Below are positions 1 through 64,000 of a stretch of DNA of 64,000 bases, one piece after another. The translations under genes and the position numbers were made by a program. Position 1 is the first letter of the stretch. Every line of letters begins with the position of its first letter. Source of the DNA: Spirochaetia bacterium (GTDB lineage: Bacteria > Spirochaetota > Spirochaetia > UBA9216); assembly GCA_963675665.1 (NCBI GenBank), contig OY776510.1, forward strand, positions 4,800,001 to 4,864,000, in the 5' to 3' direction. The notes beneath the pieces were generated by a model. The model searched no databases. It saw nothing but the letters and a program-made list of their open reading frames with translations, and had not been told where the DNA came from.

Positions 1-137
1 TACCGTTCATCGGAAACCTTCTTCTCGACGGCTTTATTATCAACCTGCTGCTGAGCTGCAGGTTCATCCTTCGTGCAGCCTGAAAAAATTAATGCAATAG
101 TCATTAAAATCAATAAGCTTAAAAATATTTTCTTCAT
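1..137 (-). CDS. Lipoprotein, probable sugar ABC substrate-binding protein (5' part only, runs off window start)
   Basis: Not in the ORF track. Manual translation MKKIFLSLLILMTIALIFSGCTKDEPAAQQQV... with lipobox FSGC and GGAG RBS at about 147-150; follows an ABC operon. Confidence 0.75.
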   Translation of the reverse strand, partial: MKKIFLSLLILMTIALIFSGCTKDEPAAQQQVDNKAVEKKVSDER

Positions 138-199
138 AATAAAATTCTCCTGTTTCAATTGCTGGAGTAAAAAATCTCCCTGAATTATAACCCTTGAAA

Positions 200-1180
200 T
201 TAATCCCAGGGAAGTTTTGTTCCTCTGATTTCTTCAATATTCTCCATTGTGGTGACGGAGCCTGAAGAATCAAGAATTATCATATTATCCACGCTTCCGC
301 CGTTAATCAGAGTCAGCAGACTCTGCACTCCTACATAACCCATATCGTAAAAACTGTATCCTACCAACATCTGGGTCATACCGGACTCCAGAAAATCAAG
401 CATCGGATAAAAATTGTCGATACTTACCACCAGATTTCCGGCATCAACAAAATCTTTAACGGTACCCAGGGATTCAGGCGGAGCAAAAAACGGCCAGCCG
501 CCGATAAAAAACCATCCGTCAAGATTCGGATTCGCATTGGTAAAATCATCAATTACCTGTACTGCTTTATTTATGTCGTCTTCACAGGTCTGTATGGATA
601 CAATTTCAACATTGGAACCTTTTATTCCGTCTTTAAACCCTCGTATTCTTTCTTCAAGATTGAAGGCTCCGAGAATACCGGTAAGAAGAGCTGTTTCAAC
701 CTTTCCCGGTTTTTCTGAAGCAAGCTCCGAATATAACTTTCCTCCGAGCTTGCCAACATCATAGTTATCGATTCCTACATAAAATGCTCTGTCGCTGTCC
801 GGCGCATCTGAATCAAAAGTCGCCACATAGATGCCGTCAGCCATTGCCTTTGCAATGACATCATTCAGAGCCGACGGGTCATTACAGCTAATCAGCATTC
901 CGTCAACACCCTTTTGAATAAGCCCCTCAAGCACCTGGACCTGCTCTGCTGCATCACTTTTAAAACCTGCAGTCCAGATCAGCTCTATACCGAGCTCTTC
1001 AGCGGCTTTTTCAGCGCCTGCCTTGGTATCAAGGAACACAGGATTATCCATTGCCTTGGGGACAACCGCGATGGTTACCTTGCCGTTTTCAGCGCCTTTT
1101 CCTGCAGCATCCTGCTGACCGCCGGCAAAAAGAACGCCAGCCGCTATCAGCATCAGCCCGATTAGTAAGATTTTTTTCAT
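200..1180 (-). CDS. Sugar ABC transporter substrate-binding protein (RbsB-like)
   Basis: Signal peptide MKKILL...LFAGGQQD; motifs VPKAMDNPVF, TFDSD, ERIRGF; start set at ATG 1180 behind GGAGG. Confidence 0.9.
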   Translation of the reverse strand: MKKILLIGLMLIAAGVLFAGGQQDAAGKGAENGKVTIAVVPKAMDNPVFLDTKAGAEKAAEELGIELIWTAGFKSDAAEQVQVLEGLIQKGVDGMLISCNDPSALNDVIAKAMADGIYVATFDSDAPDSDRAFYVGIDNYDVGKLGGKLYSELASEKPGKVETALLTGILGAFNLEERIRGFKDGIKGSNVEIVSIQTCEDDINKAVQVIDDFTNANPNLDGWFFIGGWPFFAPPESLGTVKDFVDAGNLVVSIDNFYPMLDFLESGMTQMLVGYSFYDMGYVGVQSLLTLINGGSVDNMIILDSSGSVTTMENIEEIRGTKLPWD

Positions 1181-1230
1181 AATCTCTCCTCCTGAAAATA
1201 TTTGTTCCATAAATAATTATGGTTAACCCC

Positions 1231-2199
1231 TTATTTTGTTTTACGCTTGCTTGCCTGATCTCCGGCAATTGCGATTAAGATGACAATCCCGATTACGGTC
1301 TGTTGCCAGTACGGGGATACGTTAAGCAATATCAGTCCGTTTCTCAGCACCCCCATGATTGCCGCCCCGAGCATCGCCCCTACCACGGTTCCCTTTCCGC
1401 CCGACAGGCTTGCCCCGCCTATAATTACCGCAGCTATGACATCGAGTTCATAGCCTGTTCCTGATGTAGACTGGGCAACACCCAGCCTCGAAGTTGTAAT
1501 AATTCCCGACATTGCGGACAGAAACCCGCACAGAGAATAGATGACCACCTTAATTTTATTTACCTCTATACCGGAAATCTCAGCCGCCTCTTCATTGCCT
1601 CCTACAGCAAAAACCCGTCTCCCGAAAACAGTGCGTTCCAGAAGAAAAGAGAAGATAACAACAATCAACACCATATAAACAACCGGAAGCGGGATAATCC
1701 AGAGATAACCCTGGCCGATCGTATTGAAGCCGGACGGCGTCCGTATCGGATATCCGGTTGTAAGGGCATAAGCAAGGCCCCTTGCAACACTAAGCATACC
1801 AAGTGTCGCTATAAATGGCGGAATCCTGAGCAGTGTGATAAGAAATCCGTTCGCCATACCGAAAGCTGTTCCGGCGGCAAGCCCGATAAGAATCGAAACC
1901 GCGGGATTGAATCCTATTTTCTGGATAAAGAAAGCTGTCAGCAGACCGGTAAACCCGAATATTGAGCCGACAGATAAATCCACTCCGGCACTTATGATTA
2001 CAAAACACTGACCGACCGCAATGATCGCAATATACGAAAAAGCCCTCATGACCGAAAAGAGATTCTTCTGTGTCAGGAAATTGTCTGTAGCCAACGTCAG
2101 AAACAGCGACAACAGAACCAGTATCATCAATACGCTGAAATTCTTCATTTTCCCAAGATTTTTCAACTTAATCTTTTTATTTAATAATTCTTCAACCAT
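1231..2199 (-). CDS. Sugar ABC transporter permease (RbsC-like)
   Basis: GVDLSVGS, PPFIATLG, AVGGNEEAA, YELDVIAAVIIGGASLSGGKG. Confidence 0.93.
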   Translation of the reverse strand: MVEELLNKKIKLKNLGKMKNFSVLMILVLLSLFLTLATDNFLTQKNLFSVMRAFSYIAIIAVGQCFVIISAGVDLSVGSIFGFTGLLTAFFIQKIGFNPAVSILIGLAAGTAFGMANGFLITLLRIPPFIATLGMLSVARGLAYALTTGYPIRTPSGFNTIGQGYLWIIPLPVVYMVLIVVIFSFLLERTVFGRRVFAVGGNEEAAEISGIEVNKIKVVIYSLCGFLSAMSGIITTSRLGVAQSTSGTGYELDVIAAVIIGGASLSGGKGTVVGAMLGAAIMGVLRNGLILLNVSPYWQQTVIGIVILIAIAGDQASKRKTK

Positions 2200-2228
2200 T
2201 CATGAACTCCATTATTTATTTAAAATTA

Positions 2229-3722
2229 TCAGCAGGAACCGGAAGAAAGCGCGGTACTCATAATCATCTCCTGAGTTGCTTCAGAACCTTCAAGAGTACC
2301 CTTCCAGACTCCTTCGTGCATCACCACAATACGGTCCGACATTGACAGAATTTCAACCAGTTCCGAACTAATCATGATGATCGAAACTCCCTGTTTAGAC
2401 AGCTCATTGATAATATGATAAATTTCCTTTTTGGCTCCGACATCAATGCCGCGGGTAGGTTCATCAAGAATCAATATTTTAGGATTTGTCGACAGCCATT
2501 TTGCCAGCACGACCTTCTGCTGATTTCCGCCGCTGAGACTTGAAACCTCCGAATCTTCGTCCGGAGTCTTCAACTTCAGTTTTTCAATAAAATTAATTGA
2601 AATTTCTTTTTCCGCTTTACGATTAATTATTCCGCAGCTGCTTATTCTATTGAGATTTGCCATCGAAATGTTTTCCCTGACGGACAGGTCAAGAATCAGC
2701 CCCTGTTTCTTTCGGTCTTCCGGAACAAATCCGATGTTGTGAGCTATAGCCTTTGAAGGATGTTTTATTCTGACTTCACCACCTTCAAGGAAGATTCTGC
2801 CTCCGGTAATTTTATCCAGCCCGAAGAGAGCCCTCATCACCTCAGATCTGCCCGCGCCGACAAGGCCGGCAAAACCAAGAACTTCACCCTTTCGAAGGGA
2901 AAAACTTACATTCCTGACTCCATTATCCGTACTGAGATTTTCAACCCTCAGAACCTCCTTGCCTGCAGGATTCCTCGTTTTCTCAAACATAGTCTCAAGT
3001 TTTCGCCCGACCATCAGGGTAATTATTTCCTCTTCACTTGTCTGGTCCAGCCTGAGGGTATCAATATGCTTTCCGTCCCGAAGAATTTGAACACGATCGC
3101 AAAGACTGAAGATTTCTTCCATTTTATGCGAGACATAAACAATTGCTACACCGTCTCTTTTAAGTTCTTCTATAATTGCAAAAAGAATTTCAGCTTCAGC
3201 ATCCGTTAGACTTGATGTAGGTTCATCCATTATGATAATTTCGGACTCAAACGAAAGAGCTTTTGCAATCTCAACCATCTGTTTTTGCGAAACAGAAAGT
3301 TCATCGATCAGGGTATCCGGTTTAATTTTCAACCCGACTTTTTCAAGCAGAACAGAGGCGGCTTCCCGCATTCCGGTTTCATTTATTATTCCTGCTGCCG
3401 ACGTTATTTCTCTTCCTATAAAGATATTATCTGCAATACTCATGTTCGGAAGAAGATTAAGCTCCTGATGAATAATGCTTATTCCCAGTTCTTCCGCCTG
3501 TTTCGGATGCTGAATATCTATTTTTTCTCCGTTGTACTCCACATACCCGCTGTCTTTATGGATTATTCCGCCGATTATTTTAATCAATGTTGATTTTCCG
3601 GCGCCGTTTTCACCAATAAGTCCCAGTACCTCACCTTTTTTCAGTGAGAAATCCACATTTCCCAGGGCCTGTACCCCTGGAAATGATTTTGAAATATTCT
3701 TCATCATATAGAATTCAGACAT
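2229..3722 (-). CDS. Sugar ABC transporter ATP-binding protein (RbsA/MglA-like, tandem NBD)
   Basis: GENGAGKST, MDEPT, LSGGNQQK, DEPTRGIDVGAK; start moved to ATG 3722 (or 3725) behind GAGGT. Confidence 0.93.
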   Translation of the reverse strand: MSEFYMMKNISKSFPGVQALGNVDFSLKKGEVLGLIGENGAGKSTLIKIIGGIIHKDSGYVEYNGEKIDIQHPKQAEELGISIIHQELNLLPNMSIADNIFIGREITSAAGIINETGMREAASVLLEKVGLKIKPDTLIDELSVSQKQMVEIAKALSFESEIIIMDEPTSSLTDAEAEILFAIIEELKRDGVAIVYVSHKMEEIFSLCDRVQILRDGKHIDTLRLDQTSEEEIITLMVGRKLETMFEKTRNPAGKEVLRVENLSTDNGVRNVSFSLRKGEVLGFAGLVGAGRSEVMRALFGLDKITGGRIFLEGGEVRIKHPSKAIAHNIGFVPEDRKKQGLILDLSVRENISMANLNRISSCGIINRKAEKEISINFIEKLKLKTPDEDSEVSSLSGGNQQKVVLAKWLSTNPKILILDEPTRGIDVGAKKEIYHIINELSKQGVSIIMISSELVEILSMSDRIVVMHEGVWKGTLEGSEATQEMIMSTALSSGSC

Positions 3723-3743
3723 CATATACCTCATGCCACTAAA

Positions 3744-3760
3744 CGCAAGAAAGATGCCAA
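3744..3760 (-). promoter_or_regulatory. sigma54 (-24/-12) promoter of the sugar ABC operon
   Basis: Minus strand TTGGCATCTTTCTTGCG = GG-N10-GC, about 20 bp upstream of the ATPase start and next to a sigma54 activator gene. Confidence 0.75.
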
Positions 3761-3830
3761 AAAACTGTGAATTCAAATATTTTATAATTGCTTATGATAT
3801 ATGGAAATAAATTGAACAGAAAAAAAACTG

Positions 3831-3859
3831 TTGACAAACCCTTGCACATTATGTATAGT
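3831..3859 (+). promoter_or_regulatory. sigma70 promoter of the two-component genes, overlapped by TTGCACAT repeats
   Basis: TTGACA-N17-TATAGT; TTGCACAT at 3842 and 3862. Confidence 0.65.
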
Positions 3860-3882
3860 TATTGCACATATTGAGGTTTACT

Positions 3883-5208
3883 ATGTGTGCAGAAATATTG
3901 ATTGTCGACGATAATATAAATGTATCGAAAAGTCTAAGTGATAATTTTGAGCATTTCGGATTTAAGTGTGATACAACCGAAAACGGACTTGATGCTATTA
4001 ATGCGGTACTTTCATATAATTACAGGCTTGTTCTTCTTGACCTTAAACTGGGTTCAGAAAACGGTATAGAAATTCTTAAAAAAATAAAATCGATAAACGA
4101 AATTCTGCCTGTAATTCTTATAACCGGTTTCGGAACTATAGACACAGCCATCGAAGCAATGAAAGGCGGAGCATATGACTATATAGAAAAACCCATCAAC
4201 TTCGACAAGTTGCTGGGAATTTCGAAAAATGCAATAGAAATATATAACCTTAAAATTGAAAACAGAAAATTAACATCTCAGCTGGAAAATTCCCAACTCT
4301 CAACAAAATCAACAAAAATGATGCAGGTTATTGAGAATGCAATCATCCTGGCAAAATCTCCGCTTCCGATTCTTCTTCTGGGCGAAAGCGGTTCAGGAAA
4401 GGATGTTTTTGCCGAACTGATACATAATAACTCGGATCGTAAAGCCCTCCAGATGGAAAAAATAAATTCTGCGGCATTTCCTGAAACCCTGCTGGATAAC
4501 GAACTTTTCGGACATGAAAAAGATGCATATACAGGAGCAAACAGTCTCTTTAAAGGAGTTTTTGAGCGGGCTCATAACAGCACACTTTTTCTCGATGAAA
4601 TAGGAGACATGCCACTGTCAATTCAGGCAAAAATTCTTCGGGCCATCCAGAATCAGGAAATAAGGAGACTCGGGGGGTCTGTAAATATAAAGATAAATAC
4701 AAGATTTATAGCCGCAACCAATAAAAATATAGATGAATTGATGGAAAAAAATCTTTTCAGAGAGGACTTATTTTACAGACTTAATTCCGGTATTCTTAAA
4801 ATCCCGCCGCTGCGAGAGCATACTGAAGATATCCCCGCACTGTGTAAATGTTTTATAACGGAACATTGCAAACAGACTAACTCGGATCCGAGAATAGTAT
4901 CTGAAAATGTATATGACCGGTTTATGAATTACAGCTGGCCCGGCAATATCCGGGAACTTAAAAGCACAATAGTGTACGCGCTTACCATATCGAGAAATAA
5001 TAAAATTGAACTGGACGATCTTCCTGAATACATCACAAGCAGAAATAAGAAAATAATCTCATCAGCCGCTCCGGCAAATAACTCTGAAAAGCAGCAGATT
5101 ATTGAAGCTCTTCAAAAGGCAAAATATAATAAAACGAAAGCAGCAGAACTTCTGAACATAAGCCGGCGGACTTTATATAACAAGATGGATTCCTATGGCA
5201 TCGATTAA
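3883..5208 (+). CDS. sigma54-dependent response regulator (NtrC/AtoC family: REC-AAA+-Fis HTH)
   Basis: IVDD...LLDL...EKP receiver; GESGSGKD; ELFGHEKDAYTGA; LFLDEIG; FREDLFYRL; WPGNIREL; KAAELLNISRRTLY; ATG 3883 behind GAGGT. Confidence 0.93.
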   Translation: MCAEILIVDDNINVSKSLSDNFEHFGFKCDTTENGLDAINAVLSYNYRLVLLDLKLGSENGIEILKKIKSINEILPVILITGFGTIDTAIEAMKGGAYDYIEKPINFDKLLGISKNAIEIYNLKIENRKLTSQLENSQLSTKSTKMMQVIENAIILAKSPLPILLLGESGSGKDVFAELIHNNSDRKALQMEKINSAAFPETLLDNELFGHEKDAYTGANSLFKGVFERAHNSTLFLDEIGDMPLSIQAKILRAIQNQEIRRLGGSVNIKINTRFIAATNKNIDELMEKNLFREDLFYRLNSGILKIPPLREHTEDIPALCKCFITEHCKQTNSDPRIVSENVYDRFMNYSWPGNIRELKSTIVYALTISRNNKIELDDLPEYITSRNKKIISSAAPANNSEKQQIIEALQKAKYNKTKAAELLNISRRTLYNKMDSYGID

Positions 5209-7018
5209 TGCTTTGCTCACACTTAATGACATTTCTCTCTACAATGAAAATTTCGAAATTTTAAGCAAAATCAATCTCTCGCTCTTCCCGTCTGAAATTC
5301 ATTGTATTCTAGGAAAATACGGCAGCGGAAAATCAGAGCTGGCAAGAGTTCTGCGGGGCAGATTACGACCCGGAAAAGGTTTTATAGAAATTGATAATAA
5401 AAAATTCTCCTGGCTGAAGATAAAAGATTCCATAAAACTGGGGATTGCAGTTTTTCAACATGAAGATCTTTTCCAGGAAAATATAAAAGCCAAGGAATAT
5501 CTGTATGATAAATATTATTCCCATAATCTTACAATTCTCTCGGTTAAAAAAATAGACTCCTATTATTCACAGGTTGCAGAGAAATATTCTCTTACCTTCA
5601 GCGGCAACTGTGAACTCGGAGAGCTTACCATCTCGGAAAAATACTATCTCGGAATAGTAAGAATACTTGAGAAAAATCCAAAGATAATAGTTCTTGATGA
5701 AATTCTGGATAAACTGGACAAACGGTTTTTAATACCGGTAATGGAGTTACTTGAAGAAAAAAAAAGGCAGGGCTCAAACATCCTGATAATAACCAATAAT
5801 ATTGATGAGGTCTATAATATTGCAGAGCGGGTTTCAATCATTAAAAACGGAAGAATAATTTATACAGATTTTGTAAAGGAAATCGAAAAGATAAATCTTA
5901 TCAAACTTGCTTATGCTGAAATATCGCAAACCTATCCGGAAGATGAAGAAGATTTTTATCATCTTCTTAAATATAACGAAGCGATTCTCCTGGAACTGCC
6001 TTTAAATCTTATTATTATTGACAAAAACATGAAAGTAAAAATAGCCAATAGGAATGCCTGCGAGTTCTACAGACTTAAGAATACGCACATGGAATCAGTG
6101 ATGCTGGAAGATCTCTTTAAAGGGAATCAGCACGTCTTCAAGGTCTTAAAAAAGGCATTTCAGCAAAGAGAAGCAAAGGTTATATACAATTCTGTTCTTT
6201 CCTTCAATAATTCAAAACTGATAACCAATATAAAAACCTACCCTGTATTCGACGGTCCGGATTTCATTGGTTTTATAATTGCCCTTGAAGACGTAACTGT
6301 ACAGGAGAATATCCGCAAACAGCTTTACATGTCTGAGAACCTGTCTTCCATCGGACTCTTATCTGCAGGCGTTGCACATGAAATTAACAATCCCCTTGAA
6401 ATAATCTCAAACTGCACAAGTTATCTAAAGTACAATATAGACGATCCGGTACTTAATGATAAAATCAGAACCATTGAAGGGGAAATAGAGTCGATATCCA
6501 GTATTATAAGTAATTTAGTCGGCATAAGTCATAACAAGAGAGAGAAATTGGAACATTTTAATCTATTCAAGCTCATCGACACGCTCCAAACCTTATTATC
6601 GAAAAGTCTGTCGACAAAAAGGATAACGCTTCATCTGAGAAAGAGTAGTACCGAGATAGGTGTTTTTGCAGACATTACAGAGATAAAACAAATATTCCTA
6701 AACCTGATCAAGAACAGTATTGAATCAATAGGCTCAGACGGTAATATCTATATAGATCTTTTAAAAATCGACAGTAATAATATTCAAATATCCATAACCG
6801 ATGACGGAAACGGCATAGACGAGAATATGGTCAACAACCTTTTTCTTCCGTTTTATTCAACCAAATATGATGTTGGCAAGAATCAGGGACTTGGTCTGTA
6901 TATCATCTATGGAATAATAAAAAAGTATAACGGCGAAATAGAAGTTAAAAACCTGGATAAAGGCTGCTGTTTTACAATAAGAATGCCTATATTATTTGAT
7001 CTGAATAAAAATCTCTAA
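5195..7018 (+). CDS. Histidine kinase with N-terminal ABC-ATPase-like domain and PAS-like domain
   Basis: N-terminal GKYGSGKS (Walker A) and IIVLDE (Walker B); PAS-like LPLNLIIID...AN; H-box GVAHEINNPL, N-box QIFLNLIKNS, DDGNGI, LFLPFYSTK, GLGL; no TM segment seen. Confidence 0.88.
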   Translation: MASINALLTLNDISLYNENFEILSKINLSLFPSEIHCILGKYGSGKSELARVLRGRLRPGKGFIEIDNKKFSWLKIKDSIKLGIAVFQHEDLFQENIKAKEYLYDKYYSHNLTILSVKKIDSYYSQVAEKYSLTFSGNCELGELTISEKYYLGIVRILEKNPKIIVLDEILDKLDKRFLIPVMELLEEKKRQGSNILIITNNIDEVYNIAERVSIIKNGRIIYTDFVKEIEKINLIKLAYAEISQTYPEDEEDFYHLLKYNEAILLELPLNLIIIDKNMKVKIANRNACEFYRLKNTHMESVMLEDLFKGNQHVFKVLKKAFQQREAKVIYNSVLSFNNSKLITNIKTYPVFDGPDFIGFIIALEDVTVQENIRKQLYMSENLSSIGLLSAGVAHEINNPLEIISNCTSYLKYNIDDPVLNDKIRTIEGEIESISSIISNLVGISHNKREKLEHFNLFKLIDTLQTLLSKSLSTKRITLHLRKSSTEIGVFADITEIKQIFLNLIKNSIESIGSDGNIYIDLLKIDSNNIQISITDDGNGIDENMVNNLFLPFYSTKYDVGKNQGLGLYIIYGIIKKYNGEIEVKNLDKGCCFTIRMPILFDLNKNL

Positions 7019-7103
7019 ACATAAATAAAACGGTCCCTGTAGACAAAATATTAATTATCTGCCCCCTTGATCACAATGCAACATCTATGGATATTAAATA
7101 TTA

Positions 7104-7967
7104 ATGACAAACAAACTTGCTGCATCCAGGCTAAAACCGATCCTGCTTGTTCTTACTGCTACACTTCTCTTCAGCATAGGGGCACCGATAGGGAAAATTA
7201 CATCAAGCTCGCCGTTTGTACTTACCTTTTTCAGATGTCTTACCGGACTTATTGTTTTCGCCATAGTACATATTATCAAAGGCCGCGGTCCGCTGTTTAT
7301 AGTCAAATCTGAATTTATAATCGGTGGAGCTCTCTATGCTTCAACTTCAATTTGCTTCTATATAGCATTGAATTACACAACAGCGGCAAACGTTACGGTA
7401 CTGGGAAATACATCTCCCTTCTTTCTGGCTATTTTGGGATTCCTGTTCCTTCATGAAAAACCTTTAAACCGGGACTGGATTATTTTGCTGTTAATAATGT
7501 CCGGAATTTTCCTGTGTTTCAAGAGCGGGTTATCATTCAAGGGAGCAAGAGGCGATCTTCTGTCGCTGCTGGCCGGATTTCTTTTTTCAATTTTAGTTGT
7601 AATATTAAAGAAATGTGATTCGGAAAATACCATGCAACCTCTTATCTGGGGAAGCCTGATTGCATCCATAGCAACTCTACCTGCACTATTCAGTCCGGGA
7701 GCTATCATCCTGAAGAATATTCCTTTTTTTATAATTCTCGGTATCTTTCAGATGGCTATACCGTTTTTTCTTTATGCGAAAGGGCAACAAAGTATGGGAG
7801 CTATGGAAGCATCACTTTTCAAACTTCTTGAACCGGTCGCAGCTACAATCTGGACCGCTTTACTTGTAGGCGAGATTCCGACACTTTATTCAATAATCGG
7901 CGGAGTCCTGGTGATTGCCGCTCTTTTTTGCAAAACCTTTCTTGAGTATCGCAACAGCTTAAAATAA
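7104..7967 (+). CDS. EamA/DMT family transporter
   Basis: About 10 hydrophobic segments; TTAANVT, FLHEK, LEPVAA, LVGE..T...IIGG. Confidence 0.88.
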   Translation: MTNKLAASRLKPILLVLTATLLFSIGAPIGKITSSSPFVLTFFRCLTGLIVFAIVHIIKGRGPLFIVKSEFIIGGALYASTSICFYIALNYTTAANVTVLGNTSPFFLAILGFLFLHEKPLNRDWIILLLIMSGIFLCFKSGLSFKGARGDLLSLLAGFLFSILVVILKKCDSENTMQPLIWGSLIASIATLPALFSPGAIILKNIPFFIILGIFQMAIPFFLYAKGQQSMGAMEASLFKLLEPVAATIWTALLVGEIPTLYSIIGGVLVIAALFCKTFLEYRNSLK

Positions 7968-7970
7968 AAT

Positions 7971-8034
7971 TTGACAGCACAATTATCCTGTGTTACTATG
8001 TTTTCTATCAGAAACTTGGTTTCTAATTAGAAAC
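7971..8034 (+). promoter_or_regulatory. sigma70 promoter and tandem palindromic operators of the TRAP-kduID operon
   Basis: TTGACA-N17-TACTAT with extended TG; GTTTTCTATCAGAAAC (8000-8015) and perfect palindrome GTTTCTAATTAGAAAC (8019-8034). Confidence 0.7.
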
Positions 8035-8048
8035 AATGGAGGAAAAAA

Positions 8049-9065
8049 ATGAAAAGGATAATTGCATGCCTGATAGCAGTAATTCTGCTTGCAGGAGTCG
8101 CGTTTGCTGAAGGACAGCAGGAGAAAGCGGGCGGGGATGAGGCCCAGAAAACCTATGTATTCAAATATGCTCATACCCAGTCACCAAACCATCCGAGAAG
8201 TAAATCGATGGACTTCTTCAAAGAACAGCTTGAGAAAGCAAGTAACGGAAGAATCAAGGTTGAACTTTATTTTAATGGTGTTCTGGGGACAGAAGCTGAA
8301 GTTCTTGACATGGTAAAACTCGGCGACATACAGGGAAGCCGCGGGGGCCTGTTTGAAAGAGCAAACAAAAAGTTCCTGATTTATACTCTTCCCTTTATGT
8401 TTAATAATACCGATCAGGTTCAGGAAGTAATGTTCGGCCCGATTGGACAGGAGATTAACAAGGGTGCACTTGCCAACGGTATATATATTCCTGCTACCGG
8501 TGTTGCCGGCGGATTCAGAAATATCACCAATAACGTTCGTCCGATTAATACCGTAGCCGATCTCAAGGGACTTAAAATGAGGACGCCGCCGATTGATATG
8601 ACAATTAAAACATTTAAAGCTCTGGGCGCAAATCCTCAGCAGGTTGCATATACAGAAACCTACATGGCTCTTAAAACAGGCGTTGTAGACGGACAGGAAA
8701 ACCCGTTCTCCAACACTGTTGATATGAAATTCTACGAAGCACAGAAATATCTATCTCTTGTAAACTGGCAAATTCATCCGGATCCTTTCTATGTAAACCC
8801 CGACTGGTATAACTCGCTTTCTGACGACCTGAAAGCAATTTTCGACTCAGTTGCTGAATCGACCATAAAATATTCCAACGAAAAATGGCTCGGGAGTGAA
8901 AAGGATTATTTCTATACTCTCAAGGAAAATCTTGAAGTAAACGAAGTAAGCGCTGCAAATCATGCAGGATTCGTAAAAGCCGCCGAACCGGTTTGGCAAG
9001 GTTATGTTGACGACGGGTTCTTCACATGGGATGAGATAAACGCAATACTCGACTCTGTTAAATAG
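8049..9065 (+). CDS. dctP: TRAP transporter substrate-binding protein
   Basis: GFRN, DLKGLKMRT, ALKTGVVDGQENP. Confidence 0.92.
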   Translation: MKRIIACLIAVILLAGVAFAEGQQEKAGGDEAQKTYVFKYAHTQSPNHPRSKSMDFFKEQLEKASNGRIKVELYFNGVLGTEAEVLDMVKLGDIQGSRGGLFERANKKFLIYTLPFMFNNTDQVQEVMFGPIGQEINKGALANGIYIPATGVAGGFRNITNNVRPINTVADLKGLKMRTPPIDMTIKTFKALGANPQQVAYTETYMALKTGVVDGQENPFSNTVDMKFYEAQKYLSLVNWQIHPDPFYVNPDWYNSLSDDLKAIFDSVAESTIKYSNEKWLGSEKDYFYTLKENLEVNEVSAANHAGFVKAAEPVWQGYVDDGFFTWDEINAILDSVK

Positions 9066-9083
9066 GATTATATTCGATAAAAC

Positions 9084-9106
9084 ACCGGGGCCTGTTAAGC
9101 CCCGGT
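9084..9106 (+). terminator. Stem-loop after dctP
   Basis: ACCGGGGC-N7-GCCCCGGT. Confidence 0.55.
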
Positions 9107-9134
9107 AATCTTTTAGAGGGAGAATTCCAATACT

Positions 9135-9638
9135 ATGGAAGAAAAAAACTCTTCTGCTGTATCAAGAGTTGAAACTGTACTGAACAGGATTCTTAATTCA
9201 CTTATAACAGTTGTGTTCTTCGTTATCGTCGTTTTAACAATTTTACTGGTCATTCTGAGATATGTATTTAATACGGGGATTATAGGCGGCAACGAACTTA
9301 TGGAATACCTGTTTGTCTATACAACAGCTATAGGTGCCGCAATAGCAATAGGAAAAAATGAACATATACGCATCAACTTTTTCATGGAAAGCAGAGGCCC
9401 GGTATTGAAAAAAGTATCGGATCTGTTCGGGATTGCATGTATAGCCCTGATAAATATTGTTTTTATGTATCTGAGCTATAGATGGATATCCAGGGTCGGC
9501 GGAAATGAATCTCCGGTACTGAGAGTACCAATGAGAATAATTCAGGTCAGCGTACCGGCCGGATGTATTCTTTCGGTAATTTACTGCGGATTTAATACAT
9601 ATAAAATCATCACAAATAAGGGAGATGGAATTAAATAA
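9135..9638 (+). CDS. dctQ: TRAP transporter small permease
   Basis: 4 TM segments; VILRYVF, EL..YL, HIRI, SPVL. Confidence 0.88.
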   Translation: MEEKNSSAVSRVETVLNRILNSLITVVFFVIVVLTILLVILRYVFNTGIIGGNELMEYLFVYTTAIGAAIAIGKNEHIRINFFMESRGPVLKKVSDLFGIACIALINIVFMYLSYRWISRVGGNESPVLRVPMRIIQVSVPAGCILSVIYCGFNTYKIITNKGDGIK

Positions 9639-10912
9639 TGGCAATTTTATTAATCAGTCTTGCAGCACTATTAATTCTGGGTGTTCCCATAGCATATTCG
9701 CTTGGAGTCTCCGGTTTTCTGTATTTCGTAATTCAGCAGCCTGATTTGATATCGGTTCTTCCCCAAAGGTTTTTTGCCGGCATGCAGTCATATTCAATGA
9801 TTGCGCTGCCGCTTTTCTGCCTGATGGGCTCGCTTATGAACGCAAGCGGCATAACGACCAGGCTGATTGATTTCTGCATGCTTATAATAGGCCGCCTGCG
9901 GGGCGGTCTGGGTATGGTTAATGTCTTTGCCAGCATGATATTCGGCGGAATCTCGGGGTCATCGGTTTCAGACACTGCATCGGTAGGCGCCATTCTGATA
10001 CCCGAAATGAACAAAAAAGGATATTCACTTGAGTATGCAAGCGGCATAACTGTTGCTTCATCAACAATGGGAATGATTATCCCGCCCAGCGTTCCAATGG
10101 TCATCTACGCAATGGCGGCTGAAGAGTCAGTGGGAAAACTTTTCCTCGGAAGCGCCATACCCGGCTTTATGATCGGCCTGATAATGCTCGGAATCACTTT
10201 CGGAATAAGCTATACAAAAAAACATCCGCGGGAAGAGCGAAATCTCAACAGAAAAGAAAAACTGATAACCATACAGCGTTCAATTCTGTCAATAATAATG
10301 CCCCTCTTTGTTATAGGATCAGTTGTCCTTGGGATAGCAACTGCAACAGAATCAGCCGGTATCGGCGTTCTGTACGCATTTATTATAGGAACATTCGTTT
10401 TTAAAACACTGAAACTTAAAGATCTGCCGCCGCTGATCAAGGAAGCGGCTATTACCTCTGCCAAAGTAATGATAATCATTGCCATGTCGAAACTGTACAT
10501 CTGGATCCTGGCCATTGAAAGGGTCCCTGATGCTCTCGCTCTTTTTGTCTCGGGTCTGGAGCTTCCGCCTTTTATGATCCTTATAATCATTGATATTATT
10601 ATACTGCTGGCCGGCACTTTTCTTGATGTAAGCCCTGCAATCCTGCTGTTAACACCGATATTCCTTCCCATTGCCCAGCTTCTGGGTGTGGAGGCAGTAC
10701 AATTCGGAGTAATTCTGATATCCGGTCTTGCTGTAGGCCTTGTTACTCCTCCGGTAGGGATGTGTCTTAATGTAGCATCATCAATTTCAGGGCTTGAAAT
10801 CGGAACAATCTTCAAATCTGCAGTACCTTTTTTAACGGCTAATCTGGTGACGTTGCTCGCCATAACTTTTATACCGCAACTAACACTATTGTTGCCATCA
10901 CTTTTTATGTAA
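9638..10912 (+). CDS. dctM: TRAP transporter large permease
   Basis: FGGISGS..SD, IIPPS, TATE, GLVTPPVG. Confidence 0.93.
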   Translation: MAILLISLAALLILGVPIAYSLGVSGFLYFVIQQPDLISVLPQRFFAGMQSYSMIALPLFCLMGSLMNASGITTRLIDFCMLIIGRLRGGLGMVNVFASMIFGGISGSSVSDTASVGAILIPEMNKKGYSLEYASGITVASSTMGMIIPPSVPMVIYAMAAEESVGKLFLGSAIPGFMIGLIMLGITFGISYTKKHPREERNLNRKEKLITIQRSILSIIMPLFVIGSVVLGIATATESAGIGVLYAFIIGTFVFKTLKLKDLPPLIKEAAITSAKVMIIIAMSKLYIWILAIERVPDALALFVSGLELPPFMILIIIDIIILLAGTFLDVSPAILLLTPIFLPIAQLLGVEAVQFGVILISGLAVGLVTPPVGMCLNVASSISGLEIGTIFKSAVPFLTANLVTLLAITFIPQLTLLLPSLFM

Positions 10913-10929
10913 CTTGAAGGAGTTTTATA

Positions 10930-11760
10930 ATGGATATCAGATATCCCGTTCATCCCGATCACGGAAAAAAAATGGATACATCCGAACTAAGGAAAGAGTT
11001 TCTTATTCAGAATCTTTTTGAGAAGGACAAGGCTAAACTTACATACAGTCATGTCGACAGAATTATAACCGCGGGCATTTGTCCGGCTTTAAAACCATTA
11101 TCGCTTGACGGCGGCTCAGAACTTGCAAGTGAATATTTCTTTGAACGCCGTGAAGGCGGCGTTATAAATATCGGGGGGAATGGGGCCCTTGTACTTGACG
11201 GTAAAACCTATGAAATGGAACAGAATGACGGGTTTTACATCGGCATGGAAGCAAAGGAAATATCTTTCTCCAGTAAATCAGCAGACGATCCTGCGAAATT
11301 CTATTTGCTGTCGGGACCGGCACACAAGGCCTATCCGTCCAAATGGATCCCGCTCGCAGAAACAAAGGAAGTACACCTGGGTTCGCTTGAAGAATCCAAC
11401 GAGCGGACAATTCACCAGTATGTACATCCGGCAGTTGTCGAAAGCTGCCAGCTTTGTATGGGAATGACAATCCTTGAACCCAACTGCATCTGGAATACCA
11501 TGCCGGTACATACCCATGAAAGAAGAATGGAAGTGTATATGTACTTTAATATGGAAGAAGACACTGTTGTGTTTCACCTGATGGGAACTCCGGATGAAAC
11601 CCGCCATGTTGTTATGAGAAACGAAGAAGCAATAATATCTCCAAGCTGGTCAATCCATTCAGGTGCCGGGACCAAAAACTACACGTTCATCTGGGGAATG
11701 GTAGGAGAAAACCAGACCTTTACTGATATGGATCATGTTAATATGAAGGACTTAAAATAA
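10930..11760 (+). CDS. kduI: 5-dehydro-4-deoxy-D-glucuronate isomerase
   Basis: YSHVDR, ERREGGVIN, WNTMPVHTHERRMEVY, SPSWSIHSG, WGMVGENQ. Confidence 0.95.
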   Translation: MDIRYPVHPDHGKKMDTSELRKEFLIQNLFEKDKAKLTYSHVDRIITAGICPALKPLSLDGGSELASEYFFERREGGVINIGGNGALVLDGKTYEMEQNDGFYIGMEAKEISFSSKSADDPAKFYLLSGPAHKAYPSKWIPLAETKEVHLGSLEESNERTIHQYVHPAVVESCQLCMGMTILEPNCIWNTMPVHTHERRMEVYMYFNMEEDTVVFHLMGTPDETRHVVMRNEEAIISPSWSIHSGAGTKNYTFIWGMVGENQTFTDMDHVNMKDLK

Positions 11761-11770
11761 GGAGTAAAAA

Positions 11771-12532
11771 ATGATACTGGATGATTTTAAATTGAAAGAC
11801 AAGGTTGCTGTTGTAACAGGCTGTTCAACAGGGCTTGGTCAGGGAATATGCCTTGGTATGGCTGAAGCAGGAGCAAAGGTAGTCGGCGTTGATTACGTAG
11901 ATGCTCCGGAAACTGAAGATATGATCAAAAAAAACGGCGGGCAGTTTCTCGGCATAAAGGCCAACCTGCTTACTACCGAACCTGTTCAGCCAATTATAGA
12001 TCAGGCAATTGCGGAATTCGGCTCACTTAATATTCTTGTAAACAATGCAGGAATAATAAGACGTGAAGATTCCATAAATTTCACGGAAAAAGACTGGGAT
12101 GATGTAATGAATATAAATATCAAAACAGTATTTTTCTTTTGCCAGGCTGCGGCCAAAGTTTTTATGAAACAGGGCTCCGGCGGGAAAATAATCAATATTG
12201 CTTCGATGCTGTCTTTTCAGGGCGGAATCAGGGTTCCTTCATACACCGCGAGTAAAAGCGCTGTTATGGGACTTACCAGGCTGCTTGCCTGCGAATGGGC
12301 GAAGGATAATATTAATGTAAATGCAATTGCTCCCGGTTACATGAATACAAACAACACCGAGCAGCTCAGAAAGGATCCGAAACGATCAGCAGAAATCCTT
12401 AACCGTATTCCGGCCGACAGATGGGGATTACCAAAAGATGTTGCCGGCCCTGCTGTATTTCTTGCGTCTTCAGCGTCAGATTATATAAATGGTTACACCA
12501 TAGCAGTAGACGGTGGATGGTTGGCAAGATAG
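11771..12532 (+). CDS. kduD: 2-dehydro-3-deoxy-D-gluconate 5-dehydrogenase
   Basis: TGCSTGLG, NNAGIIRR, SMLSFQGGIRVPSYTASK, VDGGWLAR; follows kduI. Confidence 0.95.
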   Translation: MILDDFKLKDKVAVVTGCSTGLGQGICLGMAEAGAKVVGVDYVDAPETEDMIKKNGGQFLGIKANLLTTEPVQPIIDQAIAEFGSLNILVNNAGIIRREDSINFTEKDWDDVMNINIKTVFFFCQAAAKVFMKQGSGGKIINIASMLSFQGGIRVPSYTASKSAVMGLTRLLACEWAKDNINVNAIAPGYMNTNNTEQLRKDPKRSAEILNRIPADRWGLPKDVAGPAVFLASSASDYINGYTIAVDGGWLAR

Positions 12533-12548
12533 TGAATTGAAAACAATT

Positions 12549-12574
12549 GCCCGGAGCCCCAACTCCGGGCTTTC
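12549..12574 (+). terminator. Intrinsic terminator after kduD
   Basis: GCCCGGAG-N6-CTCCGGGC followed by TTTC. Confidence 0.6.
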
Positions 12575-12629
12575 AATTTTATAATTAAATGATATAATTT
12601 TCAGGATTTTATAAAATACGGAGAGTTAA

Positions 12630-13391
12630 ATGGCTTCATCTTACACAATACCCGTGCTTGAAAAGACTTTCGCCGTCATTAGATGTATCTCAAATCACGA
12701 TGACGGGTTAACATTGAGTGATATTGTAAAAAAGCTGGAAGCGCCCAAATCGACAGTTTTTAAAATCCTGCATACTCTGGAAAAAGAATTAATTGTAGAA
12801 AAGAAGAACGATCGTTATTTTCTGGGCAGCATGCTCATCCACTACGGGCTGCATACACTTTCACAACGTGATTTGAAAGCTGTTGCAAACCCTTTTTTAT
12901 ACTCTTTGATGGAAGAAACCGGAGAAACCGCACATCTTGCAGTTCCGGTAGGCATGCAAAGCATGATTCTTGACGTAGTTCTCACCACCCATCCCATAAG
13001 ATTCTCCTCCCCGGTAGGAAGCCTTTTCCCGCTGTACTGTACATCACACGGAAAAACAGTTCTGGCATTTACTGAAGACTTTACCGTCGATGAATATCTT
13101 GAGAACAACAGCCTGCTTGTACGCACCGATAAAACAATCACTGATCCGGATGACTTGCGAACAGAAATTGACAAAATTAGAGCACAGGGCTATTCCATGG
13201 ACGAAATAGAATTCGCCGATGACATTCGGTGCTGCGCCGCACCGGTCAGAGACAATAAAGGTAAAATGATAGGAGCTGTCGGAATTACATCGACTGTAAT
13301 AACTTTCAGCGAAGACAGAATTGACGAGATCGCAAAATCCGTTAAAGCAACAGCCAAAAAAATATCAACTGAAATGGGGTACAGGGGATGA
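12630..13391 (+). CDS. IclR family transcriptional regulator (KdgR-like context)
   Basis: HTH PKSTVFKILHTL; TGETAHL, PLYCTSHGK, GYSMD.E, CCAAPV. Confidence 0.92.
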   Translation: MASSYTIPVLEKTFAVIRCISNHDDGLTLSDIVKKLEAPKSTVFKILHTLEKELIVEKKNDRYFLGSMLIHYGLHTLSQRDLKAVANPFLYSLMEETGETAHLAVPVGMQSMILDVVLTTHPIRFSSPVGSLFPLYCTSHGKTVLAFTEDFTVDEYLENNSLLVRTDKTITDPDDLRTEIDKIRAQGYSMDEIEFADDIRCCAAPVRDNKGKMIGAVGITSTVITFSEDRIDEIAKSVKATAKKISTEMGYRG

Positions 13392-13603
13392 ACATTAAAG
13401 CTTTAAAAGTAATCAATATTCTGCTGCTTATAGATTTTCTTGTTATTGGAGTTACGGCGATACTGAATAATATGATACAGGCAACCGGGTTATATTTTAT
13501 ATTTCATGCTGTTCCCGGTTTCCTGTTTCTGGTACTTGCAGTCTGCCATTTAGTTCTAAACAGAAAATGGCTAAAAACCAATTACTTCTCTAGAAAGAAA
13601 TAA
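13388..13603 (+). CDS. Small two-TM membrane protein (DUF4405-like, two His)
   Basis: INILLL...G; FHAVPGFLFLVLAVCHLVLNRKW (H-x13-H, N..W pattern); start overlaps the IclR stop codon. Confidence 0.6.
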   Translation: MNIKALKVINILLLIDFLVIGVTAILNNMIQATGLYFIFHAVPGFLFLVLAVCHLVLNRKWLKTNYFSRKK

Positions 13604-14051
13604 CGGTACTGTCGCGGTACCGGTGCATGGATGTGAAATTATCCCGTGCTCCGTATGCAACTATTACAGGAAGTTTACTTGCCCCGGATCCTGTAAAATC
13701 CGATTTTAAAACTGTAAACTTAACAGTCGTAACTCCGTCCGTTTCTTCTACTTCATAAACAACAGGTCTCTGGATATCTGTTTTCTGATGACCATGCCCC
13801 TTACCAAGATGTTCTTCAAAAAAAGCTTCTCCGTCTTTATTATATCCTATAAATATTGCGGATCCGTCCATTCTTGAACTTCCGAGTCCAACAGCTATCC
13901 AGCCCTTTGTCTCTGCCTTCAGGCTGATAGTCAGCTCATCGCCGTCCAAACCCCATTCAAGGCTGGCTTTTTTAAGTTCAATCAGGTTCTCTGCTGTGAC
14001 AAAACCGGTAATAATGAAAAGCAACAATGATACAATCAACAATTTCTTCAT
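13590..14051 (-). CDS. Exported DOMON-domain protein
   Basis: Signal peptide; L.W, GWIAVG, RMDGS..FIG, IVAYG, terminal MH. Confidence 0.75.
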   Translation of the reverse strand: MKKLLIVSLLLFIITGFVTAENLIELKKASLEWGLDGDELTISLKAETKGWIAVGLGSSRMDGSAIFIGYNKDGEAFFEEHLGKGHGHQKTDIQRPVVYEVEETDGVTTVKFTVLKSDFTGSGASKLPVIVAYGARDNFTSMHRYRDSTVISF

Positions 14052-14165
14052 AATAAACTCCTTATATAGAAAATATTATTAAATTTATAACCGGTCAATA
14101 TCTTTCTTTTCGTGATTGGTTGATCTTCCAATAATCTCCGGAAGACCGAAATGTTTTCGATATAT

Positions 14166-14816
14166 TTATTTAAAATAATAACTGTTCAGATGTATGGATA
14201 CCAATTTTTCAGCCTGCTCAACATTATGCTGATTGACGGCTTCGATGATATCCAAATGGAGGCTGACGCTGGATTTAATAGACTCGGGGGAGAGATCTTC
14301 GATATTCCGTAACAGCTGCACTTTCAGGTCAAGTTTTTCTACAAAATCCTGCAGATATTCATTTCCGGAATATTCCGCCATCTTGCGGTGGAATTTACTG
14401 TCGGCTTCAAAACACAGGGCGACTTCATTTTTTTCAGCATATTCAATAGTTTTTTCAGCTATCTCTCTAAGCTCATGATACTGTTCTTCCGTTATTTTTT
14501 CTGACAGCAGTCTGACGGAAAGCGTATCAAGCTGGATTCTAAGCAATCCTATATCAGTTCTGTCTTCCGGGCGGATTCGGACTACCTCCGCATATTTTCT
14601 TGGATAAATAGTTACCAGGCCGTTCTTTTGAAGTTCACGCAAGGCTTCACGAATAGGAGTTCTGCTGACCCCGAACACATTGCCGATAGCTTCTTCAGGT
14701 ATTCTCTGTCCGCCTTTCAGCTCCTGGGTTATAATCAACCGCTTGATATGGGAATATACCTGTGCTGAAAGATTGCTCTTTTCTATATTTTTTTTTACTT
14801 CCTTCAGATCTGCCAT
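14166..14816 (-). CDS. GntR family (FCD) transcriptional regulator
   Basis: GVSRTPIREAL; D.KFH, SGN, H..I. Confidence 0.92.
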   Translation of the reverse strand: MADLKEVKKNIEKSNLSAQVYSHIKRLIITQELKGGQRIPEEAIGNVFGVSRTPIREALRELQKNGLVTIYPRKYAEVVRIRPEDRTDIGLLRIQLDTLSVRLLSEKITEEQYHELREIAEKTIEYAEKNEVALCFEADSKFHRKMAEYSGNEYLQDFVEKLDLKVQLLRNIEDLSPESIKSSVSLHLDIIEAVNQHNVEQAEKLVSIHLNSYYFK

Positions 14817-14861
14817 ACTGGTTCCAGTATATTGTAACCCGATACTGTTGTAAACTACTTA

Positions 14862-14899
14862 AAAATTCCTGCCTGCCCATCCAGGCAGACAGGAATTTT
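14862..14899 (-). terminator. Intrinsic terminator after the SDR ending the GRE operon
   Basis: AAAATTCCTGCCTGCC...GGCAGACAGGAATTTT inverted repeat. Confidence 0.6.
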
Positions 14900-14904
14900 A
14901 TTAT

Positions 14905-15696
14905 TCAATCCATAAATTTCGGTTGATTGGTATGGGCAGTAAGCGCCCCGTCAACAGCAATATTGGTTCCGCTTACAAAGCCTGCCAGGTCGGAGGCCAG
15001 AAAAAGGACAACTTTGGCGACATCTTCAGGTTCGGCAATTCGTCCCATCGGATACTGTGCTCTGAATATTGAATCACATTTCTCTTCTCCTATGGAAGCA
15101 GCACATGCATCATACATTGCAGTTCTCATTGAACCGGGACAAACTGCATTTACTCTAATATTATCTTTTGCATGATCCAGCGCCATTGCCCTTGTCATGT
15201 TCGTAACAGCACCCTTGGAGGTATTATATGCTACGCAGGCGTAATCTCCAAACAAACCGGATACTGATGAAGTATTTATAATTGAGCCGCCGCCCCGTTT
15301 TCTCATCTGCGGAATAAAAGCCCGCGAAGTAAAAAAGAAACCTCTGACATTAACTGCATTCACAATATCCCATTCGGCTGTTGTAGTATTTTCAGCTTCA
15401 GCTCCTTTCAGAATGCCTGCATTATTGAACAGAACATCACACCCGCCAAATTCCGTCTCAACATAATCAGCAACTGAATTGACTTCGTCTTCTTTCGAAA
15501 TATCTGATTTAATGAAAATAATTTTACCGCTGCTTTCTGATTTAAGTTTCTCTGAAAGAGCTTTTCCGGCACTCTCATTGAGACCGGTAAAAATAACATT
15601 TGAACCTTCACGGGCAAATAAGTTTACAGATGCTGCCCCCAGACCGGATTCACCGCCTATAACAACAACATTCTTTCCCTTCAATCCTGATTCCAT
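14905..15696 (-). CDS. SDR family oxidoreductase
   Basis: GGESGLG, NNAG, SS, YNTSK, VNAVCPG. Confidence 0.9.
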   Translation of the reverse strand: MESGLKGKNVVVIGGESGLGAASVNLFAREGSNVIFTGLNESAGKALSEKLKSESSGKIIFIKSDISKEDEVNSVADYVETEFGGCDVLFNNAGILKGAEAENTTTAEWDIVNAVNVRGFFFTSRAFIPQMRKRGGGSIINTSSVSGLFGDYACVAYNTSKGAVTNMTRAMALDHAKDNIRVNAVCPGSMRTAMYDACAASIGEEKCDSIFRAQYPMGRIAEPEDVAKVVLFLASDLAGFVSGTNIAVDGALTAHTNQPKFMD

Positions 15697-15710
15697 CTGT
15701 CTCTCCTTTT

Positions 15711-16643
15711 TTATTTTCGTTTTAGAAGTTCAAACGCCTTGACTTTCACATTGGCGGCTGTCAGCCCGTAAGCTTCCTGAAGCCATGCAACATCTCCGAC
15801 CTGGCCGAACAGATCGTTTATACCCACACGGGCCATTGGAGTGGGCAAGTTTTCACCAAGAACCTCTGCAACCGCAGAACCGAGACCGTTAATCACCTGG
15901 TGGTTCTCACAGGTTACTATCGCTCCCGTTTTTTCGGCATATTCTATAATCAGTTCAGCATCTATCGGTTTGATCGTATGCATATCGATCACTGCAGCCG
16001 ACACCCCTTCTTTCTCAAGCTCGGCTGCCGCTTTTACCGCCTCCGGGACCATCACGCAGCCGCTTGCTATTATGGTAAGATCACTTCCATCCTTTATAAC
16101 TTTCCCTTTACCCAGCCTAAAAACCTCACCGTCGCTGTAAACTGCCGGGCTTGCCTTCCGGTTCAGCCGCATATAGGTGCATCCTTTATGGTCTTTTGCC
16201 TGAGGAACAAGCGCAGCAAGAGATGCTCCGTCGCAGGGTTCATATACAACCAGCCCGGGGATATTTCTCATAAGGCCAATATCCTCAAAAGGCATATGTG
16301 TTCCGCCGTTAAGCGCCGCAAGAATACCGGGATCGGAACCAACAAGGTTTACATTCTGCTGCGCGTAGTTACCGGACAGGAAAAACTGGTCGTATGCCCG
16401 GCGCGCGGCAAAACATGCAAAAGTTGAGGCAAAAGGAATCTTTCCCGTCGCAGATAATCCCGAGGCTATACCTACCATATTGGCTTCAGCTACTCCGCAG
16501 TTTACTATTCTGTCCGGATAGGCCTCCTTGAACGGTGTAGTTCCGGTTGCCCTCATAAGGTCCGCTTCCAGAAGGACTATTCGTTCATCTTCCTTTGCAA
16601 GCTCAATAAGTGTTTCGGTAAATACCGCTCTCATTTCTTTCAT
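15711..16643 (-). CDS. Transketolase, C-terminal (pyrimidine-binding) subunit, copy 1
   Basis: GVAEANM, RAYDQ, GGTH, MHTIKPID, ENH...GLGSAVAE. Confidence 0.92.
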   Translation of the reverse strand: MKEMRAVFTETLIELAKEDERIVLLEADLMRATGTTPFKEAYPDRIVNCGVAEANMVGIASGLSATGKIPFASTFACFAARRAYDQFFLSGNYAQQNVNLVGSDPGILAALNGGTHMPFEDIGLMRNIPGLVVYEPCDGASLAALVPQAKDHKGCTYMRLNRKASPAVYSDGEVFRLGKGKVIKDGSDLTIIASGCVMVPEAVKAAAELEKEGVSAAVIDMHTIKPIDAELIIEYAEKTGAIVTCENHQVINGLGSAVAEVLGENLPTPMARVGINDLFGQVGDVAWLQEAYGLTAANVKVKAFELLKRK

Positions 16644-17482
16644 TATACCGTCTCCTTCTCAAGCACAGCTACGGCATCCTCTGCTTCTTTCAAATCGAAC
16701 TTCATGTTGTGGCTTGCTACCTGCCCTTCTCCCGGAGCAAAACCTTTCGCTTTTACCGTATCAAGAATTATCATCGACGGCCTCTGAGACTCAGCCTGTG
16801 CATTCTGCACTGCCCAATCCAGTTCCCTGAAATCATGGCCGCTTACCCGCTGTACATACCAGCCGAAGGACAGCCATTTTGATGTAATATCCGAAATGTC
16901 CATTACCTCGTGCATATAACCGTCAAGTTCCATCTTGTTGTAGTCGGTAAAAGCAATAAGATTGCCGAGTTTAAACTGGGCGCCGGCCATTGCAGCTTCC
17001 CAGATTTGACCTTCATTACTTTCGCCGTCGCCTATTATCGTATAAATTGTGTTGTGATATCCGTTCATCCGATCACCTAGCGCCATGCCGATCGAACATG
17101 AAAATCCCTGCCCTAAAGACCCGGTCGTCATATCAATTCCGGGCGTCAGGTTCATGTCGCAATGGCTCGGCAGCCTGGAACCGCCCTTATTCAGCGTTTC
17201 AAGCCAGGATTCGGGGAAATATCCCTTGTCGGCAAGAATGCTGTACAACGAGGGGCCGGCATGACCTTTCGACAGTACAAGCTTGTCCCTGTCAGGTCTT
17301 TTCGGATTGTTCACATCGATGTTCATATGCCTATAGTACAGCAGAGTCAGCGTATCCACTATCGACATCGCTCCCCCTATGTGCCCTACACCGAGGTTTC
17401 CCATTGATAAAATCGTCATTTTTCGTATCTGTTTTGCTTTGGTTTTCAGCTCCGATACATCTTTTTCCGTCAGCATTTCCAT
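16643..17482 (-). CDS. Transketolase, N-terminal (TPP-binding) subunit, copy 1
   Basis: GHIGG, LSKGH, TGSLGQG, GDGE..EG..WEA...N. Confidence 0.92.
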   Translation of the reverse strand: MEMLTEKDVSELKTKAKQIRKMTILSMGNLGVGHIGGAMSIVDTLTLLYYRHMNIDVNNPKRPDRDKLVLSKGHAGPSLYSILADKGYFPESWLETLNKGGSRLPSHCDMNLTPGIDMTTGSLGQGFSCSIGMALGDRMNGYHNTIYTIIGDGESNEGQIWEAAMAGAQFKLGNLIAFTDYNKMELDGYMHEVMDISDITSKWLSFGWYVQRVSGHDFRELDWAVQNAQAESQRPSMIILDTVKAKGFAPGEGQVASHNMKFDLKEAEDAVAVLEKETV

Positions 17483-17488
17483 AACTCA

Positions 17489-18466
17489 CTACTTCCTGTA
17501 CAGAAACCAGCCGTCATTCTCATTTCCGCCGGTTTCTTCCTTATATGTTTTGGTTCCCGAGCCTCCAACGTTAACTGTAAAGCCCCGGGTTTCTGCAAGC
17601 GAAACGCAAAACGCAAGCTGCGCAGCATTTTCTTCTTTCCTGTCCTTCAGCCGATACTCATAATCAAGCATTTCATACTTTGACGAGCCTATCTGATGAA
17701 ACGGCATCAGGTGTATTTCTTTTACTCTGTCCAAACTTTCACAGATATCAAGTATTCCGCTGAATTCAGTCTTGTCATCATTAACTCCCGGTATCAGGGG
17801 TATTCGGGGAATTATCTCTATGTTATGTCTCGAAGCTTTCTTTAAATTTGAATAAATCAGTCTTTTATCCGTTCCAATCCATTTGCGGTGCAAATCGTTA
17901 TTGGCAAGCTTGATGTCATAAAGCAAAAGATCGGTAACGGGTAAAATCTTCTCAAAACTTTCCCACGGCACATGTCCGCAGGTTTCAACAGCTGTACCGA
18001 ACCCTTTCTTCCTAATCACACTGAATACGTCAAAGACAAAATCAGGGTATAGCAGCGGTTCGCCGCCGCTGAACGTAATGCCTCCGCCGGTATTTCTGTA
18101 GACGACTTCATCCTTAAGCACTGTTTCACAGACCGCCTCGGGGCTGTAAAGGCTTCCGGACATCTTGCGGGCGCCGAAATAACAGACATCTGTACATGCT
18201 CCGCAGTCTGTACAGACTGATCGATCTGTAACGGCAATTCCGTTTTTCATTTCTATTGCATTCGCAGGGCAAACTGAAACACAAGCTCCGCAGCCGGTGC
18301 AGAGTGCATTATTCATCATCAGAACAGCAGTATGCCTGAAGGTTTCGGGGTTCTGGCACCAGCTGCACCGCAACGGACATCCTAGAAAAAATACTGTGGT
18401 TCTTATCCCGGGGCCGTCGTGAACCGAGAACCTTTGAATGTTTGATATATAGACTGAATCAGACAC
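17489..18466 (-). CDS. Glycyl-radical enzyme activating protein (radical SAM with 2x[4Fe-4S] insert)
   Basis: HDGPGIRT, GCPLRCSWCQNPE, CTGCGACVSVCP, CTDCGACTDVC, SGGEPL; start uncertain (GTG 18466 or TTG 18481). Confidence 0.93.
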   Translation of the reverse strand: MSDSVYISNIQRFSVHDGPGIRTTVFFLGCPLRCSWCQNPETFRHTAVLMMNNALCTGCGACVSVCPANAIEMKNGIAVTDRSVCTDCGACTDVCYFGARKMSGSLYSPEAVCETVLKDEVVYRNTGGGITFSGGEPLLYPDFVFDVFSVIRKKGFGTAVETCGHVPWESFEKILPVTDLLLYDIKLANNDLHRKWIGTDKRLIYSNLKKASRHNIEIIPRIPLIPGVNDDKTEFSGILDICESLDRVKEIHLMPFHQIGSSKYEMLDYEYRLKDRKEENAAQLAFCVSLAETRGFTVNVGGSGTKTYKEETGGNENDGWFLYRK

Positions 18467-20810
18467 AGCCGCCCTTATCAAACCTTTTGATTATATTATC
18501 CTGCTGTACCGGCGACATTGCTATAAAGTAGGCTGAAAGTCCGCCCATCCTCACACGAAGGTCCCTGTGCATTTCGGGATTTTCTTTCGCATCTTTCAAA
18601 TCTTCAACGTTTGTACTTGTTACCGTAAGTATCTGCCCCCCGAGATCGCAGAAAGACTTTATAAGTCCGTTCAGCCTGTCGATGCCGGCCTCGCCTTCAA
18701 ATTCATTCGAATTGATTGCAAGATCAAGCGGACAACCGCTGTAATATTTCAACAGAATCGGTTTCGTAATACTTTTAATGACTGCTGTAGGCCCTTCAAT
18801 ATCAGCTCCAGGATTGGGAGAATAGTTCGGAGCAAGCTGGGCCCCGTTTGTTCTGCCGTCTGCGGAAGCGGCAATACCCCGTCCAAGTACGGCATAATTC
18901 TCAAATGTTCCGATACCGACCGGAAACTTCATTGTATCCTGCTTTTTATTCCAGCGGGCCACACTGTCTTCAAAATCCTTCATAACCCGGATTCCAAGAG
19001 TATCAACAAAATCAATATCATTACCGAATTTTGGAACTTCATTAATAACCCGGGCCCTCAGACGTTCAAACCCTTTCCAGTTGTTCCGTATGGCTTCTAT
19101 AAGCTCTTTAAGGCTGACCGACTTGTCTTCAAAAACCAGCTTCTTTATTACAGCAAGCGAATCTACCGTATTCGACAGGCCTGTGATAAGAATCTGATGA
19201 AAGATGAACCTTGCCCCGTCCTGGCTGAGGTCTTTTCCTTTGTCAATACAGTCGTCAACAATTGACGACATGAGAGGATCGGGTGCTATCATATATGAAA
19301 GACCGAAATTCTCAAGTCTGCGATGACATTGAAAATCTATTCTTGCATCTACCTGCTTTTTATAAGCCGCATAGAATTCTTCAAAATTTTCGAGTTTTTC
19401 CGGATCCCCTGTATCAAGTCCTTCCGCAGCATCTCTGAGCAGACTTTTCCCTCTGAAAAGCACCCATTCAAGGCACTGCAGATTCATAACATGAGCATAA
19501 CTGAAATAACTCTTTCCGGGGATGAGAGTTTCCCAGCACCCGTCGTTTGTATAATGCCTTGCATCTTCAACCGGAACCCCGATATCAACAAATCCGGGCA
19601 CTATGAAATCATCGTTATAAATCATCGGCTCGCCCTGTCCGTAACGCAGGACTTCTGCTATCTTGCGCCTGAATGATTCAGGGCAGTTTTTATGAACTCG
19701 GGCGCCCATTGTAGGCATTAAAAGCTTCATATCATGCATAATGTCAAGAATGAGATAAGAAAGCTCGTTGGTTACATCATTTCCGTCGGAATCAGTACCT
19801 CCGACTATACAATTCATCAGCCAGTCGTTGCCGGACTGCCCGTAATTAAAGTTTGCTTCAGAATCATCGTCCTCATCGTCCTGCCAGGTTAGCCCCCGCT
19901 GGTCGTAACCTCCGGTAATTGTTTTTGCCGCTGCTTCATCCGGCACATTTCCCTGTGAGAACAGCCCGAAAGTATAATGATTTTCGGCTTTACGGGTATC
20001 GGTTATTATCCTTTCGTTACATTTGACGAGAAAACTTCCGATTATATCAATCGCCTTTTCTTCGGTTATCCGGCCTTCTTCAAGATCCCTTTTAAAATAC
20101 GGATAAAGATACTGGTCGGCCCTTCCGAGCGGAACATATTCACCTCCGCTATTTACAAGGCAATAAGTGAACCAGTATGCCTGGGCTGCTTCCTGCAGAG
20201 TTTCTGATGGATTCTCAGGCACCTTTCGACAGATTGCAGCCATTTCAAGAAGCTCAGCCTTTCTAACAGGGTCTTCTTCTTCACGCGCCAAAGTTTCGGC
20301 GGCGGCCGCATGGCGATTAGCGAAAGCTACAAGCCCGTCAAGAGCAACCAGCATTGCACGGTATTCAGTCAGAGCTTCTTCGTTCGGTTCTGCAGCAGCC
20401 TTCCGGACTTCAGCAGCAGCGTTAATTTTTGCGCGCACGCTGACGACACCGTCATTAATAATTTCCCACCATTTAGGAGGATGATGTCCCCATACTGAAG
20501 CTTCATTCAGCATATACCTCGAGGCCTGAAAACCTTCCTCTTCGGTATAATAGATAGGCATTATCGTACCCCATCCGACTGAATTCTGATTGGGATTGCC
20601 GCAAATAAGCTCATCATCCTTAATAATTGCCGGAAGATGCTCGCCCATATATTTCTGGGCCATTGCCTTGCGGACTACAAGAGGTTCTTTTTCAAGCTCA
20701 CTGTTTCCATCCAGAATGTTCACATCCAGAAAATGCCAGGTGCCGGGATCATGATACTCGACATCAAACAGCCTTTTCTGAATTTTTTTTAGCCGTGAAG
20801 TAAGATCCAT
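18459..20810 (-). CDS. Glycyl radical enzyme (PFL superfamily, not PFL), substrate unknown
   Basis: 783 aa; GRADQYLYP, Cys loop DGCWE, PKFGND, ASADGR, Gly loop LRVRMGGLSAYF; activase adjacent. Confidence 0.92.
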   Translation of the reverse strand: MDLTSRLKKIQKRLFDVEYHDPGTWHFLDVNILDGNSELEKEPLVVRKAMAQKYMGEHLPAIIKDDELICGNPNQNSVGWGTIMPIYYTEEEGFQASRYMLNEASVWGHHPPKWWEIINDGVVSVRAKINAAAEVRKAAAEPNEEALTEYRAMLVALDGLVAFANRHAAAAETLAREEEDPVRKAELLEMAAICRKVPENPSETLQEAAQAYWFTYCLVNSGGEYVPLGRADQYLYPYFKRDLEEGRITEEKAIDIIGSFLVKCNERIITDTRKAENHYTFGLFSQGNVPDEAAAKTITGGYDQRGLTWQDDEDDDSEANFNYGQSGNDWLMNCIVGGTDSDGNDVTNELSYLILDIMHDMKLLMPTMGARVHKNCPESFRRKIAEVLRYGQGEPMIYNDDFIVPGFVDIGVPVEDARHYTNDGCWETLIPGKSYFSYAHVMNLQCLEWVLFRGKSLLRDAAEGLDTGDPEKLENFEEFYAAYKKQVDARIDFQCHRRLENFGLSYMIAPDPLMSSIVDDCIDKGKDLSQDGARFIFHQILITGLSNTVDSLAVIKKLVFEDKSVSLKELIEAIRNNWKGFERLRARVINEVPKFGNDIDFVDTLGIRVMKDFEDSVARWNKKQDTMKFPVGIGTFENYAVLGRGIAASADGRTNGAQLAPNYSPNPGADIEGPTAVIKSITKPILLKYYSGCPLDLAINSNEFEGEAGIDRLNGLIKSFCDLGGQILTVTSTNVEDLKDAKENPEMHRDLRVRMGGLSAYFIAMSPVQQDNIIKRFDKGGCV

Positions 20811-20831
20811 TGTTACCTCCTTGGAATTCAG

Positions 20832-21803
20832 CTATTTAATCGATAAATGCCGGCTTGACCGATCGACAGTCAGATAAACCGCAAGAATCACTATAAAGCC
20901 GAAAACAACCTGCTGCCAAAAAGTATCGACACCTACAACCTGCATACCGTTATTGATTATGGTAACAACTGCCACGCCTATAATGGTTCCAAGCACACCG
21001 CCCTTTCCGCCTGACAACGCTGTGCCTCCCAAAGCAACAGCGGCAACAGCCATCAGAGTGAACGGTTCACCTACTGTCGGGATCCCGCTTTTGAGTTTGG
21101 CTGAAAGAAGGATTCCCATACCCGCACTTCCGATACCGCATACAGTAAAAACCATCATTTTTGTAAAGTTAATCCTGACGCCCGCCATTCTTGCACCGCG
21201 CTCATTTGCCCCGATTGCATAGATGTATTTACCCAGCTTTGAGTAATTCAGCAGAATGTAACATATTGCAACAATGCTCAGAGCAACAATCAGCACAAGC
21301 GGGAAGAATCCGAATTTAATTTTCGACCAGTTTATAAAATTCCAGAGTTTCAGGTTTATCTGGACCGGTGCGCCGTGCGAGATAACATAGGCAACCGACT
21401 GCCAGACAGACATCGCGCCGAGAGTTGCGATAAACGACGGAATCTTTACCCTTGTATACACTATTCCGTTGATAAGCCCTGCGACAACTCCGAAGGCTAA
21501 TGCCCATAGATATGCCATTGCACCCCAGTGCGGCAGCGTAATTGCGAAAATGACGGAGGCACATGATGCTATGGAACCGATAGAAAGATCTATAGACCCG
21601 ATGAGCAGTACCATGGTTACACCGCAACCCATTACCAGCAGCGGCCCCATATCAGTAAGCAAATTCTTGATATTGAATAAACTTAAAAAGTTTTTATTAA
21701 TAATGGTGAATACTGCAACCAGAATAATTATCGCAAACAACGAAATATAATCCATGAAATTTTTACGTATTGCACCCTCTTTCTGAAACGCCTTTATCAT
21801 CAA
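20832..21803 (-). CDS. Sugar ABC transporter permease
   Basis: GSIDLSIG, PSFIATLG, AIGANE, GGTALSGGKG. Confidence 0.92.
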   Translation of the reverse strand: MMIKAFQKEGAIRKNFMDYISLFAIIILVAVFTIINKNFLSLFNIKNLLTDMGPLLVMGCGVTMVLLIGSIDLSIGSIASCASVIFAITLPHWGAMAYLWALAFGVVAGLINGIVYTRVKIPSFIATLGAMSVWQSVAYVISHGAPVQINLKLWNFINWSKIKFGFFPLVLIVALSIVAICYILLNYSKLGKYIYAIGANERGARMAGVRINFTKMMVFTVCGIGSAGMGILLSAKLKSGIPTVGEPFTLMAVAAVALGGTALSGGKGGVLGTIIGVAVVTIINNGMQVVGVDTFWQQVVFGFIVILAVYLTVDRSSRHLSIK

Positions 21804-21811
21804 CAGGCCTC

Positions 21812-23338
21812 CTACATCATGTGCTTGATGATATCAAGCTGCTCAGGTTTATTATTCTTTGAGGCATCGATTTCCTGAGTAATCACACCATCTTTCATGA
21901 CAATTATTCTATTGCTCAGCCCGATTGATTCATCAAGCGTATCTCCAAGCAGAATAACTGACAGCCCCCTGTTCGCCATTTCTCTTATCAGTTCGTAAAT
22001 TTCCTCTTTTGCACCTACATCAACACCACGCGTCGGGTGATTAAGGATCAGAACCTTGCTGTCGGAGGCCAGCATTCTCGCAAATACAATCTTCTGTGCA
22101 TTTCCGCCCGAAAGCGAACTGACTTCTTCATTATAATCAGTACATTTAACATTAAGGGTATCTATCCAATGCTGTGAAATTTCCTGCTGTTTCTTTTTGG
22201 AAATAAGCAGTCCGCTCTTCGCTGCGTCAAGGTTTGCAATTGTAATATTTTCAAGGATGCTGAGAAGTCCGAGAATCCCCTCTTCTCTCCGCTCTTTCGG
22301 TACCGAAAGTATCCCTTTCTTCAGCGCATCATGCGGTTCGGAAAATTTTACATCCTTTCCTTCAAATTTTATTCTTCCTCTCGACGGAGCAATGTCTCCT
22401 GAAAGTATTGAACATACATCCTCTTTTCCGGATCCTACAACACCACAGAAACCCAGAATTTCGCCTTTATGCAGTTTAAATGAAACGTCCTTGAATCTTC
22501 CTGTAAGCCCGATATTATCGACTTCCAGAACAACATCTTCCTGAGGATCCGACTGATCGGCGATCTTAAAGTACTCACCGGTACTGGAGCGTCCTACCAT
22601 CAGCTCATACAGCTTGTTCTCCGTCACATCATCTCTTTCAAGCTCGCCTACCCTGTAACCGTCCTTGAATACATAAACACGGTCCGATATCTCCATAATT
22701 TCATCAAGACGATGAGAAACAAATATTATTGAGTGCCCCTCATTCTTCAGTTTTCTGATCTCGGTAAAAAGCGTCTGGATTTCAGCATCACTCAATACAG
22801 AAGTCGGTTCATCAAGCAGAATGAGTGAATTTTCCTCACTGCTGGCCCTTGCCGCATTCAGAACCTTTGATATTTCAACCATCTGCCTGCGGGCAAAGTT
22901 AAGGTCCTTAATCTTGGTTTCGGGTTTGATATTAGTGATACCTACATCGCCGAGAACCTTGGAGGCTTTCTGATACATTGCCCTCCAGTTTACAAATCCG
23001 CCTTTCAGAAACTTTTTTTCTTCACCAAAGAAGATATTCTGCCCGACAGTAAGGTTGGATACAAGCGACTGTTCCTGAAAAACCATACCCACGCCCATTT
23101 TATTACCTTCACGAGGTTTTTTTGGAGCGTATTTACGACCGCGCATCTCCATTGAACCGTTTGAAGGCGGCTGAACACCAATAAGGATTTTAAGAAGCGT
23201 AGATTTACCGGCGCCGTTCTCTCCGACAAGCCCCACGATCTCTCCCTTTTTAATGTCCATCGATACACCCTGAAGCGCTTTGGTACCGGGGAAAAATTTC
23301 GAAACATTATTTACTTTAAATAGTACATTATCCGACAT
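21812..23338 (-). CDS. Sugar ABC transporter ATP-binding protein
   Basis: GENGAGKST, LDEPT, LSGGNAQK, HPTRGVDVGAK. Confidence 0.92.
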   Translation of the reverse strand: MSDNVLFKVNNVSKFFPGTKALQGVSMDIKKGEIVGLVGENGAGKSTLLKILIGVQPPSNGSMEMRGRKYAPKKPREGNKMGVGMVFQEQSLVSNLTVGQNIFFGEEKKFLKGGFVNWRAMYQKASKVLGDVGITNIKPETKIKDLNFARRQMVEISKVLNAARASSEENSLILLDEPTSVLSDAEIQTLFTEIRKLKNEGHSIIFVSHRLDEIMEISDRVYVFKDGYRVGELERDDVTENKLYELMVGRSSTGEYFKIADQSDPQEDVVLEVDNIGLTGRFKDVSFKLHKGEILGFCGVVGSGKEDVCSILSGDIAPSRGRIKFEGKDVKFSEPHDALKKGILSVPKERREEGILGLLSILENITIANLDAAKSGLLISKKKQQEISQHWIDTLNVKCTDYNEEVSSLSGGNAQKIVFARMLASDSKVLILNHPTRGVDVGAKEEIYELIREMANRGLSVILLGDTLDESIGLSNRIIVMKDGVITQEIDASKNNKPEQLDIIKHMM

Positions 23339-23347
23339 ATCTTCCCC

Positions 23348-24358
23348 CTATTTCATTATTGTTCCGCGACCCCGGGTTACGGAGAGAGAAACAGCGATTA
23401 TAATTATTATCCCCTGAATAGCCGCCTGAAAATACGGATCAACTCCCATCAGGACCAGTCCGTTCTGCAGTACCGTTACTATCAGGGCACCAAGCAGCGT
23501 ATTCATTACACCGCCTTTACCGCCCGACAAGGCCGTTCCGCCAACAACAATTGCAGTCATAACCGGAAAAAGGTTTCCTTTGCCGACCAGAACCGTTCCG
23601 CGGCCCAGTCTTGCGGAACCTATGATTCCGCCGAGACCTATGCACAACCCTGACCATGTAAAAGCAAGAATTTTAACTCTGTCTACATTTATACCAGCCT
23701 GACGCGGAATCGATTCATCATCACCAATGGCATAAACATAGCGTCCGAAAGGAGTGTATTCCTGTAAAATATATGCAATTATAAATACCACAAATGCTAT
23801 CCATGTCAGAATGGGAATTCCGAGAAATTTATTCAACGCAATCCCTCTGAACATACTATCCTGAATTGTAGCAGGTATTCCGCTGTAAGTAATAAGCGCA
23901 ATGCCGGCCGCAACACTGGACATGCCGAATGACACCATAAAGGAAGGGATTTTTGCCTTCACCTGGATAAAACCTGTAACAAATCCGGCGGCTGCTCCTA
24001 TCAGGACAGTTATCACTATTCCCATCAACCCAAGATCCATTGCAGTTTTTGTATTTGCTACAAGAAGACTGACGACAGCCGCTGTCAGCCCCATGACCCC
24101 GTCTACCGATAAATCAATACTTCCCATCAGAACAACAAAAGTAACCCCAAGCGAAACTATCAGCGGTACTGAAAGCTGAGCCAGTATTGTTATAAAATTT
24201 GTACCGGATATAAAATCTTTATTTAAAATACCAAAAATACCGATTATTACGAGCAGTACAATAATCGGTGCTATCTGGGTAACTCTGTTACGCTGATTTT
24301 CGCGTTTTACCCTTGCCGCAAACTCTTCAGCTATCGACAAATCAGTAGCATTACTCAT
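23348..24358 (-). CDS. Sugar ABC transporter permease
   Basis: GSIDLS, IPSF, GGTALSGGKG. Confidence 0.92.
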   Translation of the reverse strand: MSNATDLSIAEEFAARVKRENQRNRVTQIAPIIVLLVIIGIFGILNKDFISGTNFITILAQLSVPLIVSLGVTFVVLMGSIDLSVDGVMGLTAAVVSLLVANTKTAMDLGLMGIVITVLIGAAAGFVTGFIQVKAKIPSFMVSFGMSSVAAGIALITYSGIPATIQDSMFRGIALNKFLGIPILTWIAFVVFIIAYILQEYTPFGRYVYAIGDDESIPRQAGINVDRVKILAFTWSGLCIGLGGIIGSARLGRGTVLVGKGNLFPVMTAIVVGGTALSGGKGGVMNTLLGALIVTVLQNGLVLMGVDPYFQAAIQGIIIIIAVSLSVTRGRGTIMK

Positions 24359-24383
24359 TTTTTAGAACCTCCATAAAAACTGT

Positions 24384-24413
24384 TGAACAGGCCCCGTTTC
24401 CGGGACCTGTTCA
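24384..24413 (-). terminator. Stem-loop downstream of SBP gene
   Basis: TGAACAGGCCCCG-TTTC-CGGGACCTGTTCA. Confidence 0.55.
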
Positions 24414-24419
24414 GAGATG

Positions 24420-25481
24420 CTATTCCATAGCCTTGTAAATGATTGACCAGTAATCTTCAAAGTCGAATGTTGGCCGACCTTCGATATAACCGGCTACATA
24501 ATCGTCAATATTTTCGGTGCTGACCAGCAGACCTGCAGTATTGAACATCATCTGTTCTTCAGTCATCTTTGTTGTATCAATGTAACCCTTGTATGCAGCA
24601 TAAGGAAGTGCAAGACCGAATCCGCCCTGAAGCCATGGATTAACAGAAACTGTTGCAACCATATCGCCGTTCTGGATGGCTGTAATTGCGTCAGCAATAC
24701 CGTCAACTCCGGCTACAGCTACTTTACCATTGAGCCCTTTTGCTCTAAGCGCTTCTACAACTGCAAGAGCCATACTGTCGTTCGCAACCCAGATACCGTC
24801 GATATCGCCGTAGGTTGAAAGCCATGTTTCAGTAATTTCAAGAGCTTTTGCGGGGTTCCAGTCGCCGGCCTGATCATCAATCAGTTCTACACCGGGGTAT
24901 TCGCTGAGAGCTTTCTGAAGGCCTTTAAATCTGTTTATTGCAGCAGAGTTTGCAAGCATTCCCTGGATAGCAAGAATCTTGCCCTTGCCGGGAGTTTTAA
25001 AGCTGTCGAACATAGCTACAGCAATGTCATGACCCGATTTCTGATCATCCGGAGACATGTGAAATACATAGTGTGGATAGTCTCTCGGGTGCAGGCCTTC
25101 TGCGGTGCTCCATACTGTCATCCAGTAAACACCTGCTTCTTCACATATTTCTGCAATTGCTGCAGCGTTAGGTGCATTATTCGGGTCTACATAGAGGATG
25201 GTATCTTTTCCACCTCTTGCAATTGCAGCTTTGATGTTGTTAAGCTCTTTTTCGTCGCTACCATCGCTGACAAGAAGCTGGACATCAATTGTATCCTCGT
25301 CTACTGAATCAGCAAACATCTTGGCGCCCTCTTCAACAGAGAGGTAATACGGATTAGACAGACTTCGGATTGATACTCCGGCAAGTACGGTCTTCGGTCC
25401 TGTCTCCTGCTGCCCTCCGGCAAATACAGGTGCTGCCAGTACTGCGAGTACGATTAATGCAGCAATTACCATCTTTTTCAT
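24420..25481 (-). CDS. Sugar ABC substrate-binding protein
   Basis: VFAGGQQE; SNPYY, RFKG, ANDSMA, GVDG. Confidence 0.9.
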   Translation of the reverse strand: MKKMVIAALIVLAVLAAPVFAGGQQETGPKTVLAGVSIRSLSNPYYLSVEEGAKMFADSVDEDTIDVQLLVSDGSDEKELNNIKAAIARGGKDTILYVDPNNAPNAAAIAEICEEAGVYWMTVWSTAEGLHPRDYPHYVFHMSPDDQKSGHDIAVAMFDSFKTPGKGKILAIQGMLANSAAINRFKGLQKALSEYPGVELIDDQAGDWNPAKALEITETWLSTYGDIDGIWVANDSMALAVVEALRAKGLNGKVAVAGVDGIADAITAIQNGDMVATVSVNPWLQGGFGLALPYAAYKGYIDTTKMTEEQMMFNTAGLLVSTENIDDYVAGYIEGRPTFDFEDYWSIIYKAME

Positions 25482-25493
25482 AAATTCCTCCGA

Positions 25494-26516
25494 TTAAGAT
25501 ATTTGTATAACAGGCTTTATAAGCCTGGTATCACCATTGACAAGTTCTGAAAAAACTTGAGGGCATTCATCAAGAGTATGAATGCTTACTACACCTTCAG
25601 TATTAATATGTCCGCCCGAAAGAAGGTTTATTGCTCCTTCAAAATCAACAGGTTCATAAACCCTTGTTCCCCTGATAGTCAGTTCTGCAAAATTCGCTCT
25701 GCGAAGATCAACATTCGTCTCCCCTTTTGCAATGCCTACCTGAACAACCGTTCCGCGAACCCTGGTATTGTCTATTGCAGACTGGTACCCGGTATTTGAC
25801 CCTGAAACTTCAAAAGAAAGATCCGGGCCGTTGCCGTTAAAAAAATCCTTAACTGCAGCAGGGAAATCAGTATCAACAGGAGAGACAACATTAATCCCGT
25901 GCTTTTTTAACAACTCCAGGCGGGCTTCGTTTATCTCCGATACCAGCAGCCTGTTAACACCGGAGGATTTAAGAACTTCAGACAACAGAATCCCGATGGG
26001 ACCGCCGCCGATAATAAAAACATTATCGCCGGGCTTGTACCCGGAAAATCTGATATCATGCAGAGCTACTGCACAGGGTTCAACAATACCGCCGAGCAGC
26101 CGCGGCATTTCTTCCGGCAGCATGTGAAGTTTTTGCTCATTCACGACTGCATACTCGGTAAAACCGCCATGAGTATCTACGCCAAGCAGCCTGAGACTGC
26201 TGCATACATGAGGAAACCCGTTACGACAGGCATAACATTTTCCGCAGGACAGAAGTGCATCAGCGGCTACAAAATCCCCTTTCGAGAACCTCGTCACATC
26301 TTCGCCGGCTTCTTCTATTACTCCGCAGAATTCATGTCCGAGGACCATCGGCGGAACTGAACGGTTTTCGTCAAACTTACCCTTGTAGATAGCAAGATCG
26401 GTTCCGCAAATACCGGAAGAAACTATTTTCAGAAGAACTTCGTCTTTTTTGTATTCTGGTACCGGGATTTCACCAATCGTCATTTCTCCGGCTCCGGTCC
26501 ATATGGCAGCTTTCAT
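25494..26516 (-). CDS. Zn-dependent polyol/sugar-acid dehydrogenase (MDR), copy 1
   Basis: GICGTD, GHE, CGKCYAC...C, GGGPIG. Confidence 0.9.
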   Translation of the reverse strand: MKAAIWTGAGEMTIGEIPVPEYKKDEVLLKIVSSGICGTDLAIYKGKFDENRSVPPMVLGHEFCGVIEEAGEDVTRFSKGDFVAADALLSCGKCYACRNGFPHVCSSLRLLGVDTHGGFTEYAVVNEQKLHMLPEEMPRLLGGIVEPCAVALHDIRFSGYKPGDNVFIIGGGPIGILLSEVLKSSGVNRLLVSEINEARLELLKKHGINVVSPVDTDFPAAVKDFFNGNGPDLSFEVSGSNTGYQSAIDNTRVRGTVVQVGIAKGETNVDLRRANFAELTIRGTRVYEPVDFEGAINLLSGGHINTEGVVSIHTLDECPQVFSELVNGDTRLIKPVIQIS

Positions 26517-26550
26517 TAAATCCTCATATATTCAAAATAAATTGAAATAT

Positions 26551-26686
26551 TTCTTGTATTATATTTATTATATTGTATACTTTATAACTGAGTTGTCAAG
26601 CTTTTTTGACATTAATTTATTTAGTGAGCAATTGTGTGTAATTTTTATACAGCCTTGACAGAAATACTGTATATTTTATATAAAAT
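26551..26686. promoter_or_regulatory. Divergent sigma70 promoters with candidate GntR operators
   Basis: Minus: TTGACA (26594-26599)-N16-TACAAT; plus: TTGACA at 26655; motifs ATTGTATACTTTATA (26572) and ACTGTATATTTTATA (26666). Confidence 0.55.
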
Positions 26687-26720
26687 AACAGGATATCCGA
26701 ATTAGTAATGGAGATATATT

Positions 26721-27386
26721 ATGGATAGTCATGCGATCTTTTCCGAAAACATTCAAACCCGAACTCTTCCTGATCAGATCTATGACTACATTAAAAGCAT
26801 GATAATGAATCTCGAGCTAAAGCCCGGCGATAAAATTCCTGAAGATAAAATAGCTGAAAACCTGGGAGTCAGCAGAACGCCTATTCGAGAGGCTATCCGA
26901 AAACTTCAGCAGTACGGTATTGTTGAAGTAGTTCCCAGACGATTTGCAAAAGTAGTTGAAATAGATATGAGGGCAAAACATAATCTTGGAGAAATAAGGA
27001 TCGCCATAGATAAAATATCAGTAAGACGCCTGGCCGAAATTGCAACCGAAGAGCATTGCGATGCTCTGAGAATGATTGCGGATAATTGCGTCAATCTGGC
27101 TGAAACCGGTAACAGGGTTGAGCTTTTCGAATGCGATTCGGATCTTCATATTGCAATAGCAGTTATGTCGGGGAACCCATATCTTGAAGATATAGTCAGA
27201 AGCCTCAATGCCAAAGTACAACTTCTTTTGGCCAATTCATATCATGGTATTAAATATTCAAGAAACGAACAGTTTTCACATTATAAAATAATAGAAAGCA
27301 TCAGGGCTCACGATGTTGAAAATGCTGTGGAACTTGCCGAAAAACACCTGAGAAAATTCTACTTCGCAGATGATCCAATGCTATAA
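26721..27386 (+). CDS. GntR family (FCD) transcriptional regulator
   Basis: LGVSRTPIREAI; DSDLH, SGNPYL. Confidence 0.92.
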   Translation: MDSHAIFSENIQTRTLPDQIYDYIKSMIMNLELKPGDKIPEDKIAENLGVSRTPIREAIRKLQQYGIVEVVPRRFAKVVEIDMRAKHNLGEIRIAIDKISVRRLAEIATEEHCDALRMIADNCVNLAETGNRVELFECDSDLHIAIAVMSGNPYLEDIVRSLNAKVQLLLANSYHGIKYSRNEQFSHYKIIESIRAHDVENAVELAEKHLRKFYFADDPML

Positions 27387-27393
27387 TAACTGC

Positions 27394-28380
27394 ATGAATA
27401 ATATTACCGACAGAGTTATGAAAGCCATGCTCACTATGCAACGCTTTCCGTGGGAACAGGGCGCAGCTTCCCAGGCTGCACTTGAAATCGGAGATATTAC
27501 CACAGCGAAGCTGCTGGCACGCGACGCCGTCTTAAGGCAGTCACGTGACGGGCGCCTTGGCACAGCGTTCTACCGTGATGACATTGCTATTTTCGGCGAC
27601 GATATAACTGTGACTGATTCTTCAGCAAACGGTGAAGCCGTACAGTTTTTTGCCGATAAAGACGGCGATAAAGTTTTCCGTTCTGCCGCCGAACTGCAAC
27701 TCAGCTGGCTGACTGAACGTGCGCCAAAAACAAAATGCGGCGTACTCTGCCATGTAACAAATAATAAACAGGTTTGGGTAGATTCAATCTTTATGGCGCT
27801 GCCGTTTATGGTGCTTATGGGTGCATTCCGCGAGGCTGAACAGCAGCTTGATGGATTCTACCGTATTCTTAACGATTCCGAAACCGGGCTGCTGTCGCAC
27901 ATCTGGGATGAAGCAACCGGCGACTTCGCCTGCAGGGATTTCTGGGGGGTCGGAAACGGATGGGCCGCCGCCGGAATGGCCAAGATCATCCGATTTCTGC
28001 CGGATTCCGAAGCTTCATTCAGAGAGAAAACTATTGAACGAACAACCGGTCTTATCGACTCCGTACTGAGATATAAAAATAGCCAAAATCTCTTTAATAA
28101 CGTTATAGACCGGCCTGACAGTTTTATAGAAGTCAATCTGGCGCAGATGATATGCTACACAATATTCTCAGGAGTATCCGGGGACTGGCTTGATGCAGCC
28201 TATGCCGATGAAGCGCTGAAAATCAGAACTGCCGTGCTTGCCAACGTTGACGAGCTTGGACTTGTTCATAATATCTGCGGGTCACCGACATTTGCCGAAC
28301 CCGGAACCGCTGTTGAAGGTCAGGCGTTTTTCATCCTGATGGAAGCTGCTTACAGGAAGTATAAGCAGCACAATATATGA
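27394..28380 (+). CDS. Unsaturated uronyl hydrolase (GH105/GH88-like)
   Basis: WEQG, VWVDSIFM, GLLSH.W, WGVGNGW; start uncertain (27370 or 27394). Confidence 0.8.
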   Translation: MNNITDRVMKAMLTMQRFPWEQGAASQAALEIGDITTAKLLARDAVLRQSRDGRLGTAFYRDDIAIFGDDITVTDSSANGEAVQFFADKDGDKVFRSAAELQLSWLTERAPKTKCGVLCHVTNNKQVWVDSIFMALPFMVLMGAFREAEQQLDGFYRILNDSETGLLSHIWDEATGDFACRDFWGVGNGWAAAGMAKIIRFLPDSEASFREKTIERTTGLIDSVLRYKNSQNLFNNVIDRPDSFIEVNLAQMICYTIFSGVSGDWLDAAYADEALKIRTAVLANVDELGLVHNICGSPTFAEPGTAVEGQAFFILMEAAYRKYKQHNI

Positions 28381-28414
28381 GAACCAGGTCAAAGAACGTA
28401 ATTCACCGGGGTTA

Positions 28415-29899
28415 TCAATCCCTGAAAAGATCGTAATAGGGATCACCGACATACATAATATGGTTCTTGACTTTAAGATATTCCAGTAATCCTTCCATTC
28501 CGTCTTCACGGCCAATCCCGCTGTTGCGATTTCCCCCGAAAGGAGATTCTATATTTGACATCGCGCTGGTATTCATCCAGACAGTTCCCGCATCCAGCTT
28601 CCCGGCCGTCCAAAAAAGTTTTCTGGGGTTCTCACTGAAGATAGCGGCACCAAGGCCGAAGCGGGTTGCATTTGCCAGCTCTACAGCTTCTTCCAGATCA
28701 CTGTATTTTGTTACAGCAAGAACGGGGCCGAAAACCTCTTCATGAAAAATAGTCATTTCGGGCGTGACTTCATCAATTATTGTAGGAACATAATAAAACC
28801 CTTTATTGTACGGCGGCTCAGTCAGCATATAACCTCCACAGCGAAGTCTCGCCCCCTGAGCTAAAGCCTGTTTAACATGAGCATCAACTGAATCCTGCTG
28901 ACTTTTATCAATCAGGGATCCCATCTGCGTATTATCATCAAGCGAATCGCCCAACCTTATCGCCCCCACTTTTTCTTTCAGCGCGTCCATAAATCTGTCG
29001 TAGATCTTTTCTGACAGCAACAGCCGGCTTGACGAACAGCAGACTTCCCCCTGATTCATACAGAAACCGAGAGTTACACCGCTCAATGCGCCTTCAAAAT
29101 CGCAGTCAGGCTCAACAATAGCGGGGCTCTTTCCCCCCAACTCGAGGACAAGTTTCTTAATCATACGGGCTTTTGATGAGGCTTCCATTAGTCTCCGTCC
29201 AACAGCTTCACTTCCGGTTAAAGCAACGATGTTAACATTATCACTTGCAAGCAGCGCCTCGCCTACAACAGATCCCGGACCTGCGACTGCATTATATACA
29301 CCGGCGGGAACACCTGCTTCAATAAAAATCTCTCCGAGGATCTGGGCTGTTACAGGCGTTTTTACAGAAGCTTTACAGACAACTGTATTACCGGCAGCAA
29401 GCGCCGGAGCAATTGAGCGGGTAAGCAAATGAAGAGGAAAATTCCACGGAGATATGCAAGCCGTTACCCCGTAGGGTTCATAAGTTACATAATCGAATTT
29501 TTCCTTTCCGGGTATATGAATTACCTGACCGCGCAGCATTTTAATTGCATCAGCATGAAACCGGAAAGCACGGGATGATAACGGGATATCTATTATACGG
29601 CATTCCCTGACAGGCTTTCCGGTATCCATAGCTTCCCAACGACTCATTTCCTCCGCTCGTTCGTCTATAAGATCTGCAACACGATGCAGAAAGGATGAAC
29701 GTTCATCAATCTCCAATTCCGACCACACCCCGCTTTTAAAAGCGTTTTGGGCCGCCGATGCCGCCCTCTCCGCATCTTCTGCTGTAGCCTTTGCAAGTTC
29801 TGCAATTGGTTCGCCATTACAAGGATTGATCGAAAAGAAGGTTTCACCCTTTGCCGCATCCTGCCATTGATTATTAATCAACAGTTTAAATTTTCTCAC
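28415..29899 (-). CDS. NAD(P)-dependent aldehyde dehydrogenase
   Basis: PWNFP, TGS, LELGGKSP, NQGEVC, EEVFGP, PFGG; GTG start at 29899 behind AGGAG. Confidence 0.93.
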   Translation of the reverse strand: MRKFKLLINNQWQDAAKGETFFSINPCNGEPIAELAKATAEDAERAASAAQNAFKSGVWSELEIDERSSFLHRVADLIDERAEEMSRWEAMDTGKPVRECRIIDIPLSSRAFRFHADAIKMLRGQVIHIPGKEKFDYVTYEPYGVTACISPWNFPLHLLTRSIAPALAAGNTVVCKASVKTPVTAQILGEIFIEAGVPAGVYNAVAGPGSVVGEALLASDNVNIVALTGSEAVGRRLMEASSKARMIKKLVLELGGKSPAIVEPDCDFEGALSGVTLGFCMNQGEVCCSSSRLLLSEKIYDRFMDALKEKVGAIRLGDSLDDNTQMGSLIDKSQQDSVDAHVKQALAQGARLRCGGYMLTEPPYNKGFYYVPTIIDEVTPEMTIFHEEVFGPVLAVTKYSDLEEAVELANATRFGLGAAIFSENPRKLFWTAGKLDAGTVWMNTSAMSNIESPFGGNRNSGIGREDGMEGLLEYLKVKNHIMYVGDPYYDLFRD

Positions 29900-29983
29900 T
29901 TTACAACTCCTTTCGGCAGCTATAAAAGTCCTTCCTGAAACCACCACCAATATAACGCCATTTGAAAATATAGTTCAATAACT

Positions 29984-30017
29984 TTGACAAGTATATCATT
30001 TAATTGTATACTTTGTA
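29984..30017 (+). promoter_or_regulatory. sigma70 promoter of second kduI with overlapping candidate operator
   Basis: TTGACA-N17-TATACT; ATTGTATACTTTGTA at 30003. Confidence 0.6.
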
Positions 30018-30038
30018 AAATATATTTCAGGAGACAAC

Positions 30039-30869
30039 ATGGAAATTCGGCACCCGATACATCCCGAACACGGGAAAATCCTTAACACATCATCACTCAG
30101 AAAAGAATTTTTAATAGATGATCTTTTCGAAAAAGATAAACTCAAACTTGTATACAGTCATATTGACCGGATAATTATCGGAGGGCTGAACCCGGTACAT
30201 AATCCACTTCGCCTTGAAGGCGGAAAAGAGACAGCAAGTGAATTCTTTTTCGAAAGGCGCGAAGGCGGCGTAATTAATATCGGAGGAAACGGCAGAATAA
30301 CCCTTGACGGCGAAACCTATACACTCGGAAACCTCGACGGTCTTTATATCAGTCGCGGAACAAAAGATATTATCTTCTCAAGTGAAAACCCGGCAGCTCC
30401 GGCAAAATTTTATTTTCTCTCCGGTCCCGCCCACAAAACATATCCGTCCCGAATCATTACGCTTGATGAAGCCGCCAGGGTTGAACGGGGTACTGAACAA
30501 TCATGCAATAAACGAATAATATATCAATTTATACATCCGGATGTACTTGATACATGCCAACTGTCAATGGGCCTTGTACGTTTTCAGGGAAATTCTGTCT
30601 GGAACACAATGCCCGCGCACACACATGAACGTCGGATGGAAGTATATTTCTATTTTGATATGGCAAATGATACGGTTGTATTTCACCTGATGGGAGAACC
30701 GACCGAAACCCGTCATATCGTAATGCGAAACGAGCAGGCGGTAATTTCTCCAAGCTGGTCAATCCATTCCGGAGTCGGTACCAACAATTACTCATTTATC
30801 TGGGGCATGGTCGGCGAAAACCAGGTTTTCGATGATATGGACTGGATTGACATGAAGAAGATTCTGTAA
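30039..30869 (+). CDS. kduI: 5-dehydro-4-deoxy-D-glucuronate isomerase, second copy
   Basis: Same motifs and length (276 aa) as 10930..11760. Confidence 0.93.
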   Translation: MEIRHPIHPEHGKILNTSSLRKEFLIDDLFEKDKLKLVYSHIDRIIIGGLNPVHNPLRLEGGKETASEFFFERREGGVINIGGNGRITLDGETYTLGNLDGLYISRGTKDIIFSSENPAAPAKFYFLSGPAHKTYPSRIITLDEAARVERGTEQSCNKRIIYQFIHPDVLDTCQLSMGLVRFQGNSVWNTMPAHTHERRMEVYFYFDMANDTVVFHLMGEPTETRHIVMRNEQAVISPSWSIHSGVGTNNYSFIWGMVGENQVFDDMDWIDMKKIL

Positions 30870-30953
30870 ATATAAAACAAAAAGAAAAATTCTTGTAATT
30901 ATTTTTAAATATTGTATATTTTAGTACAAGATTAGTTATCCTGCGAGGCAACA

Positions 30954-31604
30954 ATGAATAATTTTGATTTTATAAAATATTCTATTCAAACTAAAACACT
31001 GCCCGATCAGGTATTTGATTATATCAAGAATATGATAATGAAGCTGGAACTTAAACCTGGCGAAAAGATCCCCGAAGACAGGATTGCAGAAACACTGGGC
31101 GTCAGCAGAACTCCCATTCGGGAAGCAATTCTCAAACTGGAGCAATACGGTATTGTCGAGGTAGCGCCAAGGCGATTTGCCCGGGTTGTTAAAATTACTA
31201 CTGAGGCAAAACACAATCTCGGGGAGATTCGTATTGCAATCGATTCAATATCCGTTAAACGGCTTGCAAAAATTGCTACAGAAGAACAGTGTGAAGTATT
31301 AAGAAAAATCGCTGACGAATGTATAGCCCTTTCCGAAAGCGGGAACATGGTTGAACTCTTCGAGCGCGATTCGGATTTCCATCTAACCATGGCTAGAATG
31401 TCGGGGAATCCCTACCTTGAAGAAATAGTAAAGAGTCTGACCTTAAAGGTTCAGCTTATGCTGGCAAATTCAACCGAGAGCATCAGATATTCAAGAACAG
31501 ACAAGTCCTCACATTACCGTATTATAGAAAGTATCGGCGCTCATGAACCGGAAAAGGCTGTTAAGCAGGCTGTAGATCATCTTTCAAACTTTTATTTTAA
31601 TTAA
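30954..31604 (+). CDS. GntR family regulator, close paralog of 26721..27386
   Basis: IQTKTLPDQ, LGVSRTPIREAI, HNLGEIRIAID shared with the paralog. Confidence 0.92.
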   Translation: MNNFDFIKYSIQTKTLPDQVFDYIKNMIMKLELKPGEKIPEDRIAETLGVSRTPIREAILKLEQYGIVEVAPRRFARVVKITTEAKHNLGEIRIAIDSISVKRLAKIATEEQCEVLRKIADECIALSESGNMVELFERDSDFHLTMARMSGNPYLEEIVKSLTLKVQLMLANSTESIRYSRTDKSSHYRIIESIGAHEPEKAVKQAVDHLSNFYFN

Positions 31605-31613
31605 AAACAGAGG

Positions 31614-31641
31614 ACCCCTGAAAACCGCAGTTTTCAGGGGT
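31614..31641. terminator. Stem-loop between convergent genes
   Basis: ACCCCTGAAAAC-CGCA-GTTTTCAGGGGT. Confidence 0.65.
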
Positions 31642-31684
31642 GGTTTAAATCGGATGAAATTTATAAAAACATCAGCTTCCGCTG

Positions 31685-32557
31685 CTATTGTGAAACAGAT
31701 GTCCATGCTGATTCTATTTGGGCTCTAAAAAAACGCAAAGCTTCACCGGCGGCTTTCTCCGGATTCTGCCACGGTTTTCTCCATAATGCCAGAGCACCGG
31801 TGATATCGTCATTCTGAATTTCATTGGAGAAAGACTCCCAGGTAAACCCGCCGTTATAGCCTGCTCTGGCAAGGGCTTTAAAATACCCTGTGAAATCAAA
31901 TGTGCCGCTTCCGGGACATCCCCGATTACTTTCTCCGACATGAGCATACCCTAAAACATCTTTTGTTGAGTCTATGGAACCGGCAATATCTTTTTCTTCA
32001 ATATTCATATGGTAGGTATCCATCTGAACAAACATGTTGTCAGGATCAACCTTTCGTACAATATAAGCAGCCTGTTCAAGGGTATTAATGAAATTTGATT
32101 CATACCTGTTCACGGGCTCAATCCCCAGTTTAATTCCGGCTTTAACGGCTTTTTCGGCCAATCTTCCGTAAGAATCTATTACCCGGGCCAAAGCTCCCTT
32201 GTCAGGAAGCGTCAAATAACGATGCAGTGCGGAGTATGTGACTCCGCCTAAAACGGAAGCACCCATATCTCTTGTAATATAGATAGCGTCTTCAACAAAC
32301 TGTTCGCCCCTTTTGGCTGTTTCAATGTCAGTACTGGAAATATCCGATTCAGTATTCAATGCCATCCCTGCCGTTACTCCAATTCCTGTCTTTTCGGCAA
32401 TCTCTGCAGTCATTTCTGCATCTGTTGTTGACGGATCAAAAATACAGACTTCAATAATATCAAATCCTATTTCCGCTGCTTTTCCCATTGCAATCTCAGC
32501 ATTCGCTCTTGTCCAATCCGGCACAAGCACCAGATTATGTATTCCAATTTTATTCAT
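31685..32557 (-). CDS. Ketose 3-epimerase family protein (D-psicose/D-tagatose/L-ribulose 3-epimerase-like)
   Basis: EPVNRYES, MDTYHMNIEE, HVGESNRG.PG.G, ESFS. Confidence 0.85.
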   Translation of the reverse strand: MNKIGIHNLVLVPDWTRANAEIAMGKAAEIGFDIIEVCIFDPSTTDAEMTAEIAEKTGIGVTAGMALNTESDISSTDIETAKRGEQFVEDAIYITRDMGASVLGGVTYSALHRYLTLPDKGALARVIDSYGRLAEKAVKAGIKLGIEPVNRYESNFINTLEQAAYIVRKVDPDNMFVQMDTYHMNIEEKDIAGSIDSTKDVLGYAHVGESNRGCPGSGTFDFTGYFKALARAGYNGGFTWESFSNEIQNDDITGALALWRKPWQNPEKAAGEALRFFRAQIESAWTSVSQ

Positions 32558-32574
32558 ATCAACTCCCACCTGAT

Positions 32575-33591
32575 TTATCTTGATTTGTTTTTCCCTATAA
32601 TTTCGCGGATTGTTCTTCCCCAGATATCAATTGCAACTGCAATCAGAATTATTCCCCCGATTGTCAATGACTGCATTGAAGTGGAGACCGCGTTCAGATT
32701 AAGACCGTTTTGGACTACTACAATAATCAGCGCTCCAAGCAAAGTAGAAAATACCCTTCCCTTTCCTCCGGAGAGACTTGTTCCGCCGACAATTGCTGCA
32801 GCGATTGCCTGTAATTCAAGTCCGGTACCGTAATTCGGAGAACCTGAGTTCAGCCTGGCAGCAAGTAATATTGCGCCTACAGTAGAACAAAGTCCGGCAA
32901 TAACAAACGAAAGAAATCTTACTTTTTTCACGCCAATTCCGGACAGATTGGCGGCTGAATCATTTCCTCCGACTGCATATATTTCTCTGCCAGATTTTGT
33001 ATAATTCATTACAATAATGAAAAAAGCATATAAAATGATTACATATATCAACGGCAACGGAAGACCGGCAAGTTTCCCGTAGAACAGCTGCCCAAGCTGG
33101 GTAGATAATGAAAAAACCGGTGTTCCGTCGCCAATAGTTAATGCCAACCCTTTAAACCCGCTTAAAGCCGCAAGCGTTACAATAAATGCAGGTATTCTGA
33201 CATAAGCAACCAGAAATCCGTTGAAAGCCCCAAGTCCGGCGCCGAAAAGAAGCACCAGAGGAATGGAAATCCATAAACTAAGACCTTGCAGCTTAACCAG
33301 GGCGGCAAGGCTCATTGTAAGAAATGCAACCATCGACCCGGGACTAAGATCAATCCCGCCCGCCAGAATTACTATTGTCGATCCTATTGCTACAATAGAC
33401 AGTATACTTACCTGCAAAGAAATGTTACGAAAATTTGTCCAATCAAGAAACGACGGGGTTGTAACTGACAGCACAATGCCTAAAACAATAAGAGCCAGCA
33501 ACGGTCCGATAAAATCCGCTTTACCTATCTTTTCAAGAATTGTTTCATTTTCTTTTATCTTTTTCTCAAGAACCGGTTCTGCAACGTTCAT
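32575..33591 (-). CDS. Sugar ABC transporter permease
   Basis: GGIDLSPG, PAFIVTL, ELQAIAAAIVGGTSLSGGKG. Confidence 0.92.
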   Translation of the reverse strand: MNVAEPVLEKKIKENETILEKIGKADFIGPLLALIVLGIVLSVTTPSFLDWTNFRNISLQVSILSIVAIGSTIVILAGGIDLSPGSMVAFLTMSLAALVKLQGLSLWISIPLVLLFGAGLGAFNGFLVAYVRIPAFIVTLAALSGFKGLALTIGDGTPVFSLSTQLGQLFYGKLAGLPLPLIYVIILYAFFIIVMNYTKSGREIYAVGGNDSAANLSGIGVKKVRFLSFVIAGLCSTVGAILLAARLNSGSPNYGTGLELQAIAAAIVGGTSLSGGKGRVFSTLLGALIIVVVQNGLNLNAVSTSMQSLTIGGIILIAVAIDIWGRTIREIIGKNKSR

Positions 33592-33622
33592 TCTATTCTC
33601 CTGCTCATGCTATCTTCAGCTG

Positions 33623-34405
33623 CTAAAAAGCAGACCTTATTACGCCGCCTTCACAGCGCTGCGCACTTCCGTTTGCTATCGGGTTTGCAGCAAGTGAAAC
33701 AACGGCTCGTCCGAGGTCTTTCGGGTCAATAAGATGCTGCAGAAGAGAACTCGGCTCGCTTTCGATAAAGTAGTTTTTCAAAACATCTTCTACAGTTGAT
33801 TTTTTCTGATCAGCCATCTCCTGGAAATATGTCTGGACAGAATCAGTGGCCGAGGGGCCAGGCATAAGAGTATTAACCCTGACGTTTGTTCCTTTGGTTA
33901 ACTCGGCAAGTGCCCTTGAAACACCTAGCTGAGCGCTTTTCGACATAGAATAATGGGCCATCCATCCAATCGATTTAACGGCTGCATCACTGGAAATAAA
34001 AACAATCGAACCGGAATCTCTTTTCAACATATCTCTTAAAGCAATCCTGCTTATCCGCACGCCGGTCATGACATTCACATCGAAAAACTCAAACCATCGT
34101 TCATCTTTTATCTCAAAGAAATCAACACTTTCGAAAATTCCTATATTATTTACCAGATATTCAACCGGTCCGAATTCTGATGCAAAAGAATAAAGCTTTT
34201 CGCAATCCTCAATCTTCGTCAAGTCTGCAACAATACCATGCGCTCTTGAACCTATTCCTGCTATTGCCTCATCAATTTTGGATTGGTTTCTTCCGTTAAC
34301 AATGACTATAGCCCCTTCATCATGAAAAGCTCCCGCAATAGCTTTTCCAAGGCCGGAACTGCCTCCGGTTACAATAACTACTTTATTATCCATATTAAAA
34401 TCCAT
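33623..34405 (-). CDS. SDR family oxidoreductase
   Basis: TGGSSGLG, VNNIG, HYSMSK. Confidence 0.88.
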   Translation of the reverse strand: MDFNMDNKVVIVTGGSSGLGKAIAGAFHDEGAIVIVNGRNQSKIDEAIAGIGSRAHGIVADLTKIEDCEKLYSFASEFGPVEYLVNNIGIFESVDFFEIKDERWFEFFDVNVMTGVRISRIALRDMLKRDSGSIVFISSDAAVKSIGWMAHYSMSKSAQLGVSRALAELTKGTNVRVNTLMPGPSATDSVQTYFQEMADQKKSTVEDVLKNYFIESEPSSLLQHLIDPKDLGRAVVSLAANPIANGSAQRCEGGVIRSAF

Positions 34406-34435
34406 AATATAATCCTCCGTTTACTGGTTTTTTCT

Positions 34436-35965
34436 TCATTTCACCGCTTCAGCGACTTTTTTACTGATGGCATCAGTTGAGGCCTGAACAAGATGTGTAT
34501 GGTTTACTTTTGACGAATCCATAATTTCAACTATTGAGCCGTTTGAAACAATTCCGATTCTATCAGTCATGGCAATAAGTTCGTTATGATCGGAACTGAT
34601 CAGAATTACTGCCCTGCCTTCTTTTGTAAGCATATTTATAAGATTATAAACAGCAATTTTTGCTGCAATATCAATACCCTGTGTAGGTTCATCAAGAATT
34701 ACGACTTTTGAATTAGCAAATAACCAGCGGGCTATTACTATTTTTTGCTGATTACCACCTGAAAGCAGGCTTACAACTTTATTTTCCGCTGATGGAGTTA
34801 TCTGTAATTCTTTGATATATTTTTTGCATACACTGCCTTCAATTCTTTTCTGCAGAATGTTAAAAGACAATAATTTCCTTATAGCTGCCGATGTAATGTT
34901 TGGGCCTCCGGTAAAATTAAAAAACAGTCCATCAGATTTCCTGTTTTCCGGCAGCAATGCAATACCATTGTTTATTGACCTTCTGATTGTGCTGTTGTTT
35001 ACCCTTTTCCCTTCTATATAAACAGCACCGCTTTGAACAGGATCGGCACCAAAGACTGCTCTTGCTATTTCCGTCCTCCCGGAACCGATTACTCCACCCA
35101 GACCGAAAACCTCGCCTTTATAAACTTCAAAACTCACATCCCGCGCACCGCCGCTGCTTGAAATTGAGTCTACAACCAGCATCTTTTCATCTGACACGTT
35201 CCTTACCTTGGGATAGTGTTCTTTTACTTCATCTCCCACCATTTTTTTGACAATATAATCAATATTGAGCGCCGTTTCTTCTGAATTACTTACTACCATA
35301 CCGTCTTTTAAAATAGTAATTGTGTCTACCAGTTCTAAAACTTCATCCAGCCGATGTGAAATATAAAGTATTGCAACACCATGCTCCTTCATTCTTTTTA
35401 AAAGCAAATGCAGTGCTTCAATTTCACCTTGGCCGATGGCAGTAGTCGGTTCGTCCAGAATAAGCAATTTTGCATTTATCGGGATTACCTTGGCAATCTC
35501 CACCAGTTGTTGTTCAGCAACAGATAAATTTTCTACAAGAGCATCAGGAGCTATATCTATTTCTAATTTATGCAGCACTTCAGTTGCTTTTCGCTTCATC
35601 AGTTTCCAGTCAATCAGCCGGCTTCCGCTTTTCCTGCAGGGATTGCCTAAAAAAATGTTCTCTGCAACTGTCAACGTCGGGACAAGGGAAAATTCCTGAT
35701 ATACGGTTGCAATACCCTTCAGTCTGGCCATGGACGGGTTTTCCATCTGGATGCTTTCACCGCTATAGATAATCTGACCGCTGTCGGGTTGATTTACACC
35801 TGATAAAATTTTTATCAGTGTTGATTTTCCGGAACCGTTTTCACCCAAAAGGCCATGGATTTCTCCCGGATAAAGAGACATCGAAATATCATAATTTGCC
35901 CTGACCCCGGGATAGATTTTTGTAATATTCTTTAATTCAACTATAGGAGCAACTTCCCTATCCAT
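34436..35965 (-). CDS. Sugar ABC transporter ATP-binding protein
   Basis: GENGSGKST, LDEPT, LSGGNQQK; start set at ATG 35965 behind GGAG. Confidence 0.92.
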   Translation of the reverse strand: MDREVAPIVELKNITKIYPGVRANYDISMSLYPGEIHGLLGENGSGKSTLIKILSGVNQPDSGQIIYSGESIQMENPSMARLKGIATVYQEFSLVPTLTVAENIFLGNPCRKSGSRLIDWKLMKRKATEVLHKLEIDIAPDALVENLSVAEQQLVEIAKVIPINAKLLILDEPTTAIGQGEIEALHLLLKRMKEHGVAILYISHRLDEVLELVDTITILKDGMVVSNSEETALNIDYIVKKMVGDEVKEHYPKVRNVSDEKMLVVDSISSSGGARDVSFEVYKGEVFGLGGVIGSGRTEIARAVFGADPVQSGAVYIEGKRVNNSTIRRSINNGIALLPENRKSDGLFFNFTGGPNITSAAIRKLLSFNILQKRIEGSVCKKYIKELQITPSAENKVVSLLSGGNQQKIVIARWLFANSKVVILDEPTQGIDIAAKIAVYNLINMLTKEGRAVILISSDHNELIAMTDRIGIVSNGSIVEIMDSSKVNHTHLVQASTDAISKKVAEAVK

Positions 35966-36004
35966 TTCTGAAACTCCGTTAAAATTTGAAAAATCCTGAA
36001 ATAT

Positions 36005-36030
36005 CTCCTGCAGGGAGTTCCCTGCAGGAG
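36005..36030 (-). terminator. Stem-loop downstream of SBP gene
   Basis: CTCCTGCAGGG-AGTT-CCCTGCAGGAG. Confidence 0.6.
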
Positions 36031-36038
36031 CAATATTA

Positions 36039-37130
36039 CTAATACTTTTTTGAGGGCAAAGGATACAGATCCTCCGGCACTTGCAGAATTGCCTTGGCAT
36101 TATCTTTATGTACTATTGTTGTAGGTGTATTTACAAATCCGCCGGTTGTTTTCTTGTTAAGAATATCGATTGCAAAAGCTGCTGCCATTCTTCCCATAAT
36201 TACCGGAGAAGTATTTGTTGTTGCATCCATTCCTCCGGCATAAATATCTTCCAGAGCACCTGTATCACCGTCATAACCGAGGATGAATATATCATCACGG
36301 TCAAGTTCGGTTGCCGCCAGAGCTGCGCCGAGAGCCATATAATCGTTTGCAGCAAAAAGAACTTCAATTTCAGGATGCGCCTGGATTGTATCCATTGCTG
36401 CTGTATTTCCTTTTTCTACGCTCCAGCCGCCGTTGACGCTTGATACTATTTTCCAGTTTGTTCCGTTTACACCGTCGACAAACCCGCCTACTCTTTCAGT
36501 TGAAAGATATCCCGGTTCTCCTTCAAGTACAGCACATTTCCTGGGGCCTGATCCTTTGACTTCCATTGCCCAGTCTGCAAGAGCATGATTTGCCCCACGC
36601 TGATTAACTCCGATTACACCGTGAACAGGAGTCGGAAAATTGGGAATGTCAGAGTTTATGATAATAAATGCCTTTCCGCTGTCTACTGCTTCCTTTACCA
36701 GAGGTGCTAAAGCAAACTCATCAAAGCTGATTAAAATAATTGCATCAACATCTGATCTGGCTGTAACATCCTGAAGCATACTCATCTGACCAGCCAGATC
36801 CGAACCTGAATACGGAGAAAGAATAAATGAATCAAGCATATCGTTTGTTTCAGTTATATCTTTAATCCCTTCAAAAAGAGCCAGATGATAATTGAATTCC
36901 GTTCCCATCGGCAGATAAGCTATATTAATCTTGCCTCCGTCATATGCTATCGTATCAAGCGCAGCCTGAGCACCATCCTGCAAAGGAGTCGGAGCCGGAT
37001 AATTCTGAGACACTTCAATCGGACCTGTTGAAACATCTCCCGCCTTTCCTGTTTCCTGCGCTCCGTTCGCCATAAGAACTGCAGGAAGCAGCAGCAAACC
37101 GATAACCAAAATAATACTTAAACGCTTCAT
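36039..37130 (-). CDS. Sugar ABC substrate-binding protein
   Basis: LMANGAQE signal end; ERVGGF, ANDYMA, GYDG. Confidence 0.9.
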   Translation of the reverse strand: MKRLSIILVIGLLLLPAVLMANGAQETGKAGDVSTGPIEVSQNYPAPTPLQDGAQAALDTIAYDGGKINIAYLPMGTEFNYHLALFEGIKDITETNDMLDSFILSPYSGSDLAGQMSMLQDVTARSDVDAIILISFDEFALAPLVKEAVDSGKAFIIINSDIPNFPTPVHGVIGVNQRGANHALADWAMEVKGSGPRKCAVLEGEPGYLSTERVGGFVDGVNGTNWKIVSSVNGGWSVEKGNTAAMDTIQAHPEIEVLFAANDYMALGAALAATELDRDDIFILGYDGDTGALEDIYAGGMDATTNTSPVIMGRMAAAFAIDILNKKTTGGFVNTPTTIVHKDNAKAILQVPEDLYPLPSKKY

Positions 37131-37280
37131 ATATTCCTCCTATACCGCGTTTTCATGCAGACACACCTTTAGTATGGTGTTCTGCTGTTGGACAACACCT
37201 ATAAATCAGATTTTTAATATTTATTATTTTTAAAATCTTTTACTTTTGCCTTGCCGTCAGGAAAAGCATAATACCGTAAA

Positions 37281-38075
37281 TTACAATACAGTCCTAATAA
37301 GCCCGCCGTCGCACCTGATTGCTGCCCCGTTTGTTGCAACAGCCAGCGGACTGCAAAGATAAGCTATTAAAGATGCAATCTCCATAGGCTCAATCAGCCT
37401 TTGTATCAGAGAGCTTGGTCTTCCGTTCTTAAAGAAATCTTCTATGCATTCTTCAAGCCCCATACCGGCATTTTTCGCAAGCTGCTCAAAAAATACAACA
37501 AGACCTTCTGTTCTTGTCGGACCGGGGAGTACCGAGTTGACCGTAACATTAGTATTTGCAGTAGTTTCCGCCAAACCTCTGGACAGAGCAACTTCCGCAG
37601 TTTTTGTCATACCGTAATGAAGCATATCAGGCGGAATATTCACTGCTGATTCGCTTGCAACAAATACAATTCTTCCCCATTTTTTCTTTTTCATGGCAGG
37701 GAGGTAATTTCTTGCGGTTTTTATACCCGTCATTACATTTACCTCAAACAGCCTCCGCCAATCTTCATCAGGAATATCTTCAAAATCTTTCGGTTCAAAT
37801 ATTCCAAGGCTGTTTACAAGAATGTCGACTTCAGAAACCTGTGCAGTCAATTTCTCCATTCCGGCCATAGTAGTGATATCAGCTGCCACTCCGGAGACTT
37901 CTGCAGCCTTAACTTCTTCCTTTATCTTTTTTACAGCCTTGTCAAGATCTTCCTGTTTTCTTCCGTTCAATATTACAGCACAACCTTCCTGAGCCAGAGT
38001 ATATGCTGCTGCGAATCCGATTCCTTTCGTTGAACCGGTTATCAGTGCTTTCTTTCCTTTAATCTGTAAATCCAT
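37281..38075 (-). CDS. SDR family oxidoreductase, paralog of 33623..34405
   Basis: TGSTKGIG, GIFE, HYGMTK, VNSVLPGPT. Confidence 0.88.
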   Translation of the reverse strand: MDLQIKGKKALITGSTKGIGFAAAYTLAQEGCAVILNGRKQEDLDKAVKKIKEEVKAAEVSGVAADITTMAGMEKLTAQVSEVDILVNSLGIFEPKDFEDIPDEDWRRLFEVNVMTGIKTARNYLPAMKKKKWGRIVFVASESAVNIPPDMLHYGMTKTAEVALSRGLAETTANTNVTVNSVLPGPTRTEGLVVFFEQLAKNAGMGLEECIEDFFKNGRPSSLIQRLIEPMEIASLIAYLCSPLAVATNGAAIRCDGGLIRTVL

Positions 38076-38133
38076 TCTCTTCCCCTTTTTTATCGTATTT
38101 ATCACTACTCATAATTTAAGTGATATTCTCCAT

Positions 38134-39084
38134 CTATTTTACTATCGTTCTGCTGTTTTTATCATGATCACTTGTTGCAAGCGACATTATTATTGCAATT
38201 ATACCCAGAACCGTGACCTGAATATCACGTCCGAGACCAATCATCAGCAATCCGGACTGCATCCAGGTTATTATAATTACCCCAATCACGGTTTTGTGCG
38301 GTCCGCCAACACCTCCCTTGAGAGAAGTACCCCCTGCAACAACCGATGCAAACAAAGGGATCATCATGTTAGAACCCAATTTTACAGACCCTCCGCCAAG
38401 CTGAGCTATATAGAGAATTCCAGCCAGCCCGGCCAGCATACTGCTTAGCATGAAAACAAAAATTCTATGCCGGTCGACATTTATCCCCGAAACAGCAGCC
38501 GCTCTTGCATTCCCCCCTATAGCATAGGTCTTTCTTCCGAACGAAGTTATAAGCGAAAGCAAAGTACAAACGACCCAGATTCCGATAGACCAGTAAAATA
38601 TTGAAGGAAGCCCTCCAATAAATGTTACTGATATCTTCCTGAACTGGTCATTATCTACCATTAATAAGAAACCTTTTGACGCCAAAAGCGCTATCCCGTC
38701 AATTACAACTGAAATACCAAGTGTAGCCATAAATGAGGGCACCTTAAGCTTTGTAAAAATAAAGCCGTTAACAAAGCCTATAAACAGACAGACCGCCAAT
38801 GTAAAAGGAATAACCATCAATCCCATTCTGTTTACGTTCATTACGGAGATAAGAGCTGCCAGTTTCATTACACTGACAACCGAAAAATCAAACGAGCCCA
38901 TCATTATAACCATTGTAAGCCCGCATGCAGCGATTAAAAAATACGACATTGAATACACAAGGGTTATAAGCCCCTGCCCGCTCAAAAATTCAGGATTAAT
39001 CAACTGGAAAACAAGAATAATGATAATCGATACAATAACAGGCATCATGTTTTTCATGTTTATACTTCTTTTAAATTCAATCAT
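38134..39084 (-). CDS. Sugar ABC transporter permease
   Basis: GSFDFS, PSFMATLG, AIGGN, GGTSLKGG. Confidence 0.88.
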   Translation of the reverse strand: MIEFKRSINMKNMMPVIVSIIIILVFQLINPEFLSGQGLITLVYSMSYFLIAACGLTMVIMMGSFDFSVVSVMKLAALISVMNVNRMGLMVIPFTLAVCLFIGFVNGFIFTKLKVPSFMATLGISVVIDGIALLASKGFLLMVDNDQFRKISVTFIGGLPSIFYWSIGIWVVCTLLSLITSFGRKTYAIGGNARAAAVSGINVDRHRIFVFMLSSMLAGLAGILYIAQLGGGSVKLGSNMMIPLFASVVAGGTSLKGGVGGPHKTVIGVIIITWMQSGLLMIGLGRDIQVTVLGIIAIIMSLATSDHDKNSRTIVK

Positions 39085-40055
39085 GTTATCAATACTCCTT
39101 TCATTTGTTTTCCCTTGGAACTGAGGATAATTGATCCTATAAGAATAATTCCTACGATAAGATCGATAAGCTCAGGCCTGATGGGAGAAAGATGCAGTCC
39201 ACGATATAAAATTGAAAAAGTAATCACTCCCAGAATTGTCCGCTGAGGTCCTCCGCTTCCGCCCACCAAAGGAGTTCCGCCGAGGATTATTGCAACCAGC
39301 GGCCTTATTGTATTATTAAGATTAAATTCAACGCCTACAGATCCTCCGAGATGCTGAAAAAGAATCATCGAGCCTACTCCGGAGAATGTACCGCTTAATA
39401 TAAAAGCCAGCATCTTATACTTTTCAACTTTTATACCAGAAAGCCTGGCGCCTTCTTCATTAGAACCTATAGCATAAAAATAAACCCCGATTTTTGTTTT
39501 AAGAATAAGAAACACCGCGACAACTATGACTGGTATCGCCAATAGAAACGGAGTTGGAATTCTGGGGATTAGCCGCGCAGTGATAAAACCAAAACCGTCA
39601 ACCTTGCGCGGATAACCTCCGGCAAGAAAAACAGTAAACCCATAGAAAGTAATCAGTACGCTTAAAGTCAGAATAAACGACGGCATTCTGCCTTTTGTGT
39701 GAATAAGTCCGATTATAAATCCGGTTAAAATCCCTACAACCGGAAATATCAACAAGGCCACCGGTCCTATCACAGGTTCCAGTTTCCAGAGGAAAACACT
39801 CCCCAACATCCATATTCCAATAAACGAAAGGTCCATGGAACCAAGTATCATTACAATTGAAGGACCTATTGCGAACAGCATCAAAGTAACAAACTGACGA
39901 AGGGTCGCCGTCATATTTATAGGCGAAAGGAACTGCTTGGTATACAGAATTGAGAAAACAGCAAACAGCAAAACCATAATGATTATGACAGGATAATTCT
40001 TTATCAACTGTTCAAGGATTTTATAAAATTTCTTGTCTTTCCCGATGTCTATCAT
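39081..40055 (-). CDS. Sugar ABC transporter permease
   Basis: GSMDLS, PSFILTL, AIGSNEEGARLSG, GGTPLVGG. Confidence 0.88.
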   Translation of the reverse strand: MIDIGKDKKFYKILEQLIKNYPVIIIMVLLFAVFSILYTKQFLSPINMTATLRQFVTLMLFAIGPSIVMILGSMDLSFIGIWMLGSVFLWKLEPVIGPVALLIFPVVGILTGFIIGLIHTKGRMPSFILTLSVLITFYGFTVFLAGGYPRKVDGFGFITARLIPRIPTPFLLAIPVIVVAVFLILKTKIGVYFYAIGSNEEGARLSGIKVEKYKMLAFILSGTFSGVGSMILFQHLGGSVGVEFNLNNTIRPLVAIILGGTPLVGGSGGPQRTILGVITFSILYRGLHLSPIRPELIDLIVGIILIGSIILSSKGKQMKGVLIT

Positions 40056-41587
40056 ATCTCCAACACCTCTTCCAATTCTTCAGCAGGAATCAGTCTCTGA
40101 ACTTCACCTTCCTTGAGCATCAGGATTTTGTCGCAGAGCATTGTATATTCTGAAACATCATCACTTACAAGTATCATTCCTGTACCGCAGTTTTTAAGTT
40201 CAAGTACTGTATCATATATATCTTCCCGTGCGCCGACATCTATACCTACCGTAGGATCTTCAAGAAGAAGCAGCGCTGAATTTTGTTCAAACCATTTTCC
40301 CACAGTAACTTTTTGCTTGTTTCCCCCGCTGAGCGTCTCAACTATAGTGTTAACATTATTCGCCTTAATACGCAGCTTCTTGAATATCCTTTCAGCCATT
40401 TCCTGTTCCCGACCGAAATTGATTATCGGGATAATTTTTGAAACAACATCAAGAATGTTCAGTATTGAGATGTTCTTTGATATTGACCAGTCATAAAAAA
40501 GTTCGTTGCTCATATCTCCTGAACAATACCCTATTCCACGGGAAAGCCTTATATGAGCTGCCTCTTTGCAGGGGATAGTCCGATCCATTACTTTCAGCGA
40601 ACCTTCCTCGAAATAATTTAAACCGGCTATCGCTTTAATTATCTCACTCTTTCCGGATCCAGCCGGGCCGAAGATTCCGATGCATTCGCCTCTTTTAATA
40701 TCAAATGAAATATTATAAAATTCGCCTTTTTTGGTTAAATTTTCAGCCTCAAGTATAACCTTTTCACAACCTGAACTTTTTTTCATTCTGGCTTTATTTC
40801 TATGCTCTATTACATCTTTCCCGACTATCGCTTTTGCCAGCTCTTCCTCTGTAAGCTTTTCCTTTGTCATATCATAATGCCCGACCCTTTTCCCGTCGCG
40901 AAGCACAATAAGCCTGTCAACACATTCCCGAATCTCCTGCATAATATGAGTAACAAAGATGAATGATGTGTTTGTTTTCATTGCAGTAATATCTTTTAGC
41001 AGGACTTTACGCTCTTCAATTGTTAAAGGAGAAGTGGGTTCATCCATGATAATTACAGATCCTCTTGACGGATCATCCTGTTCAAGCCTTACGCTTAGTA
41101 CCGCTTTTGCAATTTCTATCATTTTCTGTACCGACAATGGAAGTTCGTACAGGTAATCATCTATTTTACAGTTTATATTAAATTCTTTAATTATTTCGGC
41201 AGCATTAGCTTTCATTCTGCCTATCTGCAAACCGGTTCGTCCGGAATACTTTTCTTCATTACCAAGAAATAGAAACTGGTAAACCTTCAATGAGGGAATA
41301 ACTCCTTTTTCCTGATAAACTATCGAAATACCTTTCTGAGCAGCTTCTTTTGGACTTGCCGGAAAAGAAACATTTTCCCCGTTGTATTCCCAAACACCTT
41401 CGTCAGGGACATGTATACCTACAAGGGTTTTCATAAGAGTTGTTTTACCTGCCCCGTTTTCCCCCACAACCCCAACAATTTCATTTCTGAAAACATTTAA
41501 TCCTACATCGTCGAGTGCATGGACTACACCCCCGAATGTTTTTGAAACATTTTTTACACTTAATATTGGGGTATTAATCTCATCCAT
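40052..41587 (-). CDS. Sugar ABC transporter ATP-binding protein
   Basis: GENGAGKTT, MDEPT, LSGGNKQK, PTVGIDVGA; start at ATG 41587 or TTG 41593. Confidence 0.9.
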   Translation of the reverse strand: MDEINTPILSVKNVSKTFGGVVHALDDVGLNVFRNEIVGVVGENGAGKTTLMKTLVGIHVPDEGVWEYNGENVSFPASPKEAAQKGISIVYQEKGVIPSLKVYQFLFLGNEEKYSGRTGLQIGRMKANAAEIIKEFNINCKIDDYLYELPLSVQKMIEIAKAVLSVRLEQDDPSRGSVIIMDEPTSPLTIEERKVLLKDITAMKTNTSFIFVTHIMQEIRECVDRLIVLRDGKRVGHYDMTKEKLTEEELAKAIVGKDVIEHRNKARMKKSSGCEKVILEAENLTKKGEFYNISFDIKRGECIGIFGPAGSGKSEIIKAIAGLNYFEEGSLKVMDRTIPCKEAAHIRLSRGIGYCSGDMSNELFYDWSISKNISILNILDVVSKIIPIINFGREQEMAERIFKKLRIKANNVNTIVETLSGGNKQKVTVGKWFEQNSALLLLEDPTVGIDVGAREDIYDTVLELKNCGTGMILVSDDVSEYTMLCDKILMLKEGEVQRLIPAEELEEVLEI

Positions 41588-41637
41588 ATTCAATTACCCT
41601 CCGGGTATAAAACCTCAAACTTGTTTATACTTGTTAC

Positions 41638-41661
41638 CGGAACCGGCTGTTGCCGGTTCCG
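41638..41661 (-). terminator. Stem-loop downstream of SBP gene
   Basis: CGGAACCGGC-TGTT-GCCGGTTCCG. Confidence 0.55.
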
Positions 41662-41689
41662 ATATATTTTTTTAGATCAAATTACTTCG

Positions 41690-43102
41690 TTATTTCCATA
41701 CCGGGTCTAATTTAATTTCCGCCGGGAATTTCTTTGAATATTCCAAAGCTGCTTCTCTCGAAGTCATCCAGCTTATATCAAGGAAATATTCATGGAGCGC
41801 TGCTACATGAGCTCTTAAAGCTTCCTTGCTGCCGAATTTCTCGGTCATTGCAGGGAAATAATAGTCATGCGAACCAAGATATGTTCCACCTCCGGCATGG
41901 CGATCGTATTTAAGACCGAGTTCTTCACATTTGGCTTTTGACAGAAGCCTGAAATCATAAGGATAGTCTCCGCCGTCTTCGATTTTCATTAAAATCTGTT
42001 CCAGATTGTCTTTCAGCGGCCCGGTATTAAAACTTGGATGATCCGCAATACCTGCGGCTTCTGCAAGTTTTTCCAGTTCTCCCGGTCTTCCATATAGGTC
42101 CAGAGTTCCTGTCTGAAGCATTTCTTCTGATTCCGGATACCATGCGCCTACACACATATCGTATAACATCGGGACAAGCCGTCCGCCGAAATACGGAATT
42201 GCGAAACCTGATGTACACAGGAAGTTACCATCAAGTATTTCCTCGGCTGTTGTCATTTCCATGTCGCGAGCTGCTGAATATGGTCCAATATTAACACCTC
42301 GATCCTTAAGAGCATTGAGCGCTCCCATAGATATGGAATCATTTGCTCCCCATAGACCTTCATAATCAGTTCTTACGGACAATGCAGCTTCAGCAGCAGC
42401 CCGGCCGCCTTCATAGCCCCACTCGCCGTACTGGAAACCCATCAGTTTCATTTCAGGATAATTCATTAAAGCCTGATAAACTCCAAGGTTTATATATACT
42501 GTTGAAACAGTTGCTGCAGACTTGCTGCCCTGATTGATAAGGATATTTGATTTTCCATCCTCTTTCATTTTTTCCATAAGACATGTCAAAGGAATAAATG
42601 TCTGCTCATCTGAAAAAGGAGTGTTGTCAATTACCCAACGCGGACCAAAATCGCCGGGCATAATATCACCGGTGTATCCGAAATAGGTAGCCAAAAAGAC
42701 ATTATTATCATTGGCAATCTGGGTAAGTTCAGGAATTACCGACATATCCGGAACATTAAGGATTATTGCCTTTGCACCTGAGGCTATCATACTTTCGGCA
42801 ATCTCTATCCATTCGGATTGAGTACTTGCTACAGCACCTTTAAATTCAAGCCCCATCTGGTTACAAGCCTGCTCGATTGCCTGATATACCATAATGGCAT
42901 ATTCCTGTCCCAGGTGCCAGGTGATATGACCTATCAGAAAACTGTCTCCCGGCTCCGCATTTTTGTACTTCTGGGCCAACTCAGCCCTTGTAAGACTTGC
43001 ATCTTCTGCTGCATTCGATTCCTGCTGACCTCCGGCAAATATCATGCCGGCACATAAAACAACCAGGACGGTGAACAAACAGACCTTCATCCATTTCTTC
43101 AT
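41690..43102 (-). CDS. Long, divergent sugar ABC substrate-binding protein (470 aa)
   Basis: IFAGGQQE; GEW, WGANDS class I PBP motifs; first gene of an ABC operon. Confidence 0.8.
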   Translation of the reverse strand: MKKWMKVCLFTVLVVLCAGMIFAGGQQESNAAEDASLTRAELAQKYKNAEPGDSFLIGHITWHLGQEYAIMVYQAIEQACNQMGLEFKGAVASTQSEWIEIAESMIASGAKAIILNVPDMSVIPELTQIANDNNVFLATYFGYTGDIMPGDFGPRWVIDNTPFSDEQTFIPLTCLMEKMKEDGKSNILINQGSKSAATVSTVYINLGVYQALMNYPEMKLMGFQYGEWGYEGGRAAAEAALSVRTDYEGLWGANDSISMGALNALKDRGVNIGPYSAARDMEMTTAEEILDGNFLCTSGFAIPYFGGRLVPMLYDMCVGAWYPESEEMLQTGTLDLYGRPGELEKLAEAAGIADHPSFNTGPLKDNLEQILMKIEDGGDYPYDFRLLSKAKCEELGLKYDRHAGGGTYLGSHDYYFPAMTEKFGSKEALRAHVAALHEYFLDISWMTSREAALEYSKKFPAEIKLDPVWK

Positions 43103-43222
43103 AATAGAACCTCCAATATTTTTTAACTGTTCATTACCCGTAATGTCTGACTAATAAGCGCTCTTCAAACATCCGTATCCTGCACAGTCGTTTGTATTTA
43201 AAATTGCAGACAAAACAATCTC

Positions 43223-43238
43223 TGCAATTTTCATACCA
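43223..43238 (-). promoter_or_regulatory. sigma54 (-24/-12) promoter
   Basis: Minus strand TGGTATGAAAATTGCA = GG-N10-GC in the intergenic region upstream of the SBP. Confidence 0.7.
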
Positions 43239-43405
43239 CCTTCTGTCATGGAAATAAATATAAAATCTTATTCAAATTCATTTTATAAAATAAGATTTTA
43301 TATGATTTTTGTGCGGATCTTTCCACAACTAAACCATATCCAGTAATGAAACCCATATTTGAGCCCCCCGAAGATTAAGCCGAAGGGCCTGCAAATACGG
43401 AATAT

Positions 43406-43441
43406 TTTACAGATCTGTAAACTTCTTTACAGATCTGTTAC
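43406..43441. promoter_or_regulatory. Candidate enhancer (UAS): tandem palindromes
   Basis: TTTACAGATCTGTAAA (43406-43421, perfect palindrome) and TTTACAGATCTGTTAC (43426-43441). Confidence 0.6.
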
Positions 43442-43445
43442 AACA

Positions 43446-44225
43446 CTAAAGAAGCGTCTCCGGATCAACAACAGTCAGTCCGTACCGGCAGACAATCTCC
43501 ATACATTTAGCAAGCGGAGAAACAACCTCTGACGGATCATGCGCATCTGTACTGCAGACAGCCTGAACATCGTACTCCGAAGCCGTTTCCCAGAAGGAAT
43601 CGTATGGATATTTTTTATCCACCCCCAATTCAGTTCTTATATCAGTGCTGCTGAATCCGTTTCCGTTTATTTCCACAGGCACCCGCAAAGATTCAGCGGC
43701 AGCAAGAATATCTCTTGCGCAGGCTTTTGCATTTGAATCCCATGACTGATACCCCTGCATGAACAAATCCGGATGCGCAATAAAAAGAAAATACCCGCTC
43801 TCCATCATAGCTGTCTGGTTTTCTGCATATGCAACAAGATGCTGAACCGTAGAAACATCATCAACAAAGACCCAATCTCCCCTGAAAGGCACCCAGTGTT
43901 CTGCCCCAATCAGAAAATCAAACCTGCTGTTTTTAAATATATTTTCATCAAGATATTGTAAAAGACTTTCCGAGTACTCACATTCCAGTCCGGCATAAAG
44001 GCGCATATCAGGATTTTTCTTTCTGCTCTCATCAATAGCATCCAGATACTGTTCAAGTTCATCTATCCGCATTCTGTGTTCGGACCACCTCCCGGGAGGT
44101 AAGGGCGCATGATCAGCAAAACCCAGGATATCCGCACCCTCCGCCTTTGCCGCAGACACATAGTCTTCAACATCTCCTTTGCAATGATTGCATCTGAATG
44201 TATGGGTATGAAAATTTGGCAACAT
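43446..44225 (-). CDS. PHP-domain phosphatase (HisJ/HisK histidinol-phosphatase family)
   Basis: NFHTHT..C.H, DHAP, GLECE, AHPD, EIN, DAH. Confidence 0.85.
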   Translation of the reverse strand: MLPNFHTHTFRCNHCKGDVEDYVSAAKAEGADILGFADHAPLPPGRWSEHRMRIDELEQYLDAIDESRKKNPDMRLYAGLECEYSESLLQYLDENIFKNSRFDFLIGAEHWVPFRGDWVFVDDVSTVQHLVAYAENQTAMMESGYFLFIAHPDLFMQGYQSWDSNAKACARDILAAAESLRVPVEINGNGFSSTDIRTELGVDKKYPYDSFWETASEYDVQAVCSTDAHDPSEVVSPLAKCMEIVCRYGLTVVDPETLL

Positions 44226-44242
44226 ATTCTCCCCGGGTTTCC

Positions 44243-45307
44243 TTATGCATTAAAAAAAAGAATTTTGTTATAAGCAAACTCTCTGTTTTTTAACCGATCA
44301 AACACCAGCGGAGCCTGCTCCATCGGAAACCTGTGGCTGATTAATGCCTTAAGGTTCAACAATCCCGACGCCAGATACTCCAGTATGCTTCTCCATTCGA
44401 CACCTGGAAACGGTGCGGAATAACTGTTCCATGAACCAACCATGGATAATTCTCCGCGAACCATCATCTCAAAACTTTCTGCAGGAATATTGATATCTTT
44501 ATGAGCTGTTCCGAGAAAAAGAACCCTGCCCAAATTTGCACCGGCCCTGAAACATTGCTCCTGGGTAATCGGCGATCCGGCAGTCTCTATCACCACATCA
44601 GCCATATTACCTCCGGTCAACTCTTTCAGGATTTTCACAGGATCATCCTTCATCGAATTTATAATATAATCAGCACCGATTCCTTTTGCTTCACTCAGTT
44701 TCCCTTCTACAACATCTACTGCAGCTATCTTTGTTGCGCCCATAATTCGGGCAAGCTGTATAGCAATCTGGCCGATTGGACCGCAACCCAAAACAGCAAC
44801 AAAATCACCCGGATTAATTCCGACCTTCTTCATCCCGTGAAGAGTTACTGCTGCCGGCTCTACAATTGCGCCTTCATCAAAACTGACTTCATCAGGCATC
44901 ACAAGTATATTCCTCTCGGGCACAATCACATATTCGGTAAAAGCTCCGTCCCGTCTTGAACCTATAAAATCGTAATTTACACATTGCCCGTAATTTCCTT
45001 TGGCACAATTGGCGCAATTCATACACGGAATCATCGGCGCAACTACAACCCTGCTGCCGGGAATCACTGTGGTAACGGCTTCGCCGGCATCTTCCACTAC
45101 TCCGCTGAATTCATGCCCCGGAATAGTGGGAAAGTGATAAGTCCCCTTAAAAAGCACCCGGTCAAGATCAGAACCGCAAATTCCAGCCGATTTTATACGA
45201 ACAAGAACATCATTGCTGTTCTTTATTTCAGGCTTGTCTACCTGAACATACCTGAGATCCCCGGGAGCGAACAAGGTTGCACTATTCATTTTATCCATAT
45301 CATCCAC
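44243..45307 (-). CDS. Zn-dependent dehydrogenase, galactitol-1-phosphate 5-dehydrogenase-like
   Basis: GICGSD, GHE, C..C..C, FIGSRRDG, GSWNSYSAPFPG.EW typical of GatD-like enzymes. Confidence 0.8.
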   Translation of the reverse strand: MDDMDKMNSATLFAPGDLRYVQVDKPEIKNSNDVLVRIKSAGICGSDLDRVLFKGTYHFPTIPGHEFSGVVEDAGEAVTTVIPGSRVVVAPMIPCMNCANCAKGNYGQCVNYDFIGSRRDGAFTEYVIVPERNILVMPDEVSFDEGAIVEPAAVTLHGMKKVGINPGDFVAVLGCGPIGQIAIQLARIMGATKIAAVDVVEGKLSEAKGIGADYIINSMKDDPVKILKELTGGNMADVVIETAGSPITQEQCFRAGANLGRVLFLGTAHKDINIPAESFEMMVRGELSMVGSWNSYSAPFPGVEWRSILEYLASGLLNLKALISHRFPMEQAPLVFDRLKNREFAYNKILFFNA

Positions 45308-46363
45308 CTATTCGTTACCTATCAAAACCTTCAGGCCCTGCCCGCTCAGGGCAAATTCAAATGCCTCCGCCGCCTGCTCGATTGGAAATTTTCGGCTTAC
45401 CAGCCCCTTTACATCAACACGGTCGGACGACACTATCTTTATGGCCTTTTCCACATCTTCGAGATTGGAGCCTGTTGTGCCGAGAACGGTCAATTCTTTG
45501 TAATGAATAAGATTTGTGTTGAGATTGACAATTTCTTTACCTTTGGGCATTCCGCCGAAGAAATTAACGCGACCGTGTACACCTGCAATTTCAAGAGCCG
45601 ACTGTTGAAGCTCCGGAACGCTGTTGGCTGTTATTACAATATCAGCGCCTTTACCGTCTGTCATTTTCCTGACAGCATCTTCAAGGTCTTCTTCTGATGA
45701 GTTGATATAACAGTCGGCAACCCCAAATGCGCTTGCTTCCTCCAGCCGTTTTTTGTTTATATCAACAATTGCCACATTGGTAGAACCCGCAAGCCTGTTT
45801 ATCATTGCATGCATAATTCCAATCGGTCCCGATCCTACGACTACTACACTTTCTCCCGGCTTTGTATCAAGATGTTTATAACTGTTATAACAGCATGAGA
45901 ACGGTTCACAAAGTGCCGCCTCATTATATGAAAGGCTGTCCGGGATAGGCAGGAGGTTTCCCATTTTTATAGCTTGTGCCGGAACCTTCATATATTCCTG
46001 AAAACCACCGTCCCAGCTTATTCCGAAGGCTTCATAGGTATAGCACAATTGGTTATAACCTTGCCTGCACATTTCACAGACGCCGCAACCTACATTCGGC
46101 GGCACTACAATTCGCATTCCTACTGAAAAACGACTGACATTTTTACCGATCTCGACTATTTCTCCGGCTATCTCATGCCCTAAAACCCTCTTGCTTCCTT
46201 CCGGAATCTTAAAATGTCCAAACTTGTATATTCTTAAATCGGTTCCGCAAATCGCCGTTGCTTTAACCTTTATCAATATTTCATTGTCATCGATTTCGGG
46301 AATACTAACATCTTCAACCCGAATATCTTTGATCCCGCAGTAAAACGCTGCTTTCATCATCAC
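45308..46363 (-). CDS. Zn-dependent alcohol/polyol dehydrogenase
   Basis: AICGTD, GHE, CGVCEMC...C, GSGPIG, N.IHYKEL. Confidence 0.88.
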   Translation of the reverse strand: MMMKAAFYCGIKDIRVEDVSIPEIDDNEILIKVKATAICGTDLRIYKFGHFKIPEGSKRVLGHEIAGEIVEIGKNVSRFSVGMRIVVPPNVGCGVCEMCRQGYNQLCYTYEAFGISWDGGFQEYMKVPAQAIKMGNLLPIPDSLSYNEAALCEPFSCCYNSYKHLDTKPGESVVVVGSGPIGIMHAMINRLAGSTNVAIVDINKKRLEEASAFGVADCYINSSEEDLEDAVRKMTDGKGADIVITANSVPELQQSALEIAGVHGRVNFFGGMPKGKEIVNLNTNLIHYKELTVLGTTGSNLEDVEKAIKIVSSDRVDVKGLVSRKFPIEQAAEAFEFALSGQGLKVLIGNE

Positions 46364-46401
46364 TCCAATACAAAATCTTCAATTATATAGGTCAATTATC
46401 A

Positions 46402-47898
46402 TTATGACTCTATCCAGTTAGTAGTCCTGCCTACAGCCTTTATCCAGCCGGAGTAAAGCTCTTTAAGCTTATCTGCACTCATTTCTTCCTTAAATTTCTT
46501 GTCGAGGTCGAATCCTTTAACAATCTCGTCCTTTCCCGCCCAGAAACCAACCGCCAGACCTGCAAGATATGCAGCTCCACGTACGGTAGATTCAATTATC
46601 TTCGGACGTATTACCGGAATCCCCAGTATTGCCGATTGGAACTCCATTAAGAAATCATTTGCACACGCACCGCCGTCTACCTTCAGTTCAGTAGTGGCAA
46701 TCCCGGAATCATTCTCCATACAGATAATTACGTCCTTTATCTGATAAGCAATCGACTCCAGCGTTGCCCTGATAATATGATTGCGGTTTGCTCCCCGCGT
46801 AAGCCCAAGCAGGCCGCCCCGTGCGTACTGGTCCCAGTACGGCGCCGACAATCCGGTAAACGCCGGAACAAAATAAACCCCGTTGGTATCATTTACCTTT
46901 CTGGCAGCCGCTTCGGAGTCTTCGGCTTTCCCGATCAGTTTAAGCTCATCCCTGAGCCACTGAACCGCAGAGCCTACAGTATACAAAAGCCCTTCAAGAG
47001 CATATTCAACCTTTCCGTCCAGGCCCCAGGCTATTGTTGTGAGCAATCCGTTTTTGGAAGGCATCGGTTTAACACCGGTATTCATTACGAGAGAACCGCC
47101 GGTACCGTATGTGGCTTTCGTCATACCGGGCTCAAAACAGGTTTGACCGAAAAGAGCGCCCTGCTGATCGCCGATGGAGGAAGCAACCGGGATCTTCTGA
47201 CCGAAAAAAACCTCCGGGTCGGTAGTACCGTAGACTTCGCTCGAAGAGCGGACTTCAGGCAGCATTGAATCAGGAATTCCCAGCGCGTCAAGCATTGTCC
47301 TGTCCCATTCAAGCGATTTTATATTGAAAAGGAGAGTTCTGGACGCATTGGAATAATCCGTAACATGTACTTTCCCGCCTGTTATTTTATAGATCAACCA
47401 GCTGTCAATCGTACCGAACATAAGTTCGCCGTTTTCAGCCTTTTTCCGTGCGCCTTCAACATTATCAAGAAGCCACTTTATTTTCGTACCGGAAAAATAC
47501 GCATCTATAAGAAGACCGGTGTTCTCTTTTACATAATCATCAAGGCCTTCAGCTTTGAGATCTTCACATATAGCGGAGGTCCGCCGGTCCTGCCAAACCA
47601 AAGCATTATAAACGGGCAATCCTGTTGATTTCTCCCAAACTACCGTTGTTTCCCTCTGGTTGGTAATTCCGATTGCGGCTATATCACTGAACGAAGCGTT
47701 CGCCTTGCTCATGGCTTCAGTTACCGTCTTTAACTGAGCGTCGAGAATCTCCATCGCATCATGCTCAACATATCCGGGTTTTGGGAAAATTTGTTTGAAA
47801 GGACAGTAATCAAGCGATACAATTTCTCCTTTCGCATCAAACAGCACCGTTCTTACGCCGGTAGTTCCCGAATCAAAGGCCATAACATATTTCGACAT
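46402..47898 (-). CDS. glpK: Glycerol kinase-like FGGY carbohydrate kinase
   Basis: [51 protein letters not shown]; substrate may differ from glycerol (see findings). Confidence 0.8.
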
Positions 47899-47921
47899 CT
47901 CTTCCTCCTCAATATCTGCGG

Positions 47922-48749
47922 TTAAACTTCCATTCCGTATCGATGTATCTTGTGCGTCGGATAAAGCGATACTGTAGGTATTGTAACATCAGGCGTTCGT
48001 GTTGCAACATAAAGGGTAATATCAGCTACATTTTCTACATCTATACAGCTTGAGTGAATTCCCTCTTTCAATTCCTTTTCGTCAAGCCATCCGTCGATAT
48101 AAGCCTCAACATCCTTTCCGTCTTTTCCCATCTTGTAAAAACCTTTATCAATTATCTCCGTCATCGGCGTCTTGACATGGGAAGGATTAATAACCGTCAC
48201 TCCGATTTTTTTATCTTTTCCTTCCAGCAGAATATTTTTACTCAAGCCAAGCATTCCATGTTTTGAAGCTCGGTACGGACTGTGTCCCGGACAGGATGCA
48301 ACTTTCGTAGACGACGAACCCATATTCATTATTCTTCCGCCGCTTTCCTGTTTTTCCATTATTCTGAAAGCTTCCCTGCAGCACAGAAACACACCTGTCA
48401 GATTGGGTCCGAGCGTTTTATTCCAGTCTTCAAGCGTTGTCTGGCTGATGGGCGGAGACAACGAATCTCTCCCGGCACTGTTAACCAGCAAATCAAGTTT
48501 CCCGTATTTTTCTATCGCTTTATGAAAAAAGGCTTCTACTTCACTTTCGCTGCAGACATCAGCTGTTATGCTGAAACAATCAGCTCCTGTTGCGGAAATT
48601 TCAGCAGTAACCCTGGCAAGATTATCTTCATCAATATCCACCAGTAGTAATTTTGCACCGTGTTCAGCAAATTTTACAGCTACAGCTTCGCCTATACCCG
48701 AGGCTGCCCCTGTAATAATGCCTACCTTGCCTTCTAATTGCTTATCCAT
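47922..48749 (-). CDS. SDR family oxidoreductase
   Basis: [17 protein letters not shown]. Confidence 0.88.
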
Positions 48750-48778
48750 ATCATCCTCGCATATCTTATTGTGTCATG

Positions 48779-48807
48779 ATTATATAGAATTTAATTTTAT
48801 TTGTCAA
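48779..48807 (-). promoter_or_regulatory. Consensus sigma70 promoter of the SDR-kinase operon
   Basis: Minus strand TTGACA-N17-TATAAT. Confidence 0.75.
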
Positions 48808-48880
48808 TATTAAAATAATATTTTATTTTATTTTATTGACGTAATTTTCAGTTCATTGTATTAATATAGTGAGGTTAAAA

Positions 48881-49780
48881 ATGAAATCAAGTGTACTGGG
48901 AAAGATAAGCCGCGAACTTCCATATATGAATCCGGCTCTGTATAAAATCGGAAACTACATTCTGAAAAATCCTGATATAGTTAAAAGTAAAACCATAAAG
49001 GATCTCGCAATTGACTGTGAGGTTGCAGAATCCACAATTACACGTTTTGTAAAGGAAATCGGTTTTACAAACTACCGCGAGCTTAAATATGCCCTGGTTG
49101 AAAATCTTATTATCAAGGAACAGATCGCAGACAACACCGAAAATAAATTTGAATATGTGTATGAAAACATAACCGCAGATGATAATTACGATGAAATAAT
49201 CAGAAAAATTACCAATAAAAACATCAACACTCTGAGCCAAACCCAGGAAATGATTCATACGGATAAAATTGAGCAGGCTGTCGGGATGATTGAAAAGGCT
49301 GAAACACTGATTTTCTCCTGCATGGGATCTTCAGTAATTGCAGCCCAGGAAGCTCAAATGAGATTCACCCGCGCCGGGAAGCAAACCATTCTCAACAGGG
49401 ACGAGAGCATTCAGCTTATGAATGCATCAATCAGCAATGAAACAAACCTGCTAATCGGACTCAGCAATTCCGGAAAGACAAAGGTTGTTATTGACTCCCT
49501 CCGAATAGCGAAACAGAATAACACCCCTACTATTGCCATCACTTCCTTTGAAAATTCTCCTATCTGCAGCCATGCTGATCTTGTTCTTTTCACGTCAACC
49601 AAAACTGCAGAAGTGCCGACAGCTTTCGACTGGGAATCCACTACCTCAAAATTCTCCCAGATCCTCTTAATCGATATTCTTTATGCATGTTATGCAATCA
49701 GGAATTTCGAAACGACAAAAATGAATATGGATAAAAGCTACAAAGCGCTTATCAATACCAGAAAATCTCCGCTTCTGTAA
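48881..49780 (+). CDS. RpiR/MurR family transcriptional regulator
   Basis: TI.DLA..C.VAESTITRF..IGF..Y.ELK HTH; SIS domain G.S, SNSG.T, IAIT; ATG 48881 behind GAGG. Confidence 0.92.
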   Translation: MKSSVLGKISRELPYMNPALYKIGNYILKNPDIVKSKTIKDLAIDCEVAESTITRFVKEIGFTNYRELKYALVENLIIKEQIADNTENKFEYVYENITADDNYDEIIRKITNKNINTLSQTQEMIHTDKIEQAVGMIEKAETLIFSCMGSSVIAAQEAQMRFTRAGKQTILNRDESIQLMNASISNETNLLIGLSNSGKTKVVIDSLRIAKQNNTPTIAITSFENSPICSHADLVLFTSTKTAEVPTAFDWESTTSKFSQILLIDILYACYAIRNFETTKMNMDKSYKALINTRKSPLL

Positions 49781-49831
49781 TATCCCTGGTATACAAAAGC
49801 GTTTTAAAACCACAGGTCTAACCCTTTGGTT

Positions 49832-50848
49832 TTAAATCTTTCCAAGGGCCTTCTGTTTGCGGAGGATTAAATATCCATCAACGCTGACTACAAGCATCAG
49901 GATTGCCCCGACAACAACATACTGCCAGGTTGATTTAATCTCAAAAAGATTGAACATGTTAATGATCAGAGACATACAAACTACTCCGCCGAGAGTGCCT
50001 GCCGCCGAGCCTCTTCCTCCCGTCAGACTGGCCCCTCCGAGAATACAGCTTATTATTGCTGTTACATTAACACCTTCTCCCAAATACCTGTTTGCCTGCT
50101 CAAACCTTGCAACCGAGAGAATTCCGGACAGGGCACAGAGAACACCTGTAAATATATAAGTCAACATTAAAATTCTGTCCGTATTAAACCCCATAAGGTC
50201 GGCAGCCTCTCTGTTATCTCCCGTAAGATACAGTTTTCTGCCTGCAGGCGAGTAACGAAGAAAAAGCGTTATCCCTACAGCCAGAACAACCATAACAAGA
50301 AACATATAATATACGCCGAAAACTCTCCCGCCCAACCACACAAAGGATTGTGGAAGCTCAACTGCAGTCTGATACTCAGCCTGGCCCTTATGGCTTCCGG
50401 CAAAAACGACCATAGCTATACCCTGAGCTATTCCCATAGTGCCTATAGTTGCTATTAGCGGATTAATTTTCAGAACAGCCACCAAAAATCCGTTAACTGT
50501 GCCGACAACTGCTCCGACAAGAAGCCCGGCCAGTATGACAACGCCTACAGGCAGCTCAAATTTAAACAGCCATGAAGTTATTATTCCGCTGAGGACCATA
50601 ATTGCTCCTACCGATAAATCAAATACGCCGCAGATGAGAAGAAGAACCATCCCGAATGCAACAATAGCTACGGGAGCGATACTTGTCTGAAGAGAAAAAA
50701 GATTATCCATGTTCCAGAAAAAATCACTTCCGACAGATAAAATAATCACCAGCAAAGCACAGAATAAAATTGTAATGGCACCGTTCTTTTCCAGCAATTT
50801 CCTTAATCCGGAAATTTTATTACTACCGTTAAAAATTATAAAATTCAT
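49832..50848 (-). CDS. Sugar ABC transporter permease
   Basis: FDLSVG, PLIATIG, GGASLTGGRG. Confidence 0.9.
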   Translation of the reverse strand: MNFIIFNGSNKISGLRKLLEKNGAITILFCALLVIILSVGSDFFWNMDNLFSLQTSIAPVAIVAFGMVLLLICGVFDLSVGAIMVLSGIITSWLFKFELPVGVVILAGLLVGAVVGTVNGFLVAVLKINPLIATIGTMGIAQGIAMVVFAGSHKGQAEYQTAVELPQSFVWLGGRVFGVYYMFLVMVVLAVGITLFLRYSPAGRKLYLTGDNREAADLMGFNTDRILMLTYIFTGVLCALSGILSVARFEQANRYLGEGVNVTAIISCILGGASLTGGRGSAAGTLGGVVCMSLIINMFNLFEIKSTWQYVVVGAILMLVVSVDGYLILRKQKALGKI

Positions 50849-50852
50849 ATTG

Positions 50853-51824
50853 TTACACCTTTCCCCGATTCAGTCTGGCATCAACAAATACTGCGGCAAT
50901 GAGAATAACTCCGAGCAGGACCTGCTGATAATAAGGATCGACTCCGTAAATAATCATTCCGTTCTGGACTATTGAAAGCAGCAGCAATCCCAGAGCTGAT
51001 CGCAGAATACTCCCCCGGCCGCCGTTAAGGCTGGCACCGCCTATAACAGCTGCAGTTACCATGGTAAATTCAAGATTTAACCCGGTTGTAGGATAAGCAT
51101 GGGTTATTCTGGAAGTTGCAAGAATTCCACCGATTCCGGCCGAAGCCGCAGAGACAGCAAAAATGATTGCTTTTATCTTTTTCGTTTTTATCCCGTAGAT
51201 TCTGGCAGTATCCTGATTATATCCAATGTAGAAAAACTGCCTGAATATTGACGACCTGTAGAGCAGGATCTCCAATACTATTACCAGCAAAACAAAAATA
51301 ATTACAGTCCAGTGGATCTCACCAATCCTGAATTTAATAAGCTTCCTGTAAGCGGTTGGAAATATTTGCGCTCCAAGTACTGATGTCAGGATGGAAGTTA
51401 AACCCCGCAGGACGCTCATCATTCCGATTGTGATTATCATTGACAACACCCTGAACCTGACGACAAGAAACCCGTTAATAAGTCCGATAAATGCCATAAC
51501 AGCTACAGCCAGCAGAAAACTGATAAAAAACGGGATACCGAAAACACTCACGAAAATTCCCAGAAGTGCACCGGCAAAACCATAGGCGGAACCTACAGAC
51601 ATATCGATTTCGCCCATTATAATCAGGTAGGTAAAACCAATCAGAGCAAAAAACTGGATAGATACTCCGAAAAGAATTGAATATATATTGTTATAGCTGA
51701 AAAATGTATCGGTTGTTAAACTCAAAATTATTACCAGGGCAACAATTAAAATAACAATCGTATAATTACTGATATTCGGTAATCTGTATTTTAAGGATCC
51801 TGTTCTTGGTATATCCTGATTCAT
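50853..51824 (-). CDS. Sugar ABC transporter permease
   Basis: EIDMSVGS, GGASLNGGRG; ATG 51824 behind GAGGAG. Confidence 0.9.
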   Translation of the reverse strand: MNQDIPRTGSLKYRLPNISNYTIVILIVALVIILSLTTDTFFSYNNIYSILFGVSIQFFALIGFTYLIIMGEIDMSVGSAYGFAGALLGIFVSVFGIPFFISFLLAVAVMAFIGLINGFLVVRFRVLSMIITIGMMSVLRGLTSILTSVLGAQIFPTAYRKLIKFRIGEIHWTVIIFVLLVIVLEILLYRSSIFRQFFYIGYNQDTARIYGIKTKKIKAIIFAVSAASAGIGGILATSRITHAYPTTGLNLEFTMVTAAVIGGASLNGGRGSILRSALGLLLLSIVQNGMIIYGVDPYYQQVLLGVILIAAVFVDARLNRGKV

Positions 51825-51837
51825 TACTTTATACTCC

Positions 51838-53358
51838 TCACACCACATCTCCGCCGCCTGCTGCATAAGTCATTATTGTGCTCTCATCAATATCTTTACC
51901 GACAACTTCCCCGGATATTCTGTTGTTCTTCATAACTACAATACGATCAGACAAACTGATTAGCTCAGGAAGCTCCGAACTGAATATAATAATTCCTACG
52001 CCCTTTTTTACAGTTTCCAGAAGCAGTTTATGTATTTCCGCCTTTGCTCCAACATCAATACCCCTGGTAGGTTCATTGACGATGAGTAAATCAGGTTCGG
52101 CAGCCAGACAGATACTTAACATAACCTTCTGCTGATTGCCCCCGCTTAAATTCCTCGGATGGGTTTTTGCCGACGGGATTACAATAGACAGGTGCTTTAT
52201 GAACTTCCTGCTGATTTCCTTGAGTTTTCTGAAATCAATAAAAGAAAAAAAGGATATCTTCTTAAATACAGCTAATCCGATATTGTCTGAAGCCGGCATA
52301 TCCAGAAGAAGTCCGGCAAGTTTCCGGTTGGTATTAAGATAAAGAATTTTATTCTCTATCATTCTGCTCGGCATTACTTTTTCCAATTTCGCTTTTCTGA
52401 AAAATATATCGCCGCTGTCTTTATCGCCCAATCCGTATATAATTCTGGACAGCATTACAGTGCCTGATCCCTCAAGTCCAAAAATACCGAGAATCTCTCC
52501 CTTGCTCAGGCTGAAGCTTACATCGTTCAACGCATTCTCTTTACATATGTTTTTGGCTTCAAACAAAACATTTTTTTCTACTGCCGAATAGACCTTGTTA
52601 CGATATAACGTACTGCTCAGGTCTCTTCCGACCATACTGTTGATCAGCAAATCTTCCGTCATGTTTCCATCATTCAATAAAGTGTTTATATATTCGCCGT
52701 CTCTTAAAATCGTAACACTGTCTGATATTTCAAGAATCTCCTTCAGGCGATGAGAGATATACAGAATTGTCTCTCCTTCATCGCGAAGCCTCTTCAGAAT
52801 AATCATCAGCTTGGCGGTTTCCTCATCATTCAACCCGCTTGTAGGCTCATCGAGAAGAAGAACAGAATGCCTGGCGCTTATACAACGCAATATCTCTATC
52901 ATCTGTTGAATATCCAGAGTCAGGTTTCTCATCAGCTGTTCGGGCCGGACACTTTTTAAATCAAACATATCCAGACGTTTTTGAGCTTCAAGGTTCAGTT
53001 TCTTCCAGTTAACCCCATTCAGATTTGTCCGGTATTCATTCCAGGGAAATATATTTTCAGCAACCGTCATATTCTCAAATACAGCAAGTTCCTGATGAAC
53101 CATTTGGATTCCTCTGCTTCTGGCATGAAGCGGGGAATAATATTGTATCACTTCACCATCAAGCTCTATCTGTCCGGAATCAGGCTCCTGTTCACCCATT
53201 ATTATTTTAACAAGTGTACTCTTTCCTGCTCCATTCTCTCCAAGTATTGTATGGATTTCACCTTTTTTTACAGAAAAGGAAACATCCTTCAATGCCCGTA
53301 CAGCTCCATAGCTTTTTGAAATGCCCGATATCTTTAAATAGTTTTCTTCTCTGCTCAT
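51838..53358 (-). CDS. Sugar ABC transporter ATP-binding protein
   Basis: GENGAGKST, LDEPT, LSGGNQQK, EPTRGIDVGAK. Confidence 0.92.
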   Translation of the reverse strand: MSREENYLKISGISKSYGAVRALKDVSFSVKKGEIHTILGENGAGKSTLVKIIMGEQEPDSGQIELDGEVIQYYSPLHARSRGIQMVHQELAVFENMTVAENIFPWNEYRTNLNGVNWKKLNLEAQKRLDMFDLKSVRPEQLMRNLTLDIQQMIEILRCISARHSVLLLDEPTSGLNDEETAKLMIILKRLRDEGETILYISHRLKEILEISDSVTILRDGEYINTLLNDGNMTEDLLINSMVGRDLSSTLYRNKVYSAVEKNVLFEAKNICKENALNDVSFSLSKGEILGIFGLEGSGTVMLSRIIYGLGDKDSGDIFFRKAKLEKVMPSRMIENKILYLNTNRKLAGLLLDMPASDNIGLAVFKKISFFSFIDFRKLKEISRKFIKHLSIVIPSAKTHPRNLSGGNQQKVMLSICLAAEPDLLIVNEPTRGIDVGAKAEIHKLLLETVKKGVGIIIFSSELPELISLSDRIVVMKNNRISGEVVGKDIDESTIMTYAAGGGDVV

Positions 53359-53374
53359 CCCTTCCCCGCTTTTT

Positions 53375-53412
53375 TAAAACAGCCCGAAGTTCTTACACTT
53401 CGGGCTGTTTTA
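53375..53412 (-). terminator. Stem-loop downstream of SBP gene
   Basis: TAAAACAGCCCGAAGT-N6-ACTTCGGGCTGTTTTA. Confidence 0.65.
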
Positions 53413-53428
53413 CAACTTTGACTGAGTT

Positions 53429-54478
53429 CTAGTGATACAGTTTGGTGTTATACGTGTCCATCCTGTCGTGCATAAAATGCTCAACATTGGATTTATCAAT
53501 TGTAACTGATCCGTTATACATAAGCTGCGGCATAACTTCAAAGCCTGAGGCCGCATTGTTGCCGGAAACAGGTACATCTGAAAACCCTTTGGTATTCCAG
53601 AGTTCAAGAAGACCAATTGCAAGATATGCCTGCATGGCTGTTTTATTTATAATCGTTGCTGTAACATAACCCGCATCAATATATTCGAGCGTTGCATCTT
53701 CACGGTCATGAGTGATAACAGTAAGCGAACCCGGCTCGATTCCAAGTTCTTCCATCGCCGCGCCTATACCAGGAGCAGAAGACGAGTCAAGTCCTACATA
53801 ACCCTGCAAATCCTTGAAGTTATTGAATGCCGATTTTGCACCGTCTATTGAAACTTCAGTATTTGCTTTGTCATCAACTCTTGTCACGACCTTCCAGCTG
53901 GAATTCTCAGTCAGATAATCCATAAAACCTGCAAGCTTCGCTTCAGTATTGGATGCGCCCCAGTTGCCCTGCACAACAAGATTTCCGGCAGTTCCGGCCC
54001 GTGCAATTAATTCTATTGCGGTATCTACGCCGCACTGATAATTATCCAGACCGACAAACGCATTTACCCCAGAATCCGGCACAATTGCTTCTATTGCTAT
54101 TACCGGTATTCCCTGGGCCCTGGCCGTTTTTATCGCCGGAACCATTGAAGGGTCCCAAAGACAGCACACTATCCCGTCGGGCTTTTTTGCGATTACCTGT
54201 TCAAAAGCCTGTGCTGCAGCTGCAGTGTCCCAGCCGTCCGGACCCATTTTAATAATTTCCACACCGAACTGCTCGGCTGCATACTTAAATCCGAGATGCT
54301 GGTCATAGATATAAGGATGCCCCATAAGCGGAGCAACATAATAGTAAACCCGCTGCTCTTCTGTTGCCGCGGGAGCAGCAACTTCCTGTTGAACTGTTGC
54401 CGTCTCTTTTCCGCATCCGGAAAAAACAGCAAGAACAGACATAACAATCATTAATACCACGATGCCTTTCTTCATCAT
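53429..54478 (-). CDS. Sugar ABC substrate-binding lipoprotein
   Basis: Lipobox FSGC; HPY, KPDGI, VG.DNY; ATG behind GGAGG. Confidence 0.88.
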   Translation of the reverse strand: MMKKGIVVLMIVMSVLAVFSGCGKETATVQQEVAAPAATEEQRVYYYVAPLMGHPYIYDQHLGFKYAAEQFGVEIIKMGPDGWDTAAAAQAFEQVIAKKPDGIVCCLWDPSMVPAIKTARAQGIPVIAIEAIVPDSGVNAFVGLDNYQCGVDTAIELIARAGTAGNLVVQGNWGASNTEAKLAGFMDYLTENSSWKVVTRVDDKANTEVSIDGAKSAFNNFKDLQGYVGLDSSSAPGIGAAMEELGIEPGSLTVITHDREDATLEYIDAGYVTATIINKTAMQAYLAIGLLELWNTKGFSDVPVSGNNAASGFEVMPQLMYNGSVTIDKSNVEHFMHDRMDTYNTKLYH

Positions 54479-54620
54479 ACAAACTCCTCCATCTTTTTCT
54501 GGAATATATTTTTTCACCGGAACCCCGGTGTTATTCCAATGAATATTAAGTCATGAAGTTTTTTGACAATTATCAGGAAAATAATTATTTACATTGTTCC
54601 GTCAAAAATACTTCAGATCG

Positions 54621-54917
54621 TCAGATATCTACTTTTTTAAGTTTGATTACCTCTATATCTTTTCGCCCCAGCTTCAAAGTGTTGTATTTATTTGAAAACT
54701 CAACCGAATGCGGTGAATTCAGATGCGTTTCAAACGCTTCTTCATTTTCATATACTTCATAAAAAATGAATGTTGACGCATCATCTTCCTTTTCATGCAT
54801 TATGAAATGAACATTTCCGGGTTCTTTCATAGTGTTTCGGCCAAGCTCAATCAACAATTTTTTCAGCTCTGCACTTTTATCTTCTTTTCCGTAAACATAC
54901 GCTATCAGATAAACCAT
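54621..54917 (-). CDS. ABM-domain protein (antibiotic biosynthesis monooxygenase/LsrG-like)
   Basis: EPGN..F, FIFYEVY..EEAF..HL.SPH; ATG 54917 behind GGAGG. Confidence 0.85.
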   Translation of the reverse strand: MVYLIAYVYGKEDKSAELKKLLIELGRNTMKEPGNVHFIMHEKEDDASTFIFYEVYENEEAFETHLNSPHSVEFSNKYNTLKLGRKDIEVIKLKKVDI

Positions 54918-55011
54918 CGTTTCCTCCAAAAAATCAGGTTATATTATTTTATTTGTCATTTAAAAATTATATTTTATTTTACATCTTCATTATCAACTGT
55001 AATTCGGAAAC

Positions 55012-55965
55012 CTAACGTGTTCCAATCAAACACTCTTTTCTTCTGAATAACGTAATTGCTTTATCCTTTATTTTTTCTGCAGTAAGACCGTATTCTTTTT
55101 TCAGATAATCAACATCTCCAACCTGCCCGAAACGATCTTCAACACCGACGCGCAACATCGGAACGGGAAAATTTTCCGCAAGAACCTCGGCTACAGCCGA
55201 ACCCAGACCATTAATAACCTGGTGGTTCTCACAAGTCACTATTGCTCCGGTCTTCTCCGCATATTTAACGATAATTTCACCGTCTATCGGTTTAATCGTA
55301 TGCATATCAATTACCGCCGCAGAGATTCCTTCTTTTTCAAGCCCGGCCGCAGCTGATAATGCTTCCGGAACCATAATCGTTCCGCTTGCTATTAAAGTCA
55401 CATCCGACCCGTCTCTTATCAATTTGCCTTTGCCCAATTCAAAGTTCTCGCCTTCGGCATACACGGCGGGACCGGACTTTCTGTTCAGCCGCATATAGCT
55501 CGATCCCTTACGGTCTTTTGCCTGGGGAATCAATTCTTTCAGCGACACTATATCGCAGGGTTCAAAGACTACCAGACCGGGAATATTCCTCATCAAACCC
55601 ACATCTTCAAACGGCATATGCGTACCGCCGTTAAGGGCGGCAAGAATACCCGGATCGGAACCCACAAGGTTAACATTCTGCTGAGCATAGTTTGCCGACA
55701 GAAAGAACTGATCATAAGCACGGCGGGCAGCAAAACAGGCAAATGTAGAGGCAAAGGGAATCTTCCCCGCAACAGATAATCCGGAAGCTATTCCTATCAT
55801 ATTGGCTTCGGCAACCCCGCAGTTAATCGTCCGTTCAGGGAAAGCCTCCTTAAAGGGGGTGGTTCCAGTTGCTCTCATCAAGTCGGCTTCCAGAAGCACA
55901 ATTCTTTTATCTTTCTCCGCAAGCTCTATCAACAACTCCGCAAACGCGGCCCTCATTTCTTTCAT
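55012..55965 (-). CDS. Transketolase, C-terminal subunit, copy 2
   Basis: Long identical stretches with 15711..16643. Confidence 0.92.
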   Translation of the reverse strand: MKEMRAAFAELLIELAEKDKRIVLLEADLMRATGTTPFKEAFPERTINCGVAEANMIGIASGLSVAGKIPFASTFACFAARRAYDQFFLSANYAQQNVNLVGSDPGILAALNGGTHMPFEDVGLMRNIPGLVVFEPCDIVSLKELIPQAKDRKGSSYMRLNRKSGPAVYAEGENFELGKGKLIRDGSDVTLIASGTIMVPEALSAAAGLEKEGISAAVIDMHTIKPIDGEIIVKYAEKTGAIVTCENHQVINGLGSAVAEVLAENFPVPMLRVGVEDRFGQVGDVDYLKKEYGLTAEKIKDKAITLFRRKECLIGTR

Positions 55966-56804
55966 TATGCATACTCCTTATCAAGCACGGCTATAGCCTG
56001 TTCCGCTGCTGTTATATCGAACTTCATATTATGACTTTCTACCTTTCCTTCTCCCGGAGCAAAACCCTTTGCCTTTACGGTATCCAGAATAATCATGGAA
56101 GGCCTGCTGGTTTCCGCTTTTGCATTCAGTATTGCCCGATCAATATCATTGAAATTATGACCGTCCACCCGCTGAACATACCAGCCGAACGACAACCATT
56201 TGGATGTGATATCGGAAATATCCATTACTTCGTACATATAACCGTCAAGTTCCATCTTGTTATAGTCGGTGAACGCTATAAGATTGCCCAATTTGAATTG
56301 GGCCGCAGACATTGCCGCTTCCCAAATCTGACCTTCATTACTTTCTCCGTCTCCAATAATTGAATATATTGTATTCCCGTACCCGCTCATCCTGTCACCA
56401 AGGGCTAACCCGACAGAACAGGAAAATCCCTGCCCCAGAGACCCTGTTGTCATATCAATACCGGGCGTCAAATTCATGTCGCAATGACTGGGAAGACGTG
56501 AGCCGCCGAGGTTCAGCGTATCAAGCCATTGTCCGGGGAAATATCCAAGGTCAGCCAGAATACTGTACAGTGCGGGACCGGCATGCCCCTTCGACAGAAC
56601 AAGCTTGTCCCTGTCCGGCTTCTTCGGATCATCCACATCAATATTCATATGACGGTAATATAACAGCGTCAGCGCATCGACTATCGACATGGCGCCTCCG
56701 ATATGCCCGACACCTATCTTTCCCATCGACATTATTGTCATCTTGCGTATCTCTTTTGCCTTGATTTTAAGTTCAGATACTTTCTCATCCGTCAGTCTTT
56801 TCAT
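55965..56804 (-). CDS. Transketolase, N-terminal subunit, copy 2
   Basis: Long identical stretches with 16643..17482; GDGE motif. Confidence 0.92.
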   Translation of the reverse strand: MKRLTDEKVSELKIKAKEIRKMTIMSMGKIGVGHIGGAMSIVDALTLLYYRHMNIDVDDPKKPDRDKLVLSKGHAGPALYSILADLGYFPGQWLDTLNLGGSRLPSHCDMNLTPGIDMTTGSLGQGFSCSVGLALGDRMSGYGNTIYSIIGDGESNEGQIWEAAMSAAQFKLGNLIAFTDYNKMELDGYMYEVMDISDITSKWLSFGWYVQRVDGHNFNDIDRAILNAKAETSRPSMIILDTVKAKGFAPGEGKVESHNMKFDITAAEQAIAVLDKEYA

Positions 56805-56889
56805 AACTTCTAACTCCAATTCAGCTTATAAGAATTCAACAATTTACCGGGGTAATTATAAAAATCAGTAATTTTTACATGAATCCCTG

Positions 56890-57912
56890 TTAACTCACTT
56901 TTATTACGGGCTTTATCAAACTGGTCTTCCCTCCGGCCAATTCTGTAAATATTGCGGGGCATTCATCGAGAAAGTGACTGCTGACAATTCCGTGTATATT
57001 CACCTTTCCTGAAGAAAGCATATTTACAGCGCAATCAAAATCAACCGGTTCATATACACGGGTTCCGACAATCGAAAGTTCGGCAAAATTTACCCTTCGC
57101 ATATCAATTGAACTTTCGCCTTTTGCAATACCGACCTGCACAACGGTTCCGCGGATTCTCGTGTTATCAACAGCAGTCTGATAGCCGGAATTGGTTCCGG
57201 ATACCTCAAAACTGATATCAGGGCCTATGCCCTTGAATTTTTTCCTGATACAGTCAGCCATATCAACACTCCCGGGTGAAACTGCGTCTATTCCGTGACT
57301 TTTAAGCAATGCCAGCCTTGCCTCGTTTATTTCCGAAACAAGAATTCTGTTCACACCGCAGTTACGGAGAATTTCCGCCATTAATATGCCTATTGGCCCC
57401 CCGCCGATTACCAGAACATTATCACCCGGTTTAAAACCGGAGATTCTGATATCGTGAACAGCAACCGCGCACGGTTCCACTATACCTCCAATTTCAGGCG
57501 CAATCCCGTCAGGAAGGCGATGCAGTTTCGAAGCTTTAACCGCAACATATTCTGCAAAACCCCCGTTTACATCAACTCCTATAAGTTTCAGGTCCTTACA
57601 GACATGCGGAAAACCGTTTAAGCACGCAAAGCATTTACCACAGGACAGCAGAGCATCGGCAGCGACAAAATCACCTGCATTAAAGCCTTTGACATTTCTG
57701 CCCCTTTCCGTGATTACTCCGCAAAATTCATGGCCCAGGGCCATTGGGGGCACAGCCCTGATTTTATCAAACAAACCTTTGTAGATAGCCAAATCAGTAC
57801 CGCACACCCCTGTAGCCACAATTTTCAGCAGTACTTCATCATCCTGCATTACCGGCATTGGAAGTTCGGCAACTTCCATCTTTTCTGCTCCGGTCCAAAC
57901 CGCTGCTTTCAT
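56890..57912 (-). CDS. Zn-dependent dehydrogenase, copy 2 (paralog of 25494..26516)
   Basis: Same 340 aa length; CGTDLAIYKG, DALLSCGKC, GTRVYEPVDF shared. Confidence 0.9.
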   Translation of the reverse strand: MKAAVWTGAEKMEVAELPMPVMQDDEVLLKIVATGVCGTDLAIYKGLFDKIRAVPPMALGHEFCGVITERGRNVKGFNAGDFVAADALLSCGKCFACLNGFPHVCKDLKLIGVDVNGGFAEYVAVKASKLHRLPDGIAPEIGGIVEPCAVAVHDIRISGFKPGDNVLVIGGGPIGILMAEILRNCGVNRILVSEINEARLALLKSHGIDAVSPGSVDMADCIRKKFKGIGPDISFEVSGTNSGYQTAVDNTRIRGTVVQVGIAKGESSIDMRRVNFAELSIVGTRVYEPVDFDCAVNMLSSGKVNIHGIVSSHFLDECPAIFTELAGGKTSLIKPVIKVS

Positions 57913-57922
57913 GATCTACACC

Positions 57923-59089
57923 TTACAAACATTTATTATACAAAGCCCTGATTTCCTGCTCTGATGCAACGCGCGGGTGATTCCGAACATTAACCCCGTA
58001 ACCGTTCATTGCTACTTCTACAGCCTTATCTATATCTGCTTCCTTAAGCCCGATTTCCGAAAATGTGATATTCCCGCCGACATAATCGAGAAATCTTTCT
58101 ATAAGAAGAACGCTTTTTTCAGCTTTTTCATAAAGCGGCAATCCTGACACGGAAGGATCGATGCATTCGGCAAGCTGTCCGAATTTTTCAAAGTTGCTCA
58201 TATAACTGAATTCAATCACTTTCGCCAGGCATGCTGCTATGGAAGCCCCGTGCGGAGCATCGGCAATTCCGCCGACGGGCTGCCCGAGAGCGTGAGGCAG
58301 ACCTACTCCGGCATGACCGATTGCTACTCCTCCGAGAGCGCTCCCCCATGCCATGGCCTTGCGTGCTTCAAGATTCCCGCCGTTTGAAACAGCTTCGGGC
58401 AGGTTTCGGGTAATTATCCTTATCCCCTCTTTGGCAACCATGTCGCTGAAAGGAGTTGCGGCATTTCCGATAAAAGCTTCCAGACAGTGAGAAAGCGCGT
58501 CTATTCCTGTAAGTGCCGTAAGTTTTGGCGGAAGCGTTATCATAAGCTCAGCATCAATAACTGCATAATCCGGAAATATCCTGTTGCTGATGATAGTTCC
58601 CTTTTCATGTTTTTCAGGATTGCTTATTACAGAATAATGTGTAGCCTCAGTCCCTGTTCCGGAGGTAGTCGGGATGACAATGATAGGCAGAACTTTTCCT
58701 ATTTTGTTTGACGGTCGGTCTTCACGATCGATAAAATCCCACGAACCGCCTTCATTCTCAGCCATTACAGCAATGGCCTTGCCTGTATCAATAGCGCTGC
58801 CGCCCCCGACTGCAAGCACGGAATCGCAACGGTTCTTTTTACAGACCTCAGCACCCTCGTCTATTTCCAGACAGCTAGGATTGGGCTTTACCCTGGAATA
58901 AATTGTTGTCTCAATATTGTCCTTACTCAGCAGCAATTCCAGTTCTGCAATAAGTCCGTTCTCAACAAAAAAAGGATCCGACACAAGAAAGCATCTCTTT
59001 CCAAAAGGTTTTATGTACTTGGCTAACTCCCGGTACCCCCCCGCCTTAACGATCAGTTCGCCCGGAAGCTGACATGAAAAATCAATCAT
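57923..59089 (-). CDS. Iron-containing alcohol dehydrogenase
   Basis: GGGSAID.GK, PTTSGTGTE, GIDALSH..E, GLPHAL, PHG. Confidence 0.9.
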   Translation of the reverse strand: MIDFSCQLPGELIVKAGGYRELAKYIKPFGKRCFLVSDPFFVENGLIAELELLLSKDNIETTIYSRVKPNPSCLEIDEGAEVCKKNRCDSVLAVGGGSAIDTGKAIAVMAENEGGSWDFIDREDRPSNKIGKVLPIIVIPTTSGTGTEATHYSVISNPEKHEKGTIISNRIFPDYAVIDAELMITLPPKLTALTGIDALSHCLEAFIGNAATPFSDMVAKEGIRIITRNLPEAVSNGGNLEARKAMAWGSALGGVAIGHAGVGLPHALGQPVGGIADAPHGASIAACLAKVIEFSYMSNFEKFGQLAECIDPSVSGLPLYEKAEKSVLLIERFLDYVGGNITFSEIGLKEADIDKAVEVAMNGYGVNVRNHPRVASEQEIRALYNKCL

Positions 59090-59104
59090 GGTTTTCTCCT
59101 CGTC

Positions 59105-60253
59105 TTATAATCCGGCAAGCCCGCTCTTGTAATCCCTGCCTATCTTCTCTGCAGTCAGAATTGCGGCACGCATCTCATGAAACTCTATCAGGAACGGTTC
59201 CGTATGTGAGGTCTGGGCCGGAGCACAGGCTCCGCCGGCAATGGTATCGAGCTCTTCCTCCGTGATATCGCCTACTTTCAGATCCTCGAATGTTACCGGC
59301 AGGCCTACACTAATACAGAATTCAACAACCTCTTCAATTTCATCCTTGTCGGCACCTTCAAGAACAAGCATTACGATCGTTCCGAAAGCTACATATTCTC
59401 CATGAAACATATGCTCCCTGCCGCTCAGTTCACTAAACCCGCCGTAAACAGCATGTGCCGTGCTTACGCCGTTACTCTCAAAACCGATACCGCTCATAAG
59501 AGAATTGGCTTCAACTATTCTGTTAAGCGCTTTGGTAACCACATTATTGTCGCAGGCCATTTTTGCCTGAACACCGCATTCAAGCAGAACTTCATAACAG
59601 AGCTCGGCAATGGCCATGGAAGTTTTTGTCGCCTTGGTGCCGGCTGAACCGTCACCGCCCATTCCGCCGCCTGCTATTCCGAGGAAATTATCCCGGTATG
59701 CATTTACACATGTCCGTGCTTCAAAATATGTCGAAAGTGCGTCGCCCATTCCGGCAACAAGCAGGCGTGAAGGCCCGCGGGCAATAATGTCCGTATCAAC
59801 AAGAACTACATCAGGGCTGCGTTCAAAGAAGATTACGTCCTCCTGAGAACCATCTTCCCTGTAGATTACCGAAAGAGCGCTTGTCGGAGCATCATTCGAA
59901 ACAATTGTAGGAACAATACATATCGGCATTTTCACTTCGTTAGCTGCAGCTTTGGCAACATCCAGAACCTTACCGCCCCCTAGAGCAATAACTCCGTCGC
60001 TTTCAGTTTCTTTTATTACTGAAACAACCCTTGAGATTTCCTGTCGCGTAACTTCTCCGTTGAAAACAACGTATTCCAGCTTTACTCCGGTACCTTCAAA
60101 ACTTTTCTCGAGTTCTGCCTGAAGACTTTCTTTTCTTCCCTTGCTGGTTACAACCACCAGCGATTTTCCAAACCATTTGATATATTGGTAAATCCTCTCC
60201 AATTCTTTATAGCCCTGGATGTATCTCCCGGGTGAAGCAAACATTTGCGTCAT
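59105..60253 (-). CDS. gldA: Glycerol dehydrogenase (GldA family)
   Basis: SPGRYIQG, GGGK.LD.AK, PTI.S.DAPTSALSVIY, GDALSTYFEA, SGIGFES, AHA, HGE.VAFG. Confidence 0.85.
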   Translation of the reverse strand: MTQMFASPGRYIQGYKELERIYQYIKWFGKSLVVVTSKGRKESLQAELEKSFEGTGVKLEYVVFNGEVTRQEISRVVSVIKETESDGVIALGGGKVLDVAKAAANEVKMPICIVPTIVSNDAPTSALSVIYREDGSQEDVIFFERSPDVVLVDTDIIARGPSRLLVAGMGDALSTYFEARTCVNAYRDNFLGIAGGGMGGDGSAGTKATKTSMAIAELCYEVLLECGVQAKMACDNNVVTKALNRIVEANSLMSGIGFESNGVSTAHAVYGGFSELSGREHMFHGEYVAFGTIVMLVLEGADKDEIEEVVEFCISVGLPVTFEDLKVGDITEEELDTIAGGACAPAQTSHTEPFLIEFHEMRAAILTAEKIGRDYKSGLAGL

Positions 60254-60347
60254 ATGCCTTCCTCCAATTTGTTATATTCCATACTTTGTATTGTATACAC
60301 TTTAAAAAGTGTAATACCTAACCGTTTTCAAAGTACATGCAACTAAA

Positions 60348-60364
60348 TGCAACATTCATGCCAA
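60348..60364 (-). promoter_or_regulatory. sigma54 (-24/-12) promoter of the gldA operon
   Basis: Minus strand TTGGCATGAATGTTGCA, near-consensus. Confidence 0.8.
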
Positions 60365-60469
60365 AAATAATTTTACTGCTGTTCCCAATTAAAAGACCTG
60401 ATAATCAGGCCTTTTCCCGCTGAAAAGACAGATTCTTTTGAATTCCTGCAATTTTTAATTAAAAGAAAA

Positions 60470-60524
60470 TGTAAAACCTGTTACAGATTTGTAAATAGAA
60501 GTGTAACAAAAGAATTGTTACAAC
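60470..60524. promoter_or_regulatory. Candidate enhancer (UAS)
   Basis: TGTAAAACCTGTTACA, TTACAGATTTGTAA (60481-60494), TGTAACAA-N5-TTGTTACA. Confidence 0.6.
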
Positions 60525-60545
60525 TACTGTCTGAATATCCCGTTC

Positions 60546-60577
60546 AAAAAAATCAGGGCTGCATTTACATGCAGCCC
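60546..60577 (-). terminator. Intrinsic terminator after permease
   Basis: GGGCTGCAT-N4-ATGCAGCCC followed by a T-run on the minus strand. Confidence 0.65.
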
Positions 60578-60597
60578 CGGTGAATAAAGTATGCAGA

Positions 60598-61620
60598 TTA
60601 CTTTTTCATTTTCTTTTCGCGCCAGGTGTCGAAGGATACTACAACTACAATTACAATACCCAGAATAACCTTCTGCCAGAACGGAGTTACGTTGGTAAGA
60701 TCAAGACCGTTATTGAGTACCCCGATTGTAATGATACCAATAACGGTGCCGCCGATACTGCCTATTCCGCCGACAAGGCTTGTTCCGCCCAGAGCTACAG
60801 CCGTTATTGCAAGGAGTTCCATGCCGCTGCCCATAATTGCATTTGCTCCGCCGAGTCTTCCCACCATAACCAGACTGCCCAGAGCACAACAGAACCCGCA
60901 GAGACCGTAAACAATAACTTTTATTTTCTCAACCTTGATTCCGCTTACCCTGGCAGCTTCGGGGTTTCCTCCGACTGCATAGATATTTACGCCGAGAGTT
61001 GTATGATTAAGCATTATCCAAATCAGAGCTGCAACGCCGGCAAATACAAATACAGAAACCGGAACAACTCCTACAGTTCCGCTTCCAAGTACCAGCAGTA
61101 TATCCGGAAGACCCGAGATCGGGATTCCTCCTGAAATAAACAACGCCAATCCGCTTACAGCTGTCATGGTTCCCAGCGTGGCAATAAAATCCTGAATTTT
61201 AAATCTGGTTATTACCAACCCGTTTACAATTCCGATAAGAGTGCCCATTCCCAGGCTGGCGGTTACAGAAAGCCATGGAGGAAACCCAAGCTTGGTGGAT
61301 GTAACCGCAATTAAACATCCGCAGGCGGCCATTACGGAACCGACCGACAAATCAATACCGGCTGTAAGAATTACCAGGGTCTCTCCCAGGGCCATTATTC
61401 CGAGAACAGAAGACTGCCTGATAATATTCAGCAGATTGCTTGTTTTCAAAAACATCGGACTGGCAACCGACATGAATATAAACAGAAAAAGCAAAATCAG
61501 GACCGGACTGCTTTTCTGCATAAAGCTTGATAATTTACCCCGCCCTTCCTTTTCTTCTGCACAACCTTCAACATCGGAAATTTTATTCTCTTCCATTTTT
61601 AACACTTTATCTTTAACCAT
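60598..61620 (-). CDS. Sugar ABC transporter permease
   Basis: AGIDLSVGS, FIATLG, AVGGNPEAARVSG, GGTSL.GG.G. Confidence 0.92.
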   Translation of the reverse strand: MVKDKVLKMEENKISDVEGCAEEKEGRGKLSSFMQKSSPVLILLFLFIFMSVASPMFLKTSNLLNIIRQSSVLGIMALGETLVILTAGIDLSVGSVMAACGCLIAVTSTKLGFPPWLSVTASLGMGTLIGIVNGLVITRFKIQDFIATLGTMTAVSGLALFISGGIPISGLPDILLVLGSGTVGVVPVSVFVFAGVAALIWIMLNHTTLGVNIYAVGGNPEAARVSGIKVEKIKVIVYGLCGFCCALGSLVMVGRLGGANAIMGSGMELLAITAVALGGTSLVGGIGSIGGTVIGIITIGVLNNGLDLTNVTPFWQKVILGIVIVVVVSFDTWREKKMKK

Positions 61621-61622
61621 AT

Positions 61623-63116
61623 TTATGCTCCTGCAGCCTTTCTAACAATTTCTTCCTGTGAAGTATTACCGGTTTTAAATTTACCCGTTATGCACCCTTT
61701 TTTCATAACAAGTATGTTATCCGAGATACCCAGCAGTTCCGGCATGTCTGATGAAACCAGTATTACAGAACCGCCGTTTCTGGTTATCTGGTTAATTATT
61801 TTATAAACTTCGACCTTGGCGCCTACATCTACACCACGGGTCGGATCATCCATAAAAAATACCTGTGTTTCATTACACAGCCATTTTGCCAGTGCAATTT
61901 TCTGCTGATTACCGCCGCTCAATGTGGAAAGGTTATGCTCCAAATCAGCCGTTTTATCCAGTCTCAGTTCTGCGGCAAGTTCTCCGGCAATCGACAGTTC
62001 CTTTTTCCGGTTTCTGATCCCACCTCTGCTGAAGGTTGCAGGTGATGAAATAATTATATTTTTTAAAATTGTCATGTTTGCAAAAAGACCTTCGCGCCTG
62101 TCTTTTGTTACAAGCCCGAATTTCTTATTAATCATATAAGTCGGAGATTTGCATTCCAGTACGGTATTTCCGAAATTAACGCTCCCTTTTTTAATTTTTT
62201 CAAGTCCGAACATAGCTTTTAAAAGTTCGGTTCGCCCGGAACCCACAAGGCCGGCAATTCCAAGAACTTCACCTTTTCTCAGATCAAAATTTATATCATA
62301 AAAGTGTTTATTATCGGAAAGATCGTTAACACTGAATATAATTTCTTCGGTGACATTATATTCTTTCGGATATTGCTCATCGAGTTTTCGGCCTACCATC
62401 ATTTCAACAAGCTCATCCTCATTTGTTTCTTCAACTGTATTAACCGTCCCGACCGAACTTCCGTCACGTAGCACTGTAACCCTGTCGCCTATATTAAATA
62501 CCTCGGACATTTTATGTGTGATGTATATGAATGATACGCCGTCCGATTTAAGTTTATTAATTACCGAAAACAACTTTTCGGTTTCAGATCCTGTAAGAGC
62601 GGATGTGGGTTCATCAAGAATAACCAGACGCGCATCTCTTGAGGTGGCCCTGATTATTTCAACAAGCTGCTGGATACCGAGATCATACTCTGAAACCCTT
62701 TTTGAAACATCTATCTCAATTTCAAGTTCCATGAAAACACGTTTTACATAATTCTCGGCCCTTTTCCAGTCTATAAACGGTGAAGCGCCGATCCTGGGCA
62801 TCCTGCCAATCCATATATTTTCAAAAACGCTTCTTTCTTTAAGTAAAGTCAATTCCTGATATACCATACCTATTCCCAAATCCAGGGAATCTGAAGGTCT
62901 TTTTATATTAACTTCCTGATCATGCCAGAATATACTGCCGCAGTCCGGTTGATGCACTCCTGAAAGAATTTTCATCAGTGTAGATTTACCTGCTCCATTC
63001 TCCCCAAGAAGTACATGGACTTCACCTTTCATTACTGAAAAATCAACACCGTTAAGCGCATGTACTCCCTGAAACTGTTTTCTTATATCGTGCATTCGAA
63101 GAATTTCACTACCCAT
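61623..63116 (-). CDS. Sugar ABC transporter ATP-binding protein
   Basis: GENGAGKST, LDEPT, LSGGNQQK, PTRGVDVGAK. Confidence 0.92.
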   Translation of the reverse strand: MGSEILRMHDIRKQFQGVHALNGVDFSVMKGEVHVLLGENGAGKSTLMKILSGVHQPDCGSIFWHDQEVNIKRPSDSLDLGIGMVYQELTLLKERSVFENIWIGRMPRIGASPFIDWKRAENYVKRVFMELEIEIDVSKRVSEYDLGIQQLVEIIRATSRDARLVILDEPTSALTGSETEKLFSVINKLKSDGVSFIYITHKMSEVFNIGDRVTVLRDGSSVGTVNTVEETNEDELVEMMVGRKLDEQYPKEYNVTEEIIFSVNDLSDNKHFYDINFDLRKGEVLGIAGLVGSGRTELLKAMFGLEKIKKGSVNFGNTVLECKSPTYMINKKFGLVTKDRREGLFANMTILKNIIISSPATFSRGGIRNRKKELSIAGELAAELRLDKTADLEHNLSTLSGGNQQKIALAKWLCNETQVFFMDDPTRGVDVGAKVEVYKIINQITRNGGSVILVSSDMPELLGISDNILVMKKGCITGKFKTGNTSQEEIVRKAAGA

Positions 63117-63136
63117 TATAATACCCCATATTAATT

Positions 63137-63165
63137 TGCGGGCCTGCCTGACAGGCAGGCCCGCA
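63137..63165 (-). terminator. Stem-loop downstream of SBP gene
   Basis: TGCGGGCCTGCCT-GAC-AGGCAGGCCCGCA. Confidence 0.6.
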
Positions 63166-63172
63166 GAAATAA

Positions 63173-64000
63173 CTATCTTCCTGCCTTGTACTCGTCTATA
63201 ATGCTCTTCCAGTCAATATCTGAAAGATAAGGCTCCGGATAGAACATATCGGCATTTACCTTGTATTCCGTCCTCGGGCGGATATCAAATACAGCAGGCG
63301 CCTCAAGGTTAAGGGCAAGCCTTGTTCCGAATTCAACTCCGTACCATCCCCATTCCGGGAATCCGTGCCATGTTTCTGCAAGAATATTGCCTTTCCTTAT
63401 AAGATCAACACTTTCCGGAGTTCCGTCATTAGTAAGAACAAGAACGTCGTCCCTGCCCATGTTCTTAACAGCTATTGAAACACCAATTCCCATCTCGGCA
63501 CAGGATGCCCATATGGCATCAAGCTCCTGGTTTGCCTGAAGAATATTTTCTCCGGCCGCAACTGCCGGTTGTCTTTGCCAGTCAGCATTAAGAGAAGACT
63601 TGATATCTATGTTCGGATAATTATCAACTACAGAATGGAAACCGTTCATCCTTTCAATATCATAAAAACTGCCGGGAACGCCGCCCACCAGGGCGATCTT
63701 TCCCGAGATGGAATTCTTATCAACATCTTTATAAATGTCTTCCCACCATGCAAGGTCAAGATAATCTTTATCGGAAATATTTACTTTTTCGCCGGCACCA
63801 AGCACACCGGGACCGCCCAAAGCATCCAGCATTGCGTAACCGGAAACAGCTGCACAAACCTGGTTATCAAAACCGATAAATGTATCAACCTCAACACCTT
63901 CAATCGGTTTAAGAAGATTTACTACAATCAATGGTATACCGGCTTTGTTTACCTGCTTCAGGGCGGGAATTATTGCCGCGACATCAGAAGGTGAAAGAAT
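63173..64000 (-). CDS. Sugar ABC substrate-binding protein (5' end outside window)
   Basis: Frame open to the window end (ILSPSDVAAIIPALKQVNKAGIP...); ERMNGF, ADWQR, NDG. Confidence 0.88.
   Translation of the reverse strand: MLSPSDVAAIIPALKQVNKAGIPLIVVNLLKPIEGVEVDTFIGFDNQVCAAVSGYAMLDALGGPGVLGAGEKVNISDKDYLDLAWWEDIYKDVDKNSISGKIALVGGVPGSFYDIERMNGFHSVVDNYPNIDIKSSLNADWQRQPAVAAGENILQANQELDAIWASCAEMGIGVSIAVKNMGRDDVLVLTNDGTPESVDLIRKGNILAETWHGFPEWGWYGVEFGTRLALNLEAPAVFDIRPRTEYKVNADMFYPEPYLSDIDWKSIIDEYKAGR

Follow-up and report, generated by a model that had tools for sequence, protein, structure and literature searches.

A soluble sensor kinase carrying the nucleotide-binding domain of a sugar ABC importer beside a CUT2 operon in a Spirochaetia bacterium

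A Spirochaetia bacterium encodes a soluble sensor kinase in which the usual sensor is replaced by a copy of the nucleotide-binding domain (NBD) of a sugar ABC importer. The gene (5195..7018, plus strand) is a single uninterrupted frame of 607 codons within the 64-kb stretch of DNA that was analysed (hereafter the window), and its product carries, in order, an ABC NBD (aa 1-240), a helix with a PAS domain, HisKA and HATPase_c. Three domains are detected by Pfam: ABC_tran (aa 23-169; E 1.6e-14; 55 bits against a cut-off of 25), HisKA (aa 388-441) and HATPase_c (aa 493-598). The kinase core (6296..6994, plus strand) consists of DHp helices (aa 368-443), with phospho-acceptor His395 within AHEINNPL, and a catalytic ATP-binding domain (aa 453-600); H395, N503, N507, D536, G538, G540, G565 and G567 are invariant. 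No transmembrane helix is found in the kinase, where the highest 19-residue Kyte-Doolittle mean is 1.35 compared with 2.77 in the neighbouring permease. Although Pfam matches no PAS domain in the focal kinase, AF2 secondary structure and Foldseek define one between NBD and core (5936..6292, plus strand): in the model (mean pLDDT 82.6), aa 248-266 form a helix and aa 271-366 a five-strand alpha/beta unit, for which the top Foldseek matches are the LOV/PAS-histidine kinases 8a6x and 4gcz, and PF13426, PF08448 or PF00989 occurs in many homologs. The junction helix carries the family motif FYxLLKYNEAIL and, outside the catalytic parts, is conserved more strongly than any other stretch of these proteins, with N261, A263, L265 and L268 invariant across 120 family sequences.

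Pfam, NCBIfam, BLASTP, alignment and tree assign the input domain (5195..5914, plus strand) to the first NBD (NBD1) of CUT2 importers. The best NCBIfam matches of aa 1-250 are to the first NBD of YtfR, AlsA, AraG, XylG and RbsA (E 7.5e-31 to 3e-24, every score under the equivalog cut-off), and BLASTP aligns the domain with NBD1 of the neighbouring ATPase at 24% identity over 231 aa (E 3e-16). Its pLDDT is mostly >90, and its fold matches LptB and MetN in Foldseek. Kinase NBDs form one clade (SH-aLRT 99) beside or inside CUT2 NBD1, and this grouping is separated from NBD2 (SH-aLRT 100). Kinase NBDs and NBD1 have in common the motif VAENxF, located in the helical subdomain behind the Q-loop, and the post-NBD helix LIKLAYAEI aligns as the counterpart of LIxxMVGR in the ATPases. 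Among 59 NBD1 columns that are at least 80% conserved, the majority residue is the same in kinase NBDs at 31 and in NBD2 at 27; NBD2, the comparison used here, is a genuine permease-docking domain. Judged from their sequences, kinase NBDs are derived from NBD1 of CUT2 ATPases, a transporter domain, and are under constraint. They share with NBD1 of RbsA, AraG, XylG, AlsA and YtfR the sequence family, fold, Walker A and B, catalytic Glu, Q-loop, weak signature and following helix; unlike CUT2 ATPases, the kinase has a single NBD without an NBD2 partner, fused to a kinase.

Residue retention across 120 family members is high for the Walker A Lys (119), Walker B Asp (120), catalytic Glu (111), Q-loop Gln (112) and H-loop His (108), whereas LSGG is retained in none. 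The D-loop region reads DEALEKL in place of the DEPTSxL of transporter ATPases, and the signature is further degraded than in NBD1, being LSDR-like family-wide. The four motifs quoted in a first-pass annotation of the locus are all present in the focal kinase: Walker A GKYGSGKS (aa 40-47), Walker B IIVLDE (aa 164-169), LTISEK at the signature position (aa 144-149) and ITNN at the H-loop His position (aa 199-202). That annotation also described a degenerate signature, which exists but was inherited from an already weak CUT2 NBD1 signature (LSVSQ in the neighbour), and a pseudo-ATPase, which suits the small focal subclade, where alignment shows the H-loop His lost and the Q-loop shifted, but not a family that largely keeps the His and catalytic Glu.

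The divergent operon on the minus strand encodes a CUT2 sugar ABC importer. Its two-NBD ATPase (2229..3734; two ABC_tran stretches, E 5.8e-58) matches the RbsA model with E 3.5e-183 and 610 bits, not reaching the cut-off of 745; the most likely start is ATG 3734 or 3725 rather than TTG 3776, the ORF limit. NBD1 of this ATPase combines a canonical Walker A, Walker B and His with the weak signature, whereas NBD2 reads GAGRS, lacks the His and carries a canonical LSGGNQQK. The permease (1231..2199; BPD_transp_2, E 3e-44) resembles RbsC, GguB and AraH, under cut-off, and presumably works as a homodimer because the operon has just one permease gene. Last comes a periplasmic sugar-binding protein (200..1210; Peripla_BP_4, E 3.9e-57), nearest to RhaS and RbsB, both under cut-off, with a likely start at the ATG yielding MKKILL, about 1180. 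A TRAP system lies at 8049..10912 of the same window.

Upstream of the kinase, and overlapping it by 14 nt (regulator stop 5208, kinase ATG 5195), is an NtrC-type response regulator and sigma-54 activator (3883..5208, plus strand) with REC (Response_reg, 6.6e-24), AAA+ sigma-54 interaction (Sigma54_activat, 7.6e-59) and Fis-type HTH (HTH_8, 3.2e-14) domains. ATG 3883, rather than TTG 3862, is its most likely start. Its sigma-54 contact loop is DAYTGA, and a GAFTGA-type loop occurs in 29/30 regulators. Within the ~150-nt gap between the divergent operons, pattern matching finds a sigma-54 type -24/-12 element, TGGCATCTTTCTTGC (TGGCAT-N5-TTGC; 3745..3759, minus strand, read 3759..3745), facing the ABC operon; the window has two matches to this pattern compared with 0.36 expected from shuffles, and rpoN is found in the genome. 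A sigma-70-like sequence, TTGACA-17-TATAGT (3831..3859, plus strand), precedes the regulator-kinase operon; identified by consensus match only, it is the top match in 1..7400 (11/12 positions). The fused kinase lacking a transmembrane helix, the PAS-like segment, the overlapping regulator and the -24/-12 promoter of the ABC operon had all been proposed in the first-pass annotation, and each is borne out.

The same NBD-kinase fusion, about 600-620 aa long, occurs in all of the best 120 database relatives, in 8 paralogs of this genome and in 66 full-length metagenome copies. A regulator lies directly upstream in 8/8 paralogs, 22/23 systems of other genomes and 52/54 metagenome loci. A CUT2 ABC operon adjoins 7/8 paralogs; at least two kinds of CUT2 gene are present in 21/23 other-genome systems (one kind in the remaining two), and CUT2 linkage holds in 35/35 metagenome loci whose upstream flank is 5 kb or longer. 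Binding-protein-like genes only are found at locus L123. The -24/-12 motif points at the neighbouring operon in 7/8 paralog loci, against a background, over 5.15 Mb, of only 58 matches to the relaxed pattern and 25 to the strict one. ABC_tran similarity, a single gene and linked homologs thus confirm the observation from which the first-pass annotation started.

These components suggest a three-part sugar-uptake switch. The regulator and kinase genes would be transcribed from the sigma-70-like promoter, and the kinase would be a soluble dimer in which NBD, short linker, N-terminal helix, PAS, DHp and catalytic domain follow one another. When active, it would phosphorylate the regulator, which would open the divergent sigma-54 promoter of the ATPase, permease and binding protein genes. 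The anatomy of these two parts is observed and their function is deduced from well-known families; both parts are very probable. The third part, in which the kinase reads the state of the transporter by docking on the permease, is plausible and more tentative, with a probability of roughly 0.4. The kinase dimer would place its two NBD1-like domains against the coupling helices on the cytoplasmic side of the permease homodimer, the usual place of the two NBDs of the real ATPase. Docking of sugar-loaded binding protein outside would move the permease, and this movement, gated by ATP at the intact Walker site of the kinase NBD, would alter NBD spacing or tilt; the change would pass through the conserved helix 248-266 to the PAS dimer and the DHp bundle in the manner of LOV/PAS kinases.

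A predicted complex of two permease copies with kinase aa 1-250 scores 0.50 (runs 0.52, 0.50 and 0.50), while the best of three controls scores 0.00. The mark is passed by 116/157 solved complexes and 2/215 mismatched pairs; only 18/157 solved complexes and both passing mismatches lie at or below 0.60. The score of 0.50 falls in a band more often wrong than right unless the pairing is likely beforehand, and the pass lends weak support. The runs share at least 94% of contacts with partner pLDDT of at least 77, and the output comes without a contact list. The permease has 0 sequence relatives among solved structures in PDB; therefore, the pass is not recall of the exact family, and it may reflect a generic arrangement of NBD and coupling helix. 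Mirror-tree analysis of 38 non-redundant systems, with kinase core and regulator distances removed, gives a partial r of 0.22 between NBD and permease (P 0.0055), whereas permease divergence is not tracked by the kinase core (-0.06) or regulator (-0.02). A first set of 21 systems gave r 0.35, reached by 0/3000 permutations, and an independent metagenome subset of 19 systems gave r 0.22 (P 0.04). With the ATPase also controlled, r is 0.20 (P 0.018) for all systems and 0.12 (P 0.19) for the metagenome subset, and the signal is absent among the 7 paralog systems of this genome (r -0.28, P 0.82). Mantel-type tests over-call on related sequences. The sequence distances point to a modest, partly replicated signal that is peculiar to the pairing of NBD and permease. 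Kinase NBDs are no more alike to NBD1/NBD2 of their own operon than to others (27.6% vs 27.2% identity), nor are the Q-loop and helical region (24.3% vs 23.5%, P 0.19), and within-genome tests of own-ATPase resemblance give P 0.24-0.77. Because the operon encodes a complete two-NBD ATPase, the kinase would compete for that ATPase's site on the permease. As a rule, a sigma-54 promoter stays off when its activator is missing, so the permease to be read needs some basal expression, which is assumed here, and with 70 two-NBD CUT2 ATPases and 94 CUT2 permeases in the genome, docking by the eight kinases would have to be sharply selective. The permease docking put forward in the first-pass annotation is favoured by the complex score and NBD-permease co-divergence; against it stand the complete transporter ATPase, the lack of own-ATPase likeness, paralog 4 (described below), locus L123 and the seven-paralog mirror-tree. 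Taken as a whole, the interpretation in that annotation is partly supported.

A less likely reading, though one that deserves weight, is that the kinase is a cytoplasmic sensor without transporter contact, its NBD being an ATP-binding module for energy state or dimerisation; PAS would bind imported sugar or a catabolite, and firing would need ATP and ligand together. The ATP-site residues are kept while both NBD-NBD contact motifs are changed (LSGG 0/120; DEALEKL), which fits binding without a canonical hydrolysis cycle. The PAS fold between NBD and kinase core and the lack of resemblance to the cognate ATPase agree with this reading. Paralog 4 (G000:C1:4312120-4313949) also agrees, as it faces a purely catabolic operon, which encodes two Zn-dehydrogenases and a glycyl-radical enzyme together with its activase, and CUT2 genes are absent from its vicinity. 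A regulator is expected next to its target anyway, so the conserved neighbourhood is what any local regulator would show, docking or not. However, a sensor of this kind leaves unexplained the constant CUT2 NBD1 input beside a CUT2 importer, the neighbour never being another transporter class although the genome has such (the TRAP system), the NBD-specific co-divergence with the permease and the weak complex pass. It also leaves the retained Q-loop Gln and helical-subdomain motif, both of which serve permease contact in transporters.

Pairing of the kinase NBD with the transporter ATPase instead of the permease, so that the kinase reads the ATPase cycle (for example, its canonical Walker side meeting the NBD2 LSGGNQQK while the transporter is idle), is improbable. 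The kinase does show the NBD1 pattern (Walker A, B and His good, signature poor), which in CUT2 ATPases needs the NBD2 signature to make the only consensus ATP site; yet NBD2 is covalently joined to its own NBD1, NBD distances show no tie to the ATPase after correction for the permease (r 0.00, first set; -0.08, 38 systems), and the neighbouring ATPases at L124 and L131 each consist of one fully canonical NBD instead of an NBD2-like half. That assembly or sequencing error joined part of an ABC ATPase gene to the gene of an AtoS-like kinase, or that the gene is a decaying pseudogene, is hardly credible. The sole hint is the lost His and shifted Q-loop of the focal subclade, against which stand the open frame and a junction helix conserved above other non-catalytic stretches; relatives, paralogs and metagenome copies with the same architecture effectively refute a two-gene reading.

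In the BceS-BceAB modules of Firmicutes, a kinase also uses an ABC transporter for sensing; BceS resides in the membrane, touches a separate exporter of the MacB/FtsX type and acts together with an OmpR-type regulator. Common to both would be a histidine kinase that lacks a sensor of its own, draws its signal from the conformational cycle of an adjacent ABC transporter and induces that transporter. In the present system the kinase is soluble, the importer is of the CUT2 type, the regulator is a sigma-54 activator, and contact would be made by a transporter NBD that is part of the kinase chain. In PstSCAB-PhoU-PhoR, PstB is a working transporter subunit and the adaptor PhoU bridges to membrane-bound PhoR. 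The state of an ABC importer NBD would likewise pass to a histidine kinase PAS domain, but here NBD and PAS-kinase form one covalent chain, and the focal locus shows no adaptor. Kinase aa 254-599 align end to end with the AtoS model NF008468 (E 7.6e-58) and the regulator matches AtoC (E 2.4e-112), both far under equivalog cut-offs (196 vs 646 and 376 vs 714 bits). A PAS-HisKA-HATPase_c kinase with a REC-AAA+-HTH sigma-54 activator is common to AtoS/AtoC and NtrB/NtrC; the input of AtoS is transmembrane plus HAMP, NtrB takes its signal from PII, and an NBD is absent from both. KdpD is likewise a sensor kinase with Walker A and B in its cytoplasmic input region, which binds ATP, but its N-terminal P-loop domain belongs to another domain family not derived from an ABC NBD, KdpD is membrane-anchored, and no Pfam match to the KdpD domain occurs in the focal proteins.

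A literature search found no description of an NBD-fused kinase family, and the family is large and apparently unstudied. It sits beside CUT2 importers and may read them directly. If docking on the permease is true, the kinase would signal substrate at the transporter without sugar entry into the cell.

The kinase belongs to a locus of five genes that the ORF listing of the window divides into two divergent units, all five assigned by Pfam and NCBIfam. The minus strand carries a two-NBD sugar ABC ATPase (ORF 2229..3776, likely start 3734 or 3725; NBD, nucleotide-binding domain), a BPD_transp_2 permease that is present as a single copy in the operon (1231..2199) and a Peripla_BP_4 binding protein (200..1210); the plus strand carries an NtrC-type response regulator (ORF from 3862, likely ATG 3883, end 5208) and the 607-aa kinase (5195..7018), whose start overlaps the regulator gene by 14 nt. 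The transporter resembles CUT2 systems for ribose, xylose and arabinose and scores below every NCBIfam equivalog cut-off. Both promoter-like elements lie within the gap of ~150 nt between the units. Facing the ABC operon is a predicted -24/-12 element found by motif match, TGGCAT-N5-TTGC (TGGCATCTTTCTTGC; 3759..3745, minus strand), and on the plus strand lies a sigma-70-like TTGACA-17-TATAGT (3831..3859), the best such match in 1..7400. The -24/-12 pattern occurs twice in the 64-kb window against 0.36 expected; the element here has GG at -24, GC at -12, the spacing of a sigma-54 promoter and a position upstream of an operon, and the genome has one rpoN (G000:C1:914059-914541, on the contig from which the window is taken). 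A search for upstream activator sites in 3740-3890 gave no convincing operator; the interval contains two copies of AAAAAACTGT at a spacing of 63 nt, along with two weak palindromes. REC, sigma-54 interaction AAA+ and Fis-type HTH domains are all found in 3883..5208 by Pfam, as in NtrC-type regulators. The GAFTGA-type loop reads DAYTGA in this regulator and GAFTGA, GAYTGA, GSYTGA or GAFTDA in 28 other family regulators, with 1 of 30 off-pattern. Judged by gene anatomy, control of the adjacent operon by the regulator and kinase pair through sigma-54 is a well-supported prediction.

Several further features of the locus deserve mention. Tyr often takes the place of the canonical Phe in the regulator loop (GAYTGA, GSYTGA) at family loci L002, L117-L120, L122 and L123 and in own-genome paralogs 2-4, and the DAYTGA of the window regulator, a candidate variant loop, also replaces the first Gly. 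A second CUT2 set of binding protein, two-NBD ATPase and permease lies on the same strand directly after 200..1210 (window 1..158; G000:C1:4796555-4800158); the sigma-54 promoter at 3759..3745 may serve both transporters; alternatively, the second set may be controlled separately. Downstream of the kinase on the plus strand are an EamA-family transporter (7104..7967; the one gene here with Pfam support) and a putative TRAP-like binding protein (8049..9065) with putative TRAP-like small (9135..9638) and large (9638..10912) membrane proteins, so that 8049..10912 looks like a TRAP transporter.

ABC_tran (PF00005) matches kinase residues 23-169 with 55.1 bits against a Pfam cut-off of 25, and residues 1-250 align with the first NBD (NBD1) of the NCBIfam families YtfR, AlsA, AraG, XylG and RbsA, best with the first three. 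The predicted fold has an AF2 pLDDT mostly >90 for residues 10-230, and its Foldseek matches are LptB (4p33, TM 0.86 of target), 1gaj (0.80), MetN and other NBDs. All the motifs quoted in the first-pass annotation were recovered by direct reading and alignment: Walker A (GKYGSGKS) and Walker B with the catalytic Glu (IIVLDE) are present, LTISEK stands where LSGGQ is expected, and ITNN lacks the H-loop His. Among 120 family members, the Walker A Lys (119), Walker B Asp (120), catalytic Glu (111) and Q-loop Gln (112) are conserved, SGG and hence LSGG occur in none, and the D-loop region reads DEALEKL. Because the ATP-site residues are kept and LSGG and the D-loop are changed, the ATP-binding face is under selection, whereas both canonical motifs of the NBD-NBD sandwich are not. 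The H-loop His is present in 108 of the 120; ITNN is shared by the window's kinase and its five closest relatives, a small subclade (6/40 aligned sequences) in which the His is lost and the Q-loop shifted. CUT2 ATPases are asymmetric. NBD1 of the neighbouring ATPase has GENGAGKST, DEPT, SHK and a weak signature, LSVSQ, and its second NBD (NBD2) lacks the His and carries GAGRS together with a canonical LSGGNQQK; in the family alignment, the kinase NBD retains the NBD1 side of this arrangement.

The remainder of the protein is a HisKA-class histidine kinase (Pfam HisKA 29 bits, cut-off 26.9; HATPase_c 71 bits) in which H395, N503, N507, D536, G538, G540, F553, G565 and G567 are invariant across 120 sequences. 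Residues 254-599 align with AtoS (NF008468) at 196 bits against an equivalog cut-off of 646, which places the kinase outside AtoS proper, and AtoS has transmembrane and HAMP input whereas this kinase lacks a transmembrane segment: no stretch hydrophobic enough to span a membrane was found in it. In an AF2 model built from 120 family sequences (mean pLDDT 82.6), the NBD (1-240) is joined through a low-confidence linker at 243-247 to a helix at 248-266; a PAS-like alpha/beta unit (271-366) follows, then the two long helices of the DHp domain (368-443) and a catalytic domain (453-600). The C-terminal 360 residues match the LOV/PAS-kinase structures 8a6x, 4gcz and 3a0r in Foldseek. In such PAS kinases, the kinase state is set in part by an N-terminal helix that lies packed between the two PAS domains. 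Here, the helix that hangs directly from the NBD is the family's most conserved non-catalytic stretch (FYxLLKYNEAIL), with N261, A263, L265 and L268 invariant in 120/120 family sequences.

The sensor architecture is genuine and widespread, and has gone unstudied. All 120 best matches in a search of 5.8 billion proteins combine PF00005 with PF02518 in 560-663 aa; the few source names among these 120 are only 'histidine kinase', 'ATP-binding cassette domain-containing protein' and 'PAS domain S-box-containing protein', and the named sources are Spirochaetaceae, Sphaerochaetaceae, Treponema, Marispirochaeta, KSB3/Moduliflexus and Spartobacteria. The window's own genome encodes eight full-length paralogs. 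In a phylum sample, at least 13 of 301 genomes (own genome counted) have a full-length match at E <= 1e-90, a lower bound with four candidates scored per genome, from which copy numbers cannot be read. A contig search with the full-length alignment followed the generic H-box and returned mostly ordinary kinases, with family members only at loci L001-L004, L009 and L011. Neither Pfam nor NCBIfam has a model specific for the NBD-kinase family, and searches of the full-text literature outside subscription journals, with term look-ups in PMC12316311 and bioRxiv 10.64898/2026.02.27.708494, turned up no account of an ABC NBD fused to a kinase. When 29 kinase NBDs are placed in a tree together with both NBDs of 28 neighbouring ATPases, those of the kinases form one clade (SH-aLRT 99) from which NBD1 is inseparable, and NBD2 forms another (100). 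The single clade implies that fusion happened once, from an NBD1-like domain, and that kinase NBDs are not recent copies of each neighbour; by descent, the protein combines a CUT2 NBD1 with a PAS kinase of the AtoS/NtrB-like kind. Split or truncated genes occur on MAG contigs, affecting the kinase in L011 and L132 and the ATPase in L132 (L011:2646-4453, L132:9050-10498, L132:12319-13735); frameshifts or assembly errors could account for them.

Gene neighbourhoods tie the family closely to CUT2 importers. In the window's own genome, an overlapping or abutting NtrC-type regulator precedes the kinase in 8/8 paralogs, and seven adjoin a CUT2 binding-protein/ATPase/permease set; six of these sets run divergently from the regulator, and the seventh is upstream in the same orientation. 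The exception is paralog 4 (locus L094, G000:C1:4312120-4320915), with no ABC transporter adjoining, which lies opposite genes for two Zn-dehydrogenases and for a glycyl-radical enzyme with its activase. TGGCA[CT]-N5-NTGC faces the neighbouring operon at 7/8 own loci and was not found for paralog 5; the 5.15-Mb genome has 58 matches to this pattern, 25 of them with TTGC. Elsewhere (22 loci with 23 systems from other genomes), the regulator lies directly upstream in 22 of 23 systems, the remaining kinase being cut by a contig end, and 21 systems have two or more kinds of CUT2 gene next to them; the other two are L123, with binding-protein-like genes only, and L126, a 5.4-kb contig with a permease only. 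A metagenome search with a narrower family alignment yielded 79 loci and 66 full-length kinases, with the regulator directly upstream in 52 of 54 that have at least 1.6 kb of flank; where 5 kb or more of upstream sequence is available (35 loci), at least two kinds of CUT2 gene are present without exception. Linkage to sugar ABC operons, whose absence from homologs would have spoken against the original proposal, thus clearly holds in the own genome, the 23 systems and the metagenome. Linkage alone is not proof of contact, because a local regulator is expected beside its target. The setting is one of extreme CUT2 expansion: the own genome has 70 two-NBD CUT2 ATPases, 94 BPD_transp_2 permeases and 26 NtrC-type activators, and six of the ATPases lie in the window (2229, 21812, 34436, 40052, 51838 and 61623).

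Individual neighbourhoods show further detail. The paralog 4 regulator faces a -24/-12 motif before the catabolic genes, and downstream of the kinase a second such motif lies ahead of a DJ-1/PfpI gene. At the far end of the window lies the paralog 7 transporter on the minus strand (permease 60598..61620, two-NBD ATPase 61623..63116, binding protein from 63173 past the window end), with its regulator and NBD-kinase just outside (G000:C1:4864584-4867740). Fe-alcohol-dehydrogenase genes (59105..60253 and 57923..59089, minus) lie directly downstream of these transporter genes, and upstream of them is the window's one further strict TGGCAY-N5-TTGC match (60349..60363, minus), which may be a second promoter of the paralog 7 regulon. 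At two loci from other genomes, the neighbouring ATPases are single canonical NBDs of 262-281 aa (L124:5703-6500, L131:5908-6753 and L131:2623-3411, all minus). A split-RbsA arrangement, in which the kinase would give NBD1 to an NBD2-only ATPase, was rejected: these short ATPases are complete, with LSGGQRQ or CSGGEMQ, Walker A and His, and all other neighbouring ATPases have two NBDs.

Physical contact between the kinase and its importer was examined through complex prediction and co-divergence. Two permease copies and kinase residues 1-250, with alignments of 120 rows each, gave a complex score of 0.50 (runs 0.52, 0.50 and 0.50) against 0.00 for the best of three controls, a verdict of 'weak support' with no interface given. 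Among solved complexes, 116 of 157 reach the mark for a pass, as do 2 of 215 mismatched pairs, and the range at or below 0.60 holds only 18 of the 157 together with both passing mismatches. Runs agree in at least 94% of contacts, with partner pLDDT of at least 77. The permease has no sequence relatives among solved structures, so the pass is not memory of the permease family; it may reflect a generic NBD-permease arrangement. The kinase NBD does not resemble its own operon's ATPase (27.6% identity) more than others (27.2%), with scattered ranks over 22 systems; the same null result was obtained in three sub-regions (P 0.19-0.84) and within seven own-genome systems. In mirror-tree comparisons of 21 systems, the regulator and three kinase parts co-vary at r 0.76-0.98 and the three transporter parts at 0.78-0.81. 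Across the two modules, the part that correlates most strongly with the permease is the NBD (0.52); PAS, core and regulator reach 0.37-0.41. With core and regulator removed, NBD-permease retains r 0.35 (0/3000 permutations, in tests of a kind that over-call on related sequences), and core and regulator show no permease tracking in these 21 systems. Counting against this, the NBD also has a residual signal towards the regulator (0.36). With metagenome systems added and near-duplicates dropped (38/56 kept), NBD-permease is 0.22 (P 0.0055); the 19 metagenome systems by themselves also give 0.22 (P 0.04), and the seven own-genome systems alone show no signal (r -0.28). Adding the ATPase as a control lowers NBD-permease to 0.20 (all systems) and 0.12 (metagenome subset), which also counts against it. 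We regard NBD-permease co-divergence as suggestive. The NBD shows no ATPase tracking in the 21 systems once the permease is removed, and contact of the kinase NBD with the transporter's ATPase is very improbable.

We favour a physical reading of the transporter, through its permease rather than its ATPase, in which a pair of kinase NBDs would sit on the CUT2 permease and report its substrate-loaded state to the kinase core; we give such docking a probability of about 0.4. This preference comes from the strict tie between a CUT2 NBD and a CUT2 importer, the kept Q-loop and helical-subdomain motifs, the complex prediction and the mirror-tree result. Against it stand the complete resident ATPase, silent sigma-54 promoters, the null cognate test, the transporter-less paralog, and 70 ATPases and 94 permeases per cell. 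The alternative, a cytoplasmic sensor gated by ATP and through its PAS unit, seems to us somewhat less probable than docking and clearly more probable than ATPase contact. If the kinase does dock on the permease, the importer chassis could tentatively be seen as a transmembrane receptor: a kinase dimer would replace the ATPase on a CUT2 permease dimer, and the resulting signalling complex of binding protein, permease and kinase would report extracellular sugar without transport, in eight insulated channels in the one genome, a design that would have spread through Spirochaetota, KSB3 (Moduliflexus) and other lineages. The first-pass annotation thus stands in its fusion, lack of a TM helix, sigma-54 wiring and ABC linkage; its permease docking comes out more guardedly, with the complex score of 0.50 and modest co-divergence on one side and the null cognate test on the other.

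Bce-type and Pst-PhoU-PhoR modules are examples of transporter-coupled kinase signalling. A Bce-type module has a two-TM intramembrane kinase, an FtsX-type BceAB exporter and an OmpR-type regulator, whereas here a soluble kinase accompanies a BPD_transp_2 importer with a binding protein and an NtrC-type regulator; the NBD-kinase may work similarly by analogy while standing outside that class. A likeness in working to Pst-PhoU-PhoR would also hold, with the difference that here there is neither a TM kinase nor an adaptor protein. Demonstrated cases of transporter-coupled sensing are, to our knowledge, limited to kinases in contact with a separate transporter. New in the present analysis are the argument from NBD1/NBD2 asymmetry, the genome with eight paralogs and one exception, the controlled complex prediction, the mirror-tree result and the negative outcome of the cognate test. 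It is a recurring question how cytoplasmic kinases that lack a sensor learn of the outside, and a kinase that carries the transporter's docking domain would, if the reading is true, be the most direct form of transporter-coupled sensing. It would also offer a clean system for reading out ABC membrane domains, with NBD, helix, PAS and DHp on one soluble polypeptide and many natural variants, and would account for the way in which sugar-scavenging spirochaetes, whose CUT2 importers are near-identical and number in the dozens, switch single systems on via tight sigma-54 promoters.

Follow-up and report, generated by a model that had tools for sequence, protein, structure and literature searches.

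An operon of a Spirochaetia bacterium that probably encodes oxygen-free, kinase-free breakdown of a sugar alcohol through a glycyl radical enzyme

What does an operon break down, and by what chemistry, when it joins a glycyl radical enzyme (GRE) to a split transketolase (TK) and a sugar importer? The question is raised by ten close-set genes on the minus strand (positions 26516 to 14905) of the window, a 64,000-nucleotide stretch of contig OY776510.1 from a Spirochaetia bacterium. The intergenic distances, computed from ORF coordinates, are -23 to 61 bp. According to Pfam and NCBIfam profile matches, on which the protein assignments are based, the operon encodes a Zn-dehydrogenase, a CUT2 sugar ABC importer, the GRE and its activase, the split TK, and a short-chain dehydrogenase/reductase (SDR), and it is bracketed by GntR/FCD regulators. 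None of the ten proteins matched a kinase, PTS, aldolase, or microcompartment (BMC) shell family, and no BMC shell family was matched among the scanned genes of related loci. The layout given in a preliminary description of this DNA was thus borne out by ORFs and profiles. The gene set is beyond chance, since GRE orthologues elsewhere are found with the same set of neighbours.

Results

The GRE (18459..20810, minus strand, 783 amino acids; PFL-like, 467 bits; Gly_radical, 57 bits) scores below every NCBIfam equivalog cut-off, the top score being 441 against 678 for TIGR01774, with 393 against 1100 for HypD. It carries the motifs WGHHPP (residues 107 to 112), NDGCWE (422 to 427), and RVRMGGLSAYF (752 to 762). 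There is one Cys followed by X-Glu, and C425-W426-E427 is invariant in 24/24 family members; this Cys-X-Glu motif is kept by all characterised GRE 1,2-eliminases and isomerases (June 2026 GRE review). The top PDB relatives (CutC, HypD, PD, IseG, and GD) have near-equal scores and align well only across the C-terminal ~450 residues, and a close solved relative is absent. The family, which numbers over 120 clusters at identities of at least 58%, is absent from the GREs that the review covers. On these grounds the enzyme belongs, by its sequence, to an uncharacterised CXE-type GRE family outside all characterised groups, as the preliminary description had supposed. The radical-SAM activase (17489..18481, minus strand; TIGR02494, 329 bits against a cut-off of 174) has a CPLRCSWC motif and two ferredoxin-type Cys motifs, and its ORF overlaps that of the GRE by 23 bp. 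A 42% GRE paralogue in the same genome lies between an AOR gene and its own activase.

The remaining operon genes, all on the minus strand, encode transport, redox, and TK functions. The CUT2-family periplasmic binding protein (24420..25481; Peripla_BP_4, 143 bits) has a signal peptide without a lipobox Cys; its top PDB match is 2rjo (1.4e-65), and orthologues with 47 to 63% identity occur at loci L009, L015, L021, and L039. It is accompanied by two permeases matching BPD_transp_2 (23348..24358, RbsC- and AraH-like but under the cut-offs, and 20832..21803) and by an ATPase with two nucleotide-binding domains (21812..23338; ABC_tran in two stretches) that is AraG-, XylG-, and RbsA-like, under NCBIfam cut-offs. 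The Zn-dependent medium-chain dehydrogenase (25494..26516; ADH_N and ADH_zinc_N) resembles polyol, threonine, or butanediol dehydrogenases and falls under all NCBIfam cut-offs (top scores, Tdh 209 and IolM 200). Its catalytic Cys/His/Glu, four structural Cys, and GGGPIG motif are present. The ThDP-binding N-terminal TK subunit (16643..17482; Transketolase_N, 155 bits) carries the GDG...N ThDP motif, and its top PDB match is the split-chain TK 6yak (1.3e-70). Its stop overlaps by 1 bp the start of the pyrimidine-binding and C-terminal subunit (15711..16643; Transket_pyr and Transketolase_C). The SDR (14905..15696; adh_short_C2, 207 bits) has the catalytic motif YNTSK and clears the subfamily model NF005559 (233 against 215), and its nearest equivalog is BudC (261.5 against a cut-off of 270).

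A promoter-like site (26572..26599, minus strand; TTGACA-16-TACAAT, 11/12), a consensus match only, lies shortly ahead of the operon's first gene and is the joint top score within 13300-30200 in a scan for promoters and terminators that finds roughly as many sites as in shuffled sequence. Downstream of the last gene is a terminator-like hairpin (14868..14889, minus strand; an 8-bp stem with 5 GC pairs, then a T-run), likewise a consensus match only. A GC-rich 13-bp hairpin with a T-run that follows the binding-protein gene (24384..24413, minus strand) is possibly an internal attenuator or mRNA stabiliser.

The GntR/FCD protein encoded at 14166..14816 (minus strand; GntR and FCD) is the probable pathway regulator; its homologues (52 to 54% identity) head ZnADH-TK-GRE clusters at L011 and L012. 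The second GntR/FCD regulator (26721..27386, plus strand; GntR and FCD), divergent from the operon, has weaker homologues (28 to 39%) beside the GRE at L018, L020, L021, L046, and L048, and its gene overlaps a GH88-like gene (27370-28380). Beyond it is an NAD(P) aldehyde dehydrogenase (ALDH; 28415..29950, minus strand; Aldedh, 532 bits), a probable pathway member that is separately transcribed. Orthologues of this ALDH (62 to 74% identity) adjoin the GRE and activase at L021, L022, L039, and L054, as does a 51% one at L009. The window also holds a near-duplicate module (identities of 67% for ZnADH, 83% for TK-N, and 79% for TK-C), which carries a FucO-like Fe-ADH, a GldA-like enzyme, and an ABC importer, without a GRE.

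The GRE family (at least 55% identity) was found in Spirochaetota, Clostridia, and Enterococcus, and in many anaerobes its genes adjoin those for split TK and aldehyde-oxidising enzymes. Among 23 subfamily-1 loci, each with at least 6 kb of flank, the GRE is accompanied by an activase in 20, a homologue of the Zn-dehydrogenase (33 to 51% identity, often immediately after TK) in 16, ALDH or AOR in 15, and Fe-ADH and FCD-type GntR regulators in 13 each. Split TK and CUT2 ABC genes occur in 14/23 each, as expected from the preliminary description, and TK linkage extends to 4/32 loci of a sister subfamily (38 to 54%). Thus, neither of two findings that would have spoken against that description, a GRE grouping with characterised enzymes or homologues not linked to TK and ABC genes, was obtained. 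The ALDH or AOR gene adjoins the GRE and activase; L021 and L009 have the orthologous binding protein, GRE, and ALDH without TK within 10 kb. RpiB and PFK occur at L017 and L019, and a TalC/Fsa-family gene sits between the TK halves at L018 and L020. Five of the 23 loci encode 4-hydroxybutyryl-CoA-dehydratase-like and CoA-transferase-like proteins, thiolase, and Hbd. Transporters of the related loci are of CUT2 ABC, MFS, SSF, and GlpF channel types, the last at the C. tyrobutyricum locus. The neighbours of binding-protein paralogues (42%) include a XylB-like FGGY kinase and an enzyme of the mannitol dehydrogenase family, and one 52% orthologue is accompanied by an FGGY kinase.

At L024, L042, and L045, the ABC, GRE, and activase genes are joined by a ROK kinase and a deoC aldolase in place of TK. 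The deoC equivalog of L024 was confirmed by NCBIfam (272 bits against a cut-off of 117), and those of L042 and L045 were labelled by BLAST. In a FastTree topology, taken without support values, these three GREs nest inside the TK-linked clade. All 27 subfamily-1 GREs share 180 invariant positions and the motif loops. Beyond these, a residue conserved throughout the other 24 is consistently replaced in these three at a single position.

Discussion

We suggest, with a probability of roughly 45%, that the operon serves the anaerobic catabolism, without a kinase, of a neutral polyol taken up by the cell; an alditol would be converted to a 2-deoxy-aldose, then to a ketol, and then passed to TK. A C5 or C6 alditol would be the most parsimonious substrate. 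The CUT2 ABC system would bring in the alditol, and the activase would place a radical on Gly757. The Cys425 thiyl radical would then take hydrogen from a terminal carbinol while Glu427 deprotonates the hydroxyl and the adjacent OH departs, as in glycerol dehydratase, giving a 2-deoxy-aldose (e.g., 2-deoxy-D-ribose from ribitol or D-arabinitol). Either the ALDH encoded at 28415-29950 might oxidise this aldehyde or the SDR might reduce it. At the opposite end, the Zn-dehydrogenase would oxidise the penultimate carbinol to a HOCH2-CO-CHOH- ketol, from which the split TK would move the C2 unit onto glyceraldehyde-3-phosphate to form xylulose-5-phosphate. The remainder would be a C3 or C4 acid-aldehyde (of malonate-semialdehyde or 3-hydroxy-4-oxobutanoate type), with the SDR or ALDH completing the route. 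This model is least certain in its chain length and in the order of the oxidation, ketol, and TK steps.

Several lines of evidence point this way. The GRE probably acts on the imported compound itself, as L021 and L009 pair the importer with GRE and ALDH in the absence of TK. Import of a polyol is suggested by the neighbours of the binding-protein relatives and by the GlpF-type channel, and entry into the pentose phosphate pathway via TK by RpiB and PFK at two loci and TalC/Fsa at two others. An aldehyde product is indicated by the ALDH or AOR beside the GRE and activase and by the paralogue beside AOR; together with the ROK/deoC loci of the same clade, these neighbours point to an aldehyde of the 2-deoxy-aldose type. 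The preliminary description had the radical step yield a (deoxy)ketose for TK, and this is not supported by a neighbourhood of aldehyde oxidisers and ROK/deoC genes; if the product is a 2-deoxy-aldose, the dehydrogenases must make the ketol before TK acts. Harvesting of a C2 unit by TK, without any kinase, is still the most sensible reading, and the proposed choice of polyol, anhydro-sugar, or sugar acid has narrowed towards polyols without being settled among the classes. As a whole, that interpretation is partly supported.

The closest counterparts are the B12-independent glycerol and 1,2-propanediol dehydratases, C-O cleaving 1,2-eliminases of the same superfamily and PFL2/GD-type fold family. 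Like the GRE, these have a single Cys in a Cys-X-Glu loop, a glycyl radical motif at the C terminus, and their own radical-SAM activase carrying additional ferredoxin clusters, and, as proposed here for the GRE, they form an aldehyde that neighbouring aldehyde/alcohol dehydrogenases handle. However, they are alignable only over ~450 C-terminal residues (E ~1e-89 to 1e-91), and the GRE differs in its family-specific WGHHPP loop, in CWE for CVE and RMGGL for RVAGY, in roughly 45 extra residues between ~285 and ~325, and in its linkage to sugar importers and TK. Its substrate is presumably a longer polyol. The dha regulon likewise dehydrates a polyol by radical chemistry to a 2-deoxy-type aldehyde (glycerol to 3-hydroxypropanal). 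In the three ROK/deoC loci, as in DeoK/DeoC deoxyribose catabolism, the presumed product would be handled by a kinase and by a genuine deoC aldolase, but here the kinase is ROK-type, which is not known as the usual deoxyribokinase type and counts against our model.

Other observations also sit uneasily with the alditol model. No TK is seen within reach at 9/23 loci and no ALDH or AOR at 8/23, and in this window the ALDH lies outside the operon. GFO/IDH/MocA oxidoreductases, whose typical substrates are cyclic sugars or inositols, are found at 5/23 loci, directly 5' of the GRE in 4. The usual ligands of GntR/FCD regulators are carboxylates, which would fit a sugar-acid substrate or merely an acid intermediate. 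Of the versions of the model, only that with a C6 substrate accounts for the C4-CoA-type genes.

The GRE-less duplicate indicates that ZnADH and TK can work without a radical step and, with aldehyde reduction, form a self-standing scheme in this organism, which favours an order in which TK acts first. In this alternative, which we consider unlikely though deserving of serious weight, the Zn-dehydrogenase makes a 2-ketose from the alditol, TK moves C1-C2 onto glyceraldehyde-3-phosphate, and what remains is an aldose shortened by two carbons, from which the SDR or Fe-ADH makes a short polyol or diol by reduction. The GRE would then dehydrate ethylene glycol, glycerol, or a tetritol, and the ALDH would oxidise the aldehyde. 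The frequency of Fe-ADH is consistent with this order, and the C4-CoA genes would suit conversion of a tetritol via 3,4-dihydroxybutanal to the acid. However, L021 and L009 retain importer, GRE, and ALDH without TK, and the ROK/deoC loci have nearly identical GRE motifs without a preceding TK or Zn-dehydrogenase step. Moreover, the GRE is far under the TIGR01774 (PFL2/glycerol-dehydratase family) cut-off and is matched by solved glycerol and propanediol dehydratases no better than by CutC or HypD; activity on a short diol would therefore imply that function had converged.

Quite unlikely, in our view, is a substrate of the sugar-acid class (an aldonate or C4-C6 hydroxy-acid), whose terminal diol the GRE would dehydrate to an acid-semialdehyde for oxidation by ALDH to a dicarboxylate, with ZnADH and TK shortening longer aldonates. 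The FCD-type regulators, the L-idonate- and gluconate-5-dehydrogenase-like NCBIfam matches of both dehydrogenases (under cut-off), and the uronate-rich surroundings of the operon (KduI, 424 bits against a cut-off of 250; the GH88-like gene; a TRAP transporter) would suit such a substrate. Yet KduI and GH88 are conserved in none of the related loci, no TRAP or acid-sugar transporter types were seen there, and ROK kinase and deoC would not handle an acid-semialdehyde.

The GFO family includes anhydrofructose reductase, and its presence beside some GREs could fit a GRE that isomerises an unphosphorylated anhydro-alditol (1,5-anhydroglucitol or 1,5-anhydromannitol type) to a 1-deoxy-ketose by opening its ring, as an ABC-import counterpart of YbiW/PflD. 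The CXE motif common to the isomerase class, the similarity of the SDR to the acetoin/butanediol enzyme BudC (methyl-ketone chemistry), and the TalC/Fsa-family genes are compatible with this idea, in which we place little credence. TK does not normally use 1-deoxy-ketoses as donors, deoC-type aldolases are unable to cleave them, and their breakdown requires neither ALDH nor AOR, whereas these are the neighbours actually conserved. YbiW and PflD substrates are PTS-phosphorylated (1,5-anhydroglucitol-6-P and 1,5-anhydromannitol-6-P), and the 1-deoxyfructose-6-P formed is then cut by an aldolase (June 2026 review; PMC12441222); the background on these enzymes in the preliminary description agrees with both sources. 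Anhydroglycolysis shares with our locus the CXE motif and an anaerobic GRE as key step on a sugar-derived polyol, but here import is by ABC, MFS, or SSF systems without phosphorylation, the neighbours are ALDH/AOR, Zn-dehydrogenase, and TK, and YbiW and PflD, no more similar than other GREs, are among the weaker PDB matches (1e-73 to 1e-86).

The sulfo-TK pathway of sulfoquinovose degradation is also kinase-free, with a split TK taking a C2 ketol from an unphosphorylated donor. It has a dedicated dehydrogenase to reduce or oxidise the remaining aldehyde, and a GRE acts later in some organisms. A sulfosugar route of this type, with the GRE as C-S lyase or sulfonate dehydratase, is extremely improbable even though this is the sole published co-occurrence of GRE and TK found in the literature searched, parts of it in excerpt: the IseG loop with sulfonate-binding Arg and Gln (roles from the June 2026 review; numbering offset deduced) aligns to Gly108 and Lys113, the scores with the models for HpsG, HpfG, and others are 312-392 where the cut-offs are 1000, no sulfoquinovosidase, isomerase, or sulfite-handling family was matched in the scanned operon and flanking proteins, and the GRE is a conserved core cluster member rather than a downstream sulfolyase.

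We found no description of such a pathway in the literature searched, the June 2026 GRE review included, nor of a route from an alditol to a 2-deoxy-pentose or 2-deoxy-hexose. We conclude that the operon probably encodes an undescribed, oxygen-free, and kinase-free breakdown of sugar alcohols, in which transfer by TK onto glyceraldehyde-3-phosphate would allow carbon to enter central metabolism without ATP.

Operon organization

The ten tightly packed minus-strand genes listed in the preliminary description are all present, from position 26516 down to 14905, with gaps of -23 to 61 bp between them. In transcription order, and identified with Pfam and NCBIfam, they encode a Zn-dependent medium-chain dehydrogenase (25494-26516), a CUT2 binding protein of the Peripla_BP_4 family (24420-25481), a BPD_transp_2 permease (23348-24358), a tandem-domain ATPase (21812-23338), a second BPD_transp_2 permease (20832-21803), a glycyl radical enzyme (GRE; 18459-20810; PF02901 and PF01228), its radical-SAM activase (17489-18481; TIGR02494), the N-terminal half of a split transketolase (TK; 16643-17482; PF00456), the pyrimidine-binding and C-terminal half of that TK (15711-16643; PF02779 and PF02780), and a short-chain dehydrogenase/reductase (SDR; 14905-15696). 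The CUT2 importer is complete, and its binding protein carries a signal peptide; a literature search for the ligand of 2RJO, the closest solved binding protein, returned nothing useful. As had been proposed, GntR/FCD regulators bracket the operon (14166-14816, minus strand, and 26721-27386, plus strand), and the ten proteins include no kinase, phosphotransferase system, aldolase, or microcompartment shell family detectable with Pfam or NCBIfam.

A promoter-like hexamer pair just 5' of the first gene shares the top score in a 17-kb region, a terminator-like hairpin lies directly 3' of the final gene, and another hairpin (13 bp) comes after the gene for the binding protein, all three being consensus matches only. 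The catalytic motifs are undamaged in all operon enzymes, including the catalytic Cys/His/Glu and four structural Cys residues of the Zn-dehydrogenase and the YxxxK motif of the SDR.

Two features lie farther out. Just downstream of the minus-strand regulator is a gene for a small DOMON-domain protein (13590-14051, minus strand; 45 bits). At 3862-7018 (plus strand), a sigma-54 response regulator accompanies a protein that joins an N-terminal ABC-ATPase to a histidine-kinase ATPase domain, an unusual sensor architecture. This fusion (607 to 609 amino acids) occurs twice in the genome, each time beside sugar transport or GRE clusters; the second copy is at L029:4120-7258, in a locus (G000:C1:4315416-4320903) where two Zn-dehydrogenases, one of them 44% identical to that of the operon, directly precede another GRE-activase pair (GRE identity about 30%) and a sigma-54 response regulator is encoded next to them.

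Sequence features of the radical enzyme and the transketolase

The 783-amino-acid GRE is, by its domain scores, a clear member of the GRE superfamily (PF02901, 467 bits; PF01228, 57 bits; both above the gathering scores). Its glycine motif, R754-M755-G756-G757-L758, aligns with RVAGY of CutC, HypD, and propanediol dehydratase; relative to the RVxG[FWY] consensus, the glycine is kept, valine is replaced by methionine, and the aromatic residue is replaced by leucine. All 24 family members share R754, G756, and G757, and at least 90% share L758; M755 falls in neither group. The adjoining activase, whose reading frame overlaps that of the GRE by 23 bp, scores 329 bits against a TIGR02494 cutoff of 174 and has the CX3CX2C motif and two ferredoxin motifs.

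The active-site loop, NDGCWE, holds the single-cysteine Cys-X-Glu arrangement, not the Cys-Cys of formate lyases. All 24 members retain G424-C425-W426-E427, and the C425-W426-E427 portion does not vary across the two subfamilies described below. A June 2026 review reports Cys-X-Glu in every characterized GRE 1,2-eliminase and also in the isomerases HplG, YbiW, and PflD. No NCBIfam cutoff is reached by the GRE (score/cutoff: TIGR01774, 441/678; HypD, 393/1100; HpsG, 392/1000; CutC, 381/1050; PflD type, 334/1109; HpfG, 312/1000; IAD, 276/1100; HPAD, 189/1150; PFL, 83/994). Among normal-length chains, the solved CutC, HypD, propanediol dehydratase, IseG, and glycerol dehydratase match it almost equally (1e-89 to 1e-97), aligning well only from about residue 325 onward, and the GRE has about 45 additional residues between approximately 285 and 325 relative to CutC and propanediol dehydratase. 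We predict that the system works like a diol or glycerol dehydratase.

The family-invariant WGHHPP loop (residues 107 to 112) is a likely specificity determinant. As a guess from a numbering offset, its His109 or His110 may correspond to the catalytic His of glycerol dehydratase. The loop aligns with the IseG loop bearing the Arg and Gln that, according to the same review, anchor the sulfonate in C-S-cleaving GREs (IslA, IseG, HpsG). At these positions the GRE has Gly108 and Lys113 (the offset between chain and literature numbering being inferred), which argues against a sulfonate substrate.

The split TK exceeds the cutoffs for PF00456, PF02779, and PF02780, retains a GDG...N motif in its N-terminal half, and has the split TK 6yak as its best PDB match. 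It misses the NCBIfam TK equivalogs (243 to 262 versus 488), a cutoff that half-length chains would not be expected to reach.

Family and distribution

A protein search with the GRE gave 380 significant matches, and the best 120 clusters (formed at 90% identity) are all at least 58% identical to it over their full length. Searching metagenome contigs with the motifs Y[STC]NDGCWE and S[VI]WGHHPP yielded 329 relatives. Together with 16 genome loci, they divide into subfamily 1 (41 loci; at least 55% identity) and subfamily 2 (49 loci; 38 to 54%), the latter found on contigs labeled human gut metagenome. Carriers include Spirochaetota metagenome-assembled genomes (MAGs), Clostridium tyrobutyricum, C. 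algifaecis, an Enterococcus, a Christensenella MAG, and Faecalicatena faecalis. In C. tyrobutyricum and C. pasteurianum relatives, the orthologues are 57 to 59% identical to the GRE. Given these patchy carriers, and an orthologue in just one of 400 other sampled genomes of the host's phylum, the family is sporadic and probably mobile. The cluster of C. algifaecis contains a Mutator-family transposase; in both this locus and that of C. tyrobutyricum, a second GRE (33 to 35% identical), an activase, and an MFS transporter occur 3 kb downstream of the orthologous GRE cluster.

The host genome is unusually enriched in such systems, with nine GRE loci and about ten split-TK pairs. One of its loci (G000:C1:161001-181000) holds two GRE systems side by side with a LysR regulator between them, the first comprising aldehyde:ferredoxin oxidoreductase (AOR), a GRE 42% identical to that of the operon, an activase, and a HAD hydrolase, and the second a CUT2 ABC importer, a GRE of about 28% identity, and an activase.

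Conserved gene neighborhoods

Open reading frames were labeled by BLAST against the window proteins, and neighbors were checked with Pfam. Among the 23 subfamily 1 loci flanked by 6 kb or more of sequence, the window itself left out, the GRE is accompanied by the activase in 20, the Zn-dehydrogenase in 16, an aldehyde dehydrogenase (ALDH) or AOR in 15 (absent in 8), the split TK in 14 (none seen in 9), CUT2 ABC genes in 14, an Fe-dependent alcohol dehydrogenase (Fe-ADH) in 13, and GntR in 13. Less frequent are an SDR (7/23), an MFS, SSF, or MIP transporter (7/23), a GFO-family oxidoreductase (5/23), thiolase, Hbd, AbfD-like, or AbfT-like genes (5/23), and ROK plus DeoC (3/23). These tallies include L011, a long-read MAG locus that is apparently frameshifted, so that its gene calls are unreliable; there, the opposite strand carries the longest reading frame across the GRE region. 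Of 32 subfamily 2 loci, 22 have ABC genes, 14 have an ALDH or AOR, and 4 have a TK. The preliminary description would have been undercut by homologs lying apart from TK and ABC genes; each of these is linked to the GRE in 14 of the 23 subfamily 1 loci.

We count the ALDH encoded at 28415-29950 (minus strand) as part of the system, although it lies outside the operon, because its orthologues (62 to 74% identity) adjoin the GRE-activase pair in four other loci (L021, L022, L039, and L054). The "ALDH_C" gene of another locus, L015, is the unrelated ProA and was rejected as a pathway ALDH.

Constraints on the chemistry

Aldehyde-oxidizing enzymes are the most constant catalytic neighbors of the GRE, and the 42% paralogue in the host genome sits between an AOR gene and its own activase. 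Together these point to an aldehyde product, as with other C-O eliminases. We put at about 0.6 the probability that the GRE is a C-O eliminase forming an aldehyde from an imported polyol-like compound.

Polyols are also suggested by the relatives of the binding protein, which lie in polyol-type clusters. Two 42% paralogues in the host genome are beside a mannitol-dehydrogenase-family enzyme and an XylB-like FGGY kinase, a 52% orthologue in another genome adjoins an FGGY kinase, and the C. tyrobutyricum locus has a GlpF-type channel.

Three loci (L024, L042, and L045) narrow the product further. In these, the TK, Zn-dehydrogenase, and ALDH give way to an aldolase and to a kinase and a regulator of the ROK type, and the aldolase of L024 is a clear deoC equivalog (272 bits versus a cutoff of 117). 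Their GREs appear nested within the TK-linked clade in a FastTree phylogeny. Across 27 subfamily 1 GREs, 180 positions are invariant; just one position is invariant in the 24 other GREs and uniformly different in these three, and the motif loops are all identical. From this nesting and the single distinguishing position, the GRE reaction is probably the same in both types of locus. If so, the product would be one that can be phosphorylated and then cleaved by deoxyribose-phosphate aldolase, which fits a 2-deoxy-aldose. By analogy, a 1,2-elimination of the glycerol dehydratase type on an alditol would give such a compound.

Whether the GRE acts before the TK bears on the main alternative, in which the TK comes first. 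A near-duplicate GRE-less module, spanning 55012-63931 on the minus strand, favors that alternative: its Zn-dehydrogenase (56890-57912) is 67% identical to that of the operon and its split TK halves (55965-56819 and 55012-55965) are 83% and 79% identical, and it brings a FucO-like Fe-ADH (57923-59089), a GldA-like dehydrogenase (59105-60253), and its own CUT2 ABC importer (60598-63931). In L021 and L009, however, the orthologous binding protein, GRE, and ALDH occur with no TK within 10 kb, which suggests that the GRE acts on an imported compound and not on a TK leftover; we regard the TK-first order as unlikely. Elsewhere in the window, GlpK is encoded at 46402-47898.

A sugar acid substrate is still harder to favor. 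The FCD regulators and the uronate-rich surroundings would suit it, but none of the uronate or unsaturated-glycan genes of the window is conserved beside GRE orthologues at other loci. These genes (7104-13391 and 27370-32569) include a TRAP transporter, two KduI-family genes, a KduD-like SDR, IclR, and a psicose-epimerase-like TIM barrel, and a GH88-like hydrolase is cotranscribed with the plus-strand GntR regulator. Inositol catabolism, which the GFO-type, TIM-barrel, and KduI/IolB-family genes might call to mind, was rejected for the window: 30039-30869 encodes a genuine KduI (424 bits versus a cutoff of 250), the TIM-barrel gene is psicose-epimerase-like, and neither is conserved in related loci. 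An Atribacteria preprint retrieved on inositol had no bearing on the system.

Ring opening of an anhydro-alditol by the GRE accords with the Cys-X-Glu motif, the GFO enzymes, and the BudC-like SDR, but leaves ALDH/AOR, TK, and deoC without a fitting role, and we consider it improbable. A sulfosugar route, with sulfonate-binding residues and accessory genes missing, is very improbable indeed.

Proposed route

Under the preferred reading, in which the GRE dehydrates an imported polyol, an alditol would be imported and converted by the GRE to a 2-deoxy-aldose, whose aldehyde would be oxidized by the ALDH or reduced. The Zn-dehydrogenase would act at the opposite end, oxidizing the penultimate carbinol and so forming a HOCH2-CO-CHOH- ketol. 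Reasoning from Fischer projections, the C3 configuration of this ketol would be the one required of TK donors in the cases of both 2-deoxy-D-ribonate and 2-deoxy-D-gluconate. The TK could then transfer the C2 unit to glyceraldehyde-3-phosphate. RpiB with PFK, or a TalC/Fsa-family gene, alongside the TK in four loci is consistent with xylulose-5-phosphate as the TK product. The leftover would be malonate semialdehyde (C5) or 3-hydroxy-4-oxobutanoate (C6), finished by the SDR or ALDH, and the C6 version could account for the C4-CoA genes in five loci. We give the whole scheme, from imported alditol through 2-deoxy-aldose and ketol to TK, slightly less than an even chance.

About 60 kb beyond the window, the host genome encodes an AbfD-like protein of the 4-hydroxybutyryl-CoA dehydratase fold (58% identical to that of locus L016), an AbfT-like CoA transferase, a thiolase, and Hbd (G000:C1:4924390-4931726). 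This cluster may receive the C4 product of the pathway.

Discussion

In the literature searched, we found no account of this GRE family, of the substrate class presumed for it, or of its coupling with a split TK. Full-text searches, which covered few subscription journals, found no GRE-TK polyol pathway, and the only co-mentions of the two enzymes in the literature covered concern sulfoquinovose. The June 2026 GRE review lists six eliminases that cleave C-O bonds, one that cleaves C-N, and three that cleave C-S, along with three isomerases, and does not use the word "transketolase".

The clade is a well-delimited family comprising over 120 clusters (90% identity) and a concrete case, with a conserved, interpretable neighborhood, representatives among cultured clostridia that are not pathogenic, and two alternative downstream modules that narrow down the product. 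More speculatively, and with a good deal of doubt, its members could be alditol 1,2-dehydratases that make 2-deoxy-sugars, including 2-deoxy-D-ribose, from free sugar alcohols, with the products passing either to a ROK kinase and DeoC or to a kinase-free split-TK route that would deliver a ketol unit onto glyceraldehyde-3-phosphate. For subfamily 2, the occurrence on human gut contigs would then make sugar-alcohol sweeteners obvious candidate substrates.

For the host, the multiplicity of GRE loci and split-TK pairs suggests that TK-based and radical-based routes for sugars and polyols are a lifestyle trait. If the proposed route is correct, radical dehydration would be linked to transketolase, and GRE chemistry would gain a new substrate class, free long-chain polyols, with this enzyme the first GRE known to use free polyols of C5/C6 length. 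For 2-deoxy-sugars, a biological source not recognized before would come to light, and ATP-free, TK-based entry to central metabolism would have its second natural example. The route would also explain how fermenters exploit reduced sugar alcohols with neither oxygen nor an ATP-dependent activation step.
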